From Oligoflexales bacterium (GTDB lineage Bacteria > Bdellovibrionota_B > Oligoflexia > Oligoflexales > JBIKVD01): a DNA stretch of 45,069 nt. The notes below the pieces were generated by a model. That model had not been told where the DNA came from and did not search any database. It saw nothing but the letters and a program-made list of their open reading frames with translations. The stretch spans positions 1-45,069 of the forward strand of contig JBIKVD010000002.1 of NCBI GenBank assembly GCA_044357055.1. The letters are read 5' to 3'. The position numbers and the translations under genes were made by a program. Below are positions 1-45,069 of the stretch, in pieces. Within the stretch, counting starts at the first letter, position 1, and every line of letters starts with the position of its first letter.

Positions 1-532
1 AGTCACAGAAGCGTACTTTCATACCCAAGCTCCTCACGGATCGAGCAACAGTGGAACCAATGGAGCCCAAGCCGACAATCCCTAAGGTGAGTCCTTGCAG
101 AGACTGAGACTCCTTGCGCTCCCATCGACCAGCCTGCATAGCAGCTAAATCTTTTGAAAAGCCCCGAAAATGGTTTAACAAATGAAAGAGGACGAGTTCG
201 GTGACGGCCACTTTATTGATGCCGACAGGGTAATGAAGTTTCACACCACTGCCTTGAAAGGCCGCTATATCTAAAGCTTCCATACCGACGCCATATTTAA
301 GAACGACTTTAAGGCTAGGGCAGGACCTTAAGGTCAAGTCAGTGACAGGCTCATGCCCAATTAAGATAACCTGGGCGCCGTGAGCCTGAATCTGCTGAAT
401 CAACTCTAACTCGTCATAGGTCGGCAACAAGGAAAGCACCTCAATGCCAAAGTGGCTGTCACGCAACTCACGCATCAGCACCGCACTGGCAGCAAAACTT
501 CCAGAAAAAACAGCCACTTTAATCTTGGTCAT
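1..532 (-). CDS. D-isomer-specific 2-hydroxyacid dehydrogenase (phosphoglycerate dehydrogenase-like), runs off the left edge
   Basis: Not in the ORF track. Manual translation: MTKIKVAVFSGSF...CPSLKVVLKYGVGMEALDI...GINKVAVTEL...GRWERKESQSLQGLTLGIVGLGSIGSTVAR, with the GxGxxG NAD motif and YGVG substrate-domain motif. Alternative in-frame ATG at 559. Confidence 0.85.
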   Translation of the reverse strand, partial: MTKIKVAVFSGSFAASAVLMRELRDSHFGIEVLSLLPTYDELELIQQIQAHGAQVILIGHEPVTDLTLRSCPSLKVVLKYGVGMEALDIAAFQGSGVKLHYPVGINKVAVTELVLFHLLNHFRGFSKDLAAMQAGRWERKESQSLQGLTLGIVGLGSIGSTVARSVRSLGMKVRFCD

Positions 533-622
533 TTTCAGACGACTTTCTCTGTGTTCCATTGAAAACTAGGAGCAAGCGAAATATATTTCTAGGGCCTAGG
601 CATCATCGTTATCGGCCATGAA

Positions 623-2479
623 ATGGCTTCTATCTGGAACCTGTCGGGAAGTCGAGTGCCAATGAACAATCTTGATGATCTGAAATTAAGAATCCTCAAT
701 ACCGTCCCTTTGGAGCAACTCGTCTCTGAGCTTACTCCCGCCAAAAAGCAAGGCGGACGGCTCTTCGCACTTTGCCCCTTTCATGAAGAAAAATCACCAA
801 GTTTTACGGTCTTTGAAGGGCGTCGATTCTATTGCTTCGGTTGCAAAGCTTCAGGAGACGTTATTGATTTGGTGCGTCGAAGTCGAGGTATTGGCTTTGT
901 CGAGGCCCTAAAAGTTCTCGCGGAACGATTTCAGATCGAGGCTCCGGAATTAGAACAATCAGCAGAACAAAAATCCCGATTTTCGCAGCTGGCTGCCTAT
1001 CATCACATGATGCAGATAGCGGCAAAGCACTTTGAGAGCAATTTGCGGCATCCCTCTGGCCAACTAGCGAGAAGCTATTTACAAGACCGTGGCATAGAAA
1101 GCGCCACCATAAACACCTTTGGTTTGGGCTTGGCTAAGGACTCTTTCCAAGACTTGGCGGATGTTCTGAAACGACAAAATTTCTCGACCTTTGATGGGAT
1201 TAAACTCAGTCTACTAAAATCGAAAGATCCAACAGGACCTAGTGCCTATGATTTCTTCCGCAATCGCACCATGGTCCCAATCCATGATCCCTCTGGGCGC
1301 GTTATTGCTTTTGGTGGAAGAGACCTCGGAGATCGAGGTCCCAAATATCTCAATAGCGCGGAAACCCCACTGTATGCCAAGCGGCAGCATCTTTTCGCCT
1401 ACCATTTGGCAGTGACGACGATTCGCAAAAGCAAAAGGGTCATCGTTACGGAAGGGTACATGGATACCATCCAATTGTGGCAGCAAGGATTCCAAGACAG
1501 CGTTGCCTGCCTGGGAACGGCACTGACCTATGAACAGGTAAAACTCCTTTCTAGCCAAGCTCAATTCCTATACTTGGTCTTCGATGGAGATTCCGCTGGT
1601 CGCAAGGCTATCACCGACACTCTGGATTTAGCCCTTGCCTTTCCAACCATGCAGTTTCGTGCTGTCGTTCTACCTAAAGGCGATGATCCCGATAGCTTGC
1701 TGAGAAAACCGAATGGTAAAGCAGCTTTTGAACATTGTTTGCAGGCGGCCATTCCCCTGTTCGACTTTGTCTTGTCTGAGCAAATGCGAGGATTAGAGCA
1801 TGGGGGCATCCCCGGCCTCTTAGAAACTAGCGTCATGCATTGGCTGCTCAAAGTTCAAGATCCTATTCGCAAAGCCTATCTGTTGGCGAAGGTCGCCGAC
1901 TATAGCGGTGTGCCGGTTAAAGCTGTGGAAGACGGATTGCTGCAGCTAAAGCAATCCATGACCGCACCCACCCGTCTGACCCGGACAGGACTGGATACAG
2001 CACCCTCAAATCGCGCTCCTATACGGACTAGCCTTGACCGACTTGGGTACGAATTTTTGGCGCATCTCTACTTTACTCAATCGACGCCTGAGATCCTTGA
2101 GGATCTCCGGGTTCTCTTTGAAAAGCGCCTATTGTCGGACGCCAGACTTGAAGCTCTAGCTCAAGATTTCCTCACGCTCCTACAAGCGGGAACCCCTGCC
2201 TTCGAGCAACCTTTTTCGAGAATCCCCGCTAGCACCGATGGGGAGATCCTGGAGCTTTTACAGGAGTTTCAGAGCAAGAAAGCGGCATTTCTAGCGAACT
2301 CTCCGGGAAATCCCTTTAGCGTCCTAAGGAGGCGGTCGGAACACAAAACCTATGTCCAAACCATTGATATGCTTAAACGCCACCTGCATCAGATGGACAG
2401 AGAGGCCGATTCTTCCCTCATCCTCAGAGAAATCCTCTCGTTAACCAACAAAATGAAAGAACTAGACATGGCAAATTGA
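623..2479 (+). CDS. dnaG: DNA primase
   Basis: CHC2 zinc finger (CPFHEEKSPSF...FYCFGC), PKYLNS, TOPRIM motifs EGYMD, FDGDSAG and DPD; sits upstream of rpoD. Start may be ATG 662. Confidence 0.97.
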   Translation: MASIWNLSGSRVPMNNLDDLKLRILNTVPLEQLVSELTPAKKQGGRLFALCPFHEEKSPSFTVFEGRRFYCFGCKASGDVIDLVRRSRGIGFVEALKVLAERFQIEAPELEQSAEQKSRFSQLAAYHHMMQIAAKHFESNLRHPSGQLARSYLQDRGIESATINTFGLGLAKDSFQDLADVLKRQNFSTFDGIKLSLLKSKDPTGPSAYDFFRNRTMVPIHDPSGRVIAFGGRDLGDRGPKYLNSAETPLYAKRQHLFAYHLAVTTIRKSKRVIVTEGYMDTIQLWQQGFQDSVACLGTALTYEQVKLLSSQAQFLYLVFDGDSAGRKAITDTLDLALAFPTMQFRAVVLPKGDDPDSLLRKPNGKAAFEHCLQAAIPLFDFVLSEQMRGLEHGGIPGLLETSVMHWLLKVQDPIRKAYLLAKVADYSGVPVKAVEDGLLQLKQSMTAPTRLTRTGLDTAPSNRAPIRTSLDRLGYEFLAHLYFTQSTPEILEDLRVLFEKRLLSDARLEALAQDFLTLLQAGTPAFEQPFSRIPASTDGEILELLQEFQSKKAAFLANSPGNPFSVLRRRSEHKTYVQTIDMLKRHLHQMDREADSSLILREILSLTNKMKELDMAN

Positions 2480-2692
2480 CCTAAGCTGTATGGGGCCCCC
2501 CTAAACTCGAAGTTGGCACATAAATTGCTAAAATATCTGCTGCAAATTGAGCGTCTGTTATATTCAGGTAAATTTGACTTTACTATCTGCCTTTTATAGA
2601 GTGGCATCTTAAACAAATTTTGCTCGCGCTGACATTCCAAGCTGATCTCAGGAAGTCTCAAACGATGCGCAAACCTTTTTGGGTGGGGACTT

Positions 2693-5161
2693 ATGTCTAA
2701 GAAAAACGTCGCAAGCTCTGCAAAATCTGTAAAGAAGAAAGCGCCGCCTGCAAAAGCAGCTGCGAAGAAGAATGGCAAGGAGCTTGTGACTGCGAAGAAA
2801 GCCTCAGAATCCAAGCCAACAGAGATGAAGTCTGTCGACAAAACGGCAAAAAAAACCACCGAAAAAATCGACAAATCCATCCCGGGCAAAAAAGTAGCCG
2901 TCAAACCATTGGATGAAAAATCCATAGCAAAAATGCCGGGAAAAAAACCTGAGCTAATAAAGGTCCCTGCCGCAAACCTCAAAGGCAAATCGGTAGCCGC
3001 TGATCAAACTCAAGCTGGTCCGAAAGAAGTCTTTGATAGTGCTCTGACTAGAAAAGCCCCTATAGGGAAAACAAAGTCAGAAGCCACCGCTAAAACCCCC
3101 GCTTTATCGAGCGCGCCCGCACAGAAGAATCTTGGGAAGAAGGTACCGACTCCAGCGGCTAAGGGCTTGGGTGGGAAACCTGGCCCAAAAACCACTGCAA
3201 CTCCAAACCAGACGGATAAGGACCAGGTACCTGACCTGGATGATGATTTGGACGACGATCTCTTACTGGACGATGATGAAGAAGACGAGTTCGCCGCCCC
3301 GGCAAAATCTACGAAAGGTAAAGGGACAAAACTAACTCCCGTAGCAAAGCCAGCAAAAACCGCAGCGGCAAATGCTCAAACCCTTGAACTCAAATCCATC
3401 GCGCAAGATTTGCGCAAGAGCGCTCAGAAGACAAATGACACTTTAACTTATGCCCAGGTCAAGAAAAGCCTCCCAGATGACGAGTTTGAGCCCTCTGCAC
3501 TTGAAGATTTGATAGGTTTTCTTGCTGATGACGGCATCAGTATCATTGATGGCGAAAAAGCGAAGTTAACGGGTGACTTCGCCGACAAGCTCGCCAGCAA
3601 ATTAGAAGATGAAGACGACTTAGCTTTACCGCCCGCAGACGAAGAGGATGTGGAAGTACCAGAATTCGTCGACGTTGAAGATGAAAAAGTCAAAGCGACG
3701 ATGACGACAGCCGACTTTGGCAAATCGAATGATCCCGTGCGAATCTATCTTCGCAAAATGGGAAGCGTCGCCTTATTATCTCGCGATGGCGAAGTGGAAA
3801 TTGCGAAAAAAATCGAATTTGAAGAAAATCGCATTCTAGAGCGCCTTTTGCACCTAAAGGTGGGAATCGATACGATCATCGGTGCCGCTCGCAAATTCGT
3901 GGACGGCGAAATTCGCATGAAAGGTTTCATCAAGGGTTACGATGACGATGAGGCCTCGAATAACGAAGAACTCCATTTGGAAAAAATCAGAGCTGCGACC
4001 ATCGAGTTCTTGAAAGTTTTTGATGAATTCGAAAGGAAGCAAAAGGGCTGCGATGGTTCTGCCAAATCACAAAAGGCGGTTGAGTCTTGGCGACAGAAGA
4101 TTCTCGATGCTCTTAAAGAACTAAACATCAACCGAAAGCTTCTCTCAAATGCAATAGATATTCTCGCCGACCACTCCACCTCTCTAAAGGAGGTGGAACA
4201 AGACATGGCGTATTACTCGAAGCGCTTGGCGACAGATATCGAAACACTCAAAAACCATGTGACGAAGCACCCTGACGTTGCTTTTGGCTCATCCAATCCA
4301 CGAGAATGGCAACGGGTGTCCCGCATCTTTCAAAAGGGCATCGAGGGGACCCACCGAGCCAAGGAAGATGTCAACTTGAACCCACGGGAACTGCACCAAA
4401 CTTATACTGAGTTGGTGAGCATGCAAAGAGTGGCAGAAGCCGCGAAAAGAGAGCTGGTCGAAGCGAACTTGCGCCTCGTGGTTTCCATTGCCAAAAAATA
4501 CACGAATCGCGGGTTACAATTTCTTGACCTGATTCAAGAAGGCAATATTGGCCTGATGAAGGCCGTTGATAAATTCGAATACCGCCGCGGTTACAAGTTT
4601 TCCACCTATGCTACTTGGTGGATACGCCAAGCGATTACCCGCGCCATTGCTGATCAGGCTCGGACGATTAGAATCCCCGTTCACATGATTGAAACCATTA
4701 ACAAGCTTATCCGCACCAGTCGCTATCTGGTGCAAGAGATGGGTCGAGAACCCACACCCGAAGAAATTGCCGCGCGCATGGATCTGTCGTTGGATAAAGT
4801 GCGCAAGGTTTTAAAAATTGCCATCGAGCCGATCTCCTTAGAGACTCCAATCGGTGAGGAAGAAGACAATAATATTGGCGATTTCCTTGAAGATAAAAGC
4901 CAACTTAATCCCTCAGAATCCGTTATGTCAGGAAGTTTGGCCGAGCAAACCGTCAAAGCGCTCGCAACCCTGACTCCCAGAGAAGAAAAAGTACTGAGAA
5001 TGCGTTTTGGTATCGGAGAACGCAGCGACCACACCTTGGAAGAAGTGGGACAGAATTTTGAGGTTACTCGAGAAAGAATTCGGCAAATCGAAGCGAAGGC
5101 GCTGCGCAAATTGCGCCACCCTTCTCGCTCCAAGAAACTCAGGGCCTTTATTGAGTCTTGA
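2693..5161 (+). CDS. rpoD: RNA polymerase primary sigma factor (sigma70) with long Lys/Ala-rich and acidic N-terminal extension
   Basis: [11 protein letters not shown] (region 1.2), [28 protein letters not shown] (region 2), [22 protein letters not shown] (region 4.2). Confidence 0.98.
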
Positions 5162-5246
5162 TTCATTGATTTTGTTAGGAATATTTCTTGCCTCAACGCA
5201 AGAAATTCACGTATGTTCAGAATCCTTCTCCTGTGTCTTCTCTTAA

Positions 5247-5320
<74 letters not shown>

Positions 5321-5343
5321 CTCTTTTCGCGATGTTACAGGTT

Positions 5344-5391
5344 TGTTGGTTAGATTTTGAATCTTCGTGTTGGTTAGATTTCTAACCAACA
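5344..5391. repeat. TGTTGGTTAGA motif, two direct copies and one inverted; candidate integrase arm-type sites
   Basis: tgttggttagattt at 5344-5357 and 5368-5381; perfect palindrome TGTTGGTTAGA-TT-TCTAACCAACA at 5368-5391. Confidence 0.7.
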
Positions 5392-5404
5392 GTAAGTACC
5401 TGAA

Positions 5405-5734
5405 ATGAATGTTATAGATCCCCGCCTAAAATTAATCGCTAAATACCAAGCCAATAATCTCCGATTACTGTCAGAAATGATGAACAATGACTATTGGTCA
5501 AAAGCCAGGTTTTTGGAAGAAATTGACGAGCATTACAGGATGCTATTGAATAACTGGCCAAGGATGTCAAAGACTCGGAGGCTGGAGCAATGGCGGTTAG
5601 CGAAAAAATGGGCAAAGGAAGAGAACATTACCACCCCCAGACGGAATTCAGAATTGAACCGCCTTCCGGACGATCTAAGTCATTTAGGATTAGATTCAAC
5701 TCACCGGCTACCCAGGGCAAATGGGTACCAATAA
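5405..5734 (+). CDS. Hypothetical basic protein overlapping the 5' end of the integrase
   Basis: 109-aa ATG ORF between the att site and the integrase; overlaps it by ~130-145 nt; no recognised motif. Confidence 0.35.
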   Translation: MNVIDPRLKLIAKYQANNLRLLSEMMNNDYWSKARFLEEIDEHYRMLLNNWPRMSKTRRLEQWRLAKKWAKEENITTPRRNSELNRLPDDLSHLGLDSTHRLPRANGYQ

Positions 5735-6756
5735 ACCTACCTGAAATCGATATTGCCAATGACCATTTTAAGTCAGGTTTGGTTTCCAAAGAACACACAA
5801 AAGAGAAATTAAAATTAATCCTCCAAGGGCTCTACGCTGAACGCGATAAAGTTAAGAAAAAGCCCGAATTTCAATCCAAAAACATCGAACTCGTTAAGAA
5901 ACTTTGGGAAGAAAAGTATACCCGAAGACGCCTTAAAACCCTTAAAAGACCAAATGAATCATACAACGATTATATGAGAGCTGCGGAAGCAGTTGGCATG
6001 ATGCCACTAGACACCTGCAATCTTGAAGATCTAGAAGATCATTTACACGACACTCTTGGCGAAAAGCCAACCATTCTACGTCGGCGAATCATATGGATTA
6101 ACTCAATATTGATGTGGCTTGGGCGACCTAAAATTCCCCAATTGAAAAGGATGCCTCGTAAGTCGGTACGCTATCTTACTGAGGATGAGTTTTTCCAAGT
6201 TTACACTCATCTTAATGGCCATCCGTGGGATAGAACATTAGCTAAAATTGCATTTTATACCGGAATGCGAGTAGGAGAGATTTTTGGCCTTTATTCAAAA
6301 GACGTTCTCAAGAATCAGGCTTTGGTCGTTAATCAAATGAAAGCAAAAAGGGAAAATCATAAAGATGACACGACTAAAACTGACTCAGAACGCAGAGTCA
6401 TTATTCTTGACGAAGTAGCGGAAGATCTGAAGAACTGGGTGCAGGTTTCTAATGAAGAACGAGTAAAAATTAGGGATCGCCATTATGCAGATGTCATATC
6501 TAACGCCTGTCTGAAAGCTTTTCCCAAAGATGAGCAAAAACATCTCAATTTTCGCGATCTAAGGCACTGTTGTGCAATTTATATGTTACAAAACGGAATA
6601 CCGATCCATCTAGTGGCCCAACAACTCGGGAATGCTGTAGAAGTTACTGAACGATTTTACTCTGGCTTTATTTTGAAAGAAGAATCTATTGAGTTTATGC
6701 AAATGTTAATTTCAAAAGCCAAGGAAAAGAAAATATCCGAAGATTCTAATCGATAG
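5590..6756 (+). CDS. Tyrosine recombinase / integrase
   Basis: Box I TGMRVGEIFGL, catalytic Lys (TTKT), box II NFRDLRH...VAQQLGN...TERFY; adjacent to a tRNA. Confidence 0.92.
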   Translation: MAVSEKMGKGREHYHPQTEFRIEPPSGRSKSFRIRFNSPATQGKWVPINLPEIDIANDHFKSGLVSKEHTKEKLKLILQGLYAERDKVKKKPEFQSKNIELVKKLWEEKYTRRRLKTLKRPNESYNDYMRAAEAVGMMPLDTCNLEDLEDHLHDTLGEKPTILRRRIIWINSILMWLGRPKIPQLKRMPRKSVRYLTEDEFFQVYTHLNGHPWDRTLAKIAFYTGMRVGEIFGLYSKDVLKNQALVVNQMKAKRENHKDDTTKTDSERRVIILDEVAEDLKNWVQVSNEERVKIRDRHYADVISNACLKAFPKDEQKHLNFRDLRHCCAIYMLQNGIPIHLVAQQLGNAVEVTERFYSGFILKEESIEFMQMLISKAKEKKISEDSNR

Positions 6757-6819
6757 CTGGCTCTGAATTTACACAATCCTTTAATGTCCGCAGCCAATTG
6801 AGGGCAAAAATATTCTACC

Positions 6820-7068
6820 GCATTCTTGGTTTTGATCATCAATGTAATTTGCATATTACTTCTCGCGAAACATCGAAACGGAGAAGTTCACATGAAAGCA
6901 AGTTAGATATTATCGACAAATGATGTAATTTCAAATACCGGCGTGATTTTGGCTGGCATATTTGTGGCTGTAACAGGTTCAGCATATCCCGATTTAATAA
7001 TTGGACTCATAATTTCAGCCATTGTGCTAACCGGCGCGTTCATAATTTTGAAACTTTCTAAAGGCTAG
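6820..7068 (+). pseudogene. 3' remnant of a CDF-type cation transporter with an internal stop
   Basis: Manual translation AFLVLIINVICILLLAKHRNGEVHMKAS*ILSTNDVISNTGVILAGIFVAVTGSAYPDLIIG... aligns with the intact 12981-13589 protein (NVICLRLLWRHRNDDINFSSVWACSRNDVIANT...WPDLIVG). TAG at 6904-6906 replaces the Trp. Confidence 0.85.
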
Positions 7069-7293
7069 TGCAGTATTTGGATCTTCGTTGAGAATCTACT
7101 GATTCTCTCCTGGAATCCCATAAAAACATCATTTAATTCAAATTTTGAATACAGCGTGATCGCAACATGTCTTTCTTCTATACTATATTGTGAACTCCTC
7201 CAATTCTTGGCACCTAAATGCATAAGAGGAGACTGAGTTCTTACTAACTGTATATCATCGAGGTTCCTCACGTTTTCAAAATATGAGGATTTG

Positions 7294-7929
7294 TCACACT
7301 AAAGGCGTTGAACTATCTGCTGCTGTTTTGTTTTTTATTGCAACCCCTATGACAAAGTCGCCAAAAAATTTGGTAACAAAATTATCTCCTATAGTTAACC
7401 CTATTTTCTCAAGTTCTCGTATAAATTCAGCAGAAGTGAAACGATCTGCTTTTGGATGATCTAGAAAGGTTCGATATAGCCATCGATCCAAGGCTTGCTT
7501 AGTGACTTCCTCAAAATAGAATCGGCCTCCTGGCTTTAATACCCGGACAATTTCCCTGATCGCATCTTTCCAATTGAGAACGTGATGAATGATCCCAAAG
7601 TCAAAAACTGCATCAAATGTACAGGGGTTAAATTGAAGATTCGAGACATCACCCACCTGAAGGTCAAGACTGGACAAAGAATAGTTAGATAGCCGGGCTT
7701 TTGCTTTTTTGACCATAATCGGATCTAAATCTATAGAACTTACTCGGCTGGCGCCGAATCGTTTAAAAATGATTTCGGTGCCGACTCCTCTTCCACATCC
7801 CACTTCCAGAACATTCAAGCCAATCGTTTTACCACCCAACTTCTCTAGTAACTTGGCTTCATAGAGGCGTTGAATATTTGACCTAACAGGATTATTCATC
7901 AAAGCTTTTTCAATGTAATTTAGTTTCAT
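7294..7929 (-). CDS. Class I SAM-dependent methyltransferase
   Basis: VLEVGCGRG motif I, IDLDP, GDV, FDAVFDFGIIHH, RVLKPGG. Confidence 0.92.
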   Translation of the reverse strand: MKLNYIEKALMNNPVRSNIQRLYEAKLLEKLGGKTIGLNVLEVGCGRGVGTEIIFKRFGASRVSSIDLDPIMVKKAKARLSNYSLSSLDLQVGDVSNLQFNPCTFDAVFDFGIIHHVLNWKDAIREIVRVLKPGGRFYFEEVTKQALDRWLYRTFLDHPKADRFTSAEFIRELEKIGLTIGDNFVTKFFGDFVIGVAIKNKTAADSSTPLV

Positions 7930-8256
7930 TTTTAGTCACGCCAATCCAAGCTTAATGCGCCATAAATTACAAATTGTTTCGTTATTGGGACTAAAATATC
8001 GATCATTTTTAATAGTTTCAACGAGAATATAAAAACAGACAATATTAGTCCGTCAGAAACAGCGTCGGTAGGATGCTGCTATTAAGTGTGATCAAATATC
8101 AGCGACGGCTTGCGGACTTTAATAAGGGATTCACTGTCGGTCACTCACCCTGTTTCAGGAAACCTGCCGCATAGAAACTCATAAAAGAATTTAACAGTTG
8201 GGGGGCGGTATGGAGGTACCGTTGAATTGGCTCTGAGAAATATTTCAGATGTCATT

Positions 8257-9216
8257 CTACTTAGATTGCATTCCATCGTCCAATGGCAATAAGCAGATGG
8301 TGCAATCACTATCCATTAATTTACATTCTTCTCTCGAAAATCGTCCAATTCTCACCGGAATTTCACCTCGTCTTTCTTGCTCCTTTGTCCATACAGTTTT
8401 TAGGCCAACTGCACCATGAGATTCGCGAACAATAACCATCGCCTTCCGGCTACCTTGAAATTCTGGATGTGTATCGATGATGACTGGCTTATTGTATCTT
8501 CCAATATAAAATTCGTGAATTGCCTTGAGACTTTCATGGCGAGCAATCGCCCGATTGATAATTAACATCTTCTCATCTGATGTATACTTCATAGGTGGAG
8601 AACTGATTCTTAGTTCTTTGCCATAAATACAATAGTCTGAATGAAATATGGCATTTCTTAATTTACGGTCCCAAATCTCACCCAGAATTACTCCAACATT
8701 ATCAAGGCTTGATCCCGCCACTGACTTGGAAATGCTCCCAATTTTTTCCCCGGGACTCATTGGTGCACCATTTTTCTTTGGAGGAAATCTACAGATGCTA
8801 TATCGACCACCCTTACTTACGTCAATCAAATTTGCAATAAGCTCGTACGGTTCAGATGCTTCTACGATATGTCCGTAGATCCATAATGCCAAGTGCGGAC
8901 TGGCAGCGTGATCGGCAATACCATGGTGTGCATCCAGTACACTTGAAATGCATTGGATTGTCGTCTCGTAAGGATCCCAACCAGCATCTCGAAGACCTCT
9001 TACTCTGAACAAGCTAAGGAGAAACTCGAACTCCGATTTTCTTTGAGCGCTACTAAATAGCGTGTCAAATACCGTAAGATATCTCGGTAAAGTTTCCCAA
9101 AATGAAGGGTGTCCTCCAAAATTTTCACCCGACTCTTTCCAGTCGTGAGGTAGGCTCCATTTCCCATCTTCACTTCGCAACAATCTTGAATTGCTTTCTT
9201 CTGTTTCTGAAATCAT
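8257..9216 (-). CDS. Hypothetical protein with HEPN-like RxxxxH motif
   Basis: 319-aa ORF containing LRNAIFHSDY. Confidence 0.6.
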   Translation of the reverse strand: MISETEESNSRLLRSEDGKWSLPHDWKESGENFGGHPSFWETLPRYLTVFDTLFSSAQRKSEFEFLLSLFRVRGLRDAGWDPYETTIQCISSVLDAHHGIADHAASPHLALWIYGHIVEASEPYELIANLIDVSKGGRYSICRFPPKKNGAPMSPGEKIGSISKSVAGSSLDNVGVILGEIWDRKLRNAIFHSDYCIYGKELRISSPPMKYTSDEKMLIINRAIARHESLKAIHEFYIGRYNKPVIIDTHPEFQGSRKAMVIVRESHGAVGLKTVWTKEQERRGEIPVRIGRFSREECKLMDSDCTICLLPLDDGMQSK

Positions 9217-9442
9217 TCATTTTCCTTAACTTTCAGGCGATAAGCGTAAATATAGCTTATGCGATGGAATCGCCTGTTTAACGAATGAATCATCAATAAG
9301 AAAAGGCGAAATTGAGCTTAAGCCAAAATTAACTCAACGAAAAATATGGCGAAATAAGTGAAAGCACAGTTCAGAAAGCCTTACATGGTACTTTGAACCT
9401 GGCACCTTCCAATGCCAAATAATTTTCGCTTCTCTATATATA

Positions 9443-9473
9443 AAAATACCCTCGAAGAATGAGTCTTCGAGGG
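9443..9473 (-). terminator. Rho-independent terminator after the PAD gene
   Basis: CCCTCGAAGA-N5-TCTTCGAGGG (9449-9473) followed by TATTTTT on the minus strand, about 40 nt past the stop. Confidence 0.8.
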
Positions 9474-9512
9474 GTTTAAATTTGTATCAAGATTTTCTAA
9501 TCAGATAACTGG

Positions 9513-11168
9513 TCAATAAGTAAACGGCATATCCATCTCACGTACGACGTTGGTAGCGCAATGGACTTCGCCCAAGTTGAAATGATAGATGGCATCATCA
9601 ACAAAGTGAATCGTTTCCGGACTTCCAAGATGCGGACTCAATGTATTGGAGACCATCTCTCTGAGCCGGCTTACCCAAGGATCCGGAAAAATAACATGAT
9701 TTCTGAGCACTAACGCATTCGTCATGCCTGGCAAGTGAGCTGAATCTTTGCTCCACAAACCGAAATTTTTGACGCCATCAACATAAAAGTTTGGCAAAAA
9801 GGCCTGTGGTATCATTTCAACTTGTTTGCAAGTGGCGACATCCATGACTTTTTTAACAGATTCCTGCACCGAGCGCTCGGCGTATAGATTTCTGTAAATA
9901 TAGAATTTTGCAAAAGAGTCCGTTTTACGAATGACGCCCATAACTGTGTCAAAGGGTAGATATTCGACGTCCGATAAGCCGGTGATAGCTTTTGTAGCTT
10001 TAGTGAAGTCGTAATCATCCAAATTTGCAGACACACCAGGAGCAGCACCACCGTCTTTTCTGAAGTAATTGAGCGCAGTAATAAGGTCTGCCTTAGTCAG
10101 CAAAGTTTCGATCGCGATATTCTTTCCTGTTTTATCTCGGCCAATAGGAACCGTTGCTAGTTCCTCTGCGAACATCTGATATTCCGCGTTACTTGCTTCC
10201 TCTAAAATCACTTTCAAGGCCATTAGAGTGCTGCCCCAAACTAAGGTAGAGTCGCAAGCTTTGTTCGATGGAATATAAGTCATGTATTCATCGACGTGCC
10301 CAACCGCTAACCAATCACTCTCAATTTTAATTGCGTCTGGATTTCCTTTTTCCACGAAAATATCATAAAGAGGTGACGGAAGATTCGCGGCAGAATAGGT
10401 TGGATCATCAACTGAGTCTCCTATATAAACGATCCCGTTCGGAGTCACTTCGATGTTGCCACCGTATTGAGCCGAGTTTCCCGTATCCATCCCAAGCTTA
10501 ACAAGCGGAATGCCCAAAAGATCACGATAAACTTCGGGACTATATACATCACGATTTTCATTCCTAAAGGTGTCAACTACCAGATATACAGGATCTGCCA
10601 GACCAGTAATTTTTGCGGACGCAAATTCGCCGAAATCTTGAATCCATAAGTCCTCGCCATCAGGTTTATCCGTTTCCATCGGTGCCAGACTCAACTTTCC
10701 GTTGTAATTTGGGTCTTCAATGCTCAAAGTTGCGTCAATCGTTTTCACAAGCAAATCATAGTCGGCTCTCCGACCTTTATTAAACATAACAATAAGAGTG
10801 ATCTCCTGATTATATAGATCATCTCTCGTAATAGTTGGCTTTCCGATGGTTGGTTCGAGATTCTCGGAAACGTTGATTTCGTGAATCTCTTTATAAAGGT
10901 CGATCACAAAACGCCAATTGTTAAATGAATCAGTGCTTTTCCCAAAAAGATAAACATTGACTCCTTTTGGCACGTAAGTGTTTGGCAGTACGGTAATCTC
11001 TTCAACCAGCGTTTCATCGATTGTTTTATCCCAACCTGGCACCCCTATATTTGAATCGGGGCCAGGATTTAAGTCTTTGGTTTGGGAAGAAGAGTTAATT
11101 CCTCCACATCCTGAAAATGCCCCTACCAATAGCAATGTGGGCAGTAAAATACCTAGTTTAAAAATCAT
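9513..11168 (-). CDS. Protein-arginine deiminase (PAD) family lipoprotein
   Basis: PAD catalytic motifs WIQD, GGNIEVTP, WLAVGHVDE and GEVHCATN; lipobox FSGC; GGAGG ribosome-binding site before ATG 11168. Confidence 0.88.
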   Translation of the reverse strand: MIFKLGILLPTLLLVGAFSGCGGINSSSQTKDLNPGPDSNIGVPGWDKTIDETLVEEITVLPNTYVPKGVNVYLFGKSTDSFNNWRFVIDLYKEIHEINVSENLEPTIGKPTITRDDLYNQEITLIVMFNKGRRADYDLLVKTIDATLSIEDPNYNGKLSLAPMETDKPDGEDLWIQDFGEFASAKITGLADPVYLVVDTFRNENRDVYSPEVYRDLLGIPLVKLGMDTGNSAQYGGNIEVTPNGIVYIGDSVDDPTYSAANLPSPLYDIFVEKGNPDAIKIESDWLAVGHVDEYMTYIPSNKACDSTLVWGSTLMALKVILEEASNAEYQMFAEELATVPIGRDKTGKNIAIETLLTKADLITALNYFRKDGGAAPGVSANLDDYDFTKATKAITGLSDVEYLPFDTVMGVIRKTDSFAKFYIYRNLYAERSVQESVKKVMDVATCKQVEMIPQAFLPNFYVDGVKNFGLWSKDSAHLPGMTNALVLRNHVIFPDPWVSRLREMVSNTLSPHLGSPETIHFVDDAIYHFNLGEVHCATNVVREMDMPFTY

Positions 11169-11447
11169 ATTTACCTCCAAAATTCTTATTTCTGTTCGTT
11201 ACGTTATTACAAATACTCCTAAATTACAATTGCGATTGCCTCAATAAAAAGGAAGTAATCTTTCCTTTTGCTCAAGATTCTAAATTTTAAAAATTAGGAA
11301 AATTAATCGCGCCTGAGCACATCATCAATAACGATGCTCGACACGAAAATTAGAGGATTCGGAATGCCATAAATAAGCAAAGAGAATTGCAGTATGTACT
11401 GCGGCGGCATTTTTACAGGGGTATGCCAGGCATCAATCATCAGTATG

Positions 11448-12848
11448 TTATTTGACGTTAAAGTCAATTTTCATTGCTGGTGCATTGATGGGAGCTGTTT
11501 TAATGAGTCCAGTGTTGTCTTTTGCTTCTATATAAAAAGAAATACGTGCATTGCGAGGCAAATCAGTCATTTTATAACTATAGGTATTTCCGCCACTGTG
11601 CTCCATTTCAAGATTTGACTGTGGACTGCCATTTACCTCCCAAACAATACTGGGAGTCTCTGCTAAGTCTCGATCCAGGGCAGTAATCACTTCCACTTCA
11701 ATTTCGGCTTCCAGACTTGCAATATTGTCTAAATTGACATGCGGAAAGATAAAGGTTGTATCTTTGCGAAGCAAATTCCTTGCTCGACAGTGGACTGAAT
11801 CACCCCATGACGTGCCATCAGCATCGACCCCAACGATACGGTAGCCGGGCAATGAATTTTGATAAATTTGTTTTGCAGTATTATCGGATGAATCTCCGTA
11901 GAGTGGAAAATACAGGGTTTTGTTACTGATAAACGCATTAATATAGGCACGATAATCTTCCCCAAAGAAACCTTTTTTTACCATGGGCAAACGATAAATT
12001 TTATAAGGTGTCCCATATGGACTGATCAAAGATTTAATTTTCGCGACAAATGCTTCAGAATCTTGCCGATATTTAGAACCTGATGGAAATTCTCCTATGA
12101 CCCATGTGTCTGGCGCCACCAATTTGCCATAAGTATCAATGTGCTCAATCGAGATCCCAGGTCCCAGCTTTGAAGTCGTATAACGCTCAATGCCTAAATA
12201 ATCTAACATTCGGGCGTCAATTTCTTGTCTGGAAAGCTTTGAATTTTCAGAGTAAACAAGAGTTGATGAAAACGCGTTTGCTAACCCATCCGGATAGTAA
12301 TTACCGCCTGCGTGAACCAATCCTGTTTTAAAAAGTGGTACTTTCAATGACTCGGCAACGAATTCTGGGACTTTATCATCAAGGGGCCTTGGTCGATTGT
12401 AAATCGTGTCAACAACTCCAAATTGACCATTGCCGTCAAGAATAAACCATGGTCCATAGTCCCTGACCCAGATGCTATCAGTCGGAACGATACTGAAGGA
12501 AATATTGGCAGAAGGTATCTTGTTTTGATTCAACCAGTTTGACCACCAACTACGATCTGAGCTGCTATCGGCAAGGATAGTAACAGGACCATTACTTTGC
12601 AAAGCTCTGATAAACGACGGATTTGTCCATAAAGTAAAAACTGATTCTGCTTCTTCCCATTCACCTAAAGAATGGATCGGATATTGAGGCATAGGGCTGC
12701 CCGCTATGCGTTGCTCAGGTGAAGCAAACGCTTTTACCATTTCTTCCGGAGCGAGACCAATTGGTAGATTTTTTTGATCAGGCGTTACTGCTAGGGCAGC
12801 ACCCGCGAAGAAAAAAAGTGGAATGATCGAAAATAAATTTCTTGTCAT
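11448..12848 (-). CDS. Secreted agmatine deiminase / Porphyromonas-type peptidylarginine deiminase family protein with C-terminal beta-rich (Ig-like) domain
   Basis: GEWEE, DSIWVRDYGP, GGNY, HIDT, YIN, GDSVHC; signal peptide MTRNLFSIIPLFFFAGAALA; AGGAGG before ATG 12848. Confidence 0.88.
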   Translation of the reverse strand: MTRNLFSIIPLFFFAGAALAVTPDQKNLPIGLAPEEMVKAFASPEQRIAGSPMPQYPIHSLGEWEEAESVFTLWTNPSFIRALQSNGPVTILADSSSDRSWWSNWLNQNKIPSANISFSIVPTDSIWVRDYGPWFILDGNGQFGVVDTIYNRPRPLDDKVPEFVAESLKVPLFKTGLVHAGGNYYPDGLANAFSSTLVYSENSKLSRQEIDARMLDYLGIERYTTSKLGPGISIEHIDTYGKLVAPDTWVIGEFPSGSKYRQDSEAFVAKIKSLISPYGTPYKIYRLPMVKKGFFGEDYRAYINAFISNKTLYFPLYGDSSDNTAKQIYQNSLPGYRIVGVDADGTSWGDSVHCRARNLLRKDTTFIFPHVNLDNIASLEAEIEVEVITALDRDLAETPSIVWEVNGSPQSNLEMEHSGGNTYSYKMTDLPRNARISFYIEAKDNTGLIKTAPINAPAMKIDFNVK

Positions 12849-12980
12849 TGTAGCCTCCTGGATAATCTTTAGGTCTGAAGCAACTTTAGCTAACCCATGA
12901 AAATACATCAAATCAATTGATACATTTGACTACAACATCACACTTCAAGAACGTTTAGGACCATCAATTTAAAAATTGCC

Positions 12981-13589
12981 CTAAAAGGAAGCCTTAGAAG
13001 CCTCCTTAAATACTGACTTTGCTGAATTGAGGAAAAGAACGGCGATTCCGATTCCAACAATTAAATCTGGCCATTGTGATTTGAAAAAATAGACGAGGGC
13101 TGCTGCAATTAAGACGGCAGTGTTGGCTATGACATCATTTCGCGAGCAAGCCCAAACCGAACTGAAATTGATATCATCATTACGATGCCGCCAAAGCAGA
13201 CGAAGACAGATGACATTTGCTATCAGAACTATAAGGCCAACAATAGTCATAACATTCCACTCAGGCGTTTCGCCTAGATATGCTCTCACAAACGCTGTGG
13301 CCAGCACGGTCAATCCAGTTACTACCATTAAGATTGCCTTAAACTTAGAAACACGAATTTTGGCTGACATACTTGCTCTAAGTACATAAATGCTCGAGCC
13401 GTAAGCCAACGCATCACCCAACATATCGAGAGAATCCCCCATGAGGGCAACAGAATTAGCGAAAAAGCTTGCCCCAAGCTCAAACACAAACATTGCCAAA
13501 TTGATACTAAGTACAATCCATAAAACTTTGGAGTGAGCTTTAGCTAGTTGGTTAATCTGGGGGTTTTCTCCACAACAACTCTTCCCCAT
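12981..13589 (-). CDS. Short CDF-family cation transporter
   Basis: N-terminal CC, LMGDSLDMLGD, SRNDVIAN, WPDL; about 6 hydrophobic segments. Confidence 0.9.
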   Translation of the reverse strand: MGKSCCGENPQINQLAKAHSKVLWIVLSINLAMFVFELGASFFANSVALMGDSLDMLGDALAYGSSIYVLRASMSAKIRVSKFKAILMVVTGLTVLATAFVRAYLGETPEWNVMTIVGLIVLIANVICLRLLWRHRNDDINFSSVWACSRNDVIANTAVLIAAALVYFFKSQWPDLIVGIGIAVLFLNSAKSVFKEASKASF

Positions 13590-13642
13590 TTCTTACTTCC
13601 TCCGATCGAAAAAAATCGATTCAATAAATTTTTCATAACCCA

Positions 13643-15559
13643 TCAACGTTGCCAAGCAACTCTAAGACCGTTCAGGATGATGAGAACCTCACTGCCCTCG
13701 TGACCAATGACCGCTGAAAACATAGACATCGAATTGGAGAAAGTAGCTGCTACCAATATTGCAACAATGGCCAATGAAAGAAAGATGTTTTGCTTTATGA
13801 CTCGTCGAGTGGTTGCACCTAATTTTACTGAGTAAGCCAATCGTAAAAGGTCATTTTTAATTAGAGCCACATCTGCGATCGCCAATGCAGCGTCCGATCC
13901 GCCTGTCCCCATCGCGATTCCGACTGTGGCTGATGCTAAAGCAGGCGCGTCATTGATTCCATCCCCAACCATCGCGACTTCCCCGTATTTCTCCCTGAGA
14001 TTATTAACTTTCGTCACTTTATCCTCGGGAAGAAGTGCCGCATGAAATTCAGTGATTCCTATTAGATTGGAGATCGCTTTTGCTGATCCAACGTTATCTC
14101 CGGTCAACATGACTATGTGTTTAATACCAACTTTCTTGATACTCGATATCAAGGTTCGGGCTTCATCTCGAATTGTATCGGCCAGCGCAATTAAACCAAT
14201 GACTTCACTATTTCTACTAACTGAAATAACGGTATTGCCTTGAGCCTGAGCGTTTGCTTCCCAACTTTTCAGTTCATTGGAAGCTTTATGCAAAAATTGC
14301 TCTGCAGCCTTTGGCTTTATAACAAAGATAGTGTTACCACCGATTTCAGCCTTTGCTCCAACTGAAGTCAAAGCCAGGAAATTATTTACCTCGTAAAATT
14401 CTAATTTTTTGCTGTTTGCGTAGTTTACGACCGCTTTAGCAAGAGGATGTTCCGACAGAAATTCCACAGACGCAGCGAGGCGAATTAATTCGTCCTCAGA
14501 GATGTTCTGAGTATACACTGACACGACTGACGGTTTACCTATTGTCAAAGTTCCGGTTTTATCGATCGCGATTGCTTTTACTTTTCCCAGTCCCTCAAGA
14601 ATGATACCCCCTTTTATGAGGACGCCTCGCTTTGCCGCCCCACCAATTGCTGCAATCATCGTAACTGGAGTCGCTACGGCAAGTGCGCAGGGCGATGCAG
14701 CGACTAGAAATGTTATTGCTTTTCGGATCCAATCTTGTTTGGCGTCACCGCCAAATAAAAACGCAGCTATAGCAATTAGCAGAGCGATTATGAGAACAGC
14801 AGGAGAATAGACTTTGCCAAATCTTTCCACGAATTGCTGTGATTTTCCTTTTTGACTTTGTGCTTTCTCTACTAAATCAATGATCTTATTAACTGTGTTT
14901 TCCTTAAATTCTTTTGTTGTTTTGACAATTATCGAGCCATTGCCATTAAGGGTACCGGCAAATACTTCTTCGCCTGACGATTTGTCAACTGGTATGGACT
15001 CGCCTGTTACAGACGCCTCATTGATCGATGAATTACCTTCCTCGATTAATCCATCGACTGGTATTGATTCGCCAGGTCTGACCCGAATGATTTCGCCAAC
15101 TTGAATTTTTTCAACTTCCGTTTCGGTTTCACTACCGTTTTTAATTACCCTTGCCATTTGAGGCACCAATTTCATTAAATTGCGAACTGCGAAGCGAGTC
15201 TTTTGAATGGTATAGCCCTCTAGAGCCTCGCTTATTGAAAATAGGGCTGCAACTAGAGCGGCTTCTCGCCACTGACCCAACAGACATGCTCCTAATATGG
15301 CCGCGGTCATCAGAAAATCGATTCCAATTTCTTTATCCTTGAAAAGATGGTCGATTGCTTCTCTGGAAAAATAAAATGCTCCAGCGATAGTTGATAAAGC
15401 GAAAAATATATTTGAATACAAAGTTAGGTTGGAAGCCCCCAAAATAAACCCTAGTCCAATAAGCACCCACGACAGGCTAGAACTACGAACCTGAGGATTT
15501 TGCCATAACTCAGGCTTGTGTCCAGGCGGGTCCGTCTCGAAGGATTCGACACTTGTCAT
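13643..15559 (-). CDS. Heavy-metal P1B-type ATPase (SPC/HEG motifs, P1B-4-like)
   Basis: TGES, ASPCALAV, DKTGT, SEHPLA, GDGINDAP, HEGSE. Likely start ATG 15559. Confidence 0.95.
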   Translation of the reverse strand: MTSVESFETDPPGHKPELWQNPQVRSSSLSWVLIGLGFILGASNLTLYSNIFFALSTIAGAFYFSREAIDHLFKDKEIGIDFLMTAAILGACLLGQWREAALVAALFSISEALEGYTIQKTRFAVRNLMKLVPQMARVIKNGSETETEVEKIQVGEIIRVRPGESIPVDGLIEEGNSSINEASVTGESIPVDKSSGEEVFAGTLNGNGSIIVKTTKEFKENTVNKIIDLVEKAQSQKGKSQQFVERFGKVYSPAVLIIALLIAIAAFLFGGDAKQDWIRKAITFLVAASPCALAVATPVTMIAAIGGAAKRGVLIKGGIILEGLGKVKAIAIDKTGTLTIGKPSVVSVYTQNISEDELIRLAASVEFLSEHPLAKAVVNYANSKKLEFYEVNNFLALTSVGAKAEIGGNTIFVIKPKAAEQFLHKASNELKSWEANAQAQGNTVISVSRNSEVIGLIALADTIRDEARTLISSIKKVGIKHIVMLTGDNVGSAKAISNLIGITEFHAALLPEDKVTKVNNLREKYGEVAMVGDGINDAPALASATVGIAMGTGGSDAALAIADVALIKNDLLRLAYSVKLGATTRRVIKQNIFLSLAIVAILVAATFSNSMSMFSAVIGHEGSEVLIILNGLRVAWQR

Positions 15560-15575
15560 CTCGATTTCCCCTAGG

Positions 15576-15600
15576 AAAAAGCCCACCTTTCAGTGGGCTT
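15576..15600 (-). terminator. Intrinsic terminator-like hairpin between the RND gene and the ATPase
   Basis: AAGCCCAC-N6-GTGGGCTT running into a T-tract on the minus strand, just after the RND stop. Confidence 0.7.
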
Positions 15601-15608
15601 AATTTTAT

Positions 15609-18600
15609 TCAGTGACTCATTGCGTTTTCAGAAATATGCATCCGATTCTCTAAAATTCGATAAAGAGAAGGGAGGACAAAAAGTGTGAGAAATGTCGCAG
15701 AAATGATCCCTCCAACCACTACCGATGCAAGAGGCCTTTGAACTTCTGCTCCCGCACCAGTAGCCATCATCATAGGAAGAAATCCAAAGGCGGCGGCCGT
15801 GGCAGTCATGACTACAGGACGCAACCTGAGCAAGGTTCCTTTCATGATCAATTCCTGGCCAGTTAAGCCTTCAAGCTTCAGTTTGTTGAGATAACTGATA
15901 AGAACGATGCCATTCAAGACGGCAATACCTGAAAGAGCCACGAAGCCTATTGCTGCCGATATACTAAAATTTAGACCATTAAAAATAAGTCCAGCTACAC
16001 CGCCGACAAGTGCCATTGGTACGCACAAAAAGATAAGTACAGTTTGAGTAAAACTACGAAACGCTAGGTAAATCAGGATAAATACTGCTACCAATGCCAT
16101 TGGCACTACCAACATTAAACGTTCCTGTGCCGCTTCTAAGTTTTCGAAGGTTCCACCCCACTCAAGGTAGTAGCCGTCTGGAATTTTTAGATTCTTCTCG
16201 ATGGCTTGCCTTGCGTCCGCTACGAAACTTGCCACATCCCTTCCTCTGACGTTGATCAATACGGCCATACGCCTTTTTGCAGACTCGCGCCTAATATCAG
16301 AAAAGGTTTCTTGAATAGAAATGTTGGCGACCTTTTCGAGTGGAACAGTCAACATTTCAGCCGCCCCAACTGGCAGTGAATTAAGAATGCTAGGCTCAGC
16401 TCGCTCTGAGTCATTTAAACGGACAATAATTGGGAAATTTCTGGCCCCCTCATAGAGGGATCCCGCCGGCGTACCACCGATAGCAATTTCCACAGTTTCC
16501 AAGACGTTTTCTTTTGCTAGGCCAAGAGCATGTAACATTTCATACTTTGGTTCAATTCGCAGCACGGGCGAGGTACCCTTTGTTTCAGATTCAACGTCTC
16601 CCGCGCCTTTAAGGCCTTGAATAATTGTCGCCGCTTTCTTACCAAGATCAGAAAGCTGTTCCATGTCATCGCCATAGATTTTAAGCGCCACATCGGATCT
16701 AACCCCTTCAAGTAGCTCATTGAACCTAAGTTGAATTGGCTGTGAAAAAATCAGAGTTTGACCAGGTACCGACTCTTCTAGCTTTTGCTTTAAATTTTGC
16801 ACTAGTTCGGCTTTTGTCACATGTCGTCCATTGCTCTTGGGCCAAGTTTCCGTTGGTTTAAGTAAGATATAAGTATCTGATAAGTTCGGTCCCATTGGAT
16901 CGGTAGCGATTTCAGCCGTACCAATTCTCGAAATAACCCTTTCAACCTCTTCGAATTCGAGAATTGTTTTTTCAGATATTTCTTGAAGTGCTACAGATTG
17001 ATCTAGACTAATATTGGTAGGCCTAACAAATTGAATCGCAATCGAACCTTCGTCTAGCTGAGGAAGAAAGTCTGCCCCTAAATCTTTAAATAACCAAATG
17101 CCGAGAAAAATCGCCGCGAAACCAACAGCAACTATAATCCAACGAATTTTCAAAGCACCTTTAATCATTGGCCTGTAAATTGCTTCCAATAGCCTCATAA
17201 CAGGCGAGTTTTGACTTCCAGAATTTCCAGATAAAAACATTCCGGCAAGTGCCGGAACTGTGGTGAAAGAAAATATGAAAGACGACGCAAGAGCGAATGC
17301 AAAAGTAGCCGCCATAGGGACAAACATTTTTGCTTCAACACCTGTAAGAGCAAAGATAGGAAGGAATACAATTATTATGATTAGCTGTCCAAATCCTGCT
17401 GCGGACCTGATTTCCTGAGTAGCTTTAATAACCTCTTCTTGAATTTCTTGTCTATCCAAGGTCCGATTGAGTTCTGCTCTTTTAGAGGCTAGTTTCCGAA
17501 TACAATTGTCTAGAACAATAACAGCCCCATCGATAATAATTCCGAAATCAAGAGCACCAAGGCTCATCAAATTGCCAGAAACACCGAAATAGTTCATTAA
17601 GATGAAAGTTGTTAAGAGAGAAATTGGAATAACGAATGCAGTAATAAGAGCGGCCCGTAAGTTGCCCAGAATTAAAATTAATACTACGGCAACTAGACCA
17701 GCACCATAGGCAAGATTATGCCACACAGTATTCAGTGTTCGATCTACCAACTCTGAACGATCATAAAGTGTTTCTAATTCTATCCAGTCTGGGAGCGTCT
17801 TTTTGATATCAGTAATTTTTTCGTGAATGGCTTTCGAAATGGTACGACTATTTCCACCAAGAAGCATGAGAGCCGTGCCAACAACTGCTTCCTCGCCATT
17901 CACGACGGCTGCACCAGTGCGCATTTCTCTGTCTGGTTGAACAACCGCCAAGTCACCAACTGTTAGCGTTTCAAAGCCAGGCAATCTCCTAACGACTACA
18001 TTTTTGATATCATCCGGCGACTTGATGAGACCTGCTACTTGAACAAGAAGTTGTTCAGCGGTTTGTTGAATATAGCCACCACCTGTATTTCGATTGTTAT
18101 GCTTTAATGCTTCAACAATCTCATCGAGATGGATGCCATATTGAGCCATTTTCTTAAGGTTTGGCTGTACATGGTACTGCTTCTCGTAGCCACCAATCGC
18201 GTTGACTTCTGCAACACCCGGGACAGTTAGAAGCCTCGGTTTTAGAGACCACTCATTGAACGCTCTTAGTTCCATGAGTTGAAGAAGCCGCTCCGCACCT
18301 TCAGCCTTTTCCTTTGCTTCTAGTGAATAAAAGTAAACTTCACCTAGGCCCGTTGTGATCGGGCCCAGCTCTGGGGAAATGCCTTCGGGCAGGGACTCTC
18401 TAATACCCTGGAGTCTTTCCGCTACCAGTTGCCTGGCCCTGAAGAGATCTGAGCCTTCATGAAAAACGATTGTGACTTGGGAAAGTCCAAACCTTGAAAT
18501 CGAACGGACGTCTTCCACCGAGGGTAAGCCCCCTAAAGCGCTCTCAATTGGGAAGGTAATAAACCGTTCGATTTCCTCCGGAATCATGCCTGAAACTTGT

Positions 18601-18755
18601 GTATTTACCTGCACTTGCACGTTTGTGATGTCGGGAACGGCATCGATTGGAAGAGATTTCAACGAGTACCAACCGAAGACTGCCGCTACCAAGGTCAACA
18701 AAATGAACATGCCTTTTTGCCGAACGCTTAGCTCTATCAAGCGATTAATGGACAT
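15609..18755 (-). CDS. czcA: CusA/CzcA-family heavy-metal efflux RND transporter
   Basis: LPIDAVPDITNVQVQ, GNLMSLGALDFGIIIDGAV, RLRPVVMTA, GAEVQRPLA; ~1050 aa. Likely start ATG 18755. Confidence 0.93.
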   Translation of the reverse strand: MSINRLIELSVRQKGMFILLTLVAAVFGWYSLKSLPIDAVPDITNVQVQVNTQVSGMIPEEIERFITFPIESALGGLPSVEDVRSISRFGLSQVTIVFHEGSDLFRARQLVAERLQGIRESLPEGISPELGPITTGLGEVYFYSLEAKEKAEGAERLLQLMELRAFNEWSLKPRLLTVPGVAEVNAIGGYEKQYHVQPNLKKMAQYGIHLDEIVEALKHNNRNTGGGYIQQTAEQLLVQVAGLIKSPDDIKNVVVRRLPGFETLTVGDLAVVQPDREMRTGAAVVNGEEAVVGTALMLLGGNSRTISKAIHEKITDIKKTLPDWIELETLYDRSELVDRTLNTVWHNLAYGAGLVAVVLILILGNLRAALITAFVIPISLLTTFILMNYFGVSGNLMSLGALDFGIIIDGAVIVLDNCIRKLASKRAELNRTLDRQEIQEEVIKATQEIRSAAGFGQLIIIIVFLPIFALTGVEAKMFVPMAATFAFALASSFIFSFTTVPALAGMFLSGNSGSQNSPVMRLLEAIYRPMIKGALKIRWIIVAVGFAAIFLGIWLFKDLGADFLPQLDEGSIAIQFVRPTNISLDQSVALQEISEKTILEFEEVERVISRIGTAEIATDPMGPNLSDTYILLKPTETWPKSNGRHVTKAELVQNLKQKLEESVPGQTLIFSQPIQLRFNELLEGVRSDVALKIYGDDMEQLSDLGKKAATIIQGLKGAGDVESETKGTSPVLRIEPKYEMLHALGLAKENVLETVEIAIGGTPAGSLYEGARNFPIIVRLNDSERAEPSILNSLPVGAAEMLTVPLEKVANISIQETFSDIRRESAKRRMAVLINVRGRDVASFVADARQAIEKNLKIPDGYYLEWGGTFENLEAAQERLMLVVPMALVAVFILIYLAFRSFTQTVLIFLCVPMALVGGVAGLIFNGLNFSISAAIGFVALSGIAVLNGIVLISYLNKLKLEGLTGQELIMKGTLLRLRPVVMTATAAAFGFLPMMMATGAGAEVQRPLASVVVGGIISATFLTLFVLPSLYRILENRMHISENAMSH

Positions 18756-19539
18756 GGCCTTCTCCTCCCTGTCCTGAAGCTTGGAGGTGAGCAACACGAA
18801 GAAGCCCCACGCCTTGCGTTACTACAAATTCACTAGGACCAGCATCGTCGAGTTCAATAGAAACTTGCTTCTCAGATTTCACTATTTTTTTTGTTTCTAA
18901 GAGTTGATAGGCTTTGCCACGTTTCACATAGACTCCATATTCATCTCGGAAGGTGACCAACGCGGACTTTGGAATGACGAACTTCTTTCCTTGAGCCTTA
19001 ATTTCAGTGGTTATAATTTTCAGTAGTTTCTCTGCTTTTTCGTTGAGCTCAAATCGCTCGCCGTCGTGTTCTACCCGTGTAATCGCCTTATCTTTCCCAA
19101 ACGCAGAGGCTCCGTGATCATCGTGACCACCCCCTTCATGTTCGTCGTGGCCTTCCCCTTTATGATCGCTATGACCTTCTTCTTCATGACCTTCATGATC
19201 TGAATGGCCACCTTTTTCTTCAGCACCGTGCTCTGTATGTTCTACTTTCTCGCCATCCTTATGCTCGGCGTGATCTTTGTGATCATCGTCGTGATCTTCA
19301 TGCTCATCATTTTTTTTAACCTTTGGCTCGTCGGGATGCTCAGTTTTCGTCGCGGAGGCTTGTTCGCTTATTTTTTGTTTTGGGTTGGGTGCTGACTTCT
19401 TTTCCACATCTTTATGCGCCTCTTCATTGTGGTCATGATCATGATCATGATCATGTTGCTCCTGACCAAAAGCGGATCCAGCTGGCAAATAGAGGGTAAA
19501 GAATAAAATCAATGGAAATTTGCAAATATATGGTTTCAC
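18745..19539 (-). CDS. Exported His-rich protein in the CzcB (periplasmic adaptor) position
   Basis: Signal peptide, ~120-aa His/Asp/Glu-rich tract, C-terminal adaptor-like segment (VIPKSALV...GVYV...VVTQG); lies between tolC and czcA. Confidence 0.75.
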   Translation of the reverse strand: MKPYICKFPLILFFTLYLPAGSAFGQEQHDHDHDHDHNEEAHKDVEKKSAPNPKQKISEQASATKTEHPDEPKVKKNDEHEDHDDDHKDHAEHKDGEKVEHTEHGAEEKGGHSDHEGHEEEGHSDHKGEGHDEHEGGGHDDHGASAFGKDKAITRVEHDGERFELNEKAEKLLKIITTEIKAQGKKFVIPKSALVTFRDEYGVYVKRGKAYQLLETKKIVKSEKQVSIELDDAGPSEFVVTQGVGLLRVAHLQASGQGGEGHVH

Positions 19540-20762
19540 TGTGAAGGTCCTTTTTTAGGTAAAAAATCGCCGCTGATTATGGAAATTAGCCATTTTGAAT
19601 TCAAAGCGATTAGTTCGAGTTCTTGTTTTCGTTCAAGGCTTTCAATAAGCTGACGGTGAGCCTCGATAATAGTTTGTGGCCTAAACAGTCCAGTTTTTGA
19701 TTTTTTATCGATAATATCGTGCAATTTTTTTGCTTCGTTGCCGCTTTCAAGCTCATTTAGGCGAACAATTGCGTTTCTATATTTTTCTTTGAGCAACTCT
19801 AAATTCGAAAGCTCGAAGTCCTTTTGACGTTGCCAGCGAAGTTGCGCTGCCTCCGTTTCTCGTCTCGCGACCAGAATTGCGCCTTCATTCCGATGATAAA
19901 TGGGAAGATCTACTGAAACTCCGACCCCGATGCCAGCGTTCCACTCGTTGTCTTCCCTTTCAATTTCGACGATAGGACCAATTCCAATGTCGGAATTCGC
20001 CATGGCTTCTTCTAGACCTAGTCTGCTTTGTGCTTCAGCAATACGCACTCGATTCGTCACGGATTGTGTGGATTCTTTTAATTCCGGCTCGCTACTTAGC
20101 TTCCAAAGATCAGATTTTGGAAGCCACAGCTTTTCGTCTTCGGGGAGAGGTTGCCCCAGCGCTCGCTTAAGCCAGGTTAGATGCTCCATTTTCTGGGAAT
20201 TTGCGACTGATTCCCGAGATCGCATTTCCTGCTTGGCAACTTTCAATATGTCTCGTTCGACTTCCACGTCCGGCGGGAGAAACTGTTGAGCGTTGTACTT
20301 TCTCAGACCGTGGTCGTAAATCTCTAGGATTTCATGAATTAGCTCGAAGGTTTCGTCAAGTTGACGCAGCGCATAAAGATGATCTAAAGTTTCAAGGGCA
20401 ATTGCCTCTTGCTCGTTTCTTATCTTCGAGCGGGAAACTTCAATTTCCGCTTTTGCCAAGTTGACCCTAGCGTCTAATTTTCCACCTCGCTCAAGTATGT
20501 GCATGTAGGAGGTGCCAAGCAGGATATCTCCCTGGGTTTTAGCCGAAACTTCGGAGCTAAGGTTTGGGTTTGGTCGCTGTGAAGCTCTATCTACGCCGGC
20601 TTCGGCAATAGCCAATTCAGAATTCAAATCGAGCACATTAGGATGATTTGATATCACGCAAAGCACGACATCATCCGTCGATTGAATTGGGCAATCTTTT
20701 GCTTGTCCCAAAGCAACCGCCGAGATCATCCCAATGCAAAGCAATACGCATCGCATGGGCAC
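19536..20762 (-). CDS. TolC-family outer membrane efflux protein (CzcC-like)
   Basis: Signal peptide, RPNPNL, ERGGKLDAR, VSVDLPIYHRNEGAI. Confidence 0.88.
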   Translation of the reverse strand: MPMRCVLLCIGMISAVALGQAKDCPIQSTDDVVLCVISNHPNVLDLNSELAIAEAGVDRASQRPNPNLSSEVSAKTQGDILLGTSYMHILERGGKLDARVNLAKAEIEVSRSKIRNEQEAIALETLDHLYALRQLDETFELIHEILEIYDHGLRKYNAQQFLPPDVEVERDILKVAKQEMRSRESVANSQKMEHLTWLKRALGQPLPEDEKLWLPKSDLWKLSSEPELKESTQSVTNRVRIAEAQSRLGLEEAMANSDIGIGPIVEIEREDNEWNAGIGVGVSVDLPIYHRNEGAILVARRETEAAQLRWQRQKDFELSNLELLKEKYRNAIVRLNELESGNEAKKLHDIIDKKSKTGLFRPQTIIEAHRQLIESLERKQELELIALNSKWLISIISGDFLPKKGPSQ

Positions 20763-20803
20763 CTCAAATCGCTATTAAATTTTTTATTTAGAGTAATTTG
20801 TGA

Positions 20804-21157
20804 CTAGGCGTTGAAAATTGGAGGACGAAAAAGGCTTCTACCATGGTCAAATGATGTAACTGTCTGATTTCCTAAGCCATGTTTTTGAGTTAGAACTGGG
20901 GCATTCTCAGACTTAATTTCAGATACAGAATAAATGATGCAAGCACAATGTCCGAAGTGGCAGACATGTTGAGCGTGATCTGTATTTTGGCAGGGTTCTG
21001 AATGTCCATGATAGGGATCATGGCCACTGATATGGTGAATGTCGTCTAGTGTGACACTTCCGGATTCGGAGGCGTCATTCTCCAACCCAGCGATTGTTGA
21101 CAGAATCAAAAGCATTTGAAGAAGAGATATAAATTTATGAAGTGTCATATGTTTCAT
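20804..21157 (-). CDS. Small exported His/Cys-rich protein (CzcI-like position)
   Basis: HVCHFGHC, C-terminal LFRPPI; first gene of the czc cluster. Confidence 0.65.
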   Translation of the reverse strand: MKHMTLHKFISLLQMLLILSTIAGLENDASESGSVTLDDIHHISGHDPYHGHSEPCQNTDHAQHVCHFGHCACIIYSVSEIKSENAPVLTQKHGLGNQTVTSFDHGRSLFRPPIFNA

Positions 21158-21387
21158 AAAAGACCAGTATAGACCTATACCGATTTTGTATGTTTATTCT
21201 ACATAGTTTTCAAGGTTTTTCTTTAAATCAAGCCACTTGCGACAAATCGCATTATAGCCAAGCCTTTGGATGCCTTGATAAAAGGTGAAAACCTGACGCC
21301 AAAAGCTAATACTATTTTAGTTTCTGTCAATGAGCGCTTTTTCTACGGTCGAAGTCAGAAAATTCTGAATCTATTTTTTCTTGGAAC

Positions 21388-23997
21388 TTATTTTTTGAAA
21401 TAAATGTCTTTGCCTTCTGTCAATGATTTCAAGTTTTGCTTCAGTGCAAATTGCAACCGATCAAGTGCTTTATAGGGACTGTAGTTGAGAGCATAATCTT
21501 TCGATGTATCCTTCATATGGGACACTGAGACTTCCTTAGCGACGTTCTCAAGTAGCATCGATCTCGCGCGCTTTTCATATTCACCCTTTGGCAGCTTATT
21601 AAGCTCTGCCTGCTGTTTCTCCGATAAATCTGGAAAATTGACCGAATTGATAAAGATTTCGTTATCGGCTCGCCCCCTCGACAATGAGACATAAAATCTT
21701 TCCCGGTCCATCAAGTTTCCGTCCACTACCACAAAAGCTTTATCAACCGTCATACTCTGAGACTTATTAGACGTGACGGCATAGCCGTATTTGAAGCCGG
21801 AAAAGGACGCTGGATTAAATTTAATGAGAGTCCCGTCATCCTTCTTAACTGAGATGAAAATAGAATTTACATCGACGACTTCGACAATATCTGAATTGAT
21901 GATACCCTTTGCTTTTCTATTTTCGGTGAAAATTAATCTGTCACCCCTTGCTACCTCAAACTCTGCCCTACCCCTTTTAAAAAAGTAACTTTTACCAAGT
22001 GCACCTTCAGCTTTGAGGTGAGACCGAATTTTCTCATTTAGTCTTCCCACGACGAGATTTGTTGTTGCCAGGATGAGGCTTGTTTTTTGCGGATTTGAGC
22101 TCCTAAACTCCTTCCATCTCTTAAGGATGCTTGCTTCAGCTTCATTTTGGTCTGTTTCGACGTGGAGATAGCCCTTTTTTTCGTAAAATTGGAAAGTTTC
22201 ATCGACCTTCCCTTCCCTGATTCCAAGAATGGTCTTTGCTTCTTCAGGGTCGGACTGACGCCTGACCGTTGAAAGTTCTGATCCATCAAATTTATTCTGG
22301 AGGGTACCAAACATTTGCCCTGCCTCGACAGGTTGAACTTGTTTTGTATCCCCGATAAGCAGCACTTTACAGCCCATTTTTTCGGCCTTGCGAAAGATTC
22401 TGTTGTAATACTTCGAGGCAAGCATCGCAGCCTCATCGACTACGAGAATTTGTTTTCGATTTTGTACACTATTCTTATAAAGAAAGGAGTGAACTGTGGT
22501 GGCATTTATCTTCACATCCCGCTCAATTGTCTGTGCAGCTTTGTGGGTGGGAGCGAGTGCTGTAAGCTTGTGTCCGGTCTGCTCATATATCTTTTCAAGA
22601 TATTGTAGTGCAAATGTTTTTCCACTACCAGCCACCCCTGAGATAAGCGAAATCCCGTCGGTATTTGTGGCCGTCGCAACCACAGTTTGGAGTTGATCTG
22701 GTGAAAGCTTCACCTCTTTACCTAGTAGCTTTGAATGTCGCTCGTTTTCCTCTTTAATAATCTTTTGCACCACATGAAGTTTTATACTGTGGCGATTTTC
22801 ACCGATTCGCCGTTTAAACATCCGGACAGTTTCATCCTCCTCCTGATACTTCCATTTTGTTGTTAGCACGTTATCATCATAGGTTTTTTGAAGGCGTATG
22901 AGATCACTCATCATGCCATGAAAGCTTGATTGAAAAATGTCTCCCGTTGACAGTTTTCCAATCGATCTTTCCGCCATTTTTCTCAGATAGACATAGGCTG
23001 GAAATGTCGATCTTTGGTCTATAATTTCACGCCCTGTGGCCTTGATAAGGTTTTTTCTGAATCGTTTTGATTGCCCTTTGTAGATGAACGTGGAACTGCG
23101 CATGCCTTCAATTTTAGCACTGCTTAGGCCCATTTCCTTGTGTTCCCGGCGCCAAGTTTCGAAATCGACTCGGCTATCTTTGTCGTATTTATTTCTTGTT
23201 ATGAAATTGTATTTTTGCTTAGCAAAGATTGATGCAGAAGATCTGTCGAGGCCTGATTGCTCGGCGAGTTTTTCAATTTCTTTGGACCGGGTTGAGCGAA
23301 AATCGATTAACTTTTGAGACACACCCTTAATTTCAAAACTGTGTTTTGTACGTCTCAGTTCAAATCCGGCGGTCTTAAGCCGGTGCGCAAGTTCTGCTTT
23401 ATAGAGAGCCCCCGCTGCCATTTTTCGTTTATAGTAGTGCGAATATTGCAGAGTTCGAAACTTGCTATCCTCGCAATATGCTACGTTAAACATGATGGCA
23501 TGGGTATGGAGTTGAGGATCACCGGCTCTTGAGGAAGAGTGCTGGAAAAGCGCAAAAATATTCTCAGCCTTCACCTTGATTTTGCCGCCTTTACCAGCTC
23601 TTGAGTGCCCGGATTGATGTTCCAGGTAATCAAGTGCTACCTTTGCCGCCTCGTTATGCGCATTTTCTACTATTTCCTTTGTTTTCTCATTTGCCGTTGC
23701 CCAGACAATCGAAACACTTTTGGGGGCCGAAAATGTGAAATCTACGCCCATTGCATGCTCTTCGCCTGCGTTTTGGACAAGCGCAGTCCCGCTTGGACTA
23801 AAGCCTTGCGCAAGGCGTTCCATAGCAAGCGGCATAACTGTAGCACCATTCAAAGAGCTGCCTGGAAGGCTTGGATCTGATAGCGCATGTGCTCCTCCAC
23901 CGTACCAAACGCCAGGCTTTTCTCCGCCTTCAATGCAGTATTCGGTATAATACTTTACGGCTTCTTTTGAATGCGCCAGTGGCTGAGCAGTAATCAA
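21388..23997 (-). CDS. MOBF relaxase-helicase (TrwC/TraI-like)
   Basis: N-terminal YY, DFTFSAPKSVS, HSSSRAGDPQLHTH; helicase motifs GVAGSGKT, VVDEAAM, YGYAVT..KSQSMT, YVSLSR. Confidence 0.95.
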   Translation of the reverse strand: MITAQPLAHSKEAVKYYTEYCIEGGEKPGVWYGGGAHALSDPSLPGSSLNGATVMPLAMERLAQGFSPSGTALVQNAGEEHAMGVDFTFSAPKSVSIVWATANEKTKEIVENAHNEAAKVALDYLEHQSGHSRAGKGGKIKVKAENIFALFQHSSSRAGDPQLHTHAIMFNVAYCEDSKFRTLQYSHYYKRKMAAGALYKAELAHRLKTAGFELRRTKHSFEIKGVSQKLIDFRSTRSKEIEKLAEQSGLDRSSASIFAKQKYNFITRNKYDKDSRVDFETWRREHKEMGLSSAKIEGMRSSTFIYKGQSKRFRKNLIKATGREIIDQRSTFPAYVYLRKMAERSIGKLSTGDIFQSSFHGMMSDLIRLQKTYDDNVLTTKWKYQEEDETVRMFKRRIGENRHSIKLHVVQKIIKEENERHSKLLGKEVKLSPDQLQTVVATATNTDGISLISGVAGSGKTFALQYLEKIYEQTGHKLTALAPTHKAAQTIERDVKINATTVHSFLYKNSVQNRKQILVVDEAAMLASKYYNRIFRKAEKMGCKVLLIGDTKQVQPVEAGQMFGTLQNKFDGSELSTVRRQSDPEEAKTILGIREGKVDETFQFYEKKGYLHVETDQNEAEASILKRWKEFRSSNPQKTSLILATTNLVVGRLNEKIRSHLKAEGALGKSYFFKRGRAEFEVARGDRLIFTENRKAKGIINSDIVEVVDVNSIFISVKKDDGTLIKFNPASFSGFKYGYAVTSNKSQSMTVDKAFVVVDGNLMDRERFYVSLSRGRADNEIFINSVNFPDLSEKQQAELNKLPKGEYEKRARSMLLENVAKEVSVSHMKDTSKDYALNYSPYKALDRLQFALKQNLKSLTEGKDIYFKK

Positions 23998-25550
23998 ATT
24001 TTGTCCTCAAGGCGAGTTGCTACCCACTTCAGCGCACTTTCAAAGCGCTCCTTTTGCTCTGGTTTTGCGGGACCTTTTCCTAGGTCAGGAACCCCATGCT
24101 GGTCTCTATGTAGAGGAAGGACTTGCGCCCACCTTCTGTGACGAATGCGAAGCTTTACCGGCATGAATGATAGGCTTGAAAGATAAAACCACCCGTCTCG
24201 CAAAGTTTGAATTTCAAATGGCATGACGACTGGCTTTGTTGCCACTGTTTCAGAATAGGAACCACTCGCTCCACTCCTCCCGGAGCTGCGGTTTTTCCTT
24301 AGGACTTCCGAGGACCCGAGCAGTTCAGACATTTCATTTGCATGCTTCGGTTCCTTAATTCTGAAGATGAATTTTGTGCCGATTTGGCCAAGCATCGCCG
24401 AAGCCTCATCGTGGCCATAAAGCTTTCTAAAATAGCTTTCCGATTGGTATGCGAGAATACAGCGCGCCGAGTATTTACGAAGCCGATCCAGAGATTTTCC
24501 AAGATTTTCGATCTTTCCGATCGTCGACACTTCATCGATGATAATGTTAATTTTTGTGTGCTTTTTCGAAGGATTTCTCGCAAAACAGCCAATGATTGCT
24601 AGGTTAAACCAGATCTTAAGAAGTGGTGACATGACGCCAAAGTCATCATCCTTTACCGGAATGAAAATCCAATTTTTGTCATCATTTTGTGTCCAGTCGT
24701 AAATACTAAACGCCGCCTCGTCTCCACGAGCCTTGGCCCAATAGTTCAAATCCTTAAGGAAGCTCAGTTCCATCAGTGCATGCGCAATAATACCTGCAGA
24801 TTGCGGAGTTTTTTTATCTCCGGTGATCGACTTTGCTGTCTCACTTAGGGAATCGAAAATGCTTCCGGCACCCCCTTGAACTAGATCTCTTAGTTCATCT
24901 AGTGAACTGCAGGAATCAATCAGCTGTCTTAGAACAATTCGTGCGCCATTCCACCAAAATTTGTCATGCTCATGGCCTGAGGGCACAAGAAATTCTGCAA
25001 TCTGGGCACTCGAAATTCGCTCTCCGCCCTGTCCCTCCTGATAAGGGTCCCAAAGCCTTGAGCGTTTGTCATAGAGACTTAAAATGTGATCACTTTCGCG
25101 ACCGAGTTCTGAGCAAATTTCGCCACCGACATCAAGAACAATGCACTTTTCTCCCGCAAGTCTTGCCCTTTCCAATAGGGCCTTAATTTGTGTCGATTTG
25201 CCAGCACCTGTGGCGCCAATGAAGGCGACATGGCGATCAAGCACATATTCCCAAATCGAGACTTTTGACTTTCCTCCTGAACATTCAAACGGGACTCCTT
25301 TCATCGCTTTAAGACTCAGTGGCTTGCCCAAATCTTCTTCAATTTCTTTCCGGTATGCGTCGGATTCAGCTTCAATTGCTTTTTGAAACCTTCTAGCCTC
25401 GACAAGCTTTGAACCTCGCAGAAACAGATCCGTATTTTTAGGCTTTTTGTTGTCACGGCTGGCAAGTAACGTGTAGGTCCCGTAGATAAAAATTGCGCAA
25501 ATACATGGCAAAAGAAGGCCGTATGGCCCTACATAATCTAGTAGTGACAT
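23994..25550 (-). CDS. Type IV coupling protein (TrwB/TraD-like)
   Basis: N-terminal transmembrane segment, Walker A GATGAGKS, IIIDEV, RKY...LAYQS; overlaps the relaxase start. Confidence 0.92.
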   Translation of the reverse strand: MSLLDYVGPYGLLLPCICAIFIYGTYTLLASRDNKKPKNTDLFLRGSKLVEARRFQKAIEAESDAYRKEIEEDLGKPLSLKAMKGVPFECSGGKSKVSIWEYVLDRHVAFIGATGAGKSTQIKALLERARLAGEKCIVLDVGGEICSELGRESDHILSLYDKRSRLWDPYQEGQGGERISSAQIAEFLVPSGHEHDKFWWNGARIVLRQLIDSCSSLDELRDLVQGGAGSIFDSLSETAKSITGDKKTPQSAGIIAHALMELSFLKDLNYWAKARGDEAAFSIYDWTQNDDKNWIFIPVKDDDFGVMSPLLKIWFNLAIIGCFARNPSKKHTKINIIIDEVSTIGKIENLGKSLDRLRKYSARCILAYQSESYFRKLYGHDEASAMLGQIGTKFIFRIKEPKHANEMSELLGSSEVLRKNRSSGRSGASGSYSETVATKPVVMPFEIQTLRDGWFYLSSLSFMPVKLRIRHRRWAQVLPLHRDQHGVPDLGKGPAKPEQKERFESALKWVATRLEDKI

Positions 25551-25581
25551 GAGTTATTCCATTAATAATTATGGGTATTTT

Positions 25582-25917
25582 TTAGAGTGACCTTGAGTGT
25601 TTTTCTAGGTAGTCCTCGATGTTACTTAGAGATTTTATTGAAAGCTTGGACCACTCGGCGATTTTGTCGATTCGACTTGCAAGCCCTAAAGTCATTTCAT
25701 AAGTGCCTTGAAACGATTTCACGGCATACTTAAGTTCGCTCATTTCATGAAGCACTGGCTCAAGAGCATGGTGGATTGGATTTGGATTGCGCCCAATTCC
25801 CACCTCAATGAGGGTTGCGATTTCTTTCGACATACTGCGCCTTGTCTTTGAAATTCGCTCCTGAATTAGCTCGTAAAGCTCGTCTGAAACTCGCGCTAAT
25901 ATCGTTTTAGACATCAT
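25582..25917 (-). CDS. Ribbon-helix-helix relaxosome accessory protein (TrwA-like position)
   Basis: AAGGAG then MMSKTILARVSDELYELIQERISKTRRSMSKEIATLIEVGI, an RHH pattern; first gene before the coupling protein and relaxase. Confidence 0.7.
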   Translation of the reverse strand: MMSKTILARVSDELYELIQERISKTRRSMSKEIATLIEVGIGRNPNPIHHALEPVLHEMSELKYAVKSFQGTYEMTLGLASRIDKIAEWSKLSIKSLSNIEDYLEKHSRSL

Positions 25918-26346
25918 CTCTCCTTTGCATTGTGCAAATCGCGAAGTTGCACGTAGCGTGCCTAGAAAAGTGCCCCCCCGAGTTACCCATTTTGTAATAA
26001 GGCATTTGGCTAGCAGTTTTCGGCTCCTGGAACCCATTCCTGTAATAAAGCGTAGCGACCCAATGCACTAGTGTTTTCCCATGATTTCCTGCATTTAGGC
26101 TCTGAACTAAACACCAAAGGTGTCTCAGGTGTGCCGGAGGTCGACCTCATGGGTCGACCGTAGCAGCCCGCAAAAATCGGAGAGACAAAGTCTCTCTCAA
26201 AGAATCCATCTCAGGGCCAAAAATTGAACCGGGCGGATCAAGATTTGAACCGAGGGCATAGAGGCCTGAGACGGAAATCAAGCGCTTAGGACCGGGTACG
26301 GCCCTTGCAATGCGGGGAGTGTCACTACAATGGAAAGGAAAATTGA
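25918..26346 (+). promoter_or_regulatory. Probable oriT with candidate nic site at 26132/26133
   Basis: Divergent intergenic region next to the relaxase operon. ACACC-AAA-GGTGT hairpin followed by CTCAGGTGT^G; further inverted repeats at 26139-26159 and 26180-26196. Confidence 0.65.
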
Positions 26347-26691
26347 ATGAAAGTGAGTGAGGCAAAAACCGGAACGCTACTTCGGAAAGGGCGACCGAAA
26401 ACAGTCGTGATCAGGCTCAAAGAAAGCATTCTTTCTGAACTTGAGGCAAAGAGGATAGATCTATCGAAGCGCTATAAGGCTGAAGTTAGCAGAGATGACC
26501 TCATAAACTCGATCATCTTCAATTCAAGGCTTGAGATCAAAAACCTAGTAAAAGAGGAATCCAAGGTCGTAAAAGTCAAACTTATGGCTACGATGCTTGA
26601 AAAACTGGAGACGCTCTCACAGGGTTCAAGCGTCGACGAGAAAAAGATTCTTATGCAAATGATTGAGCGTGAGATGAACCGAGTTTACTGA
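26347..26691 (+). CDS. Small putative RHH DNA-binding protein
   Basis: GRPKTVVIRLKESILSELE...VSRDDLINSII; AAGGA ribosome-binding site; divergent from the relaxase operon. Confidence 0.6.
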   Translation: MKVSEAKTGTLLRKGRPKTVVIRLKESILSELEAKRIDLSKRYKAEVSRDDLINSIIFNSRLEIKNLVKEESKVVKVKLMATMLEKLETLSQGSSVDEKKILMQMIEREMNRVY

Positions 26692-27425
26692 AGCCACTTG
26701 TTGACATCGATCATTAGCGACTTCAGGTCGGCTGGGAGATCTTTAAAGACTTTTGAGTAAGCGGTCCATCTTGTCTGCATGTCGGAGCTTACCCATTCTA
26801 CGAGTAACTTGGGCTCTATCGAACGCTCGGACAAGATAGCCGATAGCTTTCTTCGGTCGATTAATCGACCTGACTGGGCGATACGCCAAAGATCGTCGTA
26901 GTCCTTGAGCCGAGTGTTGCCGGATACAAATCGCCAAGCTGCCGCGAGCTTATCTGCAATAATGTTCTCAATGGAGGCTGCTACGATGTCGGGTCTATCT
27001 CCAACAGGTGAGGGAATTGTGGTGGTGTCGACTGGCGCCTTATAGACAATATCAATGTCAAATCGGTTCGCTGCACCGCCCTCTGCTACAAACCGGATCG
27101 TAACCGCAGCCCCTACTTCGCCAACTTCTTTAAATTTTTCGACCGAGAATTTGAGAGCGGGATCAGGATTTTCGCAAACTCGCTCGATAAGCCTTCTCAC
27201 TTCGTCGTGAGTACCGCTACTGAGGGTGCTAAAATCCAAATCTACCGTCGGACGAGGAGTCTTGATGTAAACCCACAGGAGGTTACCACCCTTTAGAACG
27301 AAGTCTTTGGATTCCAGGTTAAGTCGTTGAACGAAGGAGAATATTATGAATTTGAAAAATGCTTGGGGACCGTGTAGACCTTGTTCTCGTTTCCATTTCC
27401 CTGCTCTGGTTATCAATTTACTCAT
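26685..27425 (-). CDS. abiEii: AbiEii-family nucleotidyltransferase toxin (type IV toxin-antitoxin)
   Basis: FVLKGG, RPTVDLDF, ENIIADKL, TRLKDYDDL. Confidence 0.9.
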   Translation of the reverse strand: MSKLITRAGKWKREQGLHGPQAFFKFIIFSFVQRLNLESKDFVLKGGNLLWVYIKTPRPTVDLDFSTLSSGTHDEVRRLIERVCENPDPALKFSVEKFKEVGEVGAAVTIRFVAEGGAANRFDIDIVYKAPVDTTTIPSPVGDRPDIVAASIENIIADKLAAAWRFVSGNTRLKDYDDLWRIAQSGRLIDRRKLSAILSERSIEPKLLVEWVSSDMQTRWTAYSKVFKDLPADLKSLMIDVNKWLQ

Positions 27426-28011
27426 CAGCTAGCTCCTGAGCGAGGTGGAATACGACTTTCGTGCCAAGTTTCTCATCGTAAAACCGCAATTTGTCGATAT
27501 TTGGCTTTCGGTCCTTAAGCTTGAGGTATCGTTTTAAAGCTTTATAAAACAAGGGACCGGCTTTGCTTCGCAGGTATGCATCCGAAAGGGAGCGTTCCAT
27601 GTCATATATCCGAATCACATGAGAGTGATAATGCATCTCAGTAATTCCAACGAGCCTATGGTCTGGAACCCTGTGGGCGTTTACAAGTTTATTGCGTATT
27701 GACGTCGCCCTGGGAATGTCGACGTCAATTTTATGAATTGCTTCATCCGTCAGCTCATAAATCGAGAGCGCTGTGATATTTGAAATCACAGCATTAGGAA
27801 AGTATTTCGACACTGCGAGCACTGAGGATATGAAGGGATCCAGTTTTATCGTGCTGTAATAGCCACTGCCAAGCGCAAAGATCTCTCCCTGATCTGCAAG
27901 TCTTCCCAGAACACTTGTCTGCGACACATAGGGTTCGAGCTCGCCTGCGGACATGACCAGCTCGTTACCTAGAGTCTCTATCAAAAGCTTCTTGTTAGTC
28001 ATCTTAGCCAT
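27418..28011 (-). CDS. abiEi: AbiEi-family antitoxin / transcriptional regulator
   Basis: N-terminal wHTH ending in G.Y, AVISNITALSIYELTD, IRIYDMERSLSD; overlaps the toxin gene. Confidence 0.88.
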   Translation of the reverse strand: MAKMTNKKLLIETLGNELVMSAGELEPYVSQTSVLGRLADQGEIFALGSGYYSTIKLDPFISSVLAVSKYFPNAVISNITALSIYELTDEAIHKIDVDIPRATSIRNKLVNAHRVPDHRLVGITEMHYHSHVIRIYDMERSLSDAYLRSKAGPLFYKALKRYLKLKDRKPNIDKLRFYDEKLGTKVVFHLAQELADE

Positions 28012-28020
28012 TCCCCTATT

Positions 28021-28096
28021 TTACCACACTATCGGTATTTTGTGGTAATAAATTTACATAATTTTTGTTACCACATCAGTTCATTATTGTGGTAAC
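28021..28096. promoter_or_regulatory. Two TTACCACA-N12-TGTGGTAA inverted repeats; probable AbiEi operators
   Basis: IR1 at 28021-28048 and IR2 at 28067-28096, directly upstream of abiEi. Confidence 0.85.
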
Positions 28097-28125
28097 TATT
28101 TTACCATCTGATTTTCCTAAAGATT

Positions 28126-28668
28126 TCAGCCAAATACCTGGTCTCGAAGGGATCCAGAACGCTCTGCCCTAGAAACCAAGGTCTTAAAGCTTTGACCCGG
28201 TGGAAGCACTTTTGAGCCAAACTTCTGCCGGATTTCGTCCATCGAAAAAGGAACCACGTACTTTCTTCGAGCCTTCTGGTGCTCAGGCCGGAAATACCAC
28301 ATATGTTTTCTTGGAGCCCAGTCGTAGCCAGCCTCCTTCAAGACTGCCTTATGGCGTTCGGTTGATCCTGAAATCCAAATCCAGACTCCGCATATTTCAA
28401 TCGTGATCCCCTCTAAGACCGCCACGGCCCGAACTGCCTTCTCAAGGGACGATGTGATGCCCAAATCGCCCAGCGAATTCTTAAATGGGCCAGAAAACCT
28501 TTTTAAGACCTCATAGGCATTCTCCACAATCTGCATCATGTGTATCCCGACCGGACTAAAGCTTGGGTCATACTCAAAAGCCTTTTTTTGATATGCCGCC
28601 CTGATCTCTGGGGCAGTGACGTGATCAGAGTGTAGACCCAAGATTTGAAGTGCTTCAGAAATTTGCAT
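28126..28668 (-). CDS. J-domain-like protein (HPD replaced by YDP) with C-terminal aromatic domain
   Basis: EALQILGL...EIRAAYQKKAFEYDP...MQIVENAYEVLK, then IEICGVWIWISG...LKEAGYDWAPRKHMWY; AAGGAG before ATG 28668. Confidence 0.75.
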   Translation of the reverse strand: MQISEALQILGLHSDHVTAPEIRAAYQKKAFEYDPSFSPVGIHMMQIVENAYEVLKRFSGPFKNSLGDLGITSSLEKAVRAVAVLEGITIEICGVWIWISGSTERHKAVLKEAGYDWAPRKHMWYFRPEHQKARRKYVVPFSMDEIRQKFGSKVLPPGQSFKTLVSRAERSGSLRDQVFG

Positions 28669-28693
28669 AGTTATTCTCCTTAATTTAGTTTTT

Positions 28694-29047
28694 TTAGTAG
28701 TCAAATTCGGATTCGAAATCGCTTAAGTATTCAAAAAGTCCCTGCTCGATGGTAAGAGCCTCGAAATAGAGCCGATCAAACACCCGAGCTAGTCTTTCTT
28801 GCTTCTCTTTTAGGACCTCTGGCTCGCCTGAAAGCGCTTCATGCATCGCCCTTTCCAGGTCGATAAATTTTTGCTCAATCTCACTTCTCGTCGCACCCAT
28901 GTCCTCTAGGGCTTCTGTCGCTTCATGCACACGCATTGTTTCTCCCCTCTCCCGTGTTAATTGCCAAAAAGCCATTCTCTTGAGTTGGAGCCCCTGCCCG
29001 CCGGCGAGGCATTCATGCAAATTTCTGTGAGTTGACAATTGGTTCAT
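28694..29047 (-). CDS. Hypothetical acidic helical protein
   Basis: Strong AAGGAGG site before ATG 29047 (alternative start 28937); Glu-rich. Confidence 0.6.
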   Translation of the reverse strand: MNQLSTHRNLHECLAGGQGLQLKRMAFWQLTRERGETMRVHEATEALEDMGATRSEIEQKFIDLERAMHEALSGEPEVLKEKQERLARVFDRLYFEALTIEQGLFEYLSDFESEFDY

Positions 29048-29075
29048 CCTAGCTCCTCCTTTCTCATTCTCCGTC

Positions 29076-29346
29076 GCCGTATGCCCCTGAGCATTCGTGA
29101 GCCAGACGGCATAGAAACGAGTGGCAAGGCCGAGGACGAAGGACGAGTGCATTTCAGCCTTGCGCGAGTTTCGCCGGCTGGCAGAATGCGAGGAAAAGGG
29201 CAAGGTGATCGGGGAATGAATGGGAGGAGCGGGGTATCAACCGGTCGACGAATTTCGTGACATGCTTAAATCTGGGGGGCTGGCGCCAGGAGTATTCTTC
29301 CCCCCTTTAGTGATCGAAAGGGGGGCCAGGGGGGTATGAGAAGAAA
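29076..29346. repeat. Dispersed direct repeat, copy 1, containing a ~100-nt imperfect hairpin (Frpo-like)
   Basis: Colinear with 33805-34001; last 60 bp match at 59/60. Confidence 0.92.
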
Positions 29347-29348
29347 AA

Positions 29349-30296
29349 TTAAATTGTTAGACGCCAGCCAAAGCTATCAATTCCATGGCTAAGGCCTTCT
29401 TTTAGTGTCAAACCACCGAGGTCCGGTTTATTCATTTTAGCTTTGTAGGTTTCGAACTCATCTTGATTTGCAAAAAACAACATTTCATCACATGAGGGAC
29501 CGCCAGAGACAATAGTCTCGCTACTATCGCCTTCAAGTATCTTGTTTCCGTCGATCCTAATGACCAGATCACTTTGAAGAAGAGCAGATTTCGCAGCTAT
29601 CGTGATAGGTTTACCAAACATTGCCGAAATACCTAAAGCATCAATTGCACATCGTGCGTAGGCTGGCTTTTTGCCGTCAATTGTCACGATGACACCGAGG
29701 TTATCACTCGCGAATGGCCAAAGCCATTTTATACGGTCCGAATCTTTGTAAAATATTCCCGGTCTATTTTCTTTTAAATTCGCCCTAATATCCTCAGCGC
29801 CTAGTGAACTAAATCCATCGATTTTTCTAACTTCCTGATGGATTTCTTCAATGGTTGGAGCGCGACCAAGCTCTGGCCATAGGAGGTATATAGTTTTGAT
29901 TTCAGTTTTCAAAAGTGGAGGGAGGGCTCGATATTCAGCTTCAACCACCTTCGGATCGACACAGTTAGTTTGTTTGAAAGCAAAAACTGAACTTACAACT
30001 AATAATCCACCTACAGCGAGACCCACGAGCGATGATTTAAGTGGTTTACCTTGCCTATTAACGTTTCGTATAACAACGAACGAAAAAAATGCTGCCAATA
30101 TGAGCAGTGGTATTTTAAACATAGGTAGCCATATCGAGAGCGTACCTAGTCCGATACTTGCTAAAAAAGCCGCAAGTGGGAAAGCAAGACCACTGCATGC
30201 AGCCCCACAAAATCCGGTCAGCCCTAAGAGCCCAATGGACCCACCAGCGAAAGAGCCTACGATCTTGTTATTTTTTAGCCAAGCTTTTAGACCCAT
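29349..30296 (-). CDS. Membrane-anchored organomercurial lyase (MerB)-like fusion protein
   Basis: Hydrophobic N-terminus with FCGAAC; GRAPTIEEI; WPFA, YARCAIDALG, SCDEMLFF match the MerB Cys/Asp/Cys pattern. Confidence 0.75.
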   Translation of the reverse strand: MGLKAWLKNNKIVGSFAGGSIGLLGLTGFCGAACSGLAFPLAAFLASIGLGTLSIWLPMFKIPLLILAAFFSFVVIRNVNRQGKPLKSSLVGLAVGGLLVVSSVFAFKQTNCVDPKVVEAEYRALPPLLKTEIKTIYLLWPELGRAPTIEEIHQEVRKIDGFSSLGAEDIRANLKENRPGIFYKDSDRIKWLWPFASDNLGVIVTIDGKKPAYARCAIDALGISAMFGKPITIAAKSALLQSDLVIRIDGNKILEGDSSETIVSGGPSCDEMLFFANQDEFETYKAKMNKPDLGGLTLKEGLSHGIDSFGWRLTI

Positions 30297-30298
30297 AT

Positions 30299-30565
30299 CT
30301 ATCTCCCTTGAAGTTCTAATATTTTTTCTTCAAGCTCATTTGAGCTTGGGATTCTAACTGTACATCCAGCTCCTCCGACTTTTCCTCCAAAAACGATGTT
30401 TCCTTTTAAAAGAAGTGTAGGAGATGAAAAAGCTGCTAGAGGGTCATTCTCTTCGAGCCTTCCCTGATCAATTTCGTCGAACATCAAATTGGACGACTTT
30501 AAAAGTTCTTTAGCAACGCTGTAATTAGGGCATCCTTCAAAGTAAATCAGTGTTAAATTTTCCAC
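30299..30565 (-). CDS. Small thioredoxin/glutaredoxin-fold protein
   Basis: YFEGCPNY, FSSPTLL, distal Cys (GCT); lies between merR and the merB-like gene. Confidence 0.75.
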   Translation of the reverse strand: MENLTLIYFEGCPNYSVAKELLKSSNLMFDEIDQGRLEENDPLAAFSSPTLLLKGNIVFGGKVGGAGCTVRIPSSNELEEKILELQGR

Positions 30566-30566
30566 C

Positions 30567-30980
30567 TTAATGCTCCAACTTTTCTATTATTGGACAACAG
30601 CCATCAGATTTTGCTTTTTTACAGTCCAAAATTAATTCGCTCAAATTTTCTTCTATAGATTTTAGTTGAGTTATCTTCTTTTTAATCTCAGAAAGCTTAC
30701 TTTCAGCTCGAACTCTCACCTTTTCGCATTTTTCAGCATTCAAAAATCTAAGTTCGAGCAAATCCTCAATTTCTTTAAGCTGAAAGCCAAGATCTTTAGC
30801 CTGAATGATGAAGCGAAGTTTTTTGACAGAATGTGAATCATAACTTCTATATCCAGAATCATTTCGATCGATAGGAGCAAAAAATCCAAGTCGCTCATAA
30901 TAGCGAATTGTTTGAATATTGACGCCAACCTCTTTTGCTAACTGACCAATCGTAAACATGTTTTTATTCCCAGTGCTCAT
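30567..30980 (-). CDS. merR: MerR-family metal-responsive regulator (Hg/Cd/Zn-type Cys pattern)
   Basis: TIGQLAKEVGVNIQTIRYYER, LGFQLKEI, EKCEKV, DC...CCPII. Confidence 0.88.
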   Translation of the reverse strand: MSTGNKNMFTIGQLAKEVGVNIQTIRYYERLGFFAPIDRNDSGYRSYDSHSVKKLRFIIQAKDLGFQLKEIEDLLELRFLNAEKCEKVRVRAESKLSEIKKKITQLKSIEENLSELILDCKKAKSDGCCPIIEKLEH

Positions 30981-30988
30981 AGTTAACG

Positions 30989-31020
30989 AGTTTACACCTT
31001 GTACCTAGGTATAAGGTCAA
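30989..31020 (-). promoter_or_regulatory. MerR-type promoter/operator
   Basis: TTGACC-20 bp-TAAACT with a 22-bp dyad ACCTTGTACCT/AGGTATAAGGT at 30996-31017 (1 mismatch). Confidence 0.88.
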
Positions 31021-31212
31021 TAGAAAAGAAAAATCTTTTTGGCGTCAAATTGTCCAGACCCCTACCGCAAAAGACCTTCGGCAACCCAGAAGGCAAGGCC
31101 GCATGCATTTTAGTGAACAAAGACTTGTAAGGCAGGCATAAGAAAAAGGATTTCAAATGAAGATTTAAGGAGATTTCTGTAGCACCGATTAACCAATTGA
31201 TCGGAGGATAGA

Positions 31213-32181
31213 ATGTTTCCTACAGACGATGAACTTTACAACCTGGTCATTGCTAAATTTAAAGATGGCACTTGCTGGAATGTAAGAGCATTAAACTTGC
31301 TCATGGATGAAGGAGCATTTCGTGCTGATCATTTGGATTCCCATTATCAAGCTGCAAATGTTCAGGCAAAGACACTCGACAGTGAATTACAGAACAAAAT
31401 ATCTGCATGCCTTTACCGGTCTTTAAATGACTTAGGATTTCTTTACGCAGCTCTTTCCCATCCCGAGCAGCATAAAGTTTTTTTGAAACTGGGTATTGTA
31501 GCGTTTTATTACGCAATGAATCAGAGCTTATCTGCATGTCTTCTCGCATATCACAAAGTTGCCCCTAATCAGCATAAGCAGACAGCCGATATTTGAACAA
31601 ATTCGATATCTCATCTTTTTCCCTATCCGTTGAATCTAAAAATCAAGAATATTACCAGTAAGGGACTCAACATTTTTGTTGAGTCTAATCCGAAGCGATT
31701 ACAAAACGATAACAAATGTCCTGAATCCATAGAGTCTGCAAAAAGAAGGTATAATTCTTTTTTGTTTGGCACTGCTCGCGATAGATACGAAAATTTAACG
31801 GAAAAGGTGAAAGAGAAGTTTAAAGTCGAGGAACTCAGATCGACTAGAATCAATCCAAAAGCTAAGGATGCGAGGATTGAACTGCAACGCTTGGCCAGCA
31901 ACGAAGTCGTAGGCGTCTTGCATTGCCTTTACCGAATGAGGATCAAAGCGCAGTACAAGGATGCAGTATATTTGGGTTTCAATTTGCAAGGAGATTACTA
32001 CCAATCAATGTCAAAAGATCTGCTTAAAGATATGATAGACATTACAAATAAAACATTCACCGCTTGCCATCGTTACTGCGTTATGAGAACCGGTAATGAT
32101 GAGATTCTTAAATTAAGCGACATGGAAAAGTCTTCATTTGATATCTCGCCTACTGTCCTTGACTTATTTAAAATCGGATAA
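31213..32181 (+). pseudogene. Single ~322-codon HEPN-like gene split by an in-frame TGA
   Basis: ORFs 31213-31596 and 31630-32181 share a frame with only TGA 31594-31596 between them (ADI*TNSISHLFPYPLNL). Motifs FYYAMNQ and LYRMRIKAQY. Confidence 0.65.
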
Positions 32182-32203
32182 ATAATCAAAAAGAAAAATG
32201 CTG

Positions 32204-32671
32204 TCAAATCCAGCGTCTTGTCCGATGACGATAGTTATTATATTCGTCCCCAAACTTAGCTTCGAGATAGCACTCCTCTCTCTTTATGACGTAATAATTA
32301 ATAATGCCCACAAAAACTAGAATCATTAAAACCATCGTTAGACTATTTACCCAAATAGAAATTCCAAGCCCGATGAGTGCCATTGCAAGATACATCGGGT
32401 TTCGAGTGATCTTATAGATTCCGCTCGTTACAATTTTTGTCGTACTCTTCCACGGTTTAACATCAGTTCCCGCTTTTCGAAAAAGCCCTGCAGCGGAAAG
32501 TATAATGACAATACCTATGACTAAGAGCGAGATTCCAAGCCACATTTGCATCCCCTCGGGAACCACTGATTGATGAAAGATGGAATTAAGACCAAACCCA
32601 ATAATCAAACAGGTTAGAAGTATGAGAGGCGGAGGGAACTTGATTTTTGCGCTGTCTTCATCGATCTTCAT
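32204..32671 (-). CDS. Isoprenylcysteine carboxylmethyltransferase (Ste14/ICMT) family membrane protein
   Basis: FPPP, IVTSGIYKITRNPMYL, REE..LEAKFGDEY..Y...TRRW. Confidence 0.9.
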   Translation of the reverse strand: MKIDEDSAKIKFPPPLILLTCLIIGFGLNSIFHQSVVPEGMQMWLGISLLVIGIVIILSAAGLFRKAGTDVKPWKSTTKIVTSGIYKITRNPMYLAMALIGLGISIWVNSLTMVLMILVFVGIINYYVIKREECYLEAKFGDEYNNYRHRTRRWI

Positions 32672-33004
32672 GAATACCTCAGTCAAAAAATATGTCCCTA
32701 GCATAGCTTTGGCTGGCTGCTCTGCGACAAAGCAGTTCTAACGCGCTTAATTGCTAAAAAGAGCTACCTTTGGGTCTCCTGTATGTGCCCCAAGCAGCTA
32801 TAATTAAAGATTTTTATTAAAATGTCGAGGAAAAGATAATACAAATGAGTCAATGCCCAGGGCCCTAGCAGGTTAAAATTTCTGCCGTCGATTTTTCAAA
32901 ATCACAGCAATGATTCCGCCTGCGCTTGAGGTTGGCGTCGCGAAAGTCAATTATAAAATTATTCTGAACTTATTTTAACGAAATCTTTGGGATGAATGTA
33001 AGTT

Positions 33005-33565
33005 ATGAAGAATAAAACAGAGCGCTCCGCCAAACTAAAATTTGGAGTCTTTTCTTTTTCAATTGCTATTTTGTTGCTGGGGTATATTTCATTTGGTTTT
33101 TGGACGATGATGATATTTACCTCCGGCTTCTTGGGTGGATTTCTTTTATGGCTGTTGTTTCCAACGCAAGCTTCTTACGGACAGATTAAAGACCCATATT
33201 GGTTATCGTTGGGGCTTTTTGTATTGCACCGTATAGAGGAAAAACTATCTGGATTCTTTCAAGTTTTGTCGGAGATTACTGGCTCCCACACTCCGCGGGT
33301 TGACTCTTGGAATGTGATTTTATTGGTATTACTTTCGGTGGGAGCTTGGCTATCCATTCCGCTACTTATTAAAAGAAAATCTGAGGTTGGATATTATTTG
33401 GCATGGACGTTTTTTGCCGCAATGGGAATCACAGAACTTGCCCATTGGTTGGTTTTGCCATTTTTTTTGGAAAATTCTTATAGGTACTTTCCGGGTATGA
33501 TTAGTGTAGTCCCATTGGCCCCAGTCGGCTGGTGGGGCATGTGGCGGCTCTACAAAGGGAGATGA
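33005..33565 (+). CDS. HXXEE-domain membrane protein
   Basis: LHRIEE, ELAH, YFPGM; about 6 transmembrane segments. Confidence 0.75.
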   Translation: MKNKTERSAKLKFGVFSFSIAILLLGYISFGFWTMMIFTSGFLGGFLLWLLFPTQASYGQIKDPYWLSLGLFVLHRIEEKLSGFFQVLSEITGSHTPRVDSWNVILLVLLSVGAWLSIPLLIKRKSEVGYYLAWTFFAAMGITELAHWLVLPFFLENSYRYFPGMISVVPLAPVGWWGMWRLYKGR

Positions 33566-33804
33566 GTATTGGTCACAGCGCTTGCTAATCTTGTACATTA
33601 CCAAGAATCCACCTCGAATCAGAATTCAAGACTGCGACACCTGATGACAAGCTACTGGGGAATTTAAGTATCCCGGGAGTAAAAGATCCTCGATGCCTAT
33701 GACCAGATTACGTGTGTAGTACACGCCTATTAAACCGAAGTGTTTGTATACTTCGCAGTTTTTTGGAAAAAGACTAGCCAATCGAAAAGTTTTGTCATTT
33801 CATC

Positions 33805-34001
33805 CGCCCTATGTCCCCTGAGTATTCGTGAGCCAGACCTCGTAGAAAAGGACAAGGCGATCGGGGAATGAAAGGAAGGAGCGGTGCGCTAACCGGCCGG
33901 CGAATTTCGCAACATGCCAAAATTTTGGGGGGGGCTTGCGTCAGGAGTATTCTTCCCCCTTTTAGTGATCGAAAGGGGGGCCAGGGGGGTATGAGAAGAA
34001 A
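33805..34001. repeat. Dispersed direct repeat, copy 2 (internal ~80-bp deletion)
   Basis: Matches 29076-29117, then resumes at about 29195-29346. Confidence 0.92.
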
Positions 34002-34010
34002 GACAGGCCA

Positions 34011-34982
34011 TTAAGGAGGATTCGTTCTGGTAGGATCAATGAAAGCCGAAACGTGTTCATAAATGACCCAAGTTCCAATTTCAGGTACTTGGATGATGAA
34101 ATTTGAATGATCACCGCAGTGATGCCTGCAAATAAGAAAATTAGTATTTATCTCGAGTAACAACTCCTCAAAACCTTCAATCCCATGGATTTCGACATAA
34201 GCCTGGGCCACGTTCATAAGACTTGAAGTTGCAAGGAAGCTCGCTGTATCAGCATGCATAATGGTGGGTCCCCATGCTGGCAATTTATCGGCCCGATGTT
34301 TGTATCCACCAAGACTGACATATGAGCTGTGCGTATAGTTTGAAGTTATTTTGTAAACACTGTAGTAGTGCTCCACCCGATCAATTGCAATTGCCATTTC
34401 CTTTGTATGCAAACCGGACCATGATCGACCTATAGATCCATATTTTTTCTTATATTCTTGTTCAGAGGCTGTCAGTCGTTGAGCAAGACTTGGAGAAACG
34501 AGACTCTCAAGATTATCGCTTTCTCTCCCTCTATTATGCTTAAATTTCTCAATTTCTGCCCAATCTCTAAATCTTTGTACTCTTGAAATATCTGCCGCAA
34601 TGTATTCAAGGCTTAATTCTGTATCGGTCAAATTCCGAAGCATCGCCAGAGCATCTTGGTCATGACCGATATGAAGCAAGACTCTAACCGACTCGTAAGT
34701 CTTCATTGATCTGACCAAATGTAAATGCGTGACATCTGCAAGGTCAGAATTCTTTGTAACGTCGGGTCGATCTAATAAAGCCGATATCAATTTAAAAACA
34801 TTGGTCATCAAAAAGTCATAAACTTTTAGACCTTCGGCAATCTGACCTCGAGCCTCTTGAAGTATTTTTAGATGTTCCCTGCCCTTTTCATGTAGGGGCA
34901 TTGTTTTTCCCTGGAAACTCGAATTGTCTTTCATAAAGAACCTTTTTAAGAATGCAATCAAACTGGCTATTAGCTTACACAC
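34011..34982 (-). CDS. DUF5677-like helical protein
   Basis: ALAMLRNLTDTELSLEYI, WSG, YYSVYKITSNYTH; start codon uncertain. Confidence 0.65.
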   Translation of the reverse strand: MCKLIASLIAFLKRFFMKDNSSFQGKTMPLHEKGREHLKILQEARGQIAEGLKVYDFLMTNVFKLISALLDRPDVTKNSDLADVTHLHLVRSMKTYESVRVLLHIGHDQDALAMLRNLTDTELSLEYIAADISRVQRFRDWAEIEKFKHNRGRESDNLESLVSPSLAQRLTASEQEYKKKYGSIGRSWSGLHTKEMAIAIDRVEHYYSVYKITSNYTHSSYVSLGGYKHRADKLPAWGPTIMHADTASFLATSSLMNVAQAYVEIHGIEGFEELLLEINTNFLICRHHCGDHSNFIIQVPEIGTWVIYEHVSAFIDPTRTNPP

Positions 34983-35202
34983 GAAAATCCACCCGGATTA
35001 AAAACTGAACTCGATGGTTCAAAATTTGAACCGTGATCTCCCAAATTAACCCATCAAAATTATATCATATCCAGCATAACTATATGATTTTACAGACTTC
35101 AGTATAGTCATTTCAGCTTCCCGCCAAATCGGCACAAAGCTTGTAATAACGCTTCCATCGCCTGGGGGAATTGCCCCCCGCCGCAAGACAAGGAAGCGCT
35201 CC

Positions 35203-36417
35203 ATGAAGCTTACCCACCAAACCCTTCGCACACTGATGCGCTCGTTCCCATTTTGGGTCTGCATAAGCCTCGCCCTTTACGCACCCCTCATTAAAGGAGA
35301 ATCCATCACCGGGTGCACCTTTTACAAAGCTCCTTTCTCGTCCACCTTTTTGCCATGCGCAAAACCCCAGGCGACCTTCGGAGGCTGCACTAAAACCCGC
35401 TACGTAGCGGGTGTGCCGGTAAGTTACCCAGCTGTAAAGCTTGAGATGTGGCTACCGGAATATTTAATCGAAGTGACGGAAGAGCCTGGCGTGAGCATGT
35501 TCTCGCACCTTTCCCCTTCGCTAGGTAAACACCTTAACCTTGCCACAGCCTATTACTCATCGCACGCCCAGCAGGGCGCGCCCGAAATGGGCCAGGGAGG
35601 ACTCTCCGAGACCGGCCGATCTTACTTTTGGCACGCAAGAGCCATCGAAATCCCTTATGGTTACTCAGTTCTCCACTACCCCAATATGAAAGCCTCCGGC
35701 CCTCCGGCTGCACCTCTTTGCTTTAGCGCCATCAGCGAGCTTATTCCTGATCTTTGGCATCTGGGCCTTTCAGAACTGATCTTGTCCCAAGCCTTCATGA
35801 AACCGGCGCTGACCATGTGTTACTCAGACGCCGCTGGAATTTTGGCCCCTGCATTATCGGAGGCAATCGAAAAAGCAAAGTCTGAAACTCTCTCAGCCTT
35901 CGCAGGTTCCTCCACTAGCACCGACACCAGCATGTTTAACGGACTAAACTGCGCAAGACCCGTAGATACCAAATACGCAGCAATGAAGACCGTGACCGGC
36001 GACGCTGCTCGCATACAAAATCTCTGCATGAATTCCCTTGGACCACTACTTCCTCGCATGGGCCACATCGATGGGGATTCAAAGTATCAAACTGCAGTGA
36101 TTGCGAGTTGGAAATTTTCTTCTCTTTCAAAAGACGTTTTTGATCTTAAAAACCTGGGAATTCTAGGCACCGATCAGTGGCAAATGATCTATCCAAAGTC
36201 CACCCGAGCTGAATGCTTTAAGCCTGGCACTCTTTACTCAGATTTTTTACCTGGTCCCACTGAATTTCGAAACCCCTCGGAACCAAAAGATGGCACCTAC
36301 GTGTTCGCTGTGTGGCGAAAAAGGGAAGCTTGTGAGGACTTAAACGGTGCTACCTGGAAGGCGGAAGTCGAAGCCCTTGCAAACACGCACAAAGCCTCTT
36401 GCGCTGTGGTGAAGTGA
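35203..36417 (+). CDS. traU: TraU-family conjugal transfer protein
   Basis: Exported and Cys-rich; WLPEYLIEV, ISEL..DLWH, GPLLPRMG, QWQMIYPK...CF, YVFAVWRKREAC. Confidence 0.7.
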   Translation: MKLTHQTLRTLMRSFPFWVCISLALYAPLIKGESITGCTFYKAPFSSTFLPCAKPQATFGGCTKTRYVAGVPVSYPAVKLEMWLPEYLIEVTEEPGVSMFSHLSPSLGKHLNLATAYYSSHAQQGAPEMGQGGLSETGRSYFWHARAIEIPYGYSVLHYPNMKASGPPAAPLCFSAISELIPDLWHLGLSELILSQAFMKPALTMCYSDAAGILAPALSEAIEKAKSETLSAFAGSSTSTDTSMFNGLNCARPVDTKYAAMKTVTGDAARIQNLCMNSLGPLLPRMGHIDGDSKYQTAVIASWKFSSLSKDVFDLKNLGILGTDQWQMIYPKSTRAECFKPGTLYSDFLPGPTEFRNPSEPKDGTYVFAVWRKREACEDLNGATWKAEVEALANTHKASCAVVK

Positions 36418-37427
36418 TGTATAACCCATACCAGCTACAATTTTTAGATATCTGCAGCTTCGCACTGGCAAAAAGAGCAAGCGATATCCATATCGAGCCA
36501 ATTGATGATGGTCTTCGTATAAGGATTCGAACCAACGGAGAGCTCTCTGATCTCGCTACATTTGGCAAACAAGCGGCAGGACACTTTCTTGAATCGGTAA
36601 AAACGCTCCTTAAATTCGATATGTCAAAACTAGGCGTCCCGCAAGACACGAGATTTAGACATCCACAGGCCCGCGTGAACTTTCGTGGATCACTTCTTCC
36701 TACAAGCTACGGCGAAAAAATCTGCCTAAGACTTCTTCCCAGAGATGTGAATTTTAGCCTCGACACCTACTCTCTTGAAGAAAATGCCAAACGCGCTATT
36801 AGAGAGCTCACCCTAAAGAAAGAAGGGCTGATCCTTATCTCAGGTCCCACGGGCAGCGGAAAATCGACTCTCATGTACTCAGCTCTTGGCTCAATCGACC
36901 GCATAAAAAAATGCGTCTACACGGTGGAAGATCCCATCGAATATGAAATGGGTGGACTCATTCAAGTGCCGGTTGATCATAAGAAGATCACCTTTCCAAA
37001 AGCACTTCGCACCCTCATGCGCCAAGATCCCGACGTGATCATGGTGGGAGAAATTAGGGATGAAGAGACGGCAAAAATCGCTGTAACTGCCGCAGGCACT
37101 GGGCATCTCGTTATTGCCACAGTCCACGCGAATTCAGCCTTGCAGGTTCTAGCTCGCATGAGAAACCTAGGTGTTTCGGACTACGATCTGAAGTCAGTTC
37201 TACTCATGAGTTCCGCTCAAAGACTTGTTCGAATTTCTTGTCCATGTAGCAAAGGGTGCGATGAGTGCAGTTTTACAGGAGTCAATTCTAGAAAGCTTGT
37301 CTTTGAAGCGCTCATTAAAAAAGACGGCAACCTTCAGCGCCTTGGCTCAATCGACGAGAGCTTAGCCAGCCTTTTTGCAAAAGGTCAAATCACCCACGAA
37401 GAGTTTAACTCCTCCAAAGCCATATAA
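36417..37427 (+). CDS. GspE/PulE/PilB-family ATPase
   Basis: ASDIHIEP, PQD, GEKICLRLL, GPTGSGKS, TVEDPIE, MRQDPDVIMVGEIRD, TGHLVIATVH; TGATG coupling to traU. Confidence 0.92.
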   Translation: MYNPYQLQFLDICSFALAKRASDIHIEPIDDGLRIRIRTNGELSDLATFGKQAAGHFLESVKTLLKFDMSKLGVPQDTRFRHPQARVNFRGSLLPTSYGEKICLRLLPRDVNFSLDTYSLEENAKRAIRELTLKKEGLILISGPTGSGKSTLMYSALGSIDRIKKCVYTVEDPIEYEMGGLIQVPVDHKKITFPKALRTLMRQDPDVIMVGEIRDEETAKIAVTAAGTGHLVIATVHANSALQVLARMRNLGVSDYDLKSVLLMSSAQRLVRISCPCSKGCDECSFTGVNSRKLVFEALIKKDGNLQRLGSIDESLASLFAKGQITHEEFNSSKAI

Positions 37428-37438
37428 AGGTCACAAAC

Positions 37439-37828
37439 ATGAACGCAGATTGCCTATCACTCAAATTTGCTCTTCTTGAAAAGGGAGTACGAGAAATGGA
37501 AAGGGAAATGATGGAAAAGGACGTAATACGCTCAGAATCTAAAGAAATCTCAGTCCAGGGTTTCGTGGGCAGCGAGCCCAAAACCTTCAAATCGGGCGAT
37601 ACTTCTTCCACTAGATTTCGAGTCGCTATCAAAACGGAAACTAAAGAAACGAAGTGGGTCACTGTCAGCCTTAGAGGCGAGGTAGGCATCAAAATCGCCA
37701 AAGACCTTATCAAAGGCATGCCTGTCTTTATCAAAGGCAAGATCTCTGAATTCAAAGAAGATGACAAGGCGCCACGCTCTGTCATCTACGCAAATCAAAT
37801 ATACCGCCTTCAGTCATTTAGCGCTTAA
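37439..37828 (+). CDS. ssb: Single-stranded DNA-binding protein (OB fold, no acidic tail)
   Basis: VQGFVGSEP, FRVA, ETKWVTV, LIKGMPVFIKGKI; start may be further downstream. Confidence 0.8.
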   Translation: MNADCLSLKFALLEKGVREMEREMMEKDVIRSESKEISVQGFVGSEPKTFKSGDTSSTRFRVAIKTETKETKWVTVSLRGEVGIKIAKDLIKGMPVFIKGKISEFKEDDKAPRSVIYANQIYRLQSFSA

Positions 37829-37840
37829 AGGAAAAATCCC

Positions 37841-38602
37841 ATGAATCTAAAAAACGTCTTTCAAACCGTCTCTTCCGTTCTCCTCGTCACGCTTGCCATC
37901 TCGTCGTCGGTGATGGCAGTGATTCTCACAATGAGTGTCTCGAAAGTGATCGACGGCAATACGCTTCGCGTCTCAGATGCAGGCAAAATCACCCAGAGCG
38001 CCCATAAGGATTTTGACTGGAAAGTCTATTTCGACCCTAAAAATCCAGAATTCTGGGACGACGGTGCGGGCGAGCCGCCAAGACCCTTTCGCCATGTCGC
38101 GGCAAATCCCACAAAAGAGAACATTTCAAATTTAAGAAAATGGATCACTCTTCAAGAAAATAAAATCGCTGAGGTTCGAAAGCTCATTGGAGATGAAGGT
38201 GTTCAAGAAAACGAAAAAGGAATCAAAGACCTAAAGGAACTCCTCAGCTCCCATAAAGCCCCAAAGAAAGATCGCTCCGATGTCTCAAGCCAAATTGACT
38301 TAGTCTACATCTACTCCTCCACCTGCTCTGCCTGCAAAGCCTCAAAGGAAGTAGTGGAAAAACTCAAGCTTGATGGCGTGCGTGTCACCTCGCTTCAAAC
38401 TGACTTTGCCGAAGGTCTTGATAGAAACGCACTGCCTTATACGGGGGAGTACAAGACATCTTTCCCAAGTGCCGTTACCCCAACCTTTTACATCAAAGTG
38501 GGCGACGTATCTGCAGTCAAAATCGAAGGCTTTAAGCCTTACAACGAGCTAATGGCCACCATCTCTCGCCACGTCGAGCAAGAACTAAAATCTAGGAGCT
38601 AG
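37841..38602 (+). CDS. TraF/TrbB-like membrane-anchored thioredoxin-fold protein
   Basis: N-terminal transmembrane segment, AANPTKENI, YIYSSTCSAC (CxxC), VTPTF. Confidence 0.65.
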   Translation: MNLKNVFQTVSSVLLVTLAISSSVMAVILTMSVSKVIDGNTLRVSDAGKITQSAHKDFDWKVYFDPKNPEFWDDGAGEPPRPFRHVAANPTKENISNLRKWITLQENKIAEVRKLIGDEGVQENEKGIKDLKELLSSHKAPKKDRSDVSSQIDLVYIYSSTCSACKASKEVVEKLKLDGVRVTSLQTDFAEGLDRNALPYTGEYKTSFPSAVTPTFYIKVGDVSAVKIEGFKPYNELMATISRHVEQELKSRS

Positions 38603-38607
38603 TCCCC

Positions 38608-38916
38608 ATGCGTAGAGTCATATTTTTACTTTTCTTAGTCCCGTCGAAACTTTTTGCACAGACCGATTTTCTGATTGGCCGGGGCGAAGACAAAAGTAGT
38701 GAGCTTAAATTTTTAAACAACATCATTCAAACAGCTCAGTCGACTCTTGCCTACGCCGTGGGTCCACTCTTTGGCAGCTGGATGGTGCTCAAGGGTTTCA
38801 AGATGGTGGGTGCAGCCGAGAGGGGTGAAAAAGGCCCCGGAGTGACCATGATCATTGCTGGTGTTTGCTGTTTTGCCATTGGGCCAATCGTCTCTCAAGT
38901 TTTGAAAGTGATGTAA
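38608..38916 (+). CDS. Putative conjugative pilin
   Basis: Signal peptide plus two hydrophobic helices, 102 aa, directly before traL. Confidence 0.7.
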   Translation: MRRVIFLLFLVPSKLFAQTDFLIGRGEDKSSELKFLNNIIQTAQSTLAYAVGPLFGSWMVLKGFKMVGAAERGEKGPGVTMIIAGVCCFAIGPIVSQVLKVM

Positions 38917-38919
38917 GCG

Positions 38920-39252
38920 ATGCCTGAATATTTCGAGCGCTACCGGAAATTTGAGCGCCTTCAAAGTAACAAAATGATCGATAAGCCAATTCTTCTTTTG
39001 TGCCAGATGACTTGGATGGAGCTAGTCAGTGGGCTTTCGCTGGTCGTGGCTAGTTTTTACGTAGCCTTTGCCTCAAAGCTTGCGGCACTAGTCGTGGCAA
39101 TAGTCGGATTTTGTTTGCCGATTTATTTAAGAAAACTCAGACAAGTGATGCCACGCGGTACGCTGCTTCATTTTCTTTGGAACCTTGGACTTATGGATAA
39201 AGAACTACCTCGTGCGGCGCGTCGCACAAAAAAGACCGTGATGGGGCCCTAA
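38920..39252 (+). CDS. traL: TraL-like protein
   Basis: IDKP..L...WMEL, two transmembrane segments, PRGTLLHFLW..G. Confidence 0.75.
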   Translation: MPEYFERYRKFERLQSNKMIDKPILLLCQMTWMELVSGLSLVVASFYVAFASKLAALVVAIVGFCLPIYLRKLRQVMPRGTLLHFLWNLGLMDKELPRAARRTKKTVMGP

Positions 39253-39893
39253 TGGAAGCATTCAATTTATATGTGAGTTCACTTAGAGCAAGAATCAATA
39301 CGCTTCATCTTCTTTACGGCGTGTTAAGCGCCAGTCTTGGCATCATTTGTCTCTACTCATTTTATGTCAATTCTACTTTGAGAGAAGAGCTTAAAAATCC
39401 GGTGGCCTTTCTTGTACCTGGACACATTCCAGATGTGATCAAAGTAAGGGCAAACTCGGTGCCAGATAGTGTGGTGTTTGATTTTTTCGATTTCATTGCA
39501 GCTCAGATCGGAAATATTTCCTCAGAACAAATTGAAATTCAGTACGCAGCCCTTGAGCGCTACCTGTCTCCTGAATTTAAAGCACGTTTTAGGGCGGCAG
39601 CTAAAAACGCTATACCCCTTTGGAAGGACCGCCGAATTGATCAGCTCATTAGCTTTAAGCCACCAGAGCGTTTCGACCGTGTCACTGAAAACGGCGCTTC
39701 CCTTTTTACCCTGACGACTTGGATTACCGTGCAGCGCTATATGGACGGAAAGGCGCTTAAGCCTTACAGGGAACGCCTTGAAATTAGCTTTCGCACGAGT
39801 GCCGTCGACGAATCGAAAGCTTGGATTTTCGAAATTACAAACATCAAACGTGAAACGGAAGACGAATACCAGTCTAGAACCGAAATTAAGTGA
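39252..39893 (+). CDS. traE: TraE-like protein
   Basis: Single N-terminal transmembrane segment, LVPG, NISSEQI, YLSPEF; L-E-K-B-V-C gene order. Confidence 0.7.
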   Translation: MEAFNLYVSSLRARINTLHLLYGVLSASLGIICLYSFYVNSTLREELKNPVAFLVPGHIPDVIKVRANSVPDSVVFDFFDFIAAQIGNISSEQIEIQYAALERYLSPEFKARFRAAAKNAIPLWKDRRIDQLISFKPPERFDRVTENGASLFTLTTWITVQRYMDGKALKPYRERLEISFRTSAVDESKAWIFEITNIKRETEDEYQSRTEIK

Positions 39894-39902
39894 AAGGAAT
39901 AT

Positions 39903-40703
39903 ATGAAAAAAGTTCTCTTAACCGCCCTTTTTCTTGCGAGCTCCGTGCAAGCCGGCGAATTCGATTTCAAAGATGGGGGCACGCTCACGATCGAAGTCGA
40001 CCAAAATCTTGGATCTATGGTGGAATTTCCGTACCCGGTGAAAGTGATTCCAGCGACGAAATACTTTGAAATAAGCCCTGTGGAGACTGAGGTCGCAGAT
40101 AATGGCACGCCCGTGAATATCACCATACTTAATGTGAAGCCCGTTTCCATGAACCAGGTTAGGGAACTGGTGCCAATTATTCTTGAAGGTAAAAGAAGCA
40201 TCAAAGTTACCTTTGTTTCCAGAGATGCGAGTGATCGCCACCATAAAATCGTGGCACTAAGACAGCCGACTTTTAAACTAAAGGGCTTTCTTGAAAAAGA
40301 AACCTTTCTTATGACTCAAATGTTAAGGGACGAAGAAGCTGAAGGCTTCAAAAAAGAAGCGTTTCGAAGAAAGCTTGACGTCGAAGGTTATGACCAGTTC
40401 GATCTTTATCTCGTTAGAAAATATGAAGGCACGGAACTTAATGGCTATATCTTTAGGTTAATCAATAAAACAGAATATGAAATCACGATCAATCCCACAG
40501 CTATAAACTTTGCCGAACCCAACCGGGCGGCACTTTTGCAAATGGATTCTGAGACGCTTGTGCCTTGTAAGACAAAGGACCCAGCTTATAAACCAACCGG
40601 CCCATGTGCATCAACCATACGAATCGTGATCCGGGGTGAGTCGTTTGGCAAATTTGGGGCAAAAAGCGACCTGCCGTTTTTTCTAAAACCAACTGAGCGG
40701 TAA
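39903..40703 (+). CDS. traK: TraK-like exported protein
   Basis: Signal peptide; LMTQM...GF and YEG.EL.G..FRL.N C-terminal pattern; gene order. Confidence 0.65.
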   Translation: MKKVLLTALFLASSVQAGEFDFKDGGTLTIEVDQNLGSMVEFPYPVKVIPATKYFEISPVETEVADNGTPVNITILNVKPVSMNQVRELVPIILEGKRSIKVTFVSRDASDRHHKIVALRQPTFKLKGFLEKETFLMTQMLRDEEAEGFKKEAFRRKLDVEGYDQFDLYLVRKYEGTELNGYIFRLINKTEYEITINPTAINFAEPNRAALLQMDSETLVPCKTKDPAYKPTGPCASTIRIVIRGESFGKFGAKSDLPFFLKPTER

Positions 40704-40712
40704 GGATAACCT

Positions 40713-41687
40713 ATGATTTTTAAACATTTCTTGCGAAGCGTGTGCCTACTTTCAGCAGCGACGCTTAGTGCCGCTGAAATCCCAGTGGAAGATAAGACAG
40801 GGACCAGGGTGCATGCAAAGGACGAAGACGTCAGGGTCGACTCCGAATACAAGGAGCTCTATGAGCAGCAGCTATCTGCCAACGAAGAACTAAAGCGTTT
40901 GGTCGACATCAAGGAACAAGCCACAGCTCCAAAAGAAGAATCAATATTTGAGCCACCTCCTGAACCGCAGCCAAATAGTACGCCATCATTTTCGAATGAA
41001 GTGACGAGGCCGCGCACGTTACCTAGCGGTATTCAAGTTTTTGGTGCGACAAAAAGCGCAGGCGTAAAAACCACCGTCCTTCCGGCTGGAAGTTTCGTCA
41101 AAGCAAGGCTTCTGACCGGTGTGCAGGCCAATAGCCGCTACGCCTATGAAAGTTTACTACAGCTCGACTACGCCTATACCGGCCCTAATGGAGCGAAGAT
41201 TCCCCTTCAAGGCTGCATGGTCATCACAGATGCCAAGGCCGATCTTTCAATTGAGCGCGTGGTGATGGCTCCTCATACGCTGAGCTGTGTCATGGAAAAT
41301 GGTGAGCATTTTGATCGGGGCGTCAAAGGATTTGTCGCGGGTTCAGATTCAGCAAATGGGCTCGAGGGTGTTTATCTTAGTAAGCAAAACAAAGTTTTCC
41401 TTGCAGCTCTTCTTGCATCAATCGTCAAAGGTGCCGGCGAAGCCGTTCAAATGAGCAATATCGAAGAGCAAGTATCAGGCGCGGAGCACGGCGCAGTCGC
41501 TAGAAACTTTAAAGGCAATGTCACACAGTTTGCCGTAGCGAAAGGGCTCACCGACGCTGGCGGCATGGTCGCCGATTGGTACCTAGAGCAAGCGAAAGCC
41601 CTTCTTCCCACCATTGGCGTCGCAAGCGGCGCCGAAGTGTGGGTCGTCATGACTAAAACCGTCGAAATTCCAGACTTAGGAGAATGA
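40713..41687 (+). CDS. traB: TraB/VirB10-like core complex protein
   Basis: Pro-rich linker, LPAGSFVKARLLTG, GC.....KADLSIERV, LSC, ADWYLEQA...PTI.V.SG. Confidence 0.88.
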   Translation: MIFKHFLRSVCLLSAATLSAAEIPVEDKTGTRVHAKDEDVRVDSEYKELYEQQLSANEELKRLVDIKEQATAPKEESIFEPPPEPQPNSTPSFSNEVTRPRTLPSGIQVFGATKSAGVKTTVLPAGSFVKARLLTGVQANSRYAYESLLQLDYAYTGPNGAKIPLQGCMVITDAKADLSIERVVMAPHTLSCVMENGEHFDRGVKGFVAGSDSANGLEGVYLSKQNKVFLAALLASIVKGAGEAVQMSNIEEQVSGAEHGAVARNFKGNVTQFAVAKGLTDAGGMVADWYLEQAKALLPTIGVASGAEVWVVMTKTVEIPDLGE

Positions 41688-42022
41688 AATTGAAAAAACT
41701 TCTTATACTTTTAATGCTACCAAGCTGTGCGTCCATGCCGGAGAGTAACTTTGAACTTGATCGCCGCAGTGGCATGAGACCACCGGGCGACGCCTCTACC
41801 GATGTTATAGAGACCTTGCGAAGCGAGCGAAACCTGACGCAAACGCCTAAGATGCCCGCAAGGGTCGAGCCACTTATAGAAAAGATTTGGGTTTACGACC
41901 AGATTTTAGAAGGTGGTCACTGGCTTTCGGGGACTTGGATGTTTGTAGAAATCGAGCGCTCCCGCTGGCTACCAGAGCTGGATACGGGTGCCGCTCCCCT
42001 CATTAAAGAGGAGTCAAAGTGA
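41684..42022 (+). CDS. traV: TraV-like lipoprotein
   Basis: Lipobox LPSC, P.R....KIWV, FVEIERSRW. Confidence 0.72.
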   Translation: MKLKKLLILLMLPSCASMPESNFELDRRSGMRPPGDASTDVIETLRSERNLTQTPKMPARVEPLIEKIWVYDQILEGGHWLSGTWMFVEIERSRWLPELDTGAAPLIKEESK

Positions 42023-44649
42023 AGTTATCAAAACTTCTCACACCCTTTGCAGGAGCTGAGATTTCTAGAATTTGCCTAGATCTGCAAGCAGGAAGCGCCA
42101 AGGAGCGTCTCATTTATGAAAACGAAATCATTCGCGGCGCTCAAAGCTTTTTTTATCTTAATGAAGGAGCTGTGGGGCTTATGTGGGAGGTGGCTACCAT
42201 CCCCCATGAAATTTTGAATTCTGAAGAGCTCATTTCAAAAATTAGCTCCATTTCAAAACTTTTTGAAATTATCACAAGTGACAATCTTAGTTTTCAGTTT
42301 ATTTATGTAAATGGTGTTGAACATGATCTAAAACTTCCCTCCCATCTTAGTGAGCCAAAAAGTTTTTCGGCGAGACTAGGACTAGCTCGGGCAACCGAGC
42401 TTTTTAATAGTCCCAGATTTGAAAGACGTCTTTTTCTTACGCTAAGACAAGAGCTCGACATGCAAAGGCTTCCGACCAGGGAATCATCAACACTTAAAAT
42501 CTTGGACGAGGCCTTAGAAAAAGCTTTGGTGGAACTCGCAGGTATTGCCGATTCGGTGGAATACCAAATCGGTGAGCGAGTAAAACTGGGACTTAAACGC
42601 TGCGGTGGGCGAGATCTCGTCCAGCTAGTTAGAAAATTCTTTGGGAATGAATCTGAATCATTTAGAACGGGGGCCAGGCTATCAGACCAGATCGTGACTG
42701 ACTTTGTTAAATTTGGGCACGACGGCGTTTCAACAAAAGCCGGCTTTTGGGAAGTGATTTCCTGGGCCGATAAAAGTGAAGCTCCCTACTTTGGAATGAT
42801 GACTGAGGTTCTTAATCCCGCGAATCTTTCAAGCGAAGCCATCTTCGTAGTTAATATTCGCGCGACAAGCGATAAAAGTGGCCTTAGCCACCTTGTGCAA
42901 GCTACAAAAAATGGTGGCGACGCCTACAAGGAGCGCCAGTACCAAGAGTCTCTCTTCACAGAAGAAAGACTTGAGCGCGGTGAGAAGCTTCTTCCTTTAT
43001 CATTTCAGATACTTGTAAGAAACACTGGCGAGGCAAGGATCGGTGAAAAGCTTGCAAGAAAGCTTTCTAGCTTTATCGATACGCCAATGCTTGTGGAAAA
43101 ATTTGCGGCCTTTCCCATATTCATGTCGTGCTTGCCGCTTGGCTATTCAAAAAAGATTTCTGGGTTTTTAAAACGTGAGTACCGCACTCTCTCAGGGGAG
43201 CTCCCTTCCTACATCCCGATCTTTTCAGGAAGCCTAGGTGACAACTCTCCTTCGATGCTTCTTCACTCACGCTCAAAGGAAATGATCTGGGTCGATCCCA
43301 GGGCTTCGCACACAAATCCCCATGTCGCTATTTTGGGAGAATCAGGAAGTGGGAAGTCATTTTTCTTATGCAATCTCATAGTCTCGGATCTTTCGAAAAA
43401 TCCAAATCAGATCATTTTTCACATCGATAATATCACTTCAAATGAATATCTGGTCAAAGCCTTGGGTGAGGACTCAAAAGTAAGGATTATTCGCCCTCCT
43501 GAGAAGTACCCAGCTCTTTTAAGAGGAGACATTTCACCAGAGCGACTACCTACAATCATCGATATTTTAAGTGTAGCATCGGAACTTGTTTCAAACCGGA
43601 CCCTCTCGTCTACAGAAAAAGTAGTTTTGTCAGAAGCAATCCTTAAGGGCGCCGAAGCTTCGAAAGAGTACGCAAGTGTCGGCTTTGAAAAAGGAGAAAA
43701 AGAAAGTTTAGGCGAGCTGAGAGAGAAAAAATCGAGAAAGAAGATTTTAAAACTATCAGATGTACTCGCACAAGTGCCAAGCGTCTGCGCTGAGAAAGAG
43801 TTGCCCGAAGACATTGGCCAAGGACTTTGGCAAATCTTCACGCCATTTATTGGAAATGGCCCCTACGCACTGCTATTTGATGCAGACCGCTTTGAAGAGG
43901 ATTCAAGCGAGACGCCTCTCTATAGCCTTTATGATCTCCAAGGGGTCACAAATGATAAAGCGCTGCGCACCTTAACAACCCTTCTCATTACATCTGAGAT
44001 CATGCTTGAGATTTCAAAACCTCAAAATAAAGAGAAGAAAGGCATGCTCGTCATCGACGAGCTGGGAGTGAATCTTTCAGGCAAATCGGAAGCGTTAAAG
44101 GATTTTGTTCAATCAAAATGGCCAGTCTTTAGAAAGCTAGGAATTATGTGTGTGGGACTCACGAATAAGGTTGAACACTACACAGATCTTGAAGCGCCAA
44201 ATACCGTTTGGCAAATCAGTGGCAATAAAATGATTTTGCCACTCTCTCGTGAGTCTGCGGTGAAGGCAGAAGAAAAAAAACTACTTAGTAACCCCTACCA
44301 TTTAACTCTTGCGTCGACTTTGGAAAAACGTAACGGAGCCTTTTCTCAGGCACTTTACCTTGGATCTAGCTTTGAAGGCACTGTGGAATATCGACCCACC
44401 GGCTTTGACTACTGGCCGGCCATTAACGAAGCTCCTGACGTGGCAGTCTTTAAAAAAGCCTATGAGCTCACTGGCTCTTATCAAAAATCTATTATGATTC
44501 TCGCAAAAACCTTTCCCCTCGGGGTGCGTTGCCTTGAGGGTAAGCACCGAGACCTAACGGCTGATGATTTGAACCTGCTTAGGAGAAATATAAGTGAACA
44601 AATTTCTACTCATGACAATTCTTCTCAACTCGACCCATCTTTTAGCTGA
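42019..44649 (+). CDS. traC: TraC/VirB4-family ATPase
   Basis: NPHVAILGESGSGKSF, LVIDE, FRKLG; 876 aa; follows traV. Confidence 0.88.
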   Translation: MKLSKLLTPFAGAEISRICLDLQAGSAKERLIYENEIIRGAQSFFYLNEGAVGLMWEVATIPHEILNSEELISKISSISKLFEIITSDNLSFQFIYVNGVEHDLKLPSHLSEPKSFSARLGLARATELFNSPRFERRLFLTLRQELDMQRLPTRESSTLKILDEALEKALVELAGIADSVEYQIGERVKLGLKRCGGRDLVQLVRKFFGNESESFRTGARLSDQIVTDFVKFGHDGVSTKAGFWEVISWADKSEAPYFGMMTEVLNPANLSSEAIFVVNIRATSDKSGLSHLVQATKNGGDAYKERQYQESLFTEERLERGEKLLPLSFQILVRNTGEARIGEKLARKLSSFIDTPMLVEKFAAFPIFMSCLPLGYSKKISGFLKREYRTLSGELPSYIPIFSGSLGDNSPSMLLHSRSKEMIWVDPRASHTNPHVAILGESGSGKSFFLCNLIVSDLSKNPNQIIFHIDNITSNEYLVKALGEDSKVRIIRPPEKYPALLRGDISPERLPTIIDILSVASELVSNRTLSSTEKVVLSEAILKGAEASKEYASVGFEKGEKESLGELREKKSRKKILKLSDVLAQVPSVCAEKELPEDIGQGLWQIFTPFIGNGPYALLFDADRFEEDSSETPLYSLYDLQGVTNDKALRTLTTLLITSEIMLEISKPQNKEKKGMLVIDELGVNLSGKSEALKDFVQSKWPVFRKLGIMCVGLTNKVEHYTDLEAPNTVWQISGNKMILPLSRESAVKAEEKKLLSNPYHLTLASTLEKRNGAFSQALYLGSSFEGTVEYRPTGFDYWPAINEAPDVAVFKKAYELTGSYQKSIMILAKTFPLGVRCLEGKHRDLTADDLNLLRRNISEQISTHDNSSQLDPSFS

Positions 44650-44824
44650 TGAAACCTGGGTACTTCGTGATCACTGGCTCGCGCAGAGTAAAAAACAAAA
44701 GCCTAAAGAGGAAGTGATCGTCAAATCAAAAACGGCCCCAAAACGAAAAAGGTTCGGATTTGAAATCGATCTTGGAAAAAAAGGCCCTGAGTTCAAGGCA
44801 AAAACAAATAAAGGTGATACATGA
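44594..44824 (+). CDS. Small basic hypothetical protein, possibly exported
   Basis: Signal-like N-terminus; ATGA overlap with the next gene. Confidence 0.45.
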   Translation: MNKFLLMTILLNSTHLLADETWVLRDHWLAQSKKQKPKEEVIVKSKTAPKRKRFGFEIDLGKKGPEFKAKTNKGDT

Positions 44825-45069
44825 AAAGATTTACCATTGCCGCCACCATGTTACTATCGTCTCAACTTCTAAATGCTGCCGAAAACGCGGAGTTTGCAGA
44901 GCGTTGGAAGGCAAGCGAGCTAGCCGGTCGTTTTTTTGGACCGGAAAAAGCTCTCCCTAAAGCGCTCAAGACTCCGATTACCCTTGGCGGGGGAATCAAT
45001 GCAAGTCTTGGGACAAAAATCGAATGTGGCAATATTGATGTCTCTGGGTCAATTAAGGCAGAAATCGCA
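44821..45069 (+). CDS. 5' part of an exported transfer protein, possibly TraH-like (truncated by the window)
   Basis: Manual translation MKRFTIAATMLLSSQLLNA...GGGINASLGTKIECGNIDVSGS; the CG.ID motif resembles TraH; AAGGTGA ribosome-binding site. Confidence 0.5.
   Translation, partial: MKRFTIAATMLLSSQLLNAAENAEFAERWKASELAGRFFGPEKALPKALKTPITLGGGINASLGTKIECGNIDVSGSIKAEIA

Follow-up and report, generated by a model that had tools for sequence, protein, structure and literature searches.

Genes for a PPAD-type deiminase and a PAD-type lipoprotein lie side by side in the cargo of a tRNA-Met-integrated ICE of an Oligoflexia bacterium

The window analyzed here is a 45,069-nt stretch of DNA from a lake-water metagenome-assembled genome (83% complete) of an Oligoflexia/Bdellovibrionota-type bacterium. 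It holds the left end and the transfer genes of an integrative and conjugative element (ICE) whose right end lies outside the window (Table 1). Two deiminase genes are cargo of this tRNA-Met-integrated ICE; the location on an ICE had been part of the original prediction, and the tRNA-Met gene, integrase, TrwC relaxase, coupling protein, type IV secretion genes and 53-nt repeat all bear it out. A second copy of this direct repeat of the tRNA-Met 3' end was found on another contig, and a lake-water contig from an independent run joins the flank of the second att copy to position 5275. The metal-efflux genes lie immediately upstream of the deiminase pair on the same strand, and AbiEii, MerB-like and MerR genes are located within the transfer region. 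The element resembles tRNA-integrated ICEs with heavy-metal cargo, both in its integration and transfer functions (integrase at tRNA-Met, att repeat of 53 nt, TrwC relaxase, coupling protein, type IV secretion genes) and in its Czc-like RND pump, P1B ATPase, CDF transporter, MerR and MerB-like genes, yet it differs from them in carrying two predicted protein-arginine deiminase genes.

Table 1. Features of the deiminase locus and of the surrounding ICE (positions in the 45,069-nt window).
Feature	Position	Strand	Details
ICE left end	5247..6756	+	tRNA-Met 5247-5321; 53-nt att repeat 5275-5327; tyrosine integrase 5590-6756
Intrinsic-terminator-like hairpin	9449..9473	-	10-bp stem with 6 G-C pairs, then T-run; ~40 nt past the PAD-type stop
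PAD_C lipoprotein (predicted), 551 aa	9513..11168	-	signal and lipobox Cys21; alpha/beta region ~45-170; PF03068 catalytic domain
Predicted lipoprotein signal of the PAD-type protein, with lipobox Cys	11106..11168	-	read from the translation
A+T-rich spacer	11169..11447	-	weak hairpin 11402-11389 just past the PPAD-type stop
PPAD-type deiminase, 466 aa	11448..12848	-	signal peptide aa 1-20; pentein catalytic domain ~54-360; Ig-like domain ~361-466
Predicted Sec-type signal peptide of the PPAD-type protein	12789..12848	-	predicted cleavage after ALA, read from the translation
Metal-efflux cargo	12981..20762	-	CDF transporter, P1B-type Zn/Cd/Pb ATPase, RND pump, outer-membrane factor
ICE transfer genes	21388..44649	.	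TrwC relaxase, TrwB-type coupling protein, VirB11-, TrbI- and VirB4-like type IV secretion genes

Both deiminase proteins are encoded on one 329-kb contig, and their genes share the low GC content of the island (43.7%, against 48.6% for the genome). The 16.2-kb cargo is covered in 30 of 30 bins in each of four further lake-water runs, where the listed contig pieces are identical; because no listed piece has 31 nt on both sides of the spacer, linkage of the two genes in these runs means continuous identical cover and not a single bridging contig. Among 72,556 plasmid records, the PAD-type protein has no match and the PPAD-type protein only AguA-like ones, all below 60% identity and none covering 80% of the query.

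Both minus-strand ORFs of the predicted co-oriented pair were confirmed, with 267 nt between them. The PPAD-type ORF as listed spans 11448-12911 (-) and 487 aa from a TTG; its likely true start, the ATG at 12848 with AGGAGG upstream, gives 466 aa, the length of the independent gene call P0001, and relatives align from this start with a mature N-terminus in common. The PAD-type ORF as listed spans 9513-11180 (-) and 555 aa, also from a TTG, and its likely true start is the ATG at 11168, which has GGAGG 6-7 nt upstream and gives 551 aa, the length of the independent gene call P0140. The terminator predicted after the pair was recovered as a stem of 10 bp followed by a T-run. A simple promoter scan of the minus strand found none in either spacer, with a total below the shuffle mean. 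An Rfam scan of positions 7000-13700 at E <= 1 gave one chance-level match outside the pair (NRON, 14.7 bits against 50) and no riboswitch.

Profile searches placed the two proteins in different deiminase families, as predicted: the PPAD-type protein matches PF04371 (PAD_porph; 2.7e-30, 106.2 bits) and the PAD-type protein PF03068 (PAD; 5.2e-25, 88.7 bits), each against a cut-off of 25. The motifs named beforehand, WVRD, HID and VHC in the former and WIQD, GHVDE and GEVHC in the latter, are all present in the translations. The anticipated export signals were also recognized in both N-termini, on visual inspection and with a hydrophobicity rule. The PPAD-type protein begins with a basic n-region and a hydrophobic core followed by ALA|VT, and a hydrophobic N-terminus occurs in 100 of 110 PPAD-like family members that begin with M. 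In the PAD-type protein, a hydrophobic core precedes a lipobox-like FSGC whose Cys is invariant in nine of nine close homologues; second-tier relatives likewise have a Cys after the hydrophobic core.

The gene at 11448..12848 encodes a full-length homologue of Porphyromonas PPAD, closer to it than the original prediction had claimed. PPAD structures are its best PDB match (E 2.4e-63, query 75-475 of the 487-aa frame, both domains), whereas the next non-PPAD chain follows at E 4.4e-23 and a true agmatine deiminase at E 7.4e-15. The predicted structure (pLDDT 86.2) matches PPAD 6i0x_A in Foldseek with E 4.9e-42 and TMt 0.87 over ~430 columns, at an rmsd of 3.0-3.1 Å and 29-30% identity, with a TMq of 0.79 to PPAD and no more than 0.58 to agmatine deiminases. 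The additional beta domain noted earlier at the C-terminus is all-beta in the model (residues ~360-466) and aligns with the PPAD Ig-like domain, up to PPAD chain position 408; a CBM_56 assignment for this region was rejected at 21.5 bits, under the cut-off of 27. Like PPAD (4YT9, 4YTB, 4YTG, 5AK7, 6I0X), the protein combines pentein catalytic and Ig-like domains and is predicted to be exported, here by its sequence signal. It differs in carrying a Sec signal only: it stops after the Ig-like domain, with no PF18962 match and no type IX secretion C-terminal domain, whereas the Bacteroidales relatives P0113-P0119 carry PF18962. Its host, too, is different: an environmental Bdellovibrionota-type bacterium and not one of the oral Bacteroidota.

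The catalytic set is matched throughout. D130, H236, D238, N304 and C354 (466-aa numbering) correspond to D130, H236, D238, N297 and C351 of PPAD and are invariant in 22 relatives, and W127, R152, R154 and G182 correspond to the PPAD residues of the same numbers, with complete or at least 90% conservation among these relatives (R154 invariant, R152 at least 90%), the NRPRP stretch aligning residue for residue. According to the available parts of PMC4487231 and PMC4893104, which describe the catalytic and substrate-binding roles of these residues, R152 and R154 bind the substrate by its C-terminal carboxylate and the preceding peptide carbonyl, while Y233 on the Michaelis loop shuts down over the carboxylate and collides with arginines that are internal. 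In contrast to PPAD, the position of Y233 is Ser in the protein and Thr in the family consensus, and loop 228-234, which holds it, is the sole low-confidence stretch of the model (pLDDT <50). The position of PPAD C239 is Thr; the C239A and C239S variants of PPAD are described in the PPAD literature as retaining only ~8% activity. The proposed split into an endo- and an exo-acting enzyme is made less certain by the loss of the blocking tyrosine.

An AguA identity was rejected, as the equivalog scores fall far under their cut-offs (TIGR03380, 59.2 bits against 381.8; NF010070, 66.1 bits against 483). AguA (PDB 2JER) shares PF04371, the pentein fold and the Cys/His/Asp chemistry with the PPAD-type protein, but it is cytoplasmic, whereas the PPAD-type protein has a signal peptide, an additional Ig-like domain and no aguB partner. 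In agreement with the earlier remark that no aguB adjoins the pair, Pfam matches of the 40 window ORFs scanned include no carbon-nitrogen hydrolase, and the best AguB equivalog match in the 83%-complete genome reaches 55 bits against a cut-off of 410 (TIGR03381).

The PAD-type protein is related to animal and bacterial PADI enzymes (PF03068; human PAD1-4; Cummings et al. 2021, PMC8826395) in its PAD_C domain, PAD4-like fold and catalytic set. Its sequence matches PAD4 with E 9.7e-12, and its model (pLDDT 92.7) matches PAD1 in Foldseek with E 6.3e-20 and human PAD4 in VIA with Z 31.9 and an rmsd of 2.7 Å over 333 aligned residues. W175, D178, R202, H291, D293, N484 and C537 of the 551-aa protein correspond to PAD4 W347, D350, R372, H471, D473, N588 and C645, where the PAD4 chain numbering offset was inferred from motifs and the PAD4-PPAD equivalence list comes from excerpts of the PPAD literature. 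Across 93 relatives, each of these catalytic and substrate residues reaches at least 90% conservation, except R202, which is invariant in the nine close homologues. PAD4 R374 aligns with Glu204, an invariant Arg following two residues further on, and the position of PAD4 S468 is occupied by Ala288, a small residue that would leave room for internal arginines. Among the Ca1 and Ca2 ligands of PAD4, Q349, E353, D369 and N373 have equivalents in the protein, and Phe stands at the position of E351.

Unlike these PADIs, the PAD-type protein carries a lipoprotein signal, by which it is predicted to be exported, and has no PAD_N or PAD_M Pfam match (PF08526, PF08527; E <= 0.01), in addition to the Glu at R374. 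Residues 45-170 are alpha/beta in the model, and some VIA rows reach PAD4 ~154-256, with 284-339 residues aligned; an ESM Atlas search with residues 26-170 gave no usable feature match, and its structure rows, of varied families with a PF04371 cluster among them, all stay at TM <=0.53 and offer a lead at most. In the sections of PMC8826395 available, other bacterial PADIs have a divergent PAD_M detected by profile-profile search only, and the term "signal peptide" is absent from the main text seen there; the species list of that paper may already hold relatives of the present clade. The clade is small: nine relatives with >=33% identity are full-length, and a search of 1.84 billion representatives yields 16 at E <= 1e-30. 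The host's own chromosomal PAD paralogue is 56% identical to the ICE copy.

The original prediction had read the two genes as a possible mobile module for citrullination outside the cell, whose endo-acting PAD and exo-acting PPAD-type enzyme would complement each other, for instance in neutralizing cationic peptides or modifying proteins of prey, host or phage. The gene-neighborhood search does not bear out such a functional module. No PF04371 neighbor was found at any of 103 PAD-family loci and no PAD neighbor at any of 80 PPAD-like loci, HMM controls being run in both cases; the chromosomal PAD paralogues on contigs C75 and C232 have no PF04371 neighbor either. A genome-contig scan with the PAD-type protein as single query had given 49 pattern matches, none of them confirmed, and was redone with alignment. 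Only one of 131 phylum genomes, that of the present host, combines close relatives of the two genes. At the level of Pfam families, 13 of 18 PF03068 genomes also encode PF04371, against 76 of all 131 genomes, with no clear enrichment and no further PF03068-PF04371 adjacency among the listed places. The spacer of 267 nt with its weak hairpin and the missing exo-gate Tyr233 also argue against cooperation, whereas intact catalytic sets and export signals in both proteins, adjacency in one orientation before one strong terminator, a common low island GC and an arrangement stable in the four further lake-water runs argue for it. PPAD-like genes additionally tend to adjoin a second pentein enzyme: at eight of 20 clade loci, the neighbor in an apparent operon is an arginine-dihydrolase/DDAH-like gene, providing a precedent for the pairing of guanidino enzymes, although this recurrent partner is cytoplasmic and not an exported PAD. 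On balance, a dedicated module seems doubtful. In its most far-reaching form, the ICE would spread a membrane-anchored endo-acting PAD together with a PPAD-type enzyme that is soluble and has a wider reach through its open Michaelis loop (Ser for Tyr233), so that arginine-rich peptides or proteins of competitors, prey or phages lose positive charge. We consider this improbable; if true, it would constitute a transferable protein-modification trait of defence or attack, alongside metal resistance.

The same eight operons bear on a different explanation, in which one or both enzymes would scavenge nitrogen from small guanidino compounds in the periplasm, the ammonia being taken up, with no role in protein modification. 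Free arginine, agmatine and arginine-ended di- or tripeptides would be its substrates. PF04371 is chiefly an agmatine deiminase family, the PPAD literature raises an issue of selectivity with free arginine that is lower but real, and the host genome encodes six pentein enzymes with predicted export in total, which fits a peptide-feeding predator; the DDAH-like family PF19420 itself has no match in this 83%-complete genome. Against scavenging stand the AguA scores, the lack of an AguB equivalog, the Ig-like domain, which metabolic AguA lacks, the retained R152 and R154, which in PPAD hold groups of a peptide substrate, and the peptidyl substrates for which the PAD_C family is noted in the available text of PMC8826395. 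Taken together, we regard such a purely nutritional role as quite unlikely. It appears highly improbable that the genes are inactive or unexpressed hitch-hikers in the ICE cargo: the arrangement is unique and the chromosomal PAD paralogue is far from the ICE copy, but the ORFs are full-length with good ribosome-binding sites, the catalytic residues are all kept, the folds are confident and the listed contig pieces are identical in four more runs.

We favor, with modest confidence, the explanation that two independent exported peptidyl-arginine deiminases have been gathered as ICE cargo and form no dedicated two-enzyme system, the genes lying side by side because ICE cargo accumulates. Both enzymes look catalytically intact from their sequences, and each would be an exported, cysteine-dependent guanidino hydrolase of pentein fold. 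The soluble, Sec-exported PPAD-type enzyme would most likely act in the periplasm or extracellularly and turn arginine at peptide C-termini, or close to them, into citrulline with release of ammonia; an exported M14 carboxypeptidase encoded directly upstream of the PPAD-like gene at two of 20 clade loci may speak for such C-terminal chemistry in the PPAD-type family. The membrane-anchored PAD-type enzyme would most likely citrullinate arginine within peptides or proteins at the cell envelope. The analysis shows that both genes are intact and to which families they belong, and establishes the catalytic residues, the folds, the export signals in the sequences, the ICE context and the lack of conserved adjacency; the activity, substrates, location and host benefit of both enzymes are predicted. 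Several features run against the two-independent-enzymes explanation: the arginine-dihydrolase/DDAH-like operons hint at a metabolic role, with nitrogen or small molecules, and not at the modification of proteins; Y233 and C239 of PPAD are replaced by Ser and Thr; and R374 of PAD4 aligns with Glu. The unique same-strand adjacency and the shared island-like composition are still compatible with functional coupling.

Recent papers, PMC11756583 among them, still describe PPAD as a unique citrullinating enzyme among prokaryotes that is known only from P. gingivalis and, since 2018, P. gulae and P. loveana. In our literature search, no paper dealt with such enzymes, PAD or PPAD, in Bdellovibrio-type bacteria, and none treated both peptidylarginine deiminase and an integrative and conjugative element. 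The PPAD-type gene is one of a large and so far unstudied family whose members are full-length PPAD homologues, with at least 561 stretches in species-representative genomes; members are labelled "agmatine deiminase family protein" in source databases and occur in Bdellovibrionota-type bacteria, Planctomycetota, Ignavibacteriota, Bacteroidota and other environmental bacteria, the relative P0002, from a 2.7-kb contig, being 72% identical. The same genome also holds a small clade of PAD_C lipoproteins. The natural role of PPAD is still an open question even for P. gingivalis, according to the available part of PMC6367333, and the recurrent links to M14 carboxypeptidases and arginine-dihydrolase-like enzymes provide testable clues to the natural role of PPAD-type enzymes. 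If these proteins are active, extracellular protein citrullination would be an ordinary trait among bacteria, and at this locus one that can be transferred.

The two deiminase genes lie in tandem on the minus strand of the 45,069-bp contig C475, which the window covers in full and which belongs to a metagenome-assembled genome of 4.37 Mb (505 contigs, 83% complete), each as an intact reading frame. In-frame ATG codons at 11168 and 12848, preceded by the strong ribosome-binding sites GGAGG and AGGAGG, give a PAD-type protein of 551 aa and a PPAD-type protein of 466 aa, the lengths of the independent gene calls P0140 and P0001, respectively; protein numbering starts at these codons. Pfam assigns the former to PF03068 (PAD; 88.7 bits, cut-off 25) and the latter to PF04371 (PAD_porph; 106.2 bits, cut-off 25). 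The spacer is 267 nt from the PPAD-type stop to the longest PAD-type frame, a weak 5-bp hairpin directly follows the upstream PPAD-type gene, and a stronger hairpin follows the pair; an Rfam scan of the region found no families around it. The original prediction of a co-oriented tandem at 9513..12848, drawn from the PAD and agmatine-deiminase/PPAD families and closed by a terminator, is borne out by these results.

Coordinates of the features discussed (window positions unless a contig, C, or homologue locus, L, is named)
Feature	Position	Strand	Remark
dnaG, rpoD, tRNA-Met, then tyrosine integrase	tRNA-Met 5247-5321		left part of window
rpoD	2693-5161	+	
Cargo block: methyltransferase, 319-aa protein without family, PAD-type, PPAD-type, CDF transporter, P1B ATPase, RND pump, outer-membrane factor		-	in this order
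319-aa ORF	8257-9216	-	
Hairpin, 10-bp, with T-run	9473-9449	-	3' of gene pair
PAD-type ORF	9513-11180	-	intact open frame
PPAD-type ORF	11448-12911	-	intact open frame
Transfer part: TrwC relaxase, coupling protein, AbiEii, MerB-like, MerR, type IV secretion genes	after cargo block, to contig end		
Further ICE cargo (AbiEii-type toxin gene and partner, MerB-like protein, DUF5677 protein)	26685-28011, 29349-30980, 34011-34982	-	
53-nt repeat	5275-5327; C327:57-109		
Second tRNA-Met-like copy with partial repeats	C265:19909-20167		
Further PAD_C genes, same genome	C75:9777-11426, C232:4678-6135		
Further PF04371 genes, same genome	C152:6799-7992, C2:7970-9550		
PAD-type homologue beside PF16683 gene	L025:2219-3529 (G033:C141)		
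DDAH-like partner genes	L134:1689-2618, L142:11391-12299, L144:11348-12184, L145:11368-12240, L146:11283-12242, L147:11396-12304, L149:5125-6000, L160:10665-11570	as PPAD-like gene	PF19420
M14 zinc carboxypeptidase genes	L150:2816-3754, L152:9100-9981		directly upstream of PPAD-like gene

Among all PDB sequences, the PPAD-type protein matches P. gingivalis PPAD structures best (E 2.4e-63), the alignment spanning the catalytic and Ig-like domains (residues 75-475 of the 487-aa long frame against 8-408 of the chain); the next non-PPAD chain follows at E 4.4e-23, and the proven agmatine deiminase 2JER scores E 7.4e-15. Its AlphaFold model (22 sequences, pLDDT 86.2) likewise resembles PPAD (E 4.9e-42, TMt 0.87, rmsd ~3 Å, 29-30% identity), and agmatine deiminases reach a TMq of at most 0.58, over the catalytic domain only. 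An AguA identity was rejected, the NCBI equivalog models giving 59-66 bits against cut-offs of 382-483. Two structural papers (PMC4487231, PMC4893104) define the functional residues of PPAD, and residue mapping places D130, H236, D238, N297 and C351 of PPAD at D130, H236, D238, N304 and C354. Also retained are R152 and R154, which bind the carboxylate, as well as W127 and G182; among 22 relatives, each of these positions is either invariant or conserved to at least 90%. In PPAD, Y233 shuts over the carboxylate and keeps internal arginines out by steric hindrance, and the C239A and C239S variants keep ~8% activity. Ser occupies the Y233 position here (Thr in the consensus of relatives), and Thr replaces the channel gatekeeper C239; inside the model, pLDDT falls below 50 only in loop 228-234. 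The N-terminus reads as a Sec-type signal ending in ALA|VT. Pfam finds no type IX secretion tail, whereas Bacteroidales relatives carry PF18962.

The PAD-type protein finds its best PDB matches in human PAD4, PAD2, PAD1 and PAD3 (E ~1e-11), and its model (93 sequences, pLDDT 92.7, pTM 0.90) resembles human PADs by Foldseek (E 6.3e-20) and VIA-align (Z 31.9, rmsd 2.7 Å over 333 residues, 27% identity). On a PAD4 correspondence combining the PPAD/PAD4 equivalence list in PMC4487231 with sequence alignment, the chain offset being set from motifs, PAD4 W347, D350, R372, H471, D473, N588 and C645 map to W175, D178, R202, H291, D293, N484 and C537; these, except R202, are at least 90% conserved among 93 relatives. 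The small Ala288 stands at the S468 position, and R374 pairs with Glu204, an invariant Arg following two residues later. Pfam detects neither PAD_N nor PAD_M, and residues 45-170 are modelled as alpha/beta. At the N-terminus a hydrophobic core precedes FSGC, whose Cys is invariant in 9/9 close homologues. Second-tier relatives also keep a Cys after the hydrophobic core, so that the protein and its relatives are, judged from their sequences, a clade of predicted PAD_C lipoproteins. With both frames intact and both catalytic sets complete, we regard it as very improbable that the pair is dead cargo. The four further PAD_C and PF04371 genes of this genome also encode lipobox-like or hydrophobic N-termini, which would bring its exported pentein enzymes to six in 4.4 Mb.

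The pair is carried within the cargo of a mobile element. The last 47 nt of tRNA-Met and 6 nt more form a repeat with an exact copy on contig C327, and in an independent lake-water run one contig has the C327 flank fused to position 5275; because of this repeat and junction, the two copies fit attL and attR, that on C327 being the likely attR of the ICE. C265 has a further tRNA-Met-like copy, behind which the 3' end is partly repeated twice (25 and 19 nt); this is perhaps another island site. The GC content of the island is 43.7% versus 48.6% for the genome, and both deiminase genes follow the island's composition (GC3 0.35-0.41), versus 0.50 for rpoD and dnaG and 0.47-0.55 for the chromosomal paralogues. 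DNA of the pair is present in six lake-water runs (at least half of the sampled words), one of which may be the source; four runs compared each cover 30/30 bins of the 16.2-kb cargo, with no differences in the listed pieces. The lake-water contigs are short, and none crosses the spacer with 31 nt of sequence to either side. In 72,556 plasmid records, the PAD-type protein has no match at all and the PPAD-type protein no counterpart; the matches of the latter are all AguA-like, share less than 60% identity and never span 80% of the query. Next after the pair, past the terminator, comes a 319-aa ORF with neither a Pfam or NCBIfam match nor a signal peptide. Further cargo comprises a gene for an AbiEii-type toxin, with a partner ORF upstream of it; a 315-aa protein whose C-terminal domain is MerB-like, encoded beside a MerR regulator; and a DUF5677 protein. 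The rpoD product is an unusually long sigma-70 (822 aa) whose region 1.1 begins only at residue 246, implying a long N-terminal extension.

The two families differ in size. Of 7,999 candidates scored, 1,160 belong to the PPAD-type family at E <= 0.001, one of them 72% identical and all others at most 56%; the handful of named entries are called 'agmatine deiminase family protein' and come from Bdellovibrionota-type genomes, and species-representative genomes hold at least 561 PPAD-like stretches. In a FastTree phylogeny of 80 rows, the protein falls inside a fully supported 22-row clade, labelled Bdellovibrionota and vaguely 'proteobacterial', that is sister to a Planctomycetota clade and apart from Ignavibacteriota, Bacteroidota and Fermentibacterota clades. 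For the PAD-type clade, 17 of the 8,000 candidates scored reach E <= 0.001, and 9 of these are full-length with at least 33% identity; a wider search of 1.84 billion gave 626 representatives at E <= 0.001 and only 16 at E <= 1e-30. In a related genome, one PAD-type homologue (41% identical) adjoins a gene whose product, from the transglutaminase-elicitor family PF16683, is likewise a protein-modifying enzyme.

The original prediction raised the possibility that an endo-acting PAD and an exo-acting PPAD-type enzyme complement each other outside the cell. However, a survey of 103 PAD-family loci (80 metagenomic, 23 genomic; up to 10 kb of flank per side, 1.11 Mb in total, 46 loci of at least 10 kb) found no PPAD-like neighbour at E <= 1e-5 or even 0.01, and the best 80 of at least 561 PPAD-like loci (1.24 Mb, 61 of at least 10 kb) had no PAD-family neighbour. 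As controls, the PAD profile recovered its own gene in 103/103 loci, and the PPAD-like profile detected the genome's divergent PF04371 paralogues (3.6e-16 and 1.9e-5) and the window's gene (9e-218). A lone weak PAD match at locus L188 (E 6.3e-4) was the PPAD-like ORF itself. Across the phylum's 131 species genomes, 4 encode a close relative of the PAD-type protein (E <= 1e-10) and 7 one of the PPAD-type protein (E <= 1e-30); the window's genome alone has both. At the Pfam level, PF03068 occurs in 18 and PF04371 in 76, and 13 of the 18 also hold PF04371 (72% versus 58% overall, kin not being independent). Twelve other genomes combine the two families; in the 10 for which PF04371 places were listed (all except G052 and G117), the places given are on separate contigs or, in G073, at least 590 kb apart on a single one. 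A genome with prefix CAYMLA01 likewise has both kinds on different contigs, and no PF04371 gene neighbours either of the two further PAD genes of the host (C75, 56% identical; C232). Comparative evidence from these sequences gives no support for a dedicated endo/exo module, and such cooperation appears unlikely. What stands of the prediction is two exported, apparently active deiminases with complete catalytic sets, export signals on both, a C-terminal beta domain matching the Ig-like domain of PPAD, and an ICE location marked by tRNA-Met, integrase, repeat, relaxase and type IV secretion genes.

PPAD-like genes keep other company. Of 20 loci from the Bdellovibrionota-type clade, 8 have a gene for a DDAH-like pentein enzyme of 278-319 aa immediately 3' of the PPAD-like gene, in the same orientation and either overlapping it or separated by 0-85 nt; 3 of the 12 loci lacking it have a contig end within ~350 nt. 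These partners score below the cut-offs of the NCBI dimethylargininase and arginine-dihydrolase models and have no signal peptides. The arrangement looks like a conserved two-gene operon of a predicted exported PPAD-like enzyme and a cytoplasmic DDAH/arginine-dihydrolase-like pentein. In 2 of 20 loci, both in a single subclade, the gene immediately upstream encodes an exported M14 zinc carboxypeptidase and abuts or overlaps the PPAD-like gene, which fits action on peptide C-termini. The two linkages point to possible roles in peptide C-terminus work and arginine-nitrogen catabolism, and they are the main reason for retaining small-molecule nitrogen scavenging, itself a rather improbable account of the pair. 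Neither partner is present at L140 and L141, the window's nearest relatives, and the 83% complete host genome has no PF19420 match.

Taken together, we lean, by a little, towards the two proteins being independent cargo enzymes that act on peptidyl-arginine. The novelty lies in each gene: unlike P. gingivalis PPAD, the PPAD-type enzyme has no type IX tail or Tyr gate and occurs outside Bacteroidota, and unlike known PADIs, the PAD_C enzyme is a predicted lipoprotein, the term 'signal peptide' being absent from the main text of the bacterial-PADI paper PMC8826395. We found no literature on PAD/PPAD-type enzymes in Bdellovibrio-type bacteria or on ICEs, and the PPAD papers searched, PMC11756583 among them, take the enzyme to be restricted to three Porphyromonas species. 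Environmental bacteria, by contrast, commonly encode full-length homologues of PPAD, which may matter more than the pair itself.

What the first reader, a model, noticed from the sequence alone, without database searches (positions are those of the whole stretch)
29091..29189. Frpo-like single-stranded-DNA promoter hairpin pointing into leading-region genes
Seen: a ~100-nt imperfect stem on the + strand, with pairings GCATTC/GAATGC, GCCAG/CTGGC, CGGC/GCCG, GAAAC/GTTTC and GCAAGGC/GCCTTGC. Its 3' arm reads TTGCGC (29160)-16 nt-CAGAAT (29182) with an extended -10 TG. If the + strand folds, polymerase would use the 5' arm as template and run leftward into the strong AAGGAGG start at 29047 and the J-domain gene. 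Known: this is the geometry of Frpo/ssi promoters, which fire on the incoming transferred strand. It agrees with the separately inferred nic polarity, in which the + strand is transferred and this side enters first.
Basis: partly seen in the sequence, partly recalled or inferred. Interest (0 to 1): 0.72.

Follow-up and report, generated by a model that had tools for sequence, protein, structure and literature searches.

The report
Hairpin promoter for incoming single-stranded DNA
A 180-base DNA hairpin in a chromosome-integrated conjugative element probably works as a promoter only while the element enters a new cell as a single strand, and its tip matches the F plasmid's known promoters of this kind.

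Summary
The hairpin is real and larger than reported. 29091-29189 is the core of a 182-nt imperfect hairpin (29052-29233, + strand). It is the most stable 200-nt ssDNA fold of 4488 windows on both strands, and 8 kcal/mol more stable than its complement.

Its apex (29124-29163) matches a module shared by Enterobacterales leading-region hairpins and by F Frpo1. A covariance model built without the window, and with Frpo1 as one row, finds only this site (E 0.0018, rough). An earlier model built from 15 plasmid elements, with no F sequence, recovers F Frpo1 and Frpo2 as its top two hits in the F leading region.

The 3' arm carries TTGCGC, a 16-nt spacer and TGgCAGAAT. The TTG and the extended -10 TG sit where the family conserves them. 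Gene order mirrors F: relaxase and coupling protein, then oriT, then leading genes that point back toward oriT.

I read it as a compact, divergent ssDNA promoter of the Frpo (ssp1) type, driving ORF117 and a J-domain gene. Transfer polarity and ssDNA-dependent transcription are inferred, not shown. No relatives of this element were found, so the hairpin itself has no covariation test. A second copy (33791-34001) lacks 79 nt, including the promoter.

This scan has noted Frpo-like hairpins on other DNA (51 notes); none resembles this sequence.

The parts
29052..29233 (+). Full imperfect hairpin of the + strand (proposed transferred strand)
   Evidence: ssDNA fold; rank 1 of 4488 windows; -45.9 kcal/mol against -37.8 for the complement
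29091..29189 (+).
   Evidence: -24.5 kcal/mol, z -2.97, 1 of 200 shuffles as good
29124..29163 (+). Apex module: GCAAGGCC, a 15-nt cap, unpaired GTGCATTTCA, then GCCTTGC
   Evidence: Best hit of both covariance models (R1 16.4 bits, E 0.016; R2 21.5 bits, E 0.0018). The family pattern matches once in the window and in 0 of 100 shuffles
29160..29165 (+). -35-like hexamer TTGCGC on the 3' arm; TTGC is paired with 29124-29127
   Evidence: in alignment A7 the TTG is kept in 22 of 23 rows (F Frpo1 has CTG)
29179..29187 (+). Extended -10 TGgCAGAAT on the 3' arm, paired with 29093-29104; template-arm bulges at 29097 and 29099-29100
   Evidence: pair list; TG conserved in at least 90% of rows of A7 at the matching distance
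29083..29089 (-). Predicted start of the leftward transcript (template bases opposite about 29193-29195)
   Evidence: Inferred from the -10 position and the pair list; not measured
28694..29061 (-). ORF117 (ATG at 29047) with AAGGAGG at 29061-29055; an orphan
   Evidence: the only match in the protein collection is itself
28126..28704 (-). J-domain protein gene, overlapping the end of ORF117
   Evidence: Pfam DnaJ E 1.3e-4, below the curated cut-off; tblastn relatives on 2694 plasmid records, 2210 typed conjugative
26685..28011 (-). AbiEii nucleotidyltransferase toxin gene and the upstream partner ORF, same direction
   Evidence: PF08843 E 7.7e-22
26111..26133 (+). Candidate nic region: ACACC-aaa-GGTGT hairpin, 9 nt (CTCAGGTGT), then G
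   Evidence: the architecture matches the R388 nic site as described in PMC4176350; inferred
21388..25550 (-). TrwC-type relaxase and TrwB-type coupling protein, transcribed away from oriT
   Evidence: PF08751 2e-66 and PF10412 6e-68
33791..34001 (+). Second copy of the repeat, lacking 79 nt (apex, -35, -10)
   Evidence: the 29113->29193 joint; no significant fold (z 0.22)
29234..29346 (+). Right-hand part of the repeat, with a perfect 9-bp stem CCCCCCTTT/AAAGGGGGG; function unknown
   Evidence: 86% identity to 33845-34001

Best explanation
The 182-nt hairpin is a compact, divergent promoter of the Frpo (ssp1) type that works on single-stranded DNA. After the integrative conjugative element is nicked near 26132/26133, the + strand enters the recipient 5' end first. 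ORF117 and the J-domain gene therefore enter before the hairpin does. Once 29052-29233 has entered, it folds. Its 3' arm then presents a base-paired -35 (TTGCGC) and an extended -10 (TGgCAGAAT) opposite a bulged template arm. The host primary-sigma RNA polymerase binds and starts opposite about 29086. It transcribes leftward on the + strand through a roughly 39-nt leader carrying AAGGAGG, then ORF117 and the J-domain gene, and possibly the AbiE pair. Synthesis of the complementary strand removes the hairpin and switches the promoter off. Transcripts that read through from upstream would contain both arms and could mask the ribosome site. Like Frpo, the transcript may also prime complementary-strand synthesis. 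Shown here: the fold, its rank, its strand asymmetry, the apex kinship and the gene geometry. Inferred: which strand is transferred, binding of the polymerase, the start site and the shut-off.
For: (1) Fold. z is -4.73 with 0 of 100 shuffles as good. The site ranks 1 of 4488 windows on both strands.
(2) Strand asymmetry. The + strand folds at -45.9 against -37.8 kcal/mol for the complement. The element strand is the more stable one in 19 of 19 cases: the window, 15 plasmid elements, F Frpo1, F Frpo2 and the hairpin upstream of klcA in F.
(3) Kinship. A weak BLAST hit to the apex (E 6) fell in the leading region of an F-like plasmid, on the strand opposite to the genes and directly upstream of one. 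Searches seeded from that element and a relative found 18 and 116 plasmid records. In 14 of the 15 loci fetched, the element lies immediately 5' of a gene on the opposite strand. psiA or psiB is annotated in 8 of the 15.
(4) The family is structured: 14 of 27 consensus pairs show changes on both sides.
(5) Model R1, built from the 15 plasmid elements with no F sequence, finds F Frpo1 (E 1.2e-4) and Frpo2 (E 3.3e-4) as its top two hits in 16 kb of F. Its best hit in the window is the apex (E 0.016). The broader model R2 (23 rows; window excluded, F Frpo1 included) gives 21.5 bits, E 0.0018, with the next hit at E 0.39.
(6) The family pattern matches once in the window, in 0 of 100 shuffles, and in none of 130 other genomes of the phylum.
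(7) In the 23-row alignment, the TTG after the apex is kept in 22 rows (F Frpo1 has CTG), and a TG 19-21 nt further on is at least 90% conserved. Many members read TGcTACAAA, TGcTACTTT or TGgTATCAG there. The window reads TTGCGC, 13 nt, TGgCAGAAT.
(8) The gene order mirrors F. There is a nic-like hairpin plus 9 nt plus a purine on the + strand.
(9) Host RpoD regions 2-4 are close to those of solved proteobacterial sigma-70 proteins.
(10) One relative of the apex module lies on the coding strand of an inovirus contig, just after its Zot-family gene. From general knowledge, the coding strand is the packaged strand and the RNA-polymerase-primed minus-strand origin lies in that region.
Against: Only the 40-nt apex aligns to the family. 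BLAST finds no Frpo homology. The model E-values are modest and roughly calibrated, and R1 gave two other hits of similar E (0.019 and 0.038).

No relative of this element was found, so the hairpin itself has no covariation test. The scans were: 60 same-order genomes, 130 genomes of the phylum, genome contigs twice and metagenome contigs twice. Contigs from four other lake-water runs carry site 1 with 0 differences.

The hexamers are only fair: -35 matches 3 of 6 and -10 matches 4 of 6.

The second copy has lost the core and has no gene behind it.

Transfer polarity is inferred.

ORF117 is an orphan, and none of the downstream genes is a classical anti-defence gene.

Five of the 9 viral loci with the apex module are near-identical; one of them was shown to be tailed-phage DNA. 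In two of them a + strand ORF follows to the right, so the module may also serve as an ordinary duplex promoter there. Two further loci lie next to IS256-type transposase genes.

In one of the 15 plasmid loci (L018) the neighbouring genes are on the same strand as the element.

I could not see the figures that map the -35, -10 and start sites of the validated promoters (supplementary figures of PMC12672017 and PMC9849209). The match of my promoter call to validated starts is therefore unchecked.

pESBL ssDNA promoters were poorly induced in Sinorhizobium meliloti (passage in PMC12672017), so function across phyla is not assured.
Confidence: 0.6

Rival explanations
1. The hairpin does act on the incoming single strand, but mainly as a priming site or pause site for complementary-strand synthesis (an ssi/sso-type origin, or a roadblock like ssp2 of F), not as the promoter of ORF117.
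For: Frpo transcripts are reported to prime complementary-strand synthesis, and ssp2 stalls it (passages of bioRxiv 10.64898/2026.01.09.698686). A relative of the apex module sits where an inovirus minus-strand origin is expected. ICEBs1 has a single-strand origin (PMC4595007; listing and start of abstract only).
Against: The hairpin base lies 5 nt from a start codon with a strong ribosome site, as in 14 of the 15 plasmid relatives. That placement is what a promoter needs; a primer site does not need it. The two roles are not exclusive.
Confidence: 0.12
2. The structure works at the RNA level. It forms in a transcript coming from upstream (for example from the promoter-like site at 29380-29353), masks the ribosome site of ORF117, and controls translation or RNA stability.
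For: The outer stem pairs the ribosome-site region with 29222-29230. A - strand promoter-like match lies at 29380-29353. The - strand also folds at -37.8 kcal/mol.
Against: The mRNA-sense strand folds 8.1 kcal/mol less well than the + strand, and the same bias holds in 19 of 19 elements, including validated ssDNA promoters. No T-run follows the hairpin, so it is not an intrinsic terminator. No Rfam family matches. This may be a second layer of control rather than a rival.
Confidence: 0.1
3. It is a selfish or decaying palindromic repeat (like a miniature inverted-repeat element) with no present function, and the promoter-like hexamers are there by chance.
For: There are two copies in direct orientation 4.7 kb apart. 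One has a 79-nt internal deletion between short direct repeats. Relatives of the apex lie beside IS256-type transposase genes in two viral contigs.
Against: There are only 2 copies in the 4.37-Mb assembly, both inside the element. Plasmid relatives keep a fixed orientation and position in front of leading genes, with compensatory changes. The conserved positions coincide with promoter elements.
Confidence: 0.1
4. TTGCGC-16-CAGAAT is an ordinary duplex promoter that fires rightward into the conserved 29190-29346 segment, producing a small RNA or an RNA antisense to the MerB-like gene.
For: In two tailed-phage-type contigs with the same module, a + strand ORF follows on the right. The right-hand part of the repeat is conserved between the two copies, with a run of about 40 identical bases.
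Against: The simple promoter scan did not list it, because its -35 matches only 3 of 6. Copy 2 keeps the right-hand segment but has lost this promoter. There is no + strand gene or terminator to the right. All plasmid relatives have their gene on the other side.
Confidence: 0.05

Closest known systems
Frpo1/Frpo2 of plasmid F and ssi1-3 of ColIb-P9/pESBL (class 1, 'ssp1' ssDNA promoters)
   Same: It is a hairpin on the transferred strand, 5' of leading genes that point toward oriT. The promoter elements lie on the 3' arm. The element occurs as repeated copies about 5 kb apart. The apex holds GTGCATTTCA followed by CC(C)T(T)G. The element strand is more stable than its complement (passages of PMC9849209).
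   Different: It is 182 nt, against roughly 315 nt in F. It has no A/T-rich tract at the apex. It shows no BLAST-level homology; only the 40-nt apex aligns. It lies in a tRNA-integrated conjugative element of a small, non-enterobacterial phylum. Its outer stem covers the ribosome site.
'Frpo* 2/4' low-certainty candidates of Samuel et al. 2024 (PMC11541004, Supplementary Table 2) and their Enterobacterales plasmid relatives (L008-L022)
   Same: These are the closest sequences. They share TGAG[C/T]ATTCG at the 5' base, the apex GGCAAGG..GTGCATTTCA.CCTTGC, TTGnnn then TG 19-21 nt on, and a position directly upstream of a start codon.
   Different: Their middle stems are 30-60 nt longer and unrelated in sequence. 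They are found only in Enterobacterales plasmids. None has been tested by experiment, as far as the passages I read show.
Class 2 ssDNA promoters (ssp2; upstream of klcA/ardA in pESBL and F)
   Same: By eye, the promoter arm CCCTTGCA..GCCCGGCTAAGATGGAGG of F resembles GCCTTGCG..GCCGGCTGGCAGAATGCGAGG in the window. Start sites in pESBL were mapped by 5' RACE (passages of PMC12672017).
   Different: I ran no model-based test. The apex module is absent from the F class 2 hairpin. That hairpin is about 240 nt long.
Minus-strand origin of filamentous phages and single-strand origins of rolling-circle plasmids and ICEBs1
   Same: These are hairpins on an incoming single strand that recruit host RNA polymerase. 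One inovirus contig (L024) carries the same apex module on its coding strand after the Zot-family gene.
   Different: Those elements make a primer, not an mRNA. The Ff origin itself was not compared here; that knowledge is recalled.

Membership tests
Frpo / ssp1 (class 1 ssDNA promoters) | Lies in the leading region, on the strand that is the template of the downstream genes, which point toward oriT | tested here: met
   The relaxase and coupling protein are on the - strand and point away from 26040-26350. The four genes from 29047 to 26685 are on the - strand and point toward it. The hairpin strand is their template. F shows the same layout, mirrored.
Frpo / ssp1 (class 1 ssDNA promoters) | The hairpin-bearing strand is the transferred strand | not testable with these tools
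   Inferred from gene order and from a nic-like ACACC-aaa-GGTGT plus 9 nt plus G on the + strand. The likeness to the F nic sequence GGTGT|GG is recalled.
Frpo / ssp1 (class 1 ssDNA promoters) | Long imperfect stem-loop, stable as ssDNA, that rebuilds -35 and -10 boxes in the stem | tested here: met
   z -4.73, rank 1 of 4488; TTGC and TGgCAGAAT are base-paired, with template-arm bulges
Frpo / ssp1 (class 1 ssDNA promoters) | Sequence homology to known Frpo/ssi (BLAST E < 1e-6, the criterion of Samuel et al. 2024) | tested here: not met
   I could not run BLAST against the five known sequences, because they are not sequences I may type. BLAST of the window against 72,556 plasmids gave nothing at 1e-5. 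At E <= 10 it gave only a 42-nt apex hit.
Frpo / ssp1 (class 1 ssDNA promoters) | Profile-level similarity to the family | tested here: inconclusive
   Only the apex aligns: R1 E 0.016, R2 E 0.0018. R1, which holds no F sequence, finds Frpo1 and Frpo2 at 1.2e-4 and 3.3e-4.
Frpo / ssp1 (class 1 ssDNA promoters) | Transcription from ssDNA but not from duplex DNA, with early transient expression in transconjugants | not testable with these tools
   No run listed as holding this stretch is on record as RNA.
Miniature inverted-repeat or REP-type repeat | Many dispersed copies in the genome | tested here: not met
   2 copies, both in the element, in a 4.37-Mb assembly that is 83% complete; no model hit elsewhere at E <= 1
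Intrinsic terminator | G+C-rich stem followed by a T-run | tested here: not met
   The terminator scan lists nothing at 29050-29350 on either strand.
Any Rfam RNA family | Match at the gathering score | tested here: not met
   The only hit in the window is a tRNA. Permissive scans of 28950-29400 gave only chance-level hits.

The most novel reading that the evidence does not exclude
The apex module is CAAGG, a mini-hairpin, unpaired GTKCATTTCA, then CCTTG, followed by TG 19-21 nt further on. It may be a portable device that recruits RNA polymerase to single-stranded DNA in many phyla. It would be shared by class 1 Frpo promoters of enterobacterial plasmids, by this conjugative element of a distant phylum and by at least one inovirus. 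If so, leading-region promoters and filamentous-phage minus-strand origins belong to one superfamily, with a defined motif that mutagenesis and structural work can test.
Probability: 0.3. Interest if true: 0.8.

Novelty: new variant of a known kind. Interest (0 to 1): 0.62.

Why it matters
In the papers I read, promoters that work on single-stranded DNA have been shown by experiment only in F and IncI1 plasmids of enterobacteria. Here the design is half the size and sits in a chromosome-integrated element of a distant freshwater bacterium, yet it keeps the same tip sequence. That points to the part of the hairpin the polymerase probably needs. It also gives a short, testable minimal element, and suggests that early expression from the incoming strand is a general feature of conjugative elements, not a peculiarity of enterobacterial plasmids.

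Tried and rejected
Searches for relatives of this element all came back empty:
- ORF117 has no homologue but itself.
- The coupling protein's nearest relatives are 38% identical, and its peptide scan of genome contigs confirmed nothing.
- Exact DNA patterns from the repeat found nothing in genome contigs or metagenome contigs.
- None of 60 same-order genomes has a DNA match.
- The model search of the window's own genome at E <= 1 found nothing.

Sequencing runs: no RNA holder is listed. Contigs of four lake-water DNA runs carry site 1 unchanged, so they give no variation to test.

Model R2 found nothing upstream of J-domain gene homologues on two plasmids. The intergenic region before one of them shows no significant fold (z -1.05).

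The attC and terminator readings were dropped. No integron integrase is nearby, there are only two copies, and no T-run follows the hairpin.

I did not type the Frpo and candidate sequences printed in the supplement of PMC11541004 into any tool. I compared them by eye, and through stored plasmid loci that carry near-identical copies.

An earlier-findings look-up by sequence found no look-alike.

Full report
SETTING. The window is one contig of a metagenome-assembled genome (505 contigs, 83% complete). A primary sigma factor gene (2693-5161) is followed by a tRNA (5247-5320) and a tyrosine integrase (5590-6756). Next come metal-efflux and other cargo genes, then a TrwC-type relaxase (21388-23997, -) and a TrwB-type coupling protein (23994-25550, -). 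A 300-bp non-coding stretch rich in inverted repeats follows (26040-26350), then four - strand genes. These are an AbiEii toxin gene with its partner (26685-28011), a J-domain protein gene (28126-28704) and a 117-codon orphan (28694-29047). The finding lies next, followed by more cargo and, from 35203, type IV secretion genes on the + strand. This is an integrative conjugative element.

THE OBSERVATION. Folding 29048-29350 shows that this is only the core. The stem runs from 29052 to 29233: -63.9 kcal/mol, z -4.73, 0 of 100 shuffles as good. I scanned the whole window on both strands with 200-nt windows (4488 in all). The window 29041-29240(+) is the most stable, both in raw energy (-45.5) and after correction for GC (z -4.66). 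The next distinct site is the presumed oriT. The + strand folds 8.1 kcal/mol better than its complement (-45.9 against -37.8).

In the fold, TTGC of TTGCGC (29160-29165) pairs with 29124-27. TG (29179-80) and CAGAAT (29182-87) pair with 29093-29104, opposite template-arm bulges at 29097 and 29099-29100. The outermost helix pairs the complement of the ribosome site (29052-29060) with 29222-29230.

A SECOND COPY. The hairpin lies in a repeat of about 290 bp. A second copy at 33791-34001, in the same orientation, is 81-86% identical. That copy lacks 79 nt, corresponding to about 29113-29193 (joint). The missing stretch holds the apex and both promoter hexamers. Copy 2 shows no significant fold (z 0.22) and has no gene behind it. 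No further copy is in the assembly.

RELATIVES. The element itself is isolated. ORF117 matches only itself. The coupling protein's nearest relatives are 38% identical. DNA and pattern searches were all empty: 60 same-order genomes, genome contigs and metagenome contigs.

A permissive BLAST of the hairpin against 72,556 plasmids gave 12 weak hits. One (E 6, window 29122-29163) lay in the leading region of an F-like Erwiniaceae plasmid. It was intergenic, on the strand opposite to psiB, ssb and an anti-restriction gene, and directly upstream of a start codon. Searching with that element and with a diverged relative found 18 and 116 plasmid records, with 187 places for the second. All were in Enterobacterales, often with several copies per plasmid.

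I fetched 15 loci. In 14 of them the element lies on the strand opposite to a gene and immediately 5' of it. In 8 of them psiA or psiB is annotated nearby. The exception is an Arsenophonus plasmid. All 15 fold into hairpins of 150-190 nt. In the 15-row alignment, 14 of 27 consensus pairs show changes on both sides. Two of the loci are near-identical to the low-certainty candidates 'Frpo* 2' and 'Frpo* 4' in Supplementary Table 2 of Samuel et al. 2024 (the whole table was read).

LINK TO FRPO. I built a covariance model from the 15 plasmid elements, with no F sequence and without the window. In 16 kb of the F leading region its top two hits are Frpo1 (E 1.2e-4) and Frpo2 (E 3.3e-4), both on the transferred strand. 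The family is therefore a diverged branch of the class 1 promoters, which experiments have validated (passages of PMC9849209 and PMC12672017).

In the window, the model's best hit is the apex at 29124-29163 (16.4 bits, E 0.016), but two other hits have similar E. A pattern taken from the family, CAAGGSC, 9-20 nt, GTKCATTTCASCCTTG, matches the window once and matches 0 of 100 shuffles. It matches none of the 130 other genomes held for the phylum.

The same pattern matches 9 IMG/VR loci:
- One is an inovirus contig. The module lies on the coding strand just after the Zot-family gene.
- Two lie beside IS256-type transposase genes.
- One is unclassified.
- Five are near-identical to one another. 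One of these was shown to be tailed-phage DNA.

A second model built from 23 of these sequences (window excluded, F Frpo1 included) gives the window's apex 21.5 bits, E 0.0018, with the next hit at E 0.39. The E-values are roughly calibrated, and only the 40-nt apex aligns.

THE PROMOTER CALL. In the 23-row alignment, the TTG that follows the apex is kept in 22 rows (F Frpo1 has CTG). A TG 19-21 nt further on is at least 90% conserved. Many members read TGcTACAAA, TGcTACTTT, TGcTATTTT or TGgTATCAG at that point. The window reads TTGCGC, 13 nt, TGgCAGAAT. This is the same layout with a 16-nt spacer, and it keeps the A and the T of the -10 hexamer that matter most for sigma-70 (general knowledge).

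One sub-branch of the family, and F itself, read TGtGGTCT or TGtGGCTGT there, which is not like a -10. I could not see the figures that map the validated boxes and start sites, so this correspondence is unverified.

The host's RpoD regions 2-4 are close to those of solved proteobacterial sigma-70 proteins, so the consensus should apply.

The simple duplex-promoter scan finds no - strand promoter between the hairpin and the gene. It finds one at 29380-29353, inside the upstream gene.

POLARITY. In F, the leading genes and the tra genes share one strand. The leading genes point toward oriT and the tra genes point away from it. The window mirrors this layout.

Of three perfect inverted repeats in 26040-26350, one on the + strand (ACACC-aaa-GGTGT, then 9 nt, then G) has the architecture described for the R388 nic site. 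That architecture is 5-bp arms, a short loop, 9 nt, the cut, then a purine (passages of PMC4176350). This makes the + strand the likely transferred strand, with the hairpin about 3.1 kb from the nick. It is an inference.

STRAND ASYMMETRY. The element strand is more stable than its complement in all 19 cases computed. These are the window, the 15 plasmid elements, F Frpo1, F Frpo2 and the hairpin upstream of klcA in F. The differences range from -1.6 to -13.8 kcal/mol. This argues for function on that DNA strand rather than in the mRNA, whose sequence is that of the complement.

READING. The best explanation is a compact ssDNA promoter of the Frpo type, confidence about 0.6. Its transcript would start opposite about 29086 and carry only the 5' arm, which leaves the ribosome site free. 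Read-through RNA from upstream would carry both arms and could mask that site. A role in priming complementary-strand synthesis is compatible with this reading.

The rivals, with their weights, are:
- a site for priming or pausing only (0.12);
- control at the RNA level (0.10);
- a decaying palindromic repeat (0.10);
- a rightward duplex promoter (0.05).

The element fails the BLAST criterion for Frpo membership and is about half the size, so I file it as a new variant that works like Frpo. J-domain relatives occur on 2694 plasmid records, of which 2210 are typed conjugative. That fits an establishment role for the gene, but two of those plasmids show no such hairpin upstream.

PRIOR NOTES AND LITERATURE. 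This scan holds 51 notes on Frpo-like hairpins in at least 42 genomes, including other phyla and one conjugative element. None resembles this sequence. Full-text searches for the apex motif found only unrelated primers. Masai and Arai 1997, Nasim et al. 2004 and the work on the Ff minus-strand origin are cited from recall or through the papers above; I did not read them.

Noticed in passing
window 33791-34001: A second copy of the repeat has a 79-nt internal deletion between short direct repeats (GCCAGAC / GGCAGAA). The deletion removes the apex and both promoter hexamers. No gene with a ribosome site lies behind this copy.
   Followed up: partly
window 29234-29346 and 33886-34001: The right-hand part of the repeat is conserved, with a run of about 40 identical bases. 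It holds a perfect 9-bp stem CCCCCCTTT/AAAGGGGGG flanked by G-runs. It starts right after the stop codon of the upstream - strand gene at both sites. Its function is unknown.
   Followed up: partly
window 26040-26350: Candidate oriT. There are three perfect inverted repeats (26111-26123, 26140-26158, 26180-26196). This is the second most stable ssDNA fold of the window. A nic-like GGTGT|G lies at 26132/26133.
   Followed up: partly
L024 2441-2591 (-), an IMG/VR contig of 7.6 kb: An inovirus-like contig carries the same apex module in a 150-nt hairpin (-73.5 kcal/mol against -53.6 for the complement). The hairpin is on the coding strand, just after the Zot-family gene, where a minus-strand origin would be expected.
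   Followed up: partly
L028 2497-2551 and L031 658-704: The apex module lies about 20 nt beyond the stop codon of IS256-type (Mutator family) transposase genes, on the opposite strand. It may be part of the IS end or a preferred target.
   Followed up: no
L026, L027, L029, L030, L032 (IMG/VR): Five near-identical loci (one shown to be tailed-phage DNA) carry the module with a near-consensus TTGACG-17-TGcTACTTT. In two of them a + strand ORF of unknown family follows on the right, so the module may be an ordinary duplex promoter there.
   Followed up: partly
L018 1499-1664 (Arsenophonus plasmid): This family member has an almost perfectly paired stem of about 200 nt (-82.9 kcal/mol). Its neighbouring genes are on the same strand, unlike the other 14 loci.
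   Followed up: no
window 28126-28704: The J-domain protein has relatives on 2694 plasmid records, 82% of them typed conjugative. In the two loci inspected, the homologue lies at the head of a row of small genes in the same direction. This may be a widespread establishment gene that uses the host Hsp70.
   Followed up: partly
window 28021-28095: An inverted repeat with 32-nt arms (72% complementary) lies just upstream of the AbiE-partner gene. It is a likely operator for autoregulation.
   Followed up: no
window 623-6756: The element is integrated at a tRNA gene directly downstream of the host's rpoD. The 618-codon ORF before rpoD was not examined.
   Followed up: no
window 9513-12911: Two arginine deiminase-family genes (PAD and PAD_porph) lie among the cargo, next to metal-efflux genes.
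   Followed up: no

Follow-up and report, generated by a model that had tools for sequence, protein, structure and literature searches.

Layout of the element

The window, that is, the whole 45,069-nt stretch of DNA analysed here, holds a conjugative element integrated at a tRNA (5247-5320), from which the element proceeds through an integrase, cargo genes, a MOBF relaxase and a coupling protein to a divergent type IV secretion operon. The source organism is known from metagenomes only, and the stretch was present in no RNA run. Read along the minus strand, the gene order is DUF5677 gene, repeat copy 2, cargo, repeat copy 1, 117-aa ORF and J-domain gene, followed by an AbiE pair, a candidate transfer origin, an RHH-like ORF, the coupling protein and the relaxase. 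The last three form a DNA-processing operon (21388-25917, minus strand) that reads away from the candidate origin and comprises the small RHH-like ORF (25582-25917; a weak match, E 0.012), the coupling protein (23994-25550) and the TrwC/MOBF relaxase (21388-23997).

The candidate origin (25918-26346, plus strand) contains a hairpin, ACACC-AAA-GGTGT, at about 26110-26135, with GGTGT|G 9 nt later, a putative nick layout that resembles that of F. Gene order and this nick-like motif together suggest both the position of the origin and the strand that would be transferred. Measured from the candidate nick, the two repeat copies lie at 2.9-3.2 and 7.7-7.9 kb, 4.65 kb apart. Both are likely to be within the element's leading region, among the early-entering genes, and both are oriented upstream to genes templated by the predicted transferred strand.

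Directly downstream of copy 1 is the 117-aa ORF (28694-29047, minus strand), preceded by a strong ribosome-binding site (GGAGGAG, 29053-29059); relatives of this ORF were found nowhere. The next gene in the string encodes a J-domain protein (28126-28704, minus strand). Beyond it, positions 26685-28011, still within the predicted leading region, probably encode a toxin-antitoxin pair: an AbiEii-type toxin gene (26685-27425, minus strand; AbiEii, E 7.7e-22) and a 197-aa product (27418-28011, minus strand) that has no family match and whose position suggests that it is the AbiEii partner.

The repeat pair and the block between its copies

Long direct repeats had been placed at 29076-29346 and 33805-34001 in a preliminary description of this DNA. 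They are present, and BLAST without the low-complexity filter carries the homology further, to 29060-29346 and 33791-34001. Copy 1 (minus strand, 287 nt) fills the entire intergenic gap from the stop of the MerB-domain gene to the ribosome-binding site of the 117-aa ORF, while copy 2 (minus strand, 211 nt) is without 77-79 nt present in copy 1. The homology falls into three segments: 29274-29346 against 33929-34001 (73 nt, 96%), 29182-29279 against 33834-33931 (98 nt, 78%) and 29084-29117 against 33815-33848 (34 nt, 88%). Identity is thus concentrated at one end, where the core matches at 70 of 73 positions against 101 of 133 in the remaining aligned columns (Fisher p = 1.6e-4); the earlier account of a 59/60 match over the terminal 60 nt with a more diverged remainder holds, as does its placing of the repeat ends 2 and 9 nt from the ORF ends at 29349 (MerB-domain protein) and 34011 (DUF5677). 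The 77-79 nt missing from copy 2 correspond to the apex of the long hairpin of copy 1 (see below) and to the partner of the ribosome-binding site, and no ORF lies downstream of copy 2. Copy 2 appears to be a shortened relic, deprived both of the apex of the hairpin and of the gene that once followed it.

Two occurrences of the 35-nt core string were counted in the window, against none in any of 100 shuffled sequences. BLAST, nhmmer and pattern searches of the 4.37-Mb assembly, which is 83% complete, recover the same two copies of the repeat, and it is absent from 130 other genomes of the phylum and from PLSDB plasmids. The preliminary description had named a genome-wide, REP-like occurrence of the core as fatal to its own reading; the core is thus not such a repeat.

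In copy 1 the core (29274-29346) is built around a C6TTT-8 nt-AAAG6 inverted repeat, on whose flanks lie additional G6 runs and a second inverted repeat, TTCTTC/GAAGAA; the core of copy 2 occupies 33929-34001. The small hairpin reported within the terminal 60 nt was recovered, copy 1 having a 9-bp stem and copy 2 an 8-bp one, in which the lone mismatch of the 59/60 end falls. By itself the core hairpin has a stability ordinary for its composition (z -0.7 to -1.7), which fits recognition at the sequence level. A terminator scan of the repeat on both strands gave no terminator-like site, and there is no T-run after the core hairpin. The inverted repeat of the core could serve as an operator. Other G-run/C-run hairpins occur elsewhere in the genome, at least one of them with flanking A and T runs and terminator-like.

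The block between the copies (29347-33790) measures 4.44 kb and has 40.0% G+C, against 44.5-46.6% for the transfer backbone. It carries the MerB-domain gene, an 88-aa ORF, a MerR gene, two plus-strand ORFs, a PEMT/ICMT methyltransferase gene and a weak HXXEE gene. Much of the gene content first proposed for it was upheld: MerR (E 3e-18), a MerB domain located in the C-terminal third of its 315-aa protein (E 4e-11) and a PEMT/ICMT-type methyltransferase (E 5.6e-17). The HXXEE match is weak (22.9 bits, under the curated cut-off of 25), and the proposed HEPN-like pseudogene was not borne out, since 33566-33790 is without a long frame and neither of the two short ORFs compared with Pfam and PHROG (33362-33604 and 33626-33781) gave a match. 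Beyond the block, the DUF5677 gene (34011-34982, minus strand), which ends 9 nt before copy 2, has 40.3% G+C. The low G+C of the block and of this gene suggests a foreign origin, and the 4.4-kb block may be cargo acquired later.

A long hairpin and its counterparts

Folded as DNA, the predicted transferred (plus) strand forms a long imperfect hairpin at 29041-29242, whose minimum-energy fold (-47.0 kcal/mol, z -4.76) contains 74 pairs; the mRNA-sense strand of the same hairpin is less stable (-40.1 kcal/mol, z -2.74). Among 2244 GC-corrected 200-nt plus-strand windows, 29041-29240 ranks first (residual z -4.78) and the candidate origin region second. A stem-loop of this kind, long, stable and imperfect, is one mark of Frpo/ssi single-strand promoters; copy 1 has it on the strand predicted to be transferred, and copy 2, which folds no better than shuffles (z about 0), does not. 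With RNA parameters the two strands of copy 1 stand similarly above shuffles (z -6.7 and -7.1), and the bias in G-T pairs, 4:1, is not significant (p 0.375). At the hairpin base, a distal stretch that contains GGAGGAG is paired to the sequence complementary to the 117-aa ORF's ribosome-binding site and start codon. The core lies outside this hairpin, though it is the best-conserved part of the repeat.

A promoter scan found none inside the repeat, and the scanner was likewise negative on the F Frpo2 control. The best -35/-10 pair seen by eye in the stem, TTGCGC-16-CAGAAT in the 3' arm (29160-29187), is weak, and a by-eye candidate in the core, TTTCGA-17-AATACT, scores 7/12. The sole minus-strand promoter returned by the scanner (29380-29353) is in the non-repeated end of the upstream gene.

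The likeness to the ssi and CUP repeats of plasmid leading regions that had been proposed is borne out in position, orientation, spacing and folding. Like the Frpo/ssi repeats (F; ColIb-P9 and pESBL ssi1-3; classes 1-3), the window copies are non-coding direct repeats of a few hundred nucleotides, here in a predicted leading region. In F the leading genes, oriT and tra genes lie on one strand in the same order as in the element, with the nick motif on the opposite strand; Frpo1 and Frpo2 lie 2.1-2.7 and 7.5-8.1 kb from the nick, 5.39 kb apart, a layout nearly like that of copies 1 and 2. The identity of the F repeats is also uneven along their length (95%, 90%, 77%), patchy as in the window. 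As folding controls, the two F repeats gave -63.7 and -62.6 kcal/mol (z -5.1 and -4.0); copy 1 is comparable with the same tool (301-nt fold, -63.9 kcal/mol, z -4.5). Frpo1 and Frpo2 are described as 92% identical and about 5 kb apart, and recombination between them that deletes the intervening segment has been raised as a possibility (PMC9849209). Frpo is found upstream of SSB, and leading-region SSB and toxin-antitoxin genes are oriented for transcription off the transferred strand (PMC11541004). Similar sliding-window folding has found three sequence-unrelated classes of hairpin promoter (PMC12672017).

The differences from Frpo/ssi are several. The window repeat has no homology to known classes (blastn, word size 11, element against 72,556 PLSDB plasmids including F) and no convincing -35/-10 in its stem; unlike Frpo/ssi it has a separate, best-conserved G/C-run core outside the hairpin, and one of its copies is truncated and gene-less. 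In F the hairpin begins about 120 nt from the ssb start, whereas in the window the hairpin base takes in the ribosome-binding site and start codon. Instead of ssb, psiB or ardA, copy 1 is followed by an orphan ORF, the gene for a J-domain protein and the AbiE pair, and what carries the repeat is an integrated element from a sparsely sampled phylum. To our knowledge, single-strand promoters have been shown experimentally in enterobacterial F and IncI plasmids only, and none has been described in this phylum.

No close relatives of the window element were found for comparison. Three related elements of the same phylum (L034, L029 and L031), whose relaxases are about 34-37% identical to that of the window, carry, directly upstream of an ssb gene (Pfam, E 6e-15 and 9e-12), a hairpin repeat of about 300 nt; in L034 the ssb gene is followed by an ArdC anti-restriction gene. 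The repeat is present in two copies in one element and in one copy in each of the others, and the extra copy is accompanied by a paralogous ssb gene. This sister repeat moves as a unit with its downstream ssb, which argues for a promoter or leader module and against a cassette boundary. Its hairpins fold with z of -4.5 to -5.1, their G-T pairs are biased strongly to the template strand (8:1, 6:2 and 10:1), and 12 of 80 predicted pairs keep pairing despite changes on both sides. Like the window repeat, it lies between the relaxase and secretion operons, in the same orientation, and is closed on a ribosome-binding site; it differs in being upstream of ssb paralogs, in being without a G/C-run core and in having no recognisable homology to the window repeat.

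Possible roles of the repeat

Most likely the pair governs the early-entering genes, as comparable repeats do in the F plasmid, and is not a site devoted to gene exchange. The reading we tentatively prefer, while holding it to be somewhat short of an even chance, is that the repeat is an Frpo/ssi-like single-strand promoter or leader module, with copy 1 intact and copy 2 a truncated relic. Transfer would begin at the origin near 26.1 kb and bring the plus strand first into the recipient, where single-stranded copy 1 would fold into the roughly 200-nt imperfect hairpin (29041-29242). RNA polymerase would take the duplex-like stem as a start and, ahead of complementary-strand synthesis, a leftward transcript would extend into the 117-aa ORF, then the J-domain gene and the AbiE pair. 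Against this count the weakness of the -35/-10 pair in the stem, the place of the well-conserved core outside the long hairpin, the non-significant G-T bias, the similar standing of both strands under RNA parameters and the lack of similarity to any PLSDB plasmid. Homologous recombination between the copies could delete what lies between them, as a by-product rather than a purpose, so that a cargo block between homologous repeats is accounted for without a new recombination system. If this reading is true, the single-strand promoter trick is also used, with unrelated sequences, by integrated conjugative elements in a freshwater phylum that is under-sampled, the hairpin closed on the ribosome-binding site may add a translational layer, and the orphan 117-aa protein, the J-domain protein and the AbiE pair are flagged as likely 'first-in' establishment genes.

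An elaboration that we consider unlikely is a two-state switch for transient expression, in which the single-stranded stem acts as promoter while, from double-stranded DNA, a read-through mRNA refolds and hides the ribosome-binding site and start codon. A transcript begun within the stem would have one arm only and a free ribosome-binding site; a read-through transcript from upstream would have both arms. Such a switch, if true, would be a lineage-wide solution, since the hairpin closed on a ribosome-binding site recurs with unrelated sequence at the sister ssb-ardC locus.

Somewhat improbable is that the repeat is an ordinary double-strand promoter/operator with a structured mRNA leader, as in the CUP repeats (conserved upstream repeats) of IncN plasmids. 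The core would then be a weak promoter overlapped by a 9-8-9 operator bound by a dimeric repressor, the hairpin, formed in the mRNA, would mask both the ribosome-binding site and the start codon, and copy 2 would be a duplicate of the control region whose gene was lost. CUPs are described as lying at the 5' ends of co-oriented operons in the leading/maintenance region, each with a promoter and a repressor site, with a conserved promoter-proximal core and with documented insertions, deletions and recombination, including rearrangements among CUPs (PMC5371602); repeated establishment promoters under repressor control are also known in a Bacillus plasmid (PMC6294495). That the best-kept part of the repeat should contain a perfect inverted repeat, with 9-bp arms and an 8-bp spacer, suits this explanation, as do the pairing of mRNA-sense CUCCUCC with GGAGGAG and of GGUUGAU with AUGAACC at the hairpin base and the highly significant RNA fold of the mRNA strand (z -5.4 to -7.1). 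A hairpin base that takes in the ribosome-binding site and start codon is equally consistent with an mRNA-level switch, and the sister hairpin, also closed on a ribosome-binding site, has changes on both sides in one copy. However, CUPs have a defined double-strand promoter and an ArdK-binding site, whereas no promoter-like site in the window repeat exceeds the scanner threshold and no repressor candidate was identified; each CUP heads an operon, as copy 1 does, but copy 2 has none to control; and in the DNA folds the template strand has the advantage, a strong one in the sister family.

Copy 2 also speaks against the preferred reading: with a fold of z about 0 and no gene to drive, it cannot be a working promoter, so the likeness of its core calls for a second explanation. 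The 60-73 nt could be recognised by RNA polymerase or a regulator in a sequence-specific way, or could reflect gene conversion between the copies. The cassette boundaries originally envisaged, with cargo moving in and out by recombination at the core through a site-specific enzyme or homologous exchange between elements with the repeat in common, would agree with the excess identity of the core, the unrelated genes that adjoin the same end of each copy and the 40% G+C of the block and DUF5677 gene against about 45-47% in the backbone; the sister repeat, too, varies in copy number (2, 1, 1). Yet this is quite unlikely, for the block and its immediate surroundings contain no recombinase gene, the sole integrase (5590-6756) being next to the tRNA, 23 kb away; four other lake-water metagenome runs, represented by low-depth contigs only, show the identical arrangement and no joint, circle or empty allele; and the extra sister copy with its paralogous ssb represents duplication of a promoter together with its gene rather than of a boundary alone. 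An integron-type cassette array does not fit, with no integrase in 26-35 kb and copies of 211-287 nt; integron cassette sites are shorter, and the recombination sites we know of are all far shorter. TrwC-type relaxases recombine between two origins, and the core could conceivably be a nick-site look-alike for the MOBF relaxase, making the copies secondary or pseudo origins for recombination or for the start or stop of transfer: on the plus strand the core hairpin is followed by CCAGGGGGGT, laid out as in the F nick region (hairpin, 9 nt, GGGGTGT|GG), with a G-rich run ending in T about 9-10 nt past the hairpin and in an orientation that suits the predicted transferred strand. The resemblance amounts to a few bases, nothing comparable is seen at the repeats of the sister elements, and the candidate at 26110-26135 is better placed, directly upstream of the operon for the RHH-like ORF, coupling protein and relaxase; we regard this role as highly unlikely. 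There is, finally, a low probability that the two copies are neutral remnants of an intergenic region duplicated when the block was acquired, with cores alike only through recent gene conversion and a core hairpin that is at most a terminator for the genes upstream. The truncated, gene-less copy 2, the further G-run/C-run hairpins of the genome, including the terminator-like one, and the patchy identity seen also in the F repeats agree with such an origin, but the hairpin is not followed by a T-run on either strand and was not called as a terminator, and a neutral relic does not predict the copy 1 hairpin, which is the extreme outlier of the window.

Layout of the element and its candidate transfer origin

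The most plausible reading of the repeat pair described here is that of an upstream control module for the origin-proximal leading-region operon, with copy 1 intact, copy 2 a truncated relic and the low-G+C block between them later cargo. The window carries an integrated conjugative element. Past dnaG and rpoD, a tRNA gene (5247-5320) and a tyrosine integrase gene (5590-6756) are followed by a drop in G+C from about 48% to 39-43%; 5247-6756 is likely the left end, and the right end falls outside the window. Cargo genes encode a methyltransferase, two proteins of arginine-deiminase type, and metal and RND efflux. The neighbouring arginine-deiminase genes (9513-12911; PAD, E 5e-25, and PAD_porph, E 3e-30) adjoin CDF, P-type ATPase and RND efflux genes. 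On the minus strand lie a TrwC/MOBF relaxase (21388-23997), a coupling protein (23994-25550) and a small ORF that matches RHH weakly (25582-25917, E 0.012). Beyond a 430-nt gap (25918-26346) come minus-strand genes for an AbiEii toxin and its partner, a J-domain protein and a 117-aa orphan, and then, in this order, copy 1, a 4.44-kb block, copy 2 and a minus-strand DUF5677 gene. A divergent plus-strand type IV secretion operon encodes VirB11, an SSB-like protein, TrbI and VirB4. G+C is 40.0% in the block between the copies and 44.5-46.6% in the backbone. Two copies of the inverted repeat TTACCACA..TGTGGTAA at 28021-28096, in the gap preceding the AbiE genes, look like an operator for toxin-antitoxin autoregulation. 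Small candidate DNA-binding proteins encoded by the element are the 111-aa RHH-like ORF, a 114-aa ORF and the J-domain protein, which has a C-terminal HTH.

In F, the leading genes, oriT and tra genes all lie on one strand with the nick motif on the opposite strand, and the window read on its minus strand has the same gene order. The plus strand of gap 25918-26346 carries a small hairpin, ACACC-AAA-GGTGT, then 9 nt, then GGTGT|G, similar to the F layout of hairpin, 9 nt and GGGGTGT|GG; the gap also ranks second in stability among plus-strand windows. From the shared gene order, the F-like nick layout and the stable fold, we infer that the plus strand is the transferred strand, that the leading region extends rightwards from about 26.13 kb, and that its minus-strand genes are templated by the transferred strand. 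Distances to the nick are 2.1-2.7 and 7.5-8.1 kb for the F repeats, which are separated by 5.39 kb; measured to the candidate nick, the window copies are at 2.9-3.2 and 7.7-7.9 kb, with 4.65 kb between them.

The repeat pair and its rarity

The long direct repeats that the preliminary description placed at 29076..34001 are real. A repeat search recovers them as three collinear blocks: 29274-29346 with 33929-34001 (73 nt, 96%), 29182-29279 with 33834-33931 (98 nt, 78%) and 29084-29117 with 33815-33848 (34 nt, 88%). Homology spans 29060-29346 and 33791-34001 in BLAST without the low-complexity filter and in an nhmmer profile. Conservation is concentrated in the 73-nt end, here called the core, with 70/73 identical positions versus 101/133 in the remaining aligned columns (Fisher p = 1.6e-4), and pairwise alignment gives the same 59/60 count over the terminal 60 nt as had been claimed. 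These two identities, 96% and about 76%, compare with 95%, 90% and 77% for successive blocks of the F repeats. Copy 2 lacks 77-79 nt of copy 1, flanked by the short similar strings GCCAGAC.. and GGCAGAA... The window contains a 35-nt core string twice; none of 100 shuffles contains it. Each repeat does begin just past a stop codon: the MerB-domain ORF (29349-30296, minus strand) ends 2 nt from copy 1, and the DUF5677 ORF (34011-34982, minus strand) 9 nt from copy 2. The reported HEPN-like pseudogene (33566-33790) did not hold up, having neither a long frame nor a family match. A template/variable pair of a diversity-generating retroelement was rejected: the 22 transitions and 14 transversions are, by eye, not centred on one base.

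The core is no genome-wide REP-like repeat, being present in two copies only in the assembly (4.37 Mb, 505 contigs, 83% complete). A 21-nt core string with up to two mismatches is found in 1/131 phylum genomes, the window's own; the whole 271-nt copy finds nothing in the 131 genomes beyond itself except three chance-level matches of 20-26 nt (E 0.002-0.009). The 35-mer is absent from genome_contigs, the 21-mer from viral contigs, and PLSDB (72,556 plasmids) gives no match. A metagenome scan with the 21-mer returned two contigs, L027 and L028; these have nothing in common with the window beyond the searched string and a short hairpin of G and C runs, and we regard them as unrelated. In L028, 5410-5520 holds about 90 nt almost entirely of G and C runs inside an ordinary high-G+C contig; either an assembly artefact or a small insertion may account for it. 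The genome has few G6 and C6 runs (455 and 434), and two G6 runs at most 5 nt apart occur three times, twice in the repeat copies. Elsewhere in this genome, the 5.5-kb contig C373 carries three G-run/C-run hairpins spaced at about 1 kb (near 2074, 3074 and 4193), and others, such as one flanked by A and T runs at 7902 on C168, are terminator-like.

Six sequencing runs contain at least half of the sampled words, and one of them may be the source of this DNA; no RNA run containing the stretch is listed. In four others of the six, the lake-water metagenomes X2-X5, the stretch is present as identical short contigs, several of which break inside or beside the repeats, as expected from shared 31-mers; no joints across the copies are reported among these contigs, whose depth is about 3-7.

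Folding of the copies and of sister elements

Copy 1 combines a long imperfect hairpin (29041-29242, 74 pairs in the fold) with the core (29274-29346). The base helix of the hairpin (29041-29060 with 29222-29242) pairs the distal GGGAGGAG...CAACC with the sequence complementary to the 117-aa ORF's ribosome-binding site and start codon, and the apex is the 77-79 nt that copy 2 lacks. The core contains a C6TTT/AAAG6 inverted repeat with an 8-nt spacer, two further G6 runs and an outer TTCTTC/GAAGAA pair; its fold is about as stable as its composition predicts (z -1.7 to -0.7), and with no T-run on either strand and no call by the scanner it gives no sign of a terminator. Copy 2 retains the core and the lower portions of both hairpin arms, folds no better than shuffles, and is followed by non-coding DNA as far as the convergent HXXEE gene.

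As single-stranded DNA, 301 nt of the plus strand of copy 1 fold at -63.9 kcal/mol (z -4.5); with the same tool the F transferred strand gives -63.7 (z -5.1) for Frpo2 and -62.6 (z -4.0) for Frpo1. Among 2244 windows of 200 nt, G+C-corrected, 29041-29240 is the most stable on the plus strand (residual z -4.78) and does not appear among the 16 minus-strand windows listed. The hairpin scores -47.0 kcal/mol on the plus strand versus -40.1 on the mRNA-sense strand (DNA z -4.76 versus -2.74), with 4 G-T pairs versus 1, a split that alone is not significant (p 0.375). The most stable minus-strand 200-nt fold of the window, 35001-35200 (residual z -3.85), falls where DUF5677 and the secretion operon diverge.

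Sequence comparison gives the element no close relatives, with one genome currently available for this family. For the coupling protein, genome_contigs yields no near match; the relaxase finds some match in 57/131 phylum genomes at no more than 37% identity, and is below 30% identical to plasmid proteins among the matches listed. The 117-aa protein has no homologue in two large protein libraries, its three other matches being short low-identity stretches of long proteins. In the same genome, a second, distant MOBF-type relaxase match (contig C218, 20972-23191, 28-30% identity) suggests another conjugative element.

Three sister elements (L034 = G068:C189, L029 = G068:C31, L031 = G064:C485), with relaxase identity of about 34-37%, have the overall layout of the window and a non-coding element of about 300 nt between the relaxase and secretion operons. 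L034 has two copies of this non-coding element, and L029 and L031 a single one; the four are 73-90% identical to one another, with no homology to the window's repeat recognisable in the comparison. An ATGCGAG heptamer that the two kinds of repeat share in a comparable position is, on a rough estimate, no more than chance would give. The template strand folds at z -4.5 to -5.1 versus -2.0 to -3.2 for the other strand, with G-T pairs 8:1, 6:2 and 10:1, counts from related and hence non-independent copies. Two-sided changes preserve 12/80 consensus pairs, including the base helix over the ribosome-binding site. In L034 an ssb paralogue lies directly downstream of each copy (Pfam SSB, E 6e-15 and 9e-12); copy a leads a string of ssb, a 93-aa ORF and ArdC pointing to the origin side. 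The second copy occurs together with its paralogue (about 67% identity in nucleotides across repeat and gene start), and this joint occurrence implies that the repeat moves as a promoter-plus-gene unit.

Readings of the repeat

That the repeat is a single-strand promoter like Frpo or ssi is a serious, if tentative, possibility, somewhat short of even. Frpo1 and Frpo2 share 92% identity at a distance of about 5 kb; both are required for early expression, and they have been named a potential substrate for deleting the intervening segment (PMC9849209). SSB lies directly downstream of Frpo-like sequences, 13,089 Frpo homologues were detected in 6,006 elements, and leading-region anti-defence, methylase, SSB and toxin-antitoxin genes are oriented for transfer-strand transcription (PMC11541004). 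On pESBL, a sliding-window DNA fold found six hairpin promoters in three sequence-unrelated classes, confirmed by 5' RACE (PMC12672017). An ordinary promoter/operator with an mRNA leader that hides the ribosome-binding site is possible and rather less probable. It would be CUP-like: CUP repeats stand at the head of co-oriented operons, carry a promoter and an ArdK site apiece, and show insertions, deletions and recombination among themselves (PMC5371602). With RNA parameters the two strands of copy 1 score alike (z -6.7 and -7.1), so the fold cannot tell DNA-level from mRNA-level action. Both readings may hold, as a two-state switch. No known RNA family but the tRNA reaches gathering score in the window, and permissive settings give the repeats just far-sub-threshold eukaryotic snoRNA/lncRNA noise. 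A promoter-like site just upstream of copy 1 (29380-29353, minus strand), to which the stretch before copy 2 is, by eye, only loosely similar, was treated as chance.

A dedicated cassette or recombination site is improbable. We give a similarly small chance to a neutral relic, and a relaxase pseudo-nick is very unlikely. The near-identical core in copy 2, which has no downstream gene, may be due to gene conversion, or the core may be a sequence-specific site able to work with no gene behind it. In L034, three tandem copies of a unit of about 154 nt (5192-5581), a few hundred nucleotides upstream of an RHH-like ORF, the coupling protein and the relaxase operon, may be part of a transfer origin or an array of protein-binding sites.

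Follow-up and report, generated by a model that had tools for sequence, protein, structure and literature searches.

A 45,069-nt window (the whole stretch of DNA analyzed here) contains a gene whose product combines a predicted membrane module bearing Cys residues with a MerB-like domain in which the Cys-Asp-Cys triad is complete, and comparison with related loci shows that this gene, a merR gene, and a gene for a small glutaredoxin/thioredoxin (Grx/Trx)-like protein make up a conserved three-gene module, putatively under MerR control. We lean toward a reading in which this trio, carried on an integrative conjugative element (ICE), encodes a three-span membrane module with a periplasmic lyase and relays Hg(II) inward to the Grx-like protein. 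More tentatively, we suggest that the fusion may be a natural extracytoplasmic organomercurial lyase from which Hg(II) passes via intramembrane Cys residues to a cytoplasmic Grx-fold acceptor with no linked MerA, and that the Grx-like domain may be a general, previously unrecognized partner of MerC/MerT-type importers.

The trio and its sites lie in the window as follows.
29349..30296, minus strand: membrane-MerB fusion gene, ATG start, 315 amino acids (aa), stop codon at 29349-29351
29976..30296, minus strand: membrane module of the fusion, residues 1-107, from hydropathy and alignments
30207-30209 and 30195-30197, minus strand: codons of Cys30 and Cys34, in span 1 of the module
29961..29963, minus strand: Cys112, juxtamembrane and directly past span 3 by alignment, present in most fused family members
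29352..29924, minus strand: MerB-like domain, residues 125-315, a winged-helix-like N-terminal part and a lyase core
29649-29651, 29640-29642, and 29490-29492, minus strand: codons of Cys216, Asp219, and Cys269 in the MerB-like domain
30299..30565, minus strand: 88-aa putative glutaredoxin/thioredoxin-fold protein, no signal sequence, with Cys12 (CPN), an SSP loop, and Cys68
30567..30980, minus strand: MerR-family metal sensor, 137 aa, matching Pfam MerR_1, MerR, and MerR-DNA-bind, with Cys85, Cys120, and Cys129 (C-x8-C)
30989..31020, minus strand: candidate MerR-type promoter/operator, from reading of the sequence, with the merR ATG about 9 nt beyond

The surrounding DNA has the predicted genes of an ICE, on which the module sits: a family scan of the open reading frames (ORFs) gave an integrase, a TrwC relaxase, a TrwB-type coupling protein, a VirB11-like ATPase, TraU, and TrbI. 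The contig stops short of the right end of the element.
5247..6756, plus strand: left end of the element, with tRNA-Met (5247-5321) and then a tyrosine integrase
21388-25550 and 35203-44649: relaxase, coupling protein, and type IV secretion system genes
The host of this mobile element is a predatory-type bacterium from fresh water.

The fusion consists of a hydrophobic N-terminal module (residues ~12 to 107, with Cys30-x3-Cys34) and a MerB-like domain, and its translation includes GFCGAACSGLAFPLAAFLASIGLG, RNVNRQGKPLK, ARCAIDALG, and PSCDEMLFF; the strings quoted in an earlier, sequence-only reading for a Cys-bearing hydrophobic N terminus followed by a MerB-like region are thus in place. The ORF is not a chance frame, because 13 full-length relatives are conserved (297 to 314 aa, 37 to 44% identity, E values down to 4e-64). 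This family is rare and has so far been found in metagenomes and in metagenome-assembled genomes (MAGs) labeled Bdellovibrionales. Pfam MerB (PF03243) matches residues 204-305 of the fusion with an E value of 4e-11 and 43.4 bits (cutoff, 27) and is matched by all 17 family members, and a profile of the family finds the solved chains of MerB2 (5c17; E value, 1.4e-9) and E. coli MerB (1s6l/3f0p; E value, 5.7e-4). The ARCAiDaLG motif of the family aligns to MerB residues 94-101 and sCdemlFF to the C159 motif, so that C216, D219, and C269 fall on C96, D99, and C159 of solved MerB; the three are invariant in 17/17 aligned members, and the triad is intact in the window protein. The curated MerB equivalogs NF009710 and NF033555 give the fusion 17.7 bits versus 193 and 15.3 versus 200, far below their cutoffs. 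Its best NCBIfam match is the model for SaoL, a MerB-like protein (E value, 1.2e-9), at 38.3 bits versus a cutoff of 140; we rejected SaoL membership given that score and the different biology described for SaoL. The lyase domain holds exactly two Cys residues in each of the 19 fused members, against a median of six in the other 77 rows of the MerB tree described below.

Hydropathy divides the membrane module into an uncharged region (residues ~12 to 76), a charged loop (77 to 87), and a hydrophobic span (88 to 107). A Lys-rich N-terminal tail is followed by a long hydrophobic span with Cys30-x3-Cys34, the turn LPMFK, span 2, the basic loop RNVNRQGKPLK, and span 3 (88-107); the first hydrophobic stretch is about 38 aa long, with a mean hydropathy of 1.3 to 1.95. 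In the alignment, most relatives also carry a CGC pair in span 3, at its cytoplasmic end in the proposed topology, and the window protein is without it. The module had earlier been labeled MerC/MerT-like, and of this label the MerC part finds marginal matches and the MerT part none. MerC model NF033784 aligns over profile positions 16-97 of 123 with an E value of 0.0089, at 16.4 bits and below its cutoff of 140; Pfam MerC (PF03203) matched one of the 17 members, with an E value of 1.5; and hhalign of 25 modules with five MerC sequences gave a probability of 64% and an E value of 6.6e-5 over 45 columns only, with a control of MerC against MerT at 1.8%. MerT (PF02411) did not match the window protein and reached an hhalign probability of 4.4%, and hhalign with single MerT, MerC, MerE, and MerTP sequences was weak (E values, 0.02 to 0.6). 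A PDB search with the module alignment returned chance matches (E values of at least 0.26) and no mercury transporter, a word-based search found no short relatives of residues 1-115, and the top score of an Atlas feature search with residues 1-118 (0.78) was too low for use. We do not assign the module to the MerC, MerT, or MerF family.

The 88-aa protein had no Pfam match, the Grx models being weak (E value, 0.04); its neighbors among Atlas models are Thioredoxin_3/Glutaredoxin clusters (TM scores, 0.63 to 0.79) and also clusters carrying MerC or MerT. In the alignments Cys12 (in CPN) and Cys68 are invariant, giving a motif of CPN plus a distant Cys with no CxxC. The same Grx-like domain also occurs in fusions with MerC, with MerT-HMA, and with the fusion-type membrane module, and in P0021, P0037, and P0138 the domain and the membrane module share one polypeptide. 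We propose that the 88-aa protein would act as the cytoplasmic thiol partner of the membrane module, and these fusions point to the small Grx-fold protein as a putative recurrent partner of mercury importers.

The 137-aa regulator scores 125.2 bits with TIGR02051 (MerR), below the cutoff of 150.85 and the best of 19 MerR-family models. Its three metal-binding Cys residues, one at the start of the dimerization helix and a C-x8-C pair, are C85, C120, and C129, which are invariant with those of the annotated Hg(II)-responsive MerR of locus L013. The promoter has a -35 element, TTGACC (31020-31015), a 19-nt spacer, and a -10-like GTAAAC/TAAACT, and the spacer holds a palindrome, ACCTTATAC-CTAG-GTACAAGGT (30996-31017, 92% complementary). 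A sigma-70 scan with 16- to 18-nt spacers found no promoter upstream of merR, as expected from the 19-nt spacer there. The half-sites of the window's operator are diverged, and at the equivalent place relatives have TCCGTAC-N-GTACGGA dyads; L010, L021, L022, and L023 have TCCGTAC..GTACGGA upstream of their fusion gene, L011 has a near copy, and a site of this type is also present in the annotated merR promoter of L013. These features show a predicted regulator with an Hg(II)-type Cys triad and a candidate dyad promoter with a 19-nt spacer. Downstream of the fusion stop codon, a hairpin folds no better than shuffled sequences (z, -0.75), so no terminator is claimed; a 264-nt contig from one RNA library covers 30547-30810 (part of merR only), and the fusion gene is not covered.

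merR and the 88-aa Grx-like gene accompany the fusion in 8/8 loci with enough flank, and in these eight the regulator carries the three Hg-binding Cys residues. The adjacent putative thioredoxin-fold protein, named as a partner in the sequence-only reading, is therefore borne out both by these loci and by the three polypeptides in which it is fused to the module. A role for neighboring efflux pumps, also suggested there, found no support, because the genes flanking the module differ between loci and the pumps are not conserved beside it in relatives. That merA is absent from the 45 kb was confirmed: none of the 34 ORFs scanned is a pyridine-nucleotide disulfide oxidoreductase, tblastn with bona fide MerA gave no match, and no merA was found in nine related loci. 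Extending the search to the rest of the genome, as had been advised, gave three MAG candidates, all below the cutoff and rejected: L001 is without the C-terminal Cys pair, L002 is a lipoamide dehydrogenase adjoining sucB and sucA, and L003 is glutathione-reductase-like. No MerT was found in the MAG, which is 83.1% complete. MerA above the curated cutoff was present in one of four carrier genomes (494.6 bits, on another contig). With an incomplete MAG, an element that runs off its contig, and MerA elsewhere in that one carrier, independence from MerA does not stand as a firm claim.

The fusion module probably has three spans with its N terminus inside, and the lyase domain would therefore face the periplasm. 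The first suggestion of a periplasmic lyase came from the basic loop, and it is now joined by independent, indirect lines: loop charges across the family, a split relative with two spans, and domain swaps with signal peptides and MerT. Across 25 modules the mean K+R content is 2.68 in the N-terminal tail, 0.96 in the turn, 3.56 in the basic loop (D+E, 0.04), and 1.36 past span 3 (D+E, 1.44), charges that fit the predicted three-span topology. A genome of the same order (L019) encodes a split system, with an 89-aa membrane protein, a separate 184-aa MerB with no N-terminal hydrophobic stretch, and a Grx-like protein. The 89-aa protein covers positions 11-84 of 113 in the module HMM and has the basic loop plus CC at its end, so the fused form would add one span before the lyase.

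The same domains recur in settings that bear on orientation. A CxxC domain lies behind the module in P0084 and P0138 and also occurs with an N-terminal signal-like peptide beside a bona fide MerA; the two forms share 36 to 40% identity (E values, 8e-47 and 2e-39), and in their alignment the signal region falls on span 3. In a sister subclade, a Cys-rich linker plus MerB stands behind a signal peptide (P0042), a full MerT (P0040; PF02411, 41.7 bits versus a cutoff of 32.9), or a fusion-type module (P0046). The Grx-like domain, without a signal sequence, is at the extreme and presumably cytoplasmic N terminus of P0021, P0037, and P0138 and also on MerC, and P0172 has the order Grx-like, MerT, HMA; the accepted MerT model places the loop between spans 2 and 3 in the cytoplasm (PMC5715351, partial text). 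In a tree of 113 MerB domains, a 36-row clade (aLRT, 92) holds all 20 module fusions and 8 of the 12 rows with a hydrophobic N terminus, and 73 of the other 77 rows are without one (quick IQ-TREE runs with SH-aLRT support only, repeated with 60 rows). Signal peptides were called from simple features rather than by a trained predictor, and the flanking charges of the "signal" regions in P0028 and P0035 are ambiguous.

An alternative that we consider rather unlikely, although it is to be taken seriously, has four spans with the lyase in the cytoplasm: organomercurials would be imported by the module, as they are by MerC, MerE, and MerT, and passed directly to its own MerB domain, with the Grx-like protein accepting the Hg(II). 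The ~38-aa first stretch could fold as a hairpin, being long enough for two spans, and therefore give four spans and a cytoplasmic lyase, which counts against the three-span reading. The nearest sister MerBs (P0026, P0027, P0031, and P0036) are soluble and have no export signal, the only one whose context is known has cytoplasmic partners, and the L019 split system is likewise wholly cytoplasmic. All characterized MerB enzymes are cytoplasmic (PMC8261052 and PMC3466566, partial texts), the Grx-like partner and MerR are also cytoplasmic, and channeling inside the cell needs no reduced periplasmic thiols. However, four spans would put the most basic loop outside, and in the 89-aa split protein the homologous region can cross the membrane only once, since a second crossing would place the CC tail and basic end of that protein outside. 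The extra span of the fused form would also be needless for a lyase inside the cell, and the same C-terminal domains are found behind signal peptides or the third helix of MerT.

Under the three-span, periplasmic reading, the lyase domain would cleave organomercurials at the C-Hg bond ahead of their entry into the cytoplasm. Hg(II) on Cys216/Cys269 would then pass by thiol exchange to the juxtamembrane Cys112 and on to Cys30/Cys34 within span 1, and the extra CGC pair of most relatives, at the cytoplasmic end of span 3, would also lie in its path. The Hg(II) would end at Cys12/Cys68 of the cytoplasmic Grx-like protein, from where MerR would sense it; the lyase would occupy the place of MerP in MerT-MerP systems, and the Hg(II) could finally be disposed of by an unlinked MerA, by thiol sequestration, or by efflux. 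Several points weigh against this reading: periplasmic catalytic thiols would have to remain reduced, the window protein lacks the span 3 CGC pair typical of relatives, the protection gained from Hg(II) import without MerA is not obvious, and the MAG is incomplete while one carrier genome has an unlinked MerA.

The lyase might also be periplasmic with the membrane Cys residues and the cytoplasmic Trx-fold protein serving as a DsbD/CcdA-like reductant relay, which would keep the catalytic thiols reduced and not carry Hg(II) inward; we regard this as improbable. DsbD and CcdA are cytoplasm-to-periplasm thiol-disulfide relays, and P0138 would mirror them, starting with a Trx-like domain, continuing with the Cys-bearing membrane module, and having a CxxC thioredoxin-like domain at its C terminus, an architecture that P0070 and P0084 share without the N-terminal domain; when standing alone, the CxxC domain is apparently exported, having a signal-like peptide. 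However, the small protein has CPN and a distant Cys rather than a CxxC redox motif, its domain is also fused to the Hg(II) importers MerC and MerT, the MerR sensor requires intracellular Hg(II), and family scans gave no sequence link to DsbD/CcdA. More improbable still is that the MerB-like domain acts on another organometal or serves only in periplasmic metal binding and handover: the low MerB equivalog scores, the unproven substrate of the SaoL proteins covered by its best NCBIfam match, and the ability of other metals to occupy MerB-family sites (10.1101/2022.07.06.499078, partial text) would allow it, but the triad is complete and invariant, the regulators have Hg(II)-type Cys triads with mer-type operators in relatives, and mercury transport systems have the same partner domains.

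If the periplasmic reading holds, the module would represent a second architecture for organomercury detoxification. Reviews and environmental merB surveys treat MerB as a soluble cytoplasmic enzyme feeding MerA, and a location outside the cytoplasm would be unusual for a MerB-like enzyme. A MerB-like clade equipped with signal peptides, lipoprotein-HMA heads, MerT, or the membrane module would shift the site of methylmercury demethylation to a step before entry and would change what is needed for release of Hg(II) from the enzyme where a thiol buffer is absent. It would also change the reading of merB matches in metagenomes, because merB without merA is common there. A literature search on periplasmic, signal-peptide, MerT-fused, transmembrane, or Bdellovibrio MerB found no such protein described, although supplementary files may list variants, and the available part of PMC8261052 has no passage on fused or membrane MerB.

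Among known systems, MerB (E. coli R831b, PDB 1S6L/3F0P; Bacillus MerB2, PDB 5C17) shares with the fusion the PF03243 match, the equivalents of Cys96, Asp99, and Cys159, and MerR-type control. Unlike MerB, the fusion has low identity and scores far below the curated NCBIfam MerB cutoffs, is anchored by a Cys-bearing membrane module and probably extracytoplasmic, keeps only two Cys residues in its domain, and has a Grx-like protein as its linked partner in place of a linked merA. SaoL of the SAO locus is likewise a divergent MerB-like protein outside classical mer operons, but it is described as a cytosolic protein of anaerobes, encoded in a nine-gene locus and in most cases a selenoprotein with a CU motif (10.1101/2022.07.06.499078, partial text), traits of which none applies to the fusion. 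MerBA is, like the fusion, a natural fusion in which MerB is linked with the following Hg(II)-handling step (PMC11227200, partial text); it is soluble, cytoplasmic, and coupled to a reductase, whereas the fusion is coupled to a membrane module with no reductase. In layout, MerC, MerT, and MerF resemble the prediction for the fusion, with a long first span holding an intramembrane Cys pair, a second span, and a basic cytoplasmic loop; MerC and MerT also occur fused to the Grx-like domain. The third span of the fusion would, like that of MerT, take the C-terminal part outward, that part being a MerP-like HMA domain in MerTP and P0172. The sequence relation to MerC and MerT is marginal (MerC at an E value of 0.0089 in 1/17 members; MerT none at the Pfam level), and the fusion module stops after the third of the four spans that MerC has together with a cytoplasmic C-terminal Cys pair, and it has no fourth span. 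In contrast to MerC, MerT, MerF, and MerTP, the fusion has a C-x3-C motif and carries an enzyme as its payload.

The fusion protein is encoded within a trio of genes, and hydropathy divides its membrane module as follows.

30567-30980, minus strand: merR, the first gene of the trio
30299-30565, minus strand: gene for the 88-aa protein, between merR and the fusion gene
29349-30296, minus strand: fusion gene, ATG start, 315 aa
Fusion residues before ~12: Lys-rich N-terminal tail
Fusion residues ~12 to 76: uncharged stretch
Fusion residues 77-87: charged loop, RNVNRQGKPLK
Fusion residues 88-107: last hydrophobic span

All of the strings quoted in the sequence-only reading are present in the 315-aa translation. 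The start codon lies 2 nt beyond the stop of the preceding gene, with a good Shine-Dalgarno-like AGGGAG 7 nt upstream. The MerB-like domain is divergent. The C-terminal part matched Pfam MerB (PF03243; E 4e-11, 43.4 bits, cut-off 27), the curated NCBIfam MerB models gave 17.7 and 15.3 bits (cut-offs 193 and 200), and the top NCBIfam match was the MerB-like SaoL model, at 38.3 bits, below its cut-off of 140. Among solved chains, the fusion-family profile matched MerB2 (5c17, E 1.4e-9) and Escherichia coli MerB (1s6l/3f0p, E 5.7e-4), placing the family's ARCAiDaLG opposite MerB YAWCALDTL (C96, D99) and its sCdemlFF opposite the C159 motif of MerB. The corresponding triad, C216, D219, and C269, is invariant in 17 of 17 aligned family members.

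The fusion family is rare and patchy. A word-indexed protein search with the fusion returned 18 proteins at E <= 1e-3, and 13 of these (P0002 to P0014, 297 to 314 aa) showed 93 to 98% query coverage and 37 to 44% identity. Exhaustive profile searching returned 1046 proteins at E <= 1e-3, of which 197 reached <= 1e-10 and 23 reached <= 1e-30, with P0005, P0001, P0019, P0020, P0022, P0023, and P0021 as full-length fused representatives and P0046 more distant. A pattern scan of one genome per species found three loci, all in MAGs labeled Bdellovibrionales or Pseudobdellovibrionaceae; 2 of 131 genomes of the window's phylum matched (the window's own and one with the MerB part only), and in the order of one carrier the gene occurred in 2 of 11 genomes. 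The fused forms have no informative source names; one relative, encoded in a genome from the same order as the window, is called "organomercurial lyase [Oligoflexales bacterium]" by its source. The window DNA occurs letter for letter in several lake-water metagenomes. A contig from one other lake-water run matches the window up to 29346, just beyond the fusion stop codon, and continues into unrelated sequence; given its place just outside the trio, this position may mark an edge of the three-gene module in related elements.

The trio is kept together at all eight loci with enough flank, ordered merR, 88-aa protein gene, fusion gene in the window and fusion gene, merR, small-protein gene in comparison loci L010, L011, L012, and L020 to L023. 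Three regulator cysteines (C85, C120, and C129, with C-x8-C) are invariant across the trio regulators and the annotated Hg(II) MerR of L013, whose merR promoter is TTGACTCCGTACATGACTACGGA; the window regulator scored 125.2 bits on TIGR02051, short of the cut-off of 150.85. Upstream of the window merR, TTGACC is followed by a 19-nt spacer with the palindrome ACCTTATAC-CTAG-GTACAAGGT and then by GTAAAC. A TCCGTAC-N-GTACGGA palindrome stands directly 5' of the fusion gene in L010, L021, L022, and L023, and a near-copy lies upstream of it in L011. The -10-like hexamer of the MerR-type promoter is only ~9 nt ahead of the merR ATG (30980-30995), which has no Shine-Dalgarno sequence, and merR may be transcribed with little or no leader.

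Two segments of the window belong to a mobile element.

5247-25550 and 35203-44649: integrative conjugative element, at tRNA-Met, after dnaG and rpoD

The element carries genes for an integrase, a TrwC relaxase, a coupling protein, and a T4SS, with a CzcA-type RND pump and its partners, a CDF transporter, and a Cd/Zn-type P1B ATPase (TIGR01512, 505.9 bits) as cargo; its right end is beyond the contig end. The efflux pumps had been proposed as part of the mercury system, and yet the genes flanking the trio vary among loci, so that participation of the pumps is without support: L010 has CadD, DUF1775, and FTR1-cytochrome c, L011 has PhyH, and L020 has SnoaL, GNATs, a PEMT/ICMT-like protein, and a methyltransferase. 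A PEMT/ICMT-family membrane methyltransferase gene is found at 32204-32704 (minus strand), ~1.2 kb from the module, and another directly upstream of the L020 fusion gene (17-592); two of the eight loci show this proximity, perhaps by chance or through a loose link to metal loci. Among the metal-resistance cargo, two large proteins encoded side by side (9513-12911, minus strand) contain domains of the peptidyl-arginine/agmatine deiminase type (PAD, PAD_porph), and one of them also carries a CBM_56-like tail. Also on the element, an AbiEii-type nucleotidyltransferase toxin gene overlaps the 197-aa gene that precedes it, which probably encodes the antitoxin (26685-28011, minus strand). The rpoD gene (2693-5161, plus strand) encodes an unusually long sigma-70 of 822 aa, with ~240 residues ahead of region 1.1.

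As the sequence-only reading had noted, merA is absent near the fusion gene: there was no oxidoreductase among 34 scanned window ORFs, and a tblastn search of the window and nine related loci with the bona fide L015 MerA gave no match at E <= 1e-3. In the window MAG (83.1% complete, 505 contigs), no protein reached the 454 bits of TIGR02053, the top score being 368.8; the three highest-scoring candidates, all rejected, were a lipoamide dehydrogenase adjoining sucB/sucA, a glutathione-reductase-like protein, and a protein lacking the C-terminal Cys pair. Among three other carrier genomes, one encodes MerA (494.6 bits, CC pair at the end) on a different contig, and in the other two no match exceeds the cut-off. 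Thus, merA is unlinked to the fusion gene and present in one of four carrier genomes; the MerA-independent route that had been proposed is not proven. A MerA-like oxidoreductase sequence in L017 (G001:C2:52613-54010) scores 349 bits, short of the cut-off, and has one in-frame TGA, which could be selenocysteine, a frameshift, or an error. In L015 (G003, 1498-3977), MerA lacks an N-terminal HMA domain and is preceded by genes for a signal-peptide, CxxC thioredoxin-like protein without a Pfam family and a Cys-rich signal-peptide HMA protein; the CxxC domain also occurs behind the membrane module in P0070, P0084, and P0138.

The module had been labeled MerC/MerT-like. MerC model NF033784 matched 1 of 17 family members (E 0.0089), Pfam MerF matched P0021 (E 0.001), and Pfam MerC matched P0070 (E 0.057). 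An hhalign comparison of 25 modules with five MerC sequences gave a probability of 64% (E 6.6e-5, 45 columns), the match extending from the second Cys of the module through span 2, versus 4.4% for modules against MerT and 1.8% for the MerC-MerT control. A search of solved structures with the module gave no match. The module would work in the manner of MerC and may be a distant relative of it; membership is not shown, and the fourth span of MerC is missing.

The 88-aa protein had no Pfam match and weak Grx matches in NCBIfam. Its Atlas model (pLDDT 0.72) has Thioredoxin_3/Glutaredoxin clusters among its structural neighbors, together with clusters that often carry MerC or MerT. In 12 sequences, two cysteines are invariant, the first of them in CP(N/G), and an SSP loop is shared. 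When fused, the Grx-like domain is at the extreme N-terminus without a signal sequence: before module and MerB (P0021; a cluster of five, two members on a 196-kb contig), before module and CxxC domain (P0138), before MerC (P0171, P0173, P0174, and P0175, four clusters), and before MerT and then HMA (P0172). The small protein would thus be a cytoplasmic thiol partner of mercury importers, and the MerC and MerT-HMA fusions suggest that the domain is a general cytoplasmic acceptor for them.

We consider that the lyase domain probably, if far from certainly, faces the periplasm, a comparative case built on charges, a split relative, domain swaps, the MerT model, phylogeny, and Cys content. Across 25 modules, K+R averages 3.56 in the basic loop, where D+E averages 0.04, and 1.36 after span 3, where D+E averages 1.44; the N-tail has a mean K+R of 2.68 and the turn one of 0.96. 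A three-span N-in model places 6.2 positive charges inside and 2.3 outside, compared with 5.0 and 3.6 for a four-span model. The split relative (L019; G061, 1184-2860) comprises four proteins.

Regulator: MarR-type, not MerR, ending in Cys pairs (CC...CC)
89-aa two-span Cys protein: module positions 11-84 of 113 (29 bits), basic loop, CC at its end
Separate MerB (P0036): 184 aa, soluble, no hydrophobic N-terminus
Fourth protein: Grx-like

Compared with this split form, the fused form has one extra span between basic loop and lyase. In P0084 and P0138, the CxxC domain that follows the module has 36 to 40% identity to a protein that begins with a signal-like peptide and adjoins MerA; the signal region of that protein aligns with span 3. 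In a subclade of P0040, P0042, and P0046 (aLRT 99), the part preceding a common Cys-rich linker and MerB is a complete MerT scoring over the PF02411 cut-off, a signal peptide, or the module, and P0017 and P0024 have a lipobox-like signal, HMA, and then MerB. Excerpts of PMC5715351 give the accepted MerT model, in which spans 2 and 3 are joined by a loop facing the cytoplasm, and a passage of PMC3466566 counts "three in MerT, four" in MerC; in MerTP and P0172, an HMA domain comes after span 3. From 154 MerB-domain matches among 164 proteins, 113 rows (>= 150 profile positions, <= 600 aa) were kept for a tree, in which every one of the 20 module fusions fell into a single 36-row clade (aLRT 92; inner clade of 33 rows, aLRT 96), as did 8 of the 12 rows whose N-terminus is hydrophobic; 73 of the other 77 rows lacked such an N-terminus. 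A 60-row tree had the same branch order, both being quick trees without bootstrap. The lyase domain has exactly two Cys in 19 of 19 fused members, versus medians of three in eight signal, lipoprotein, or MerT forms, four in four soluble sisters, and six in the other 77.

Against the periplasmic reading, the first hydrophobic stretch, at 38 aa, could fold as a hairpin; no signal is present in the immediate sister group (P0026, P0027, P0031, and P0036); the residues following the hydrophobic stretch of P0028 and P0035 are more positively charged than those preceding it; reduced thiols are needed outside the cell; and signal peptides were called by simple features. The rival explanations are an importer-lyase that works wholly in the cytoplasm, a reductant relay, and a substrate other than mercury compounds. 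With the lyase in the periplasm, an organomercurial would be cleaved there at C216/D219/C269, and Hg(II) would pass by thiol exchange to the juxtamembrane C112 and then to C30/C34 in span 1, arriving at C12/C68 of the Grx-like protein and at MerR. Most relatives have a further CGC pair where span 3 meets the cytoplasm; the window protein does not.

Full-text literature, supplements aside, described no MerB that is exported or fused to a membrane part, and a term search of the text of the main mer-diversity paper (PMC8261052), again without its supplements, likewise found none. The known MerB fusion type, according to a section of PMC11227200, is MerBA, and SaoL is presented in part of a preprint (10.1101/2022.07.06.499078) as a cytosolic MerB-like selenoprotein. 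Next to these, a MerB-like lyase fused behind a membrane module would be of real interest for the mercury field if its orientation is confirmed.
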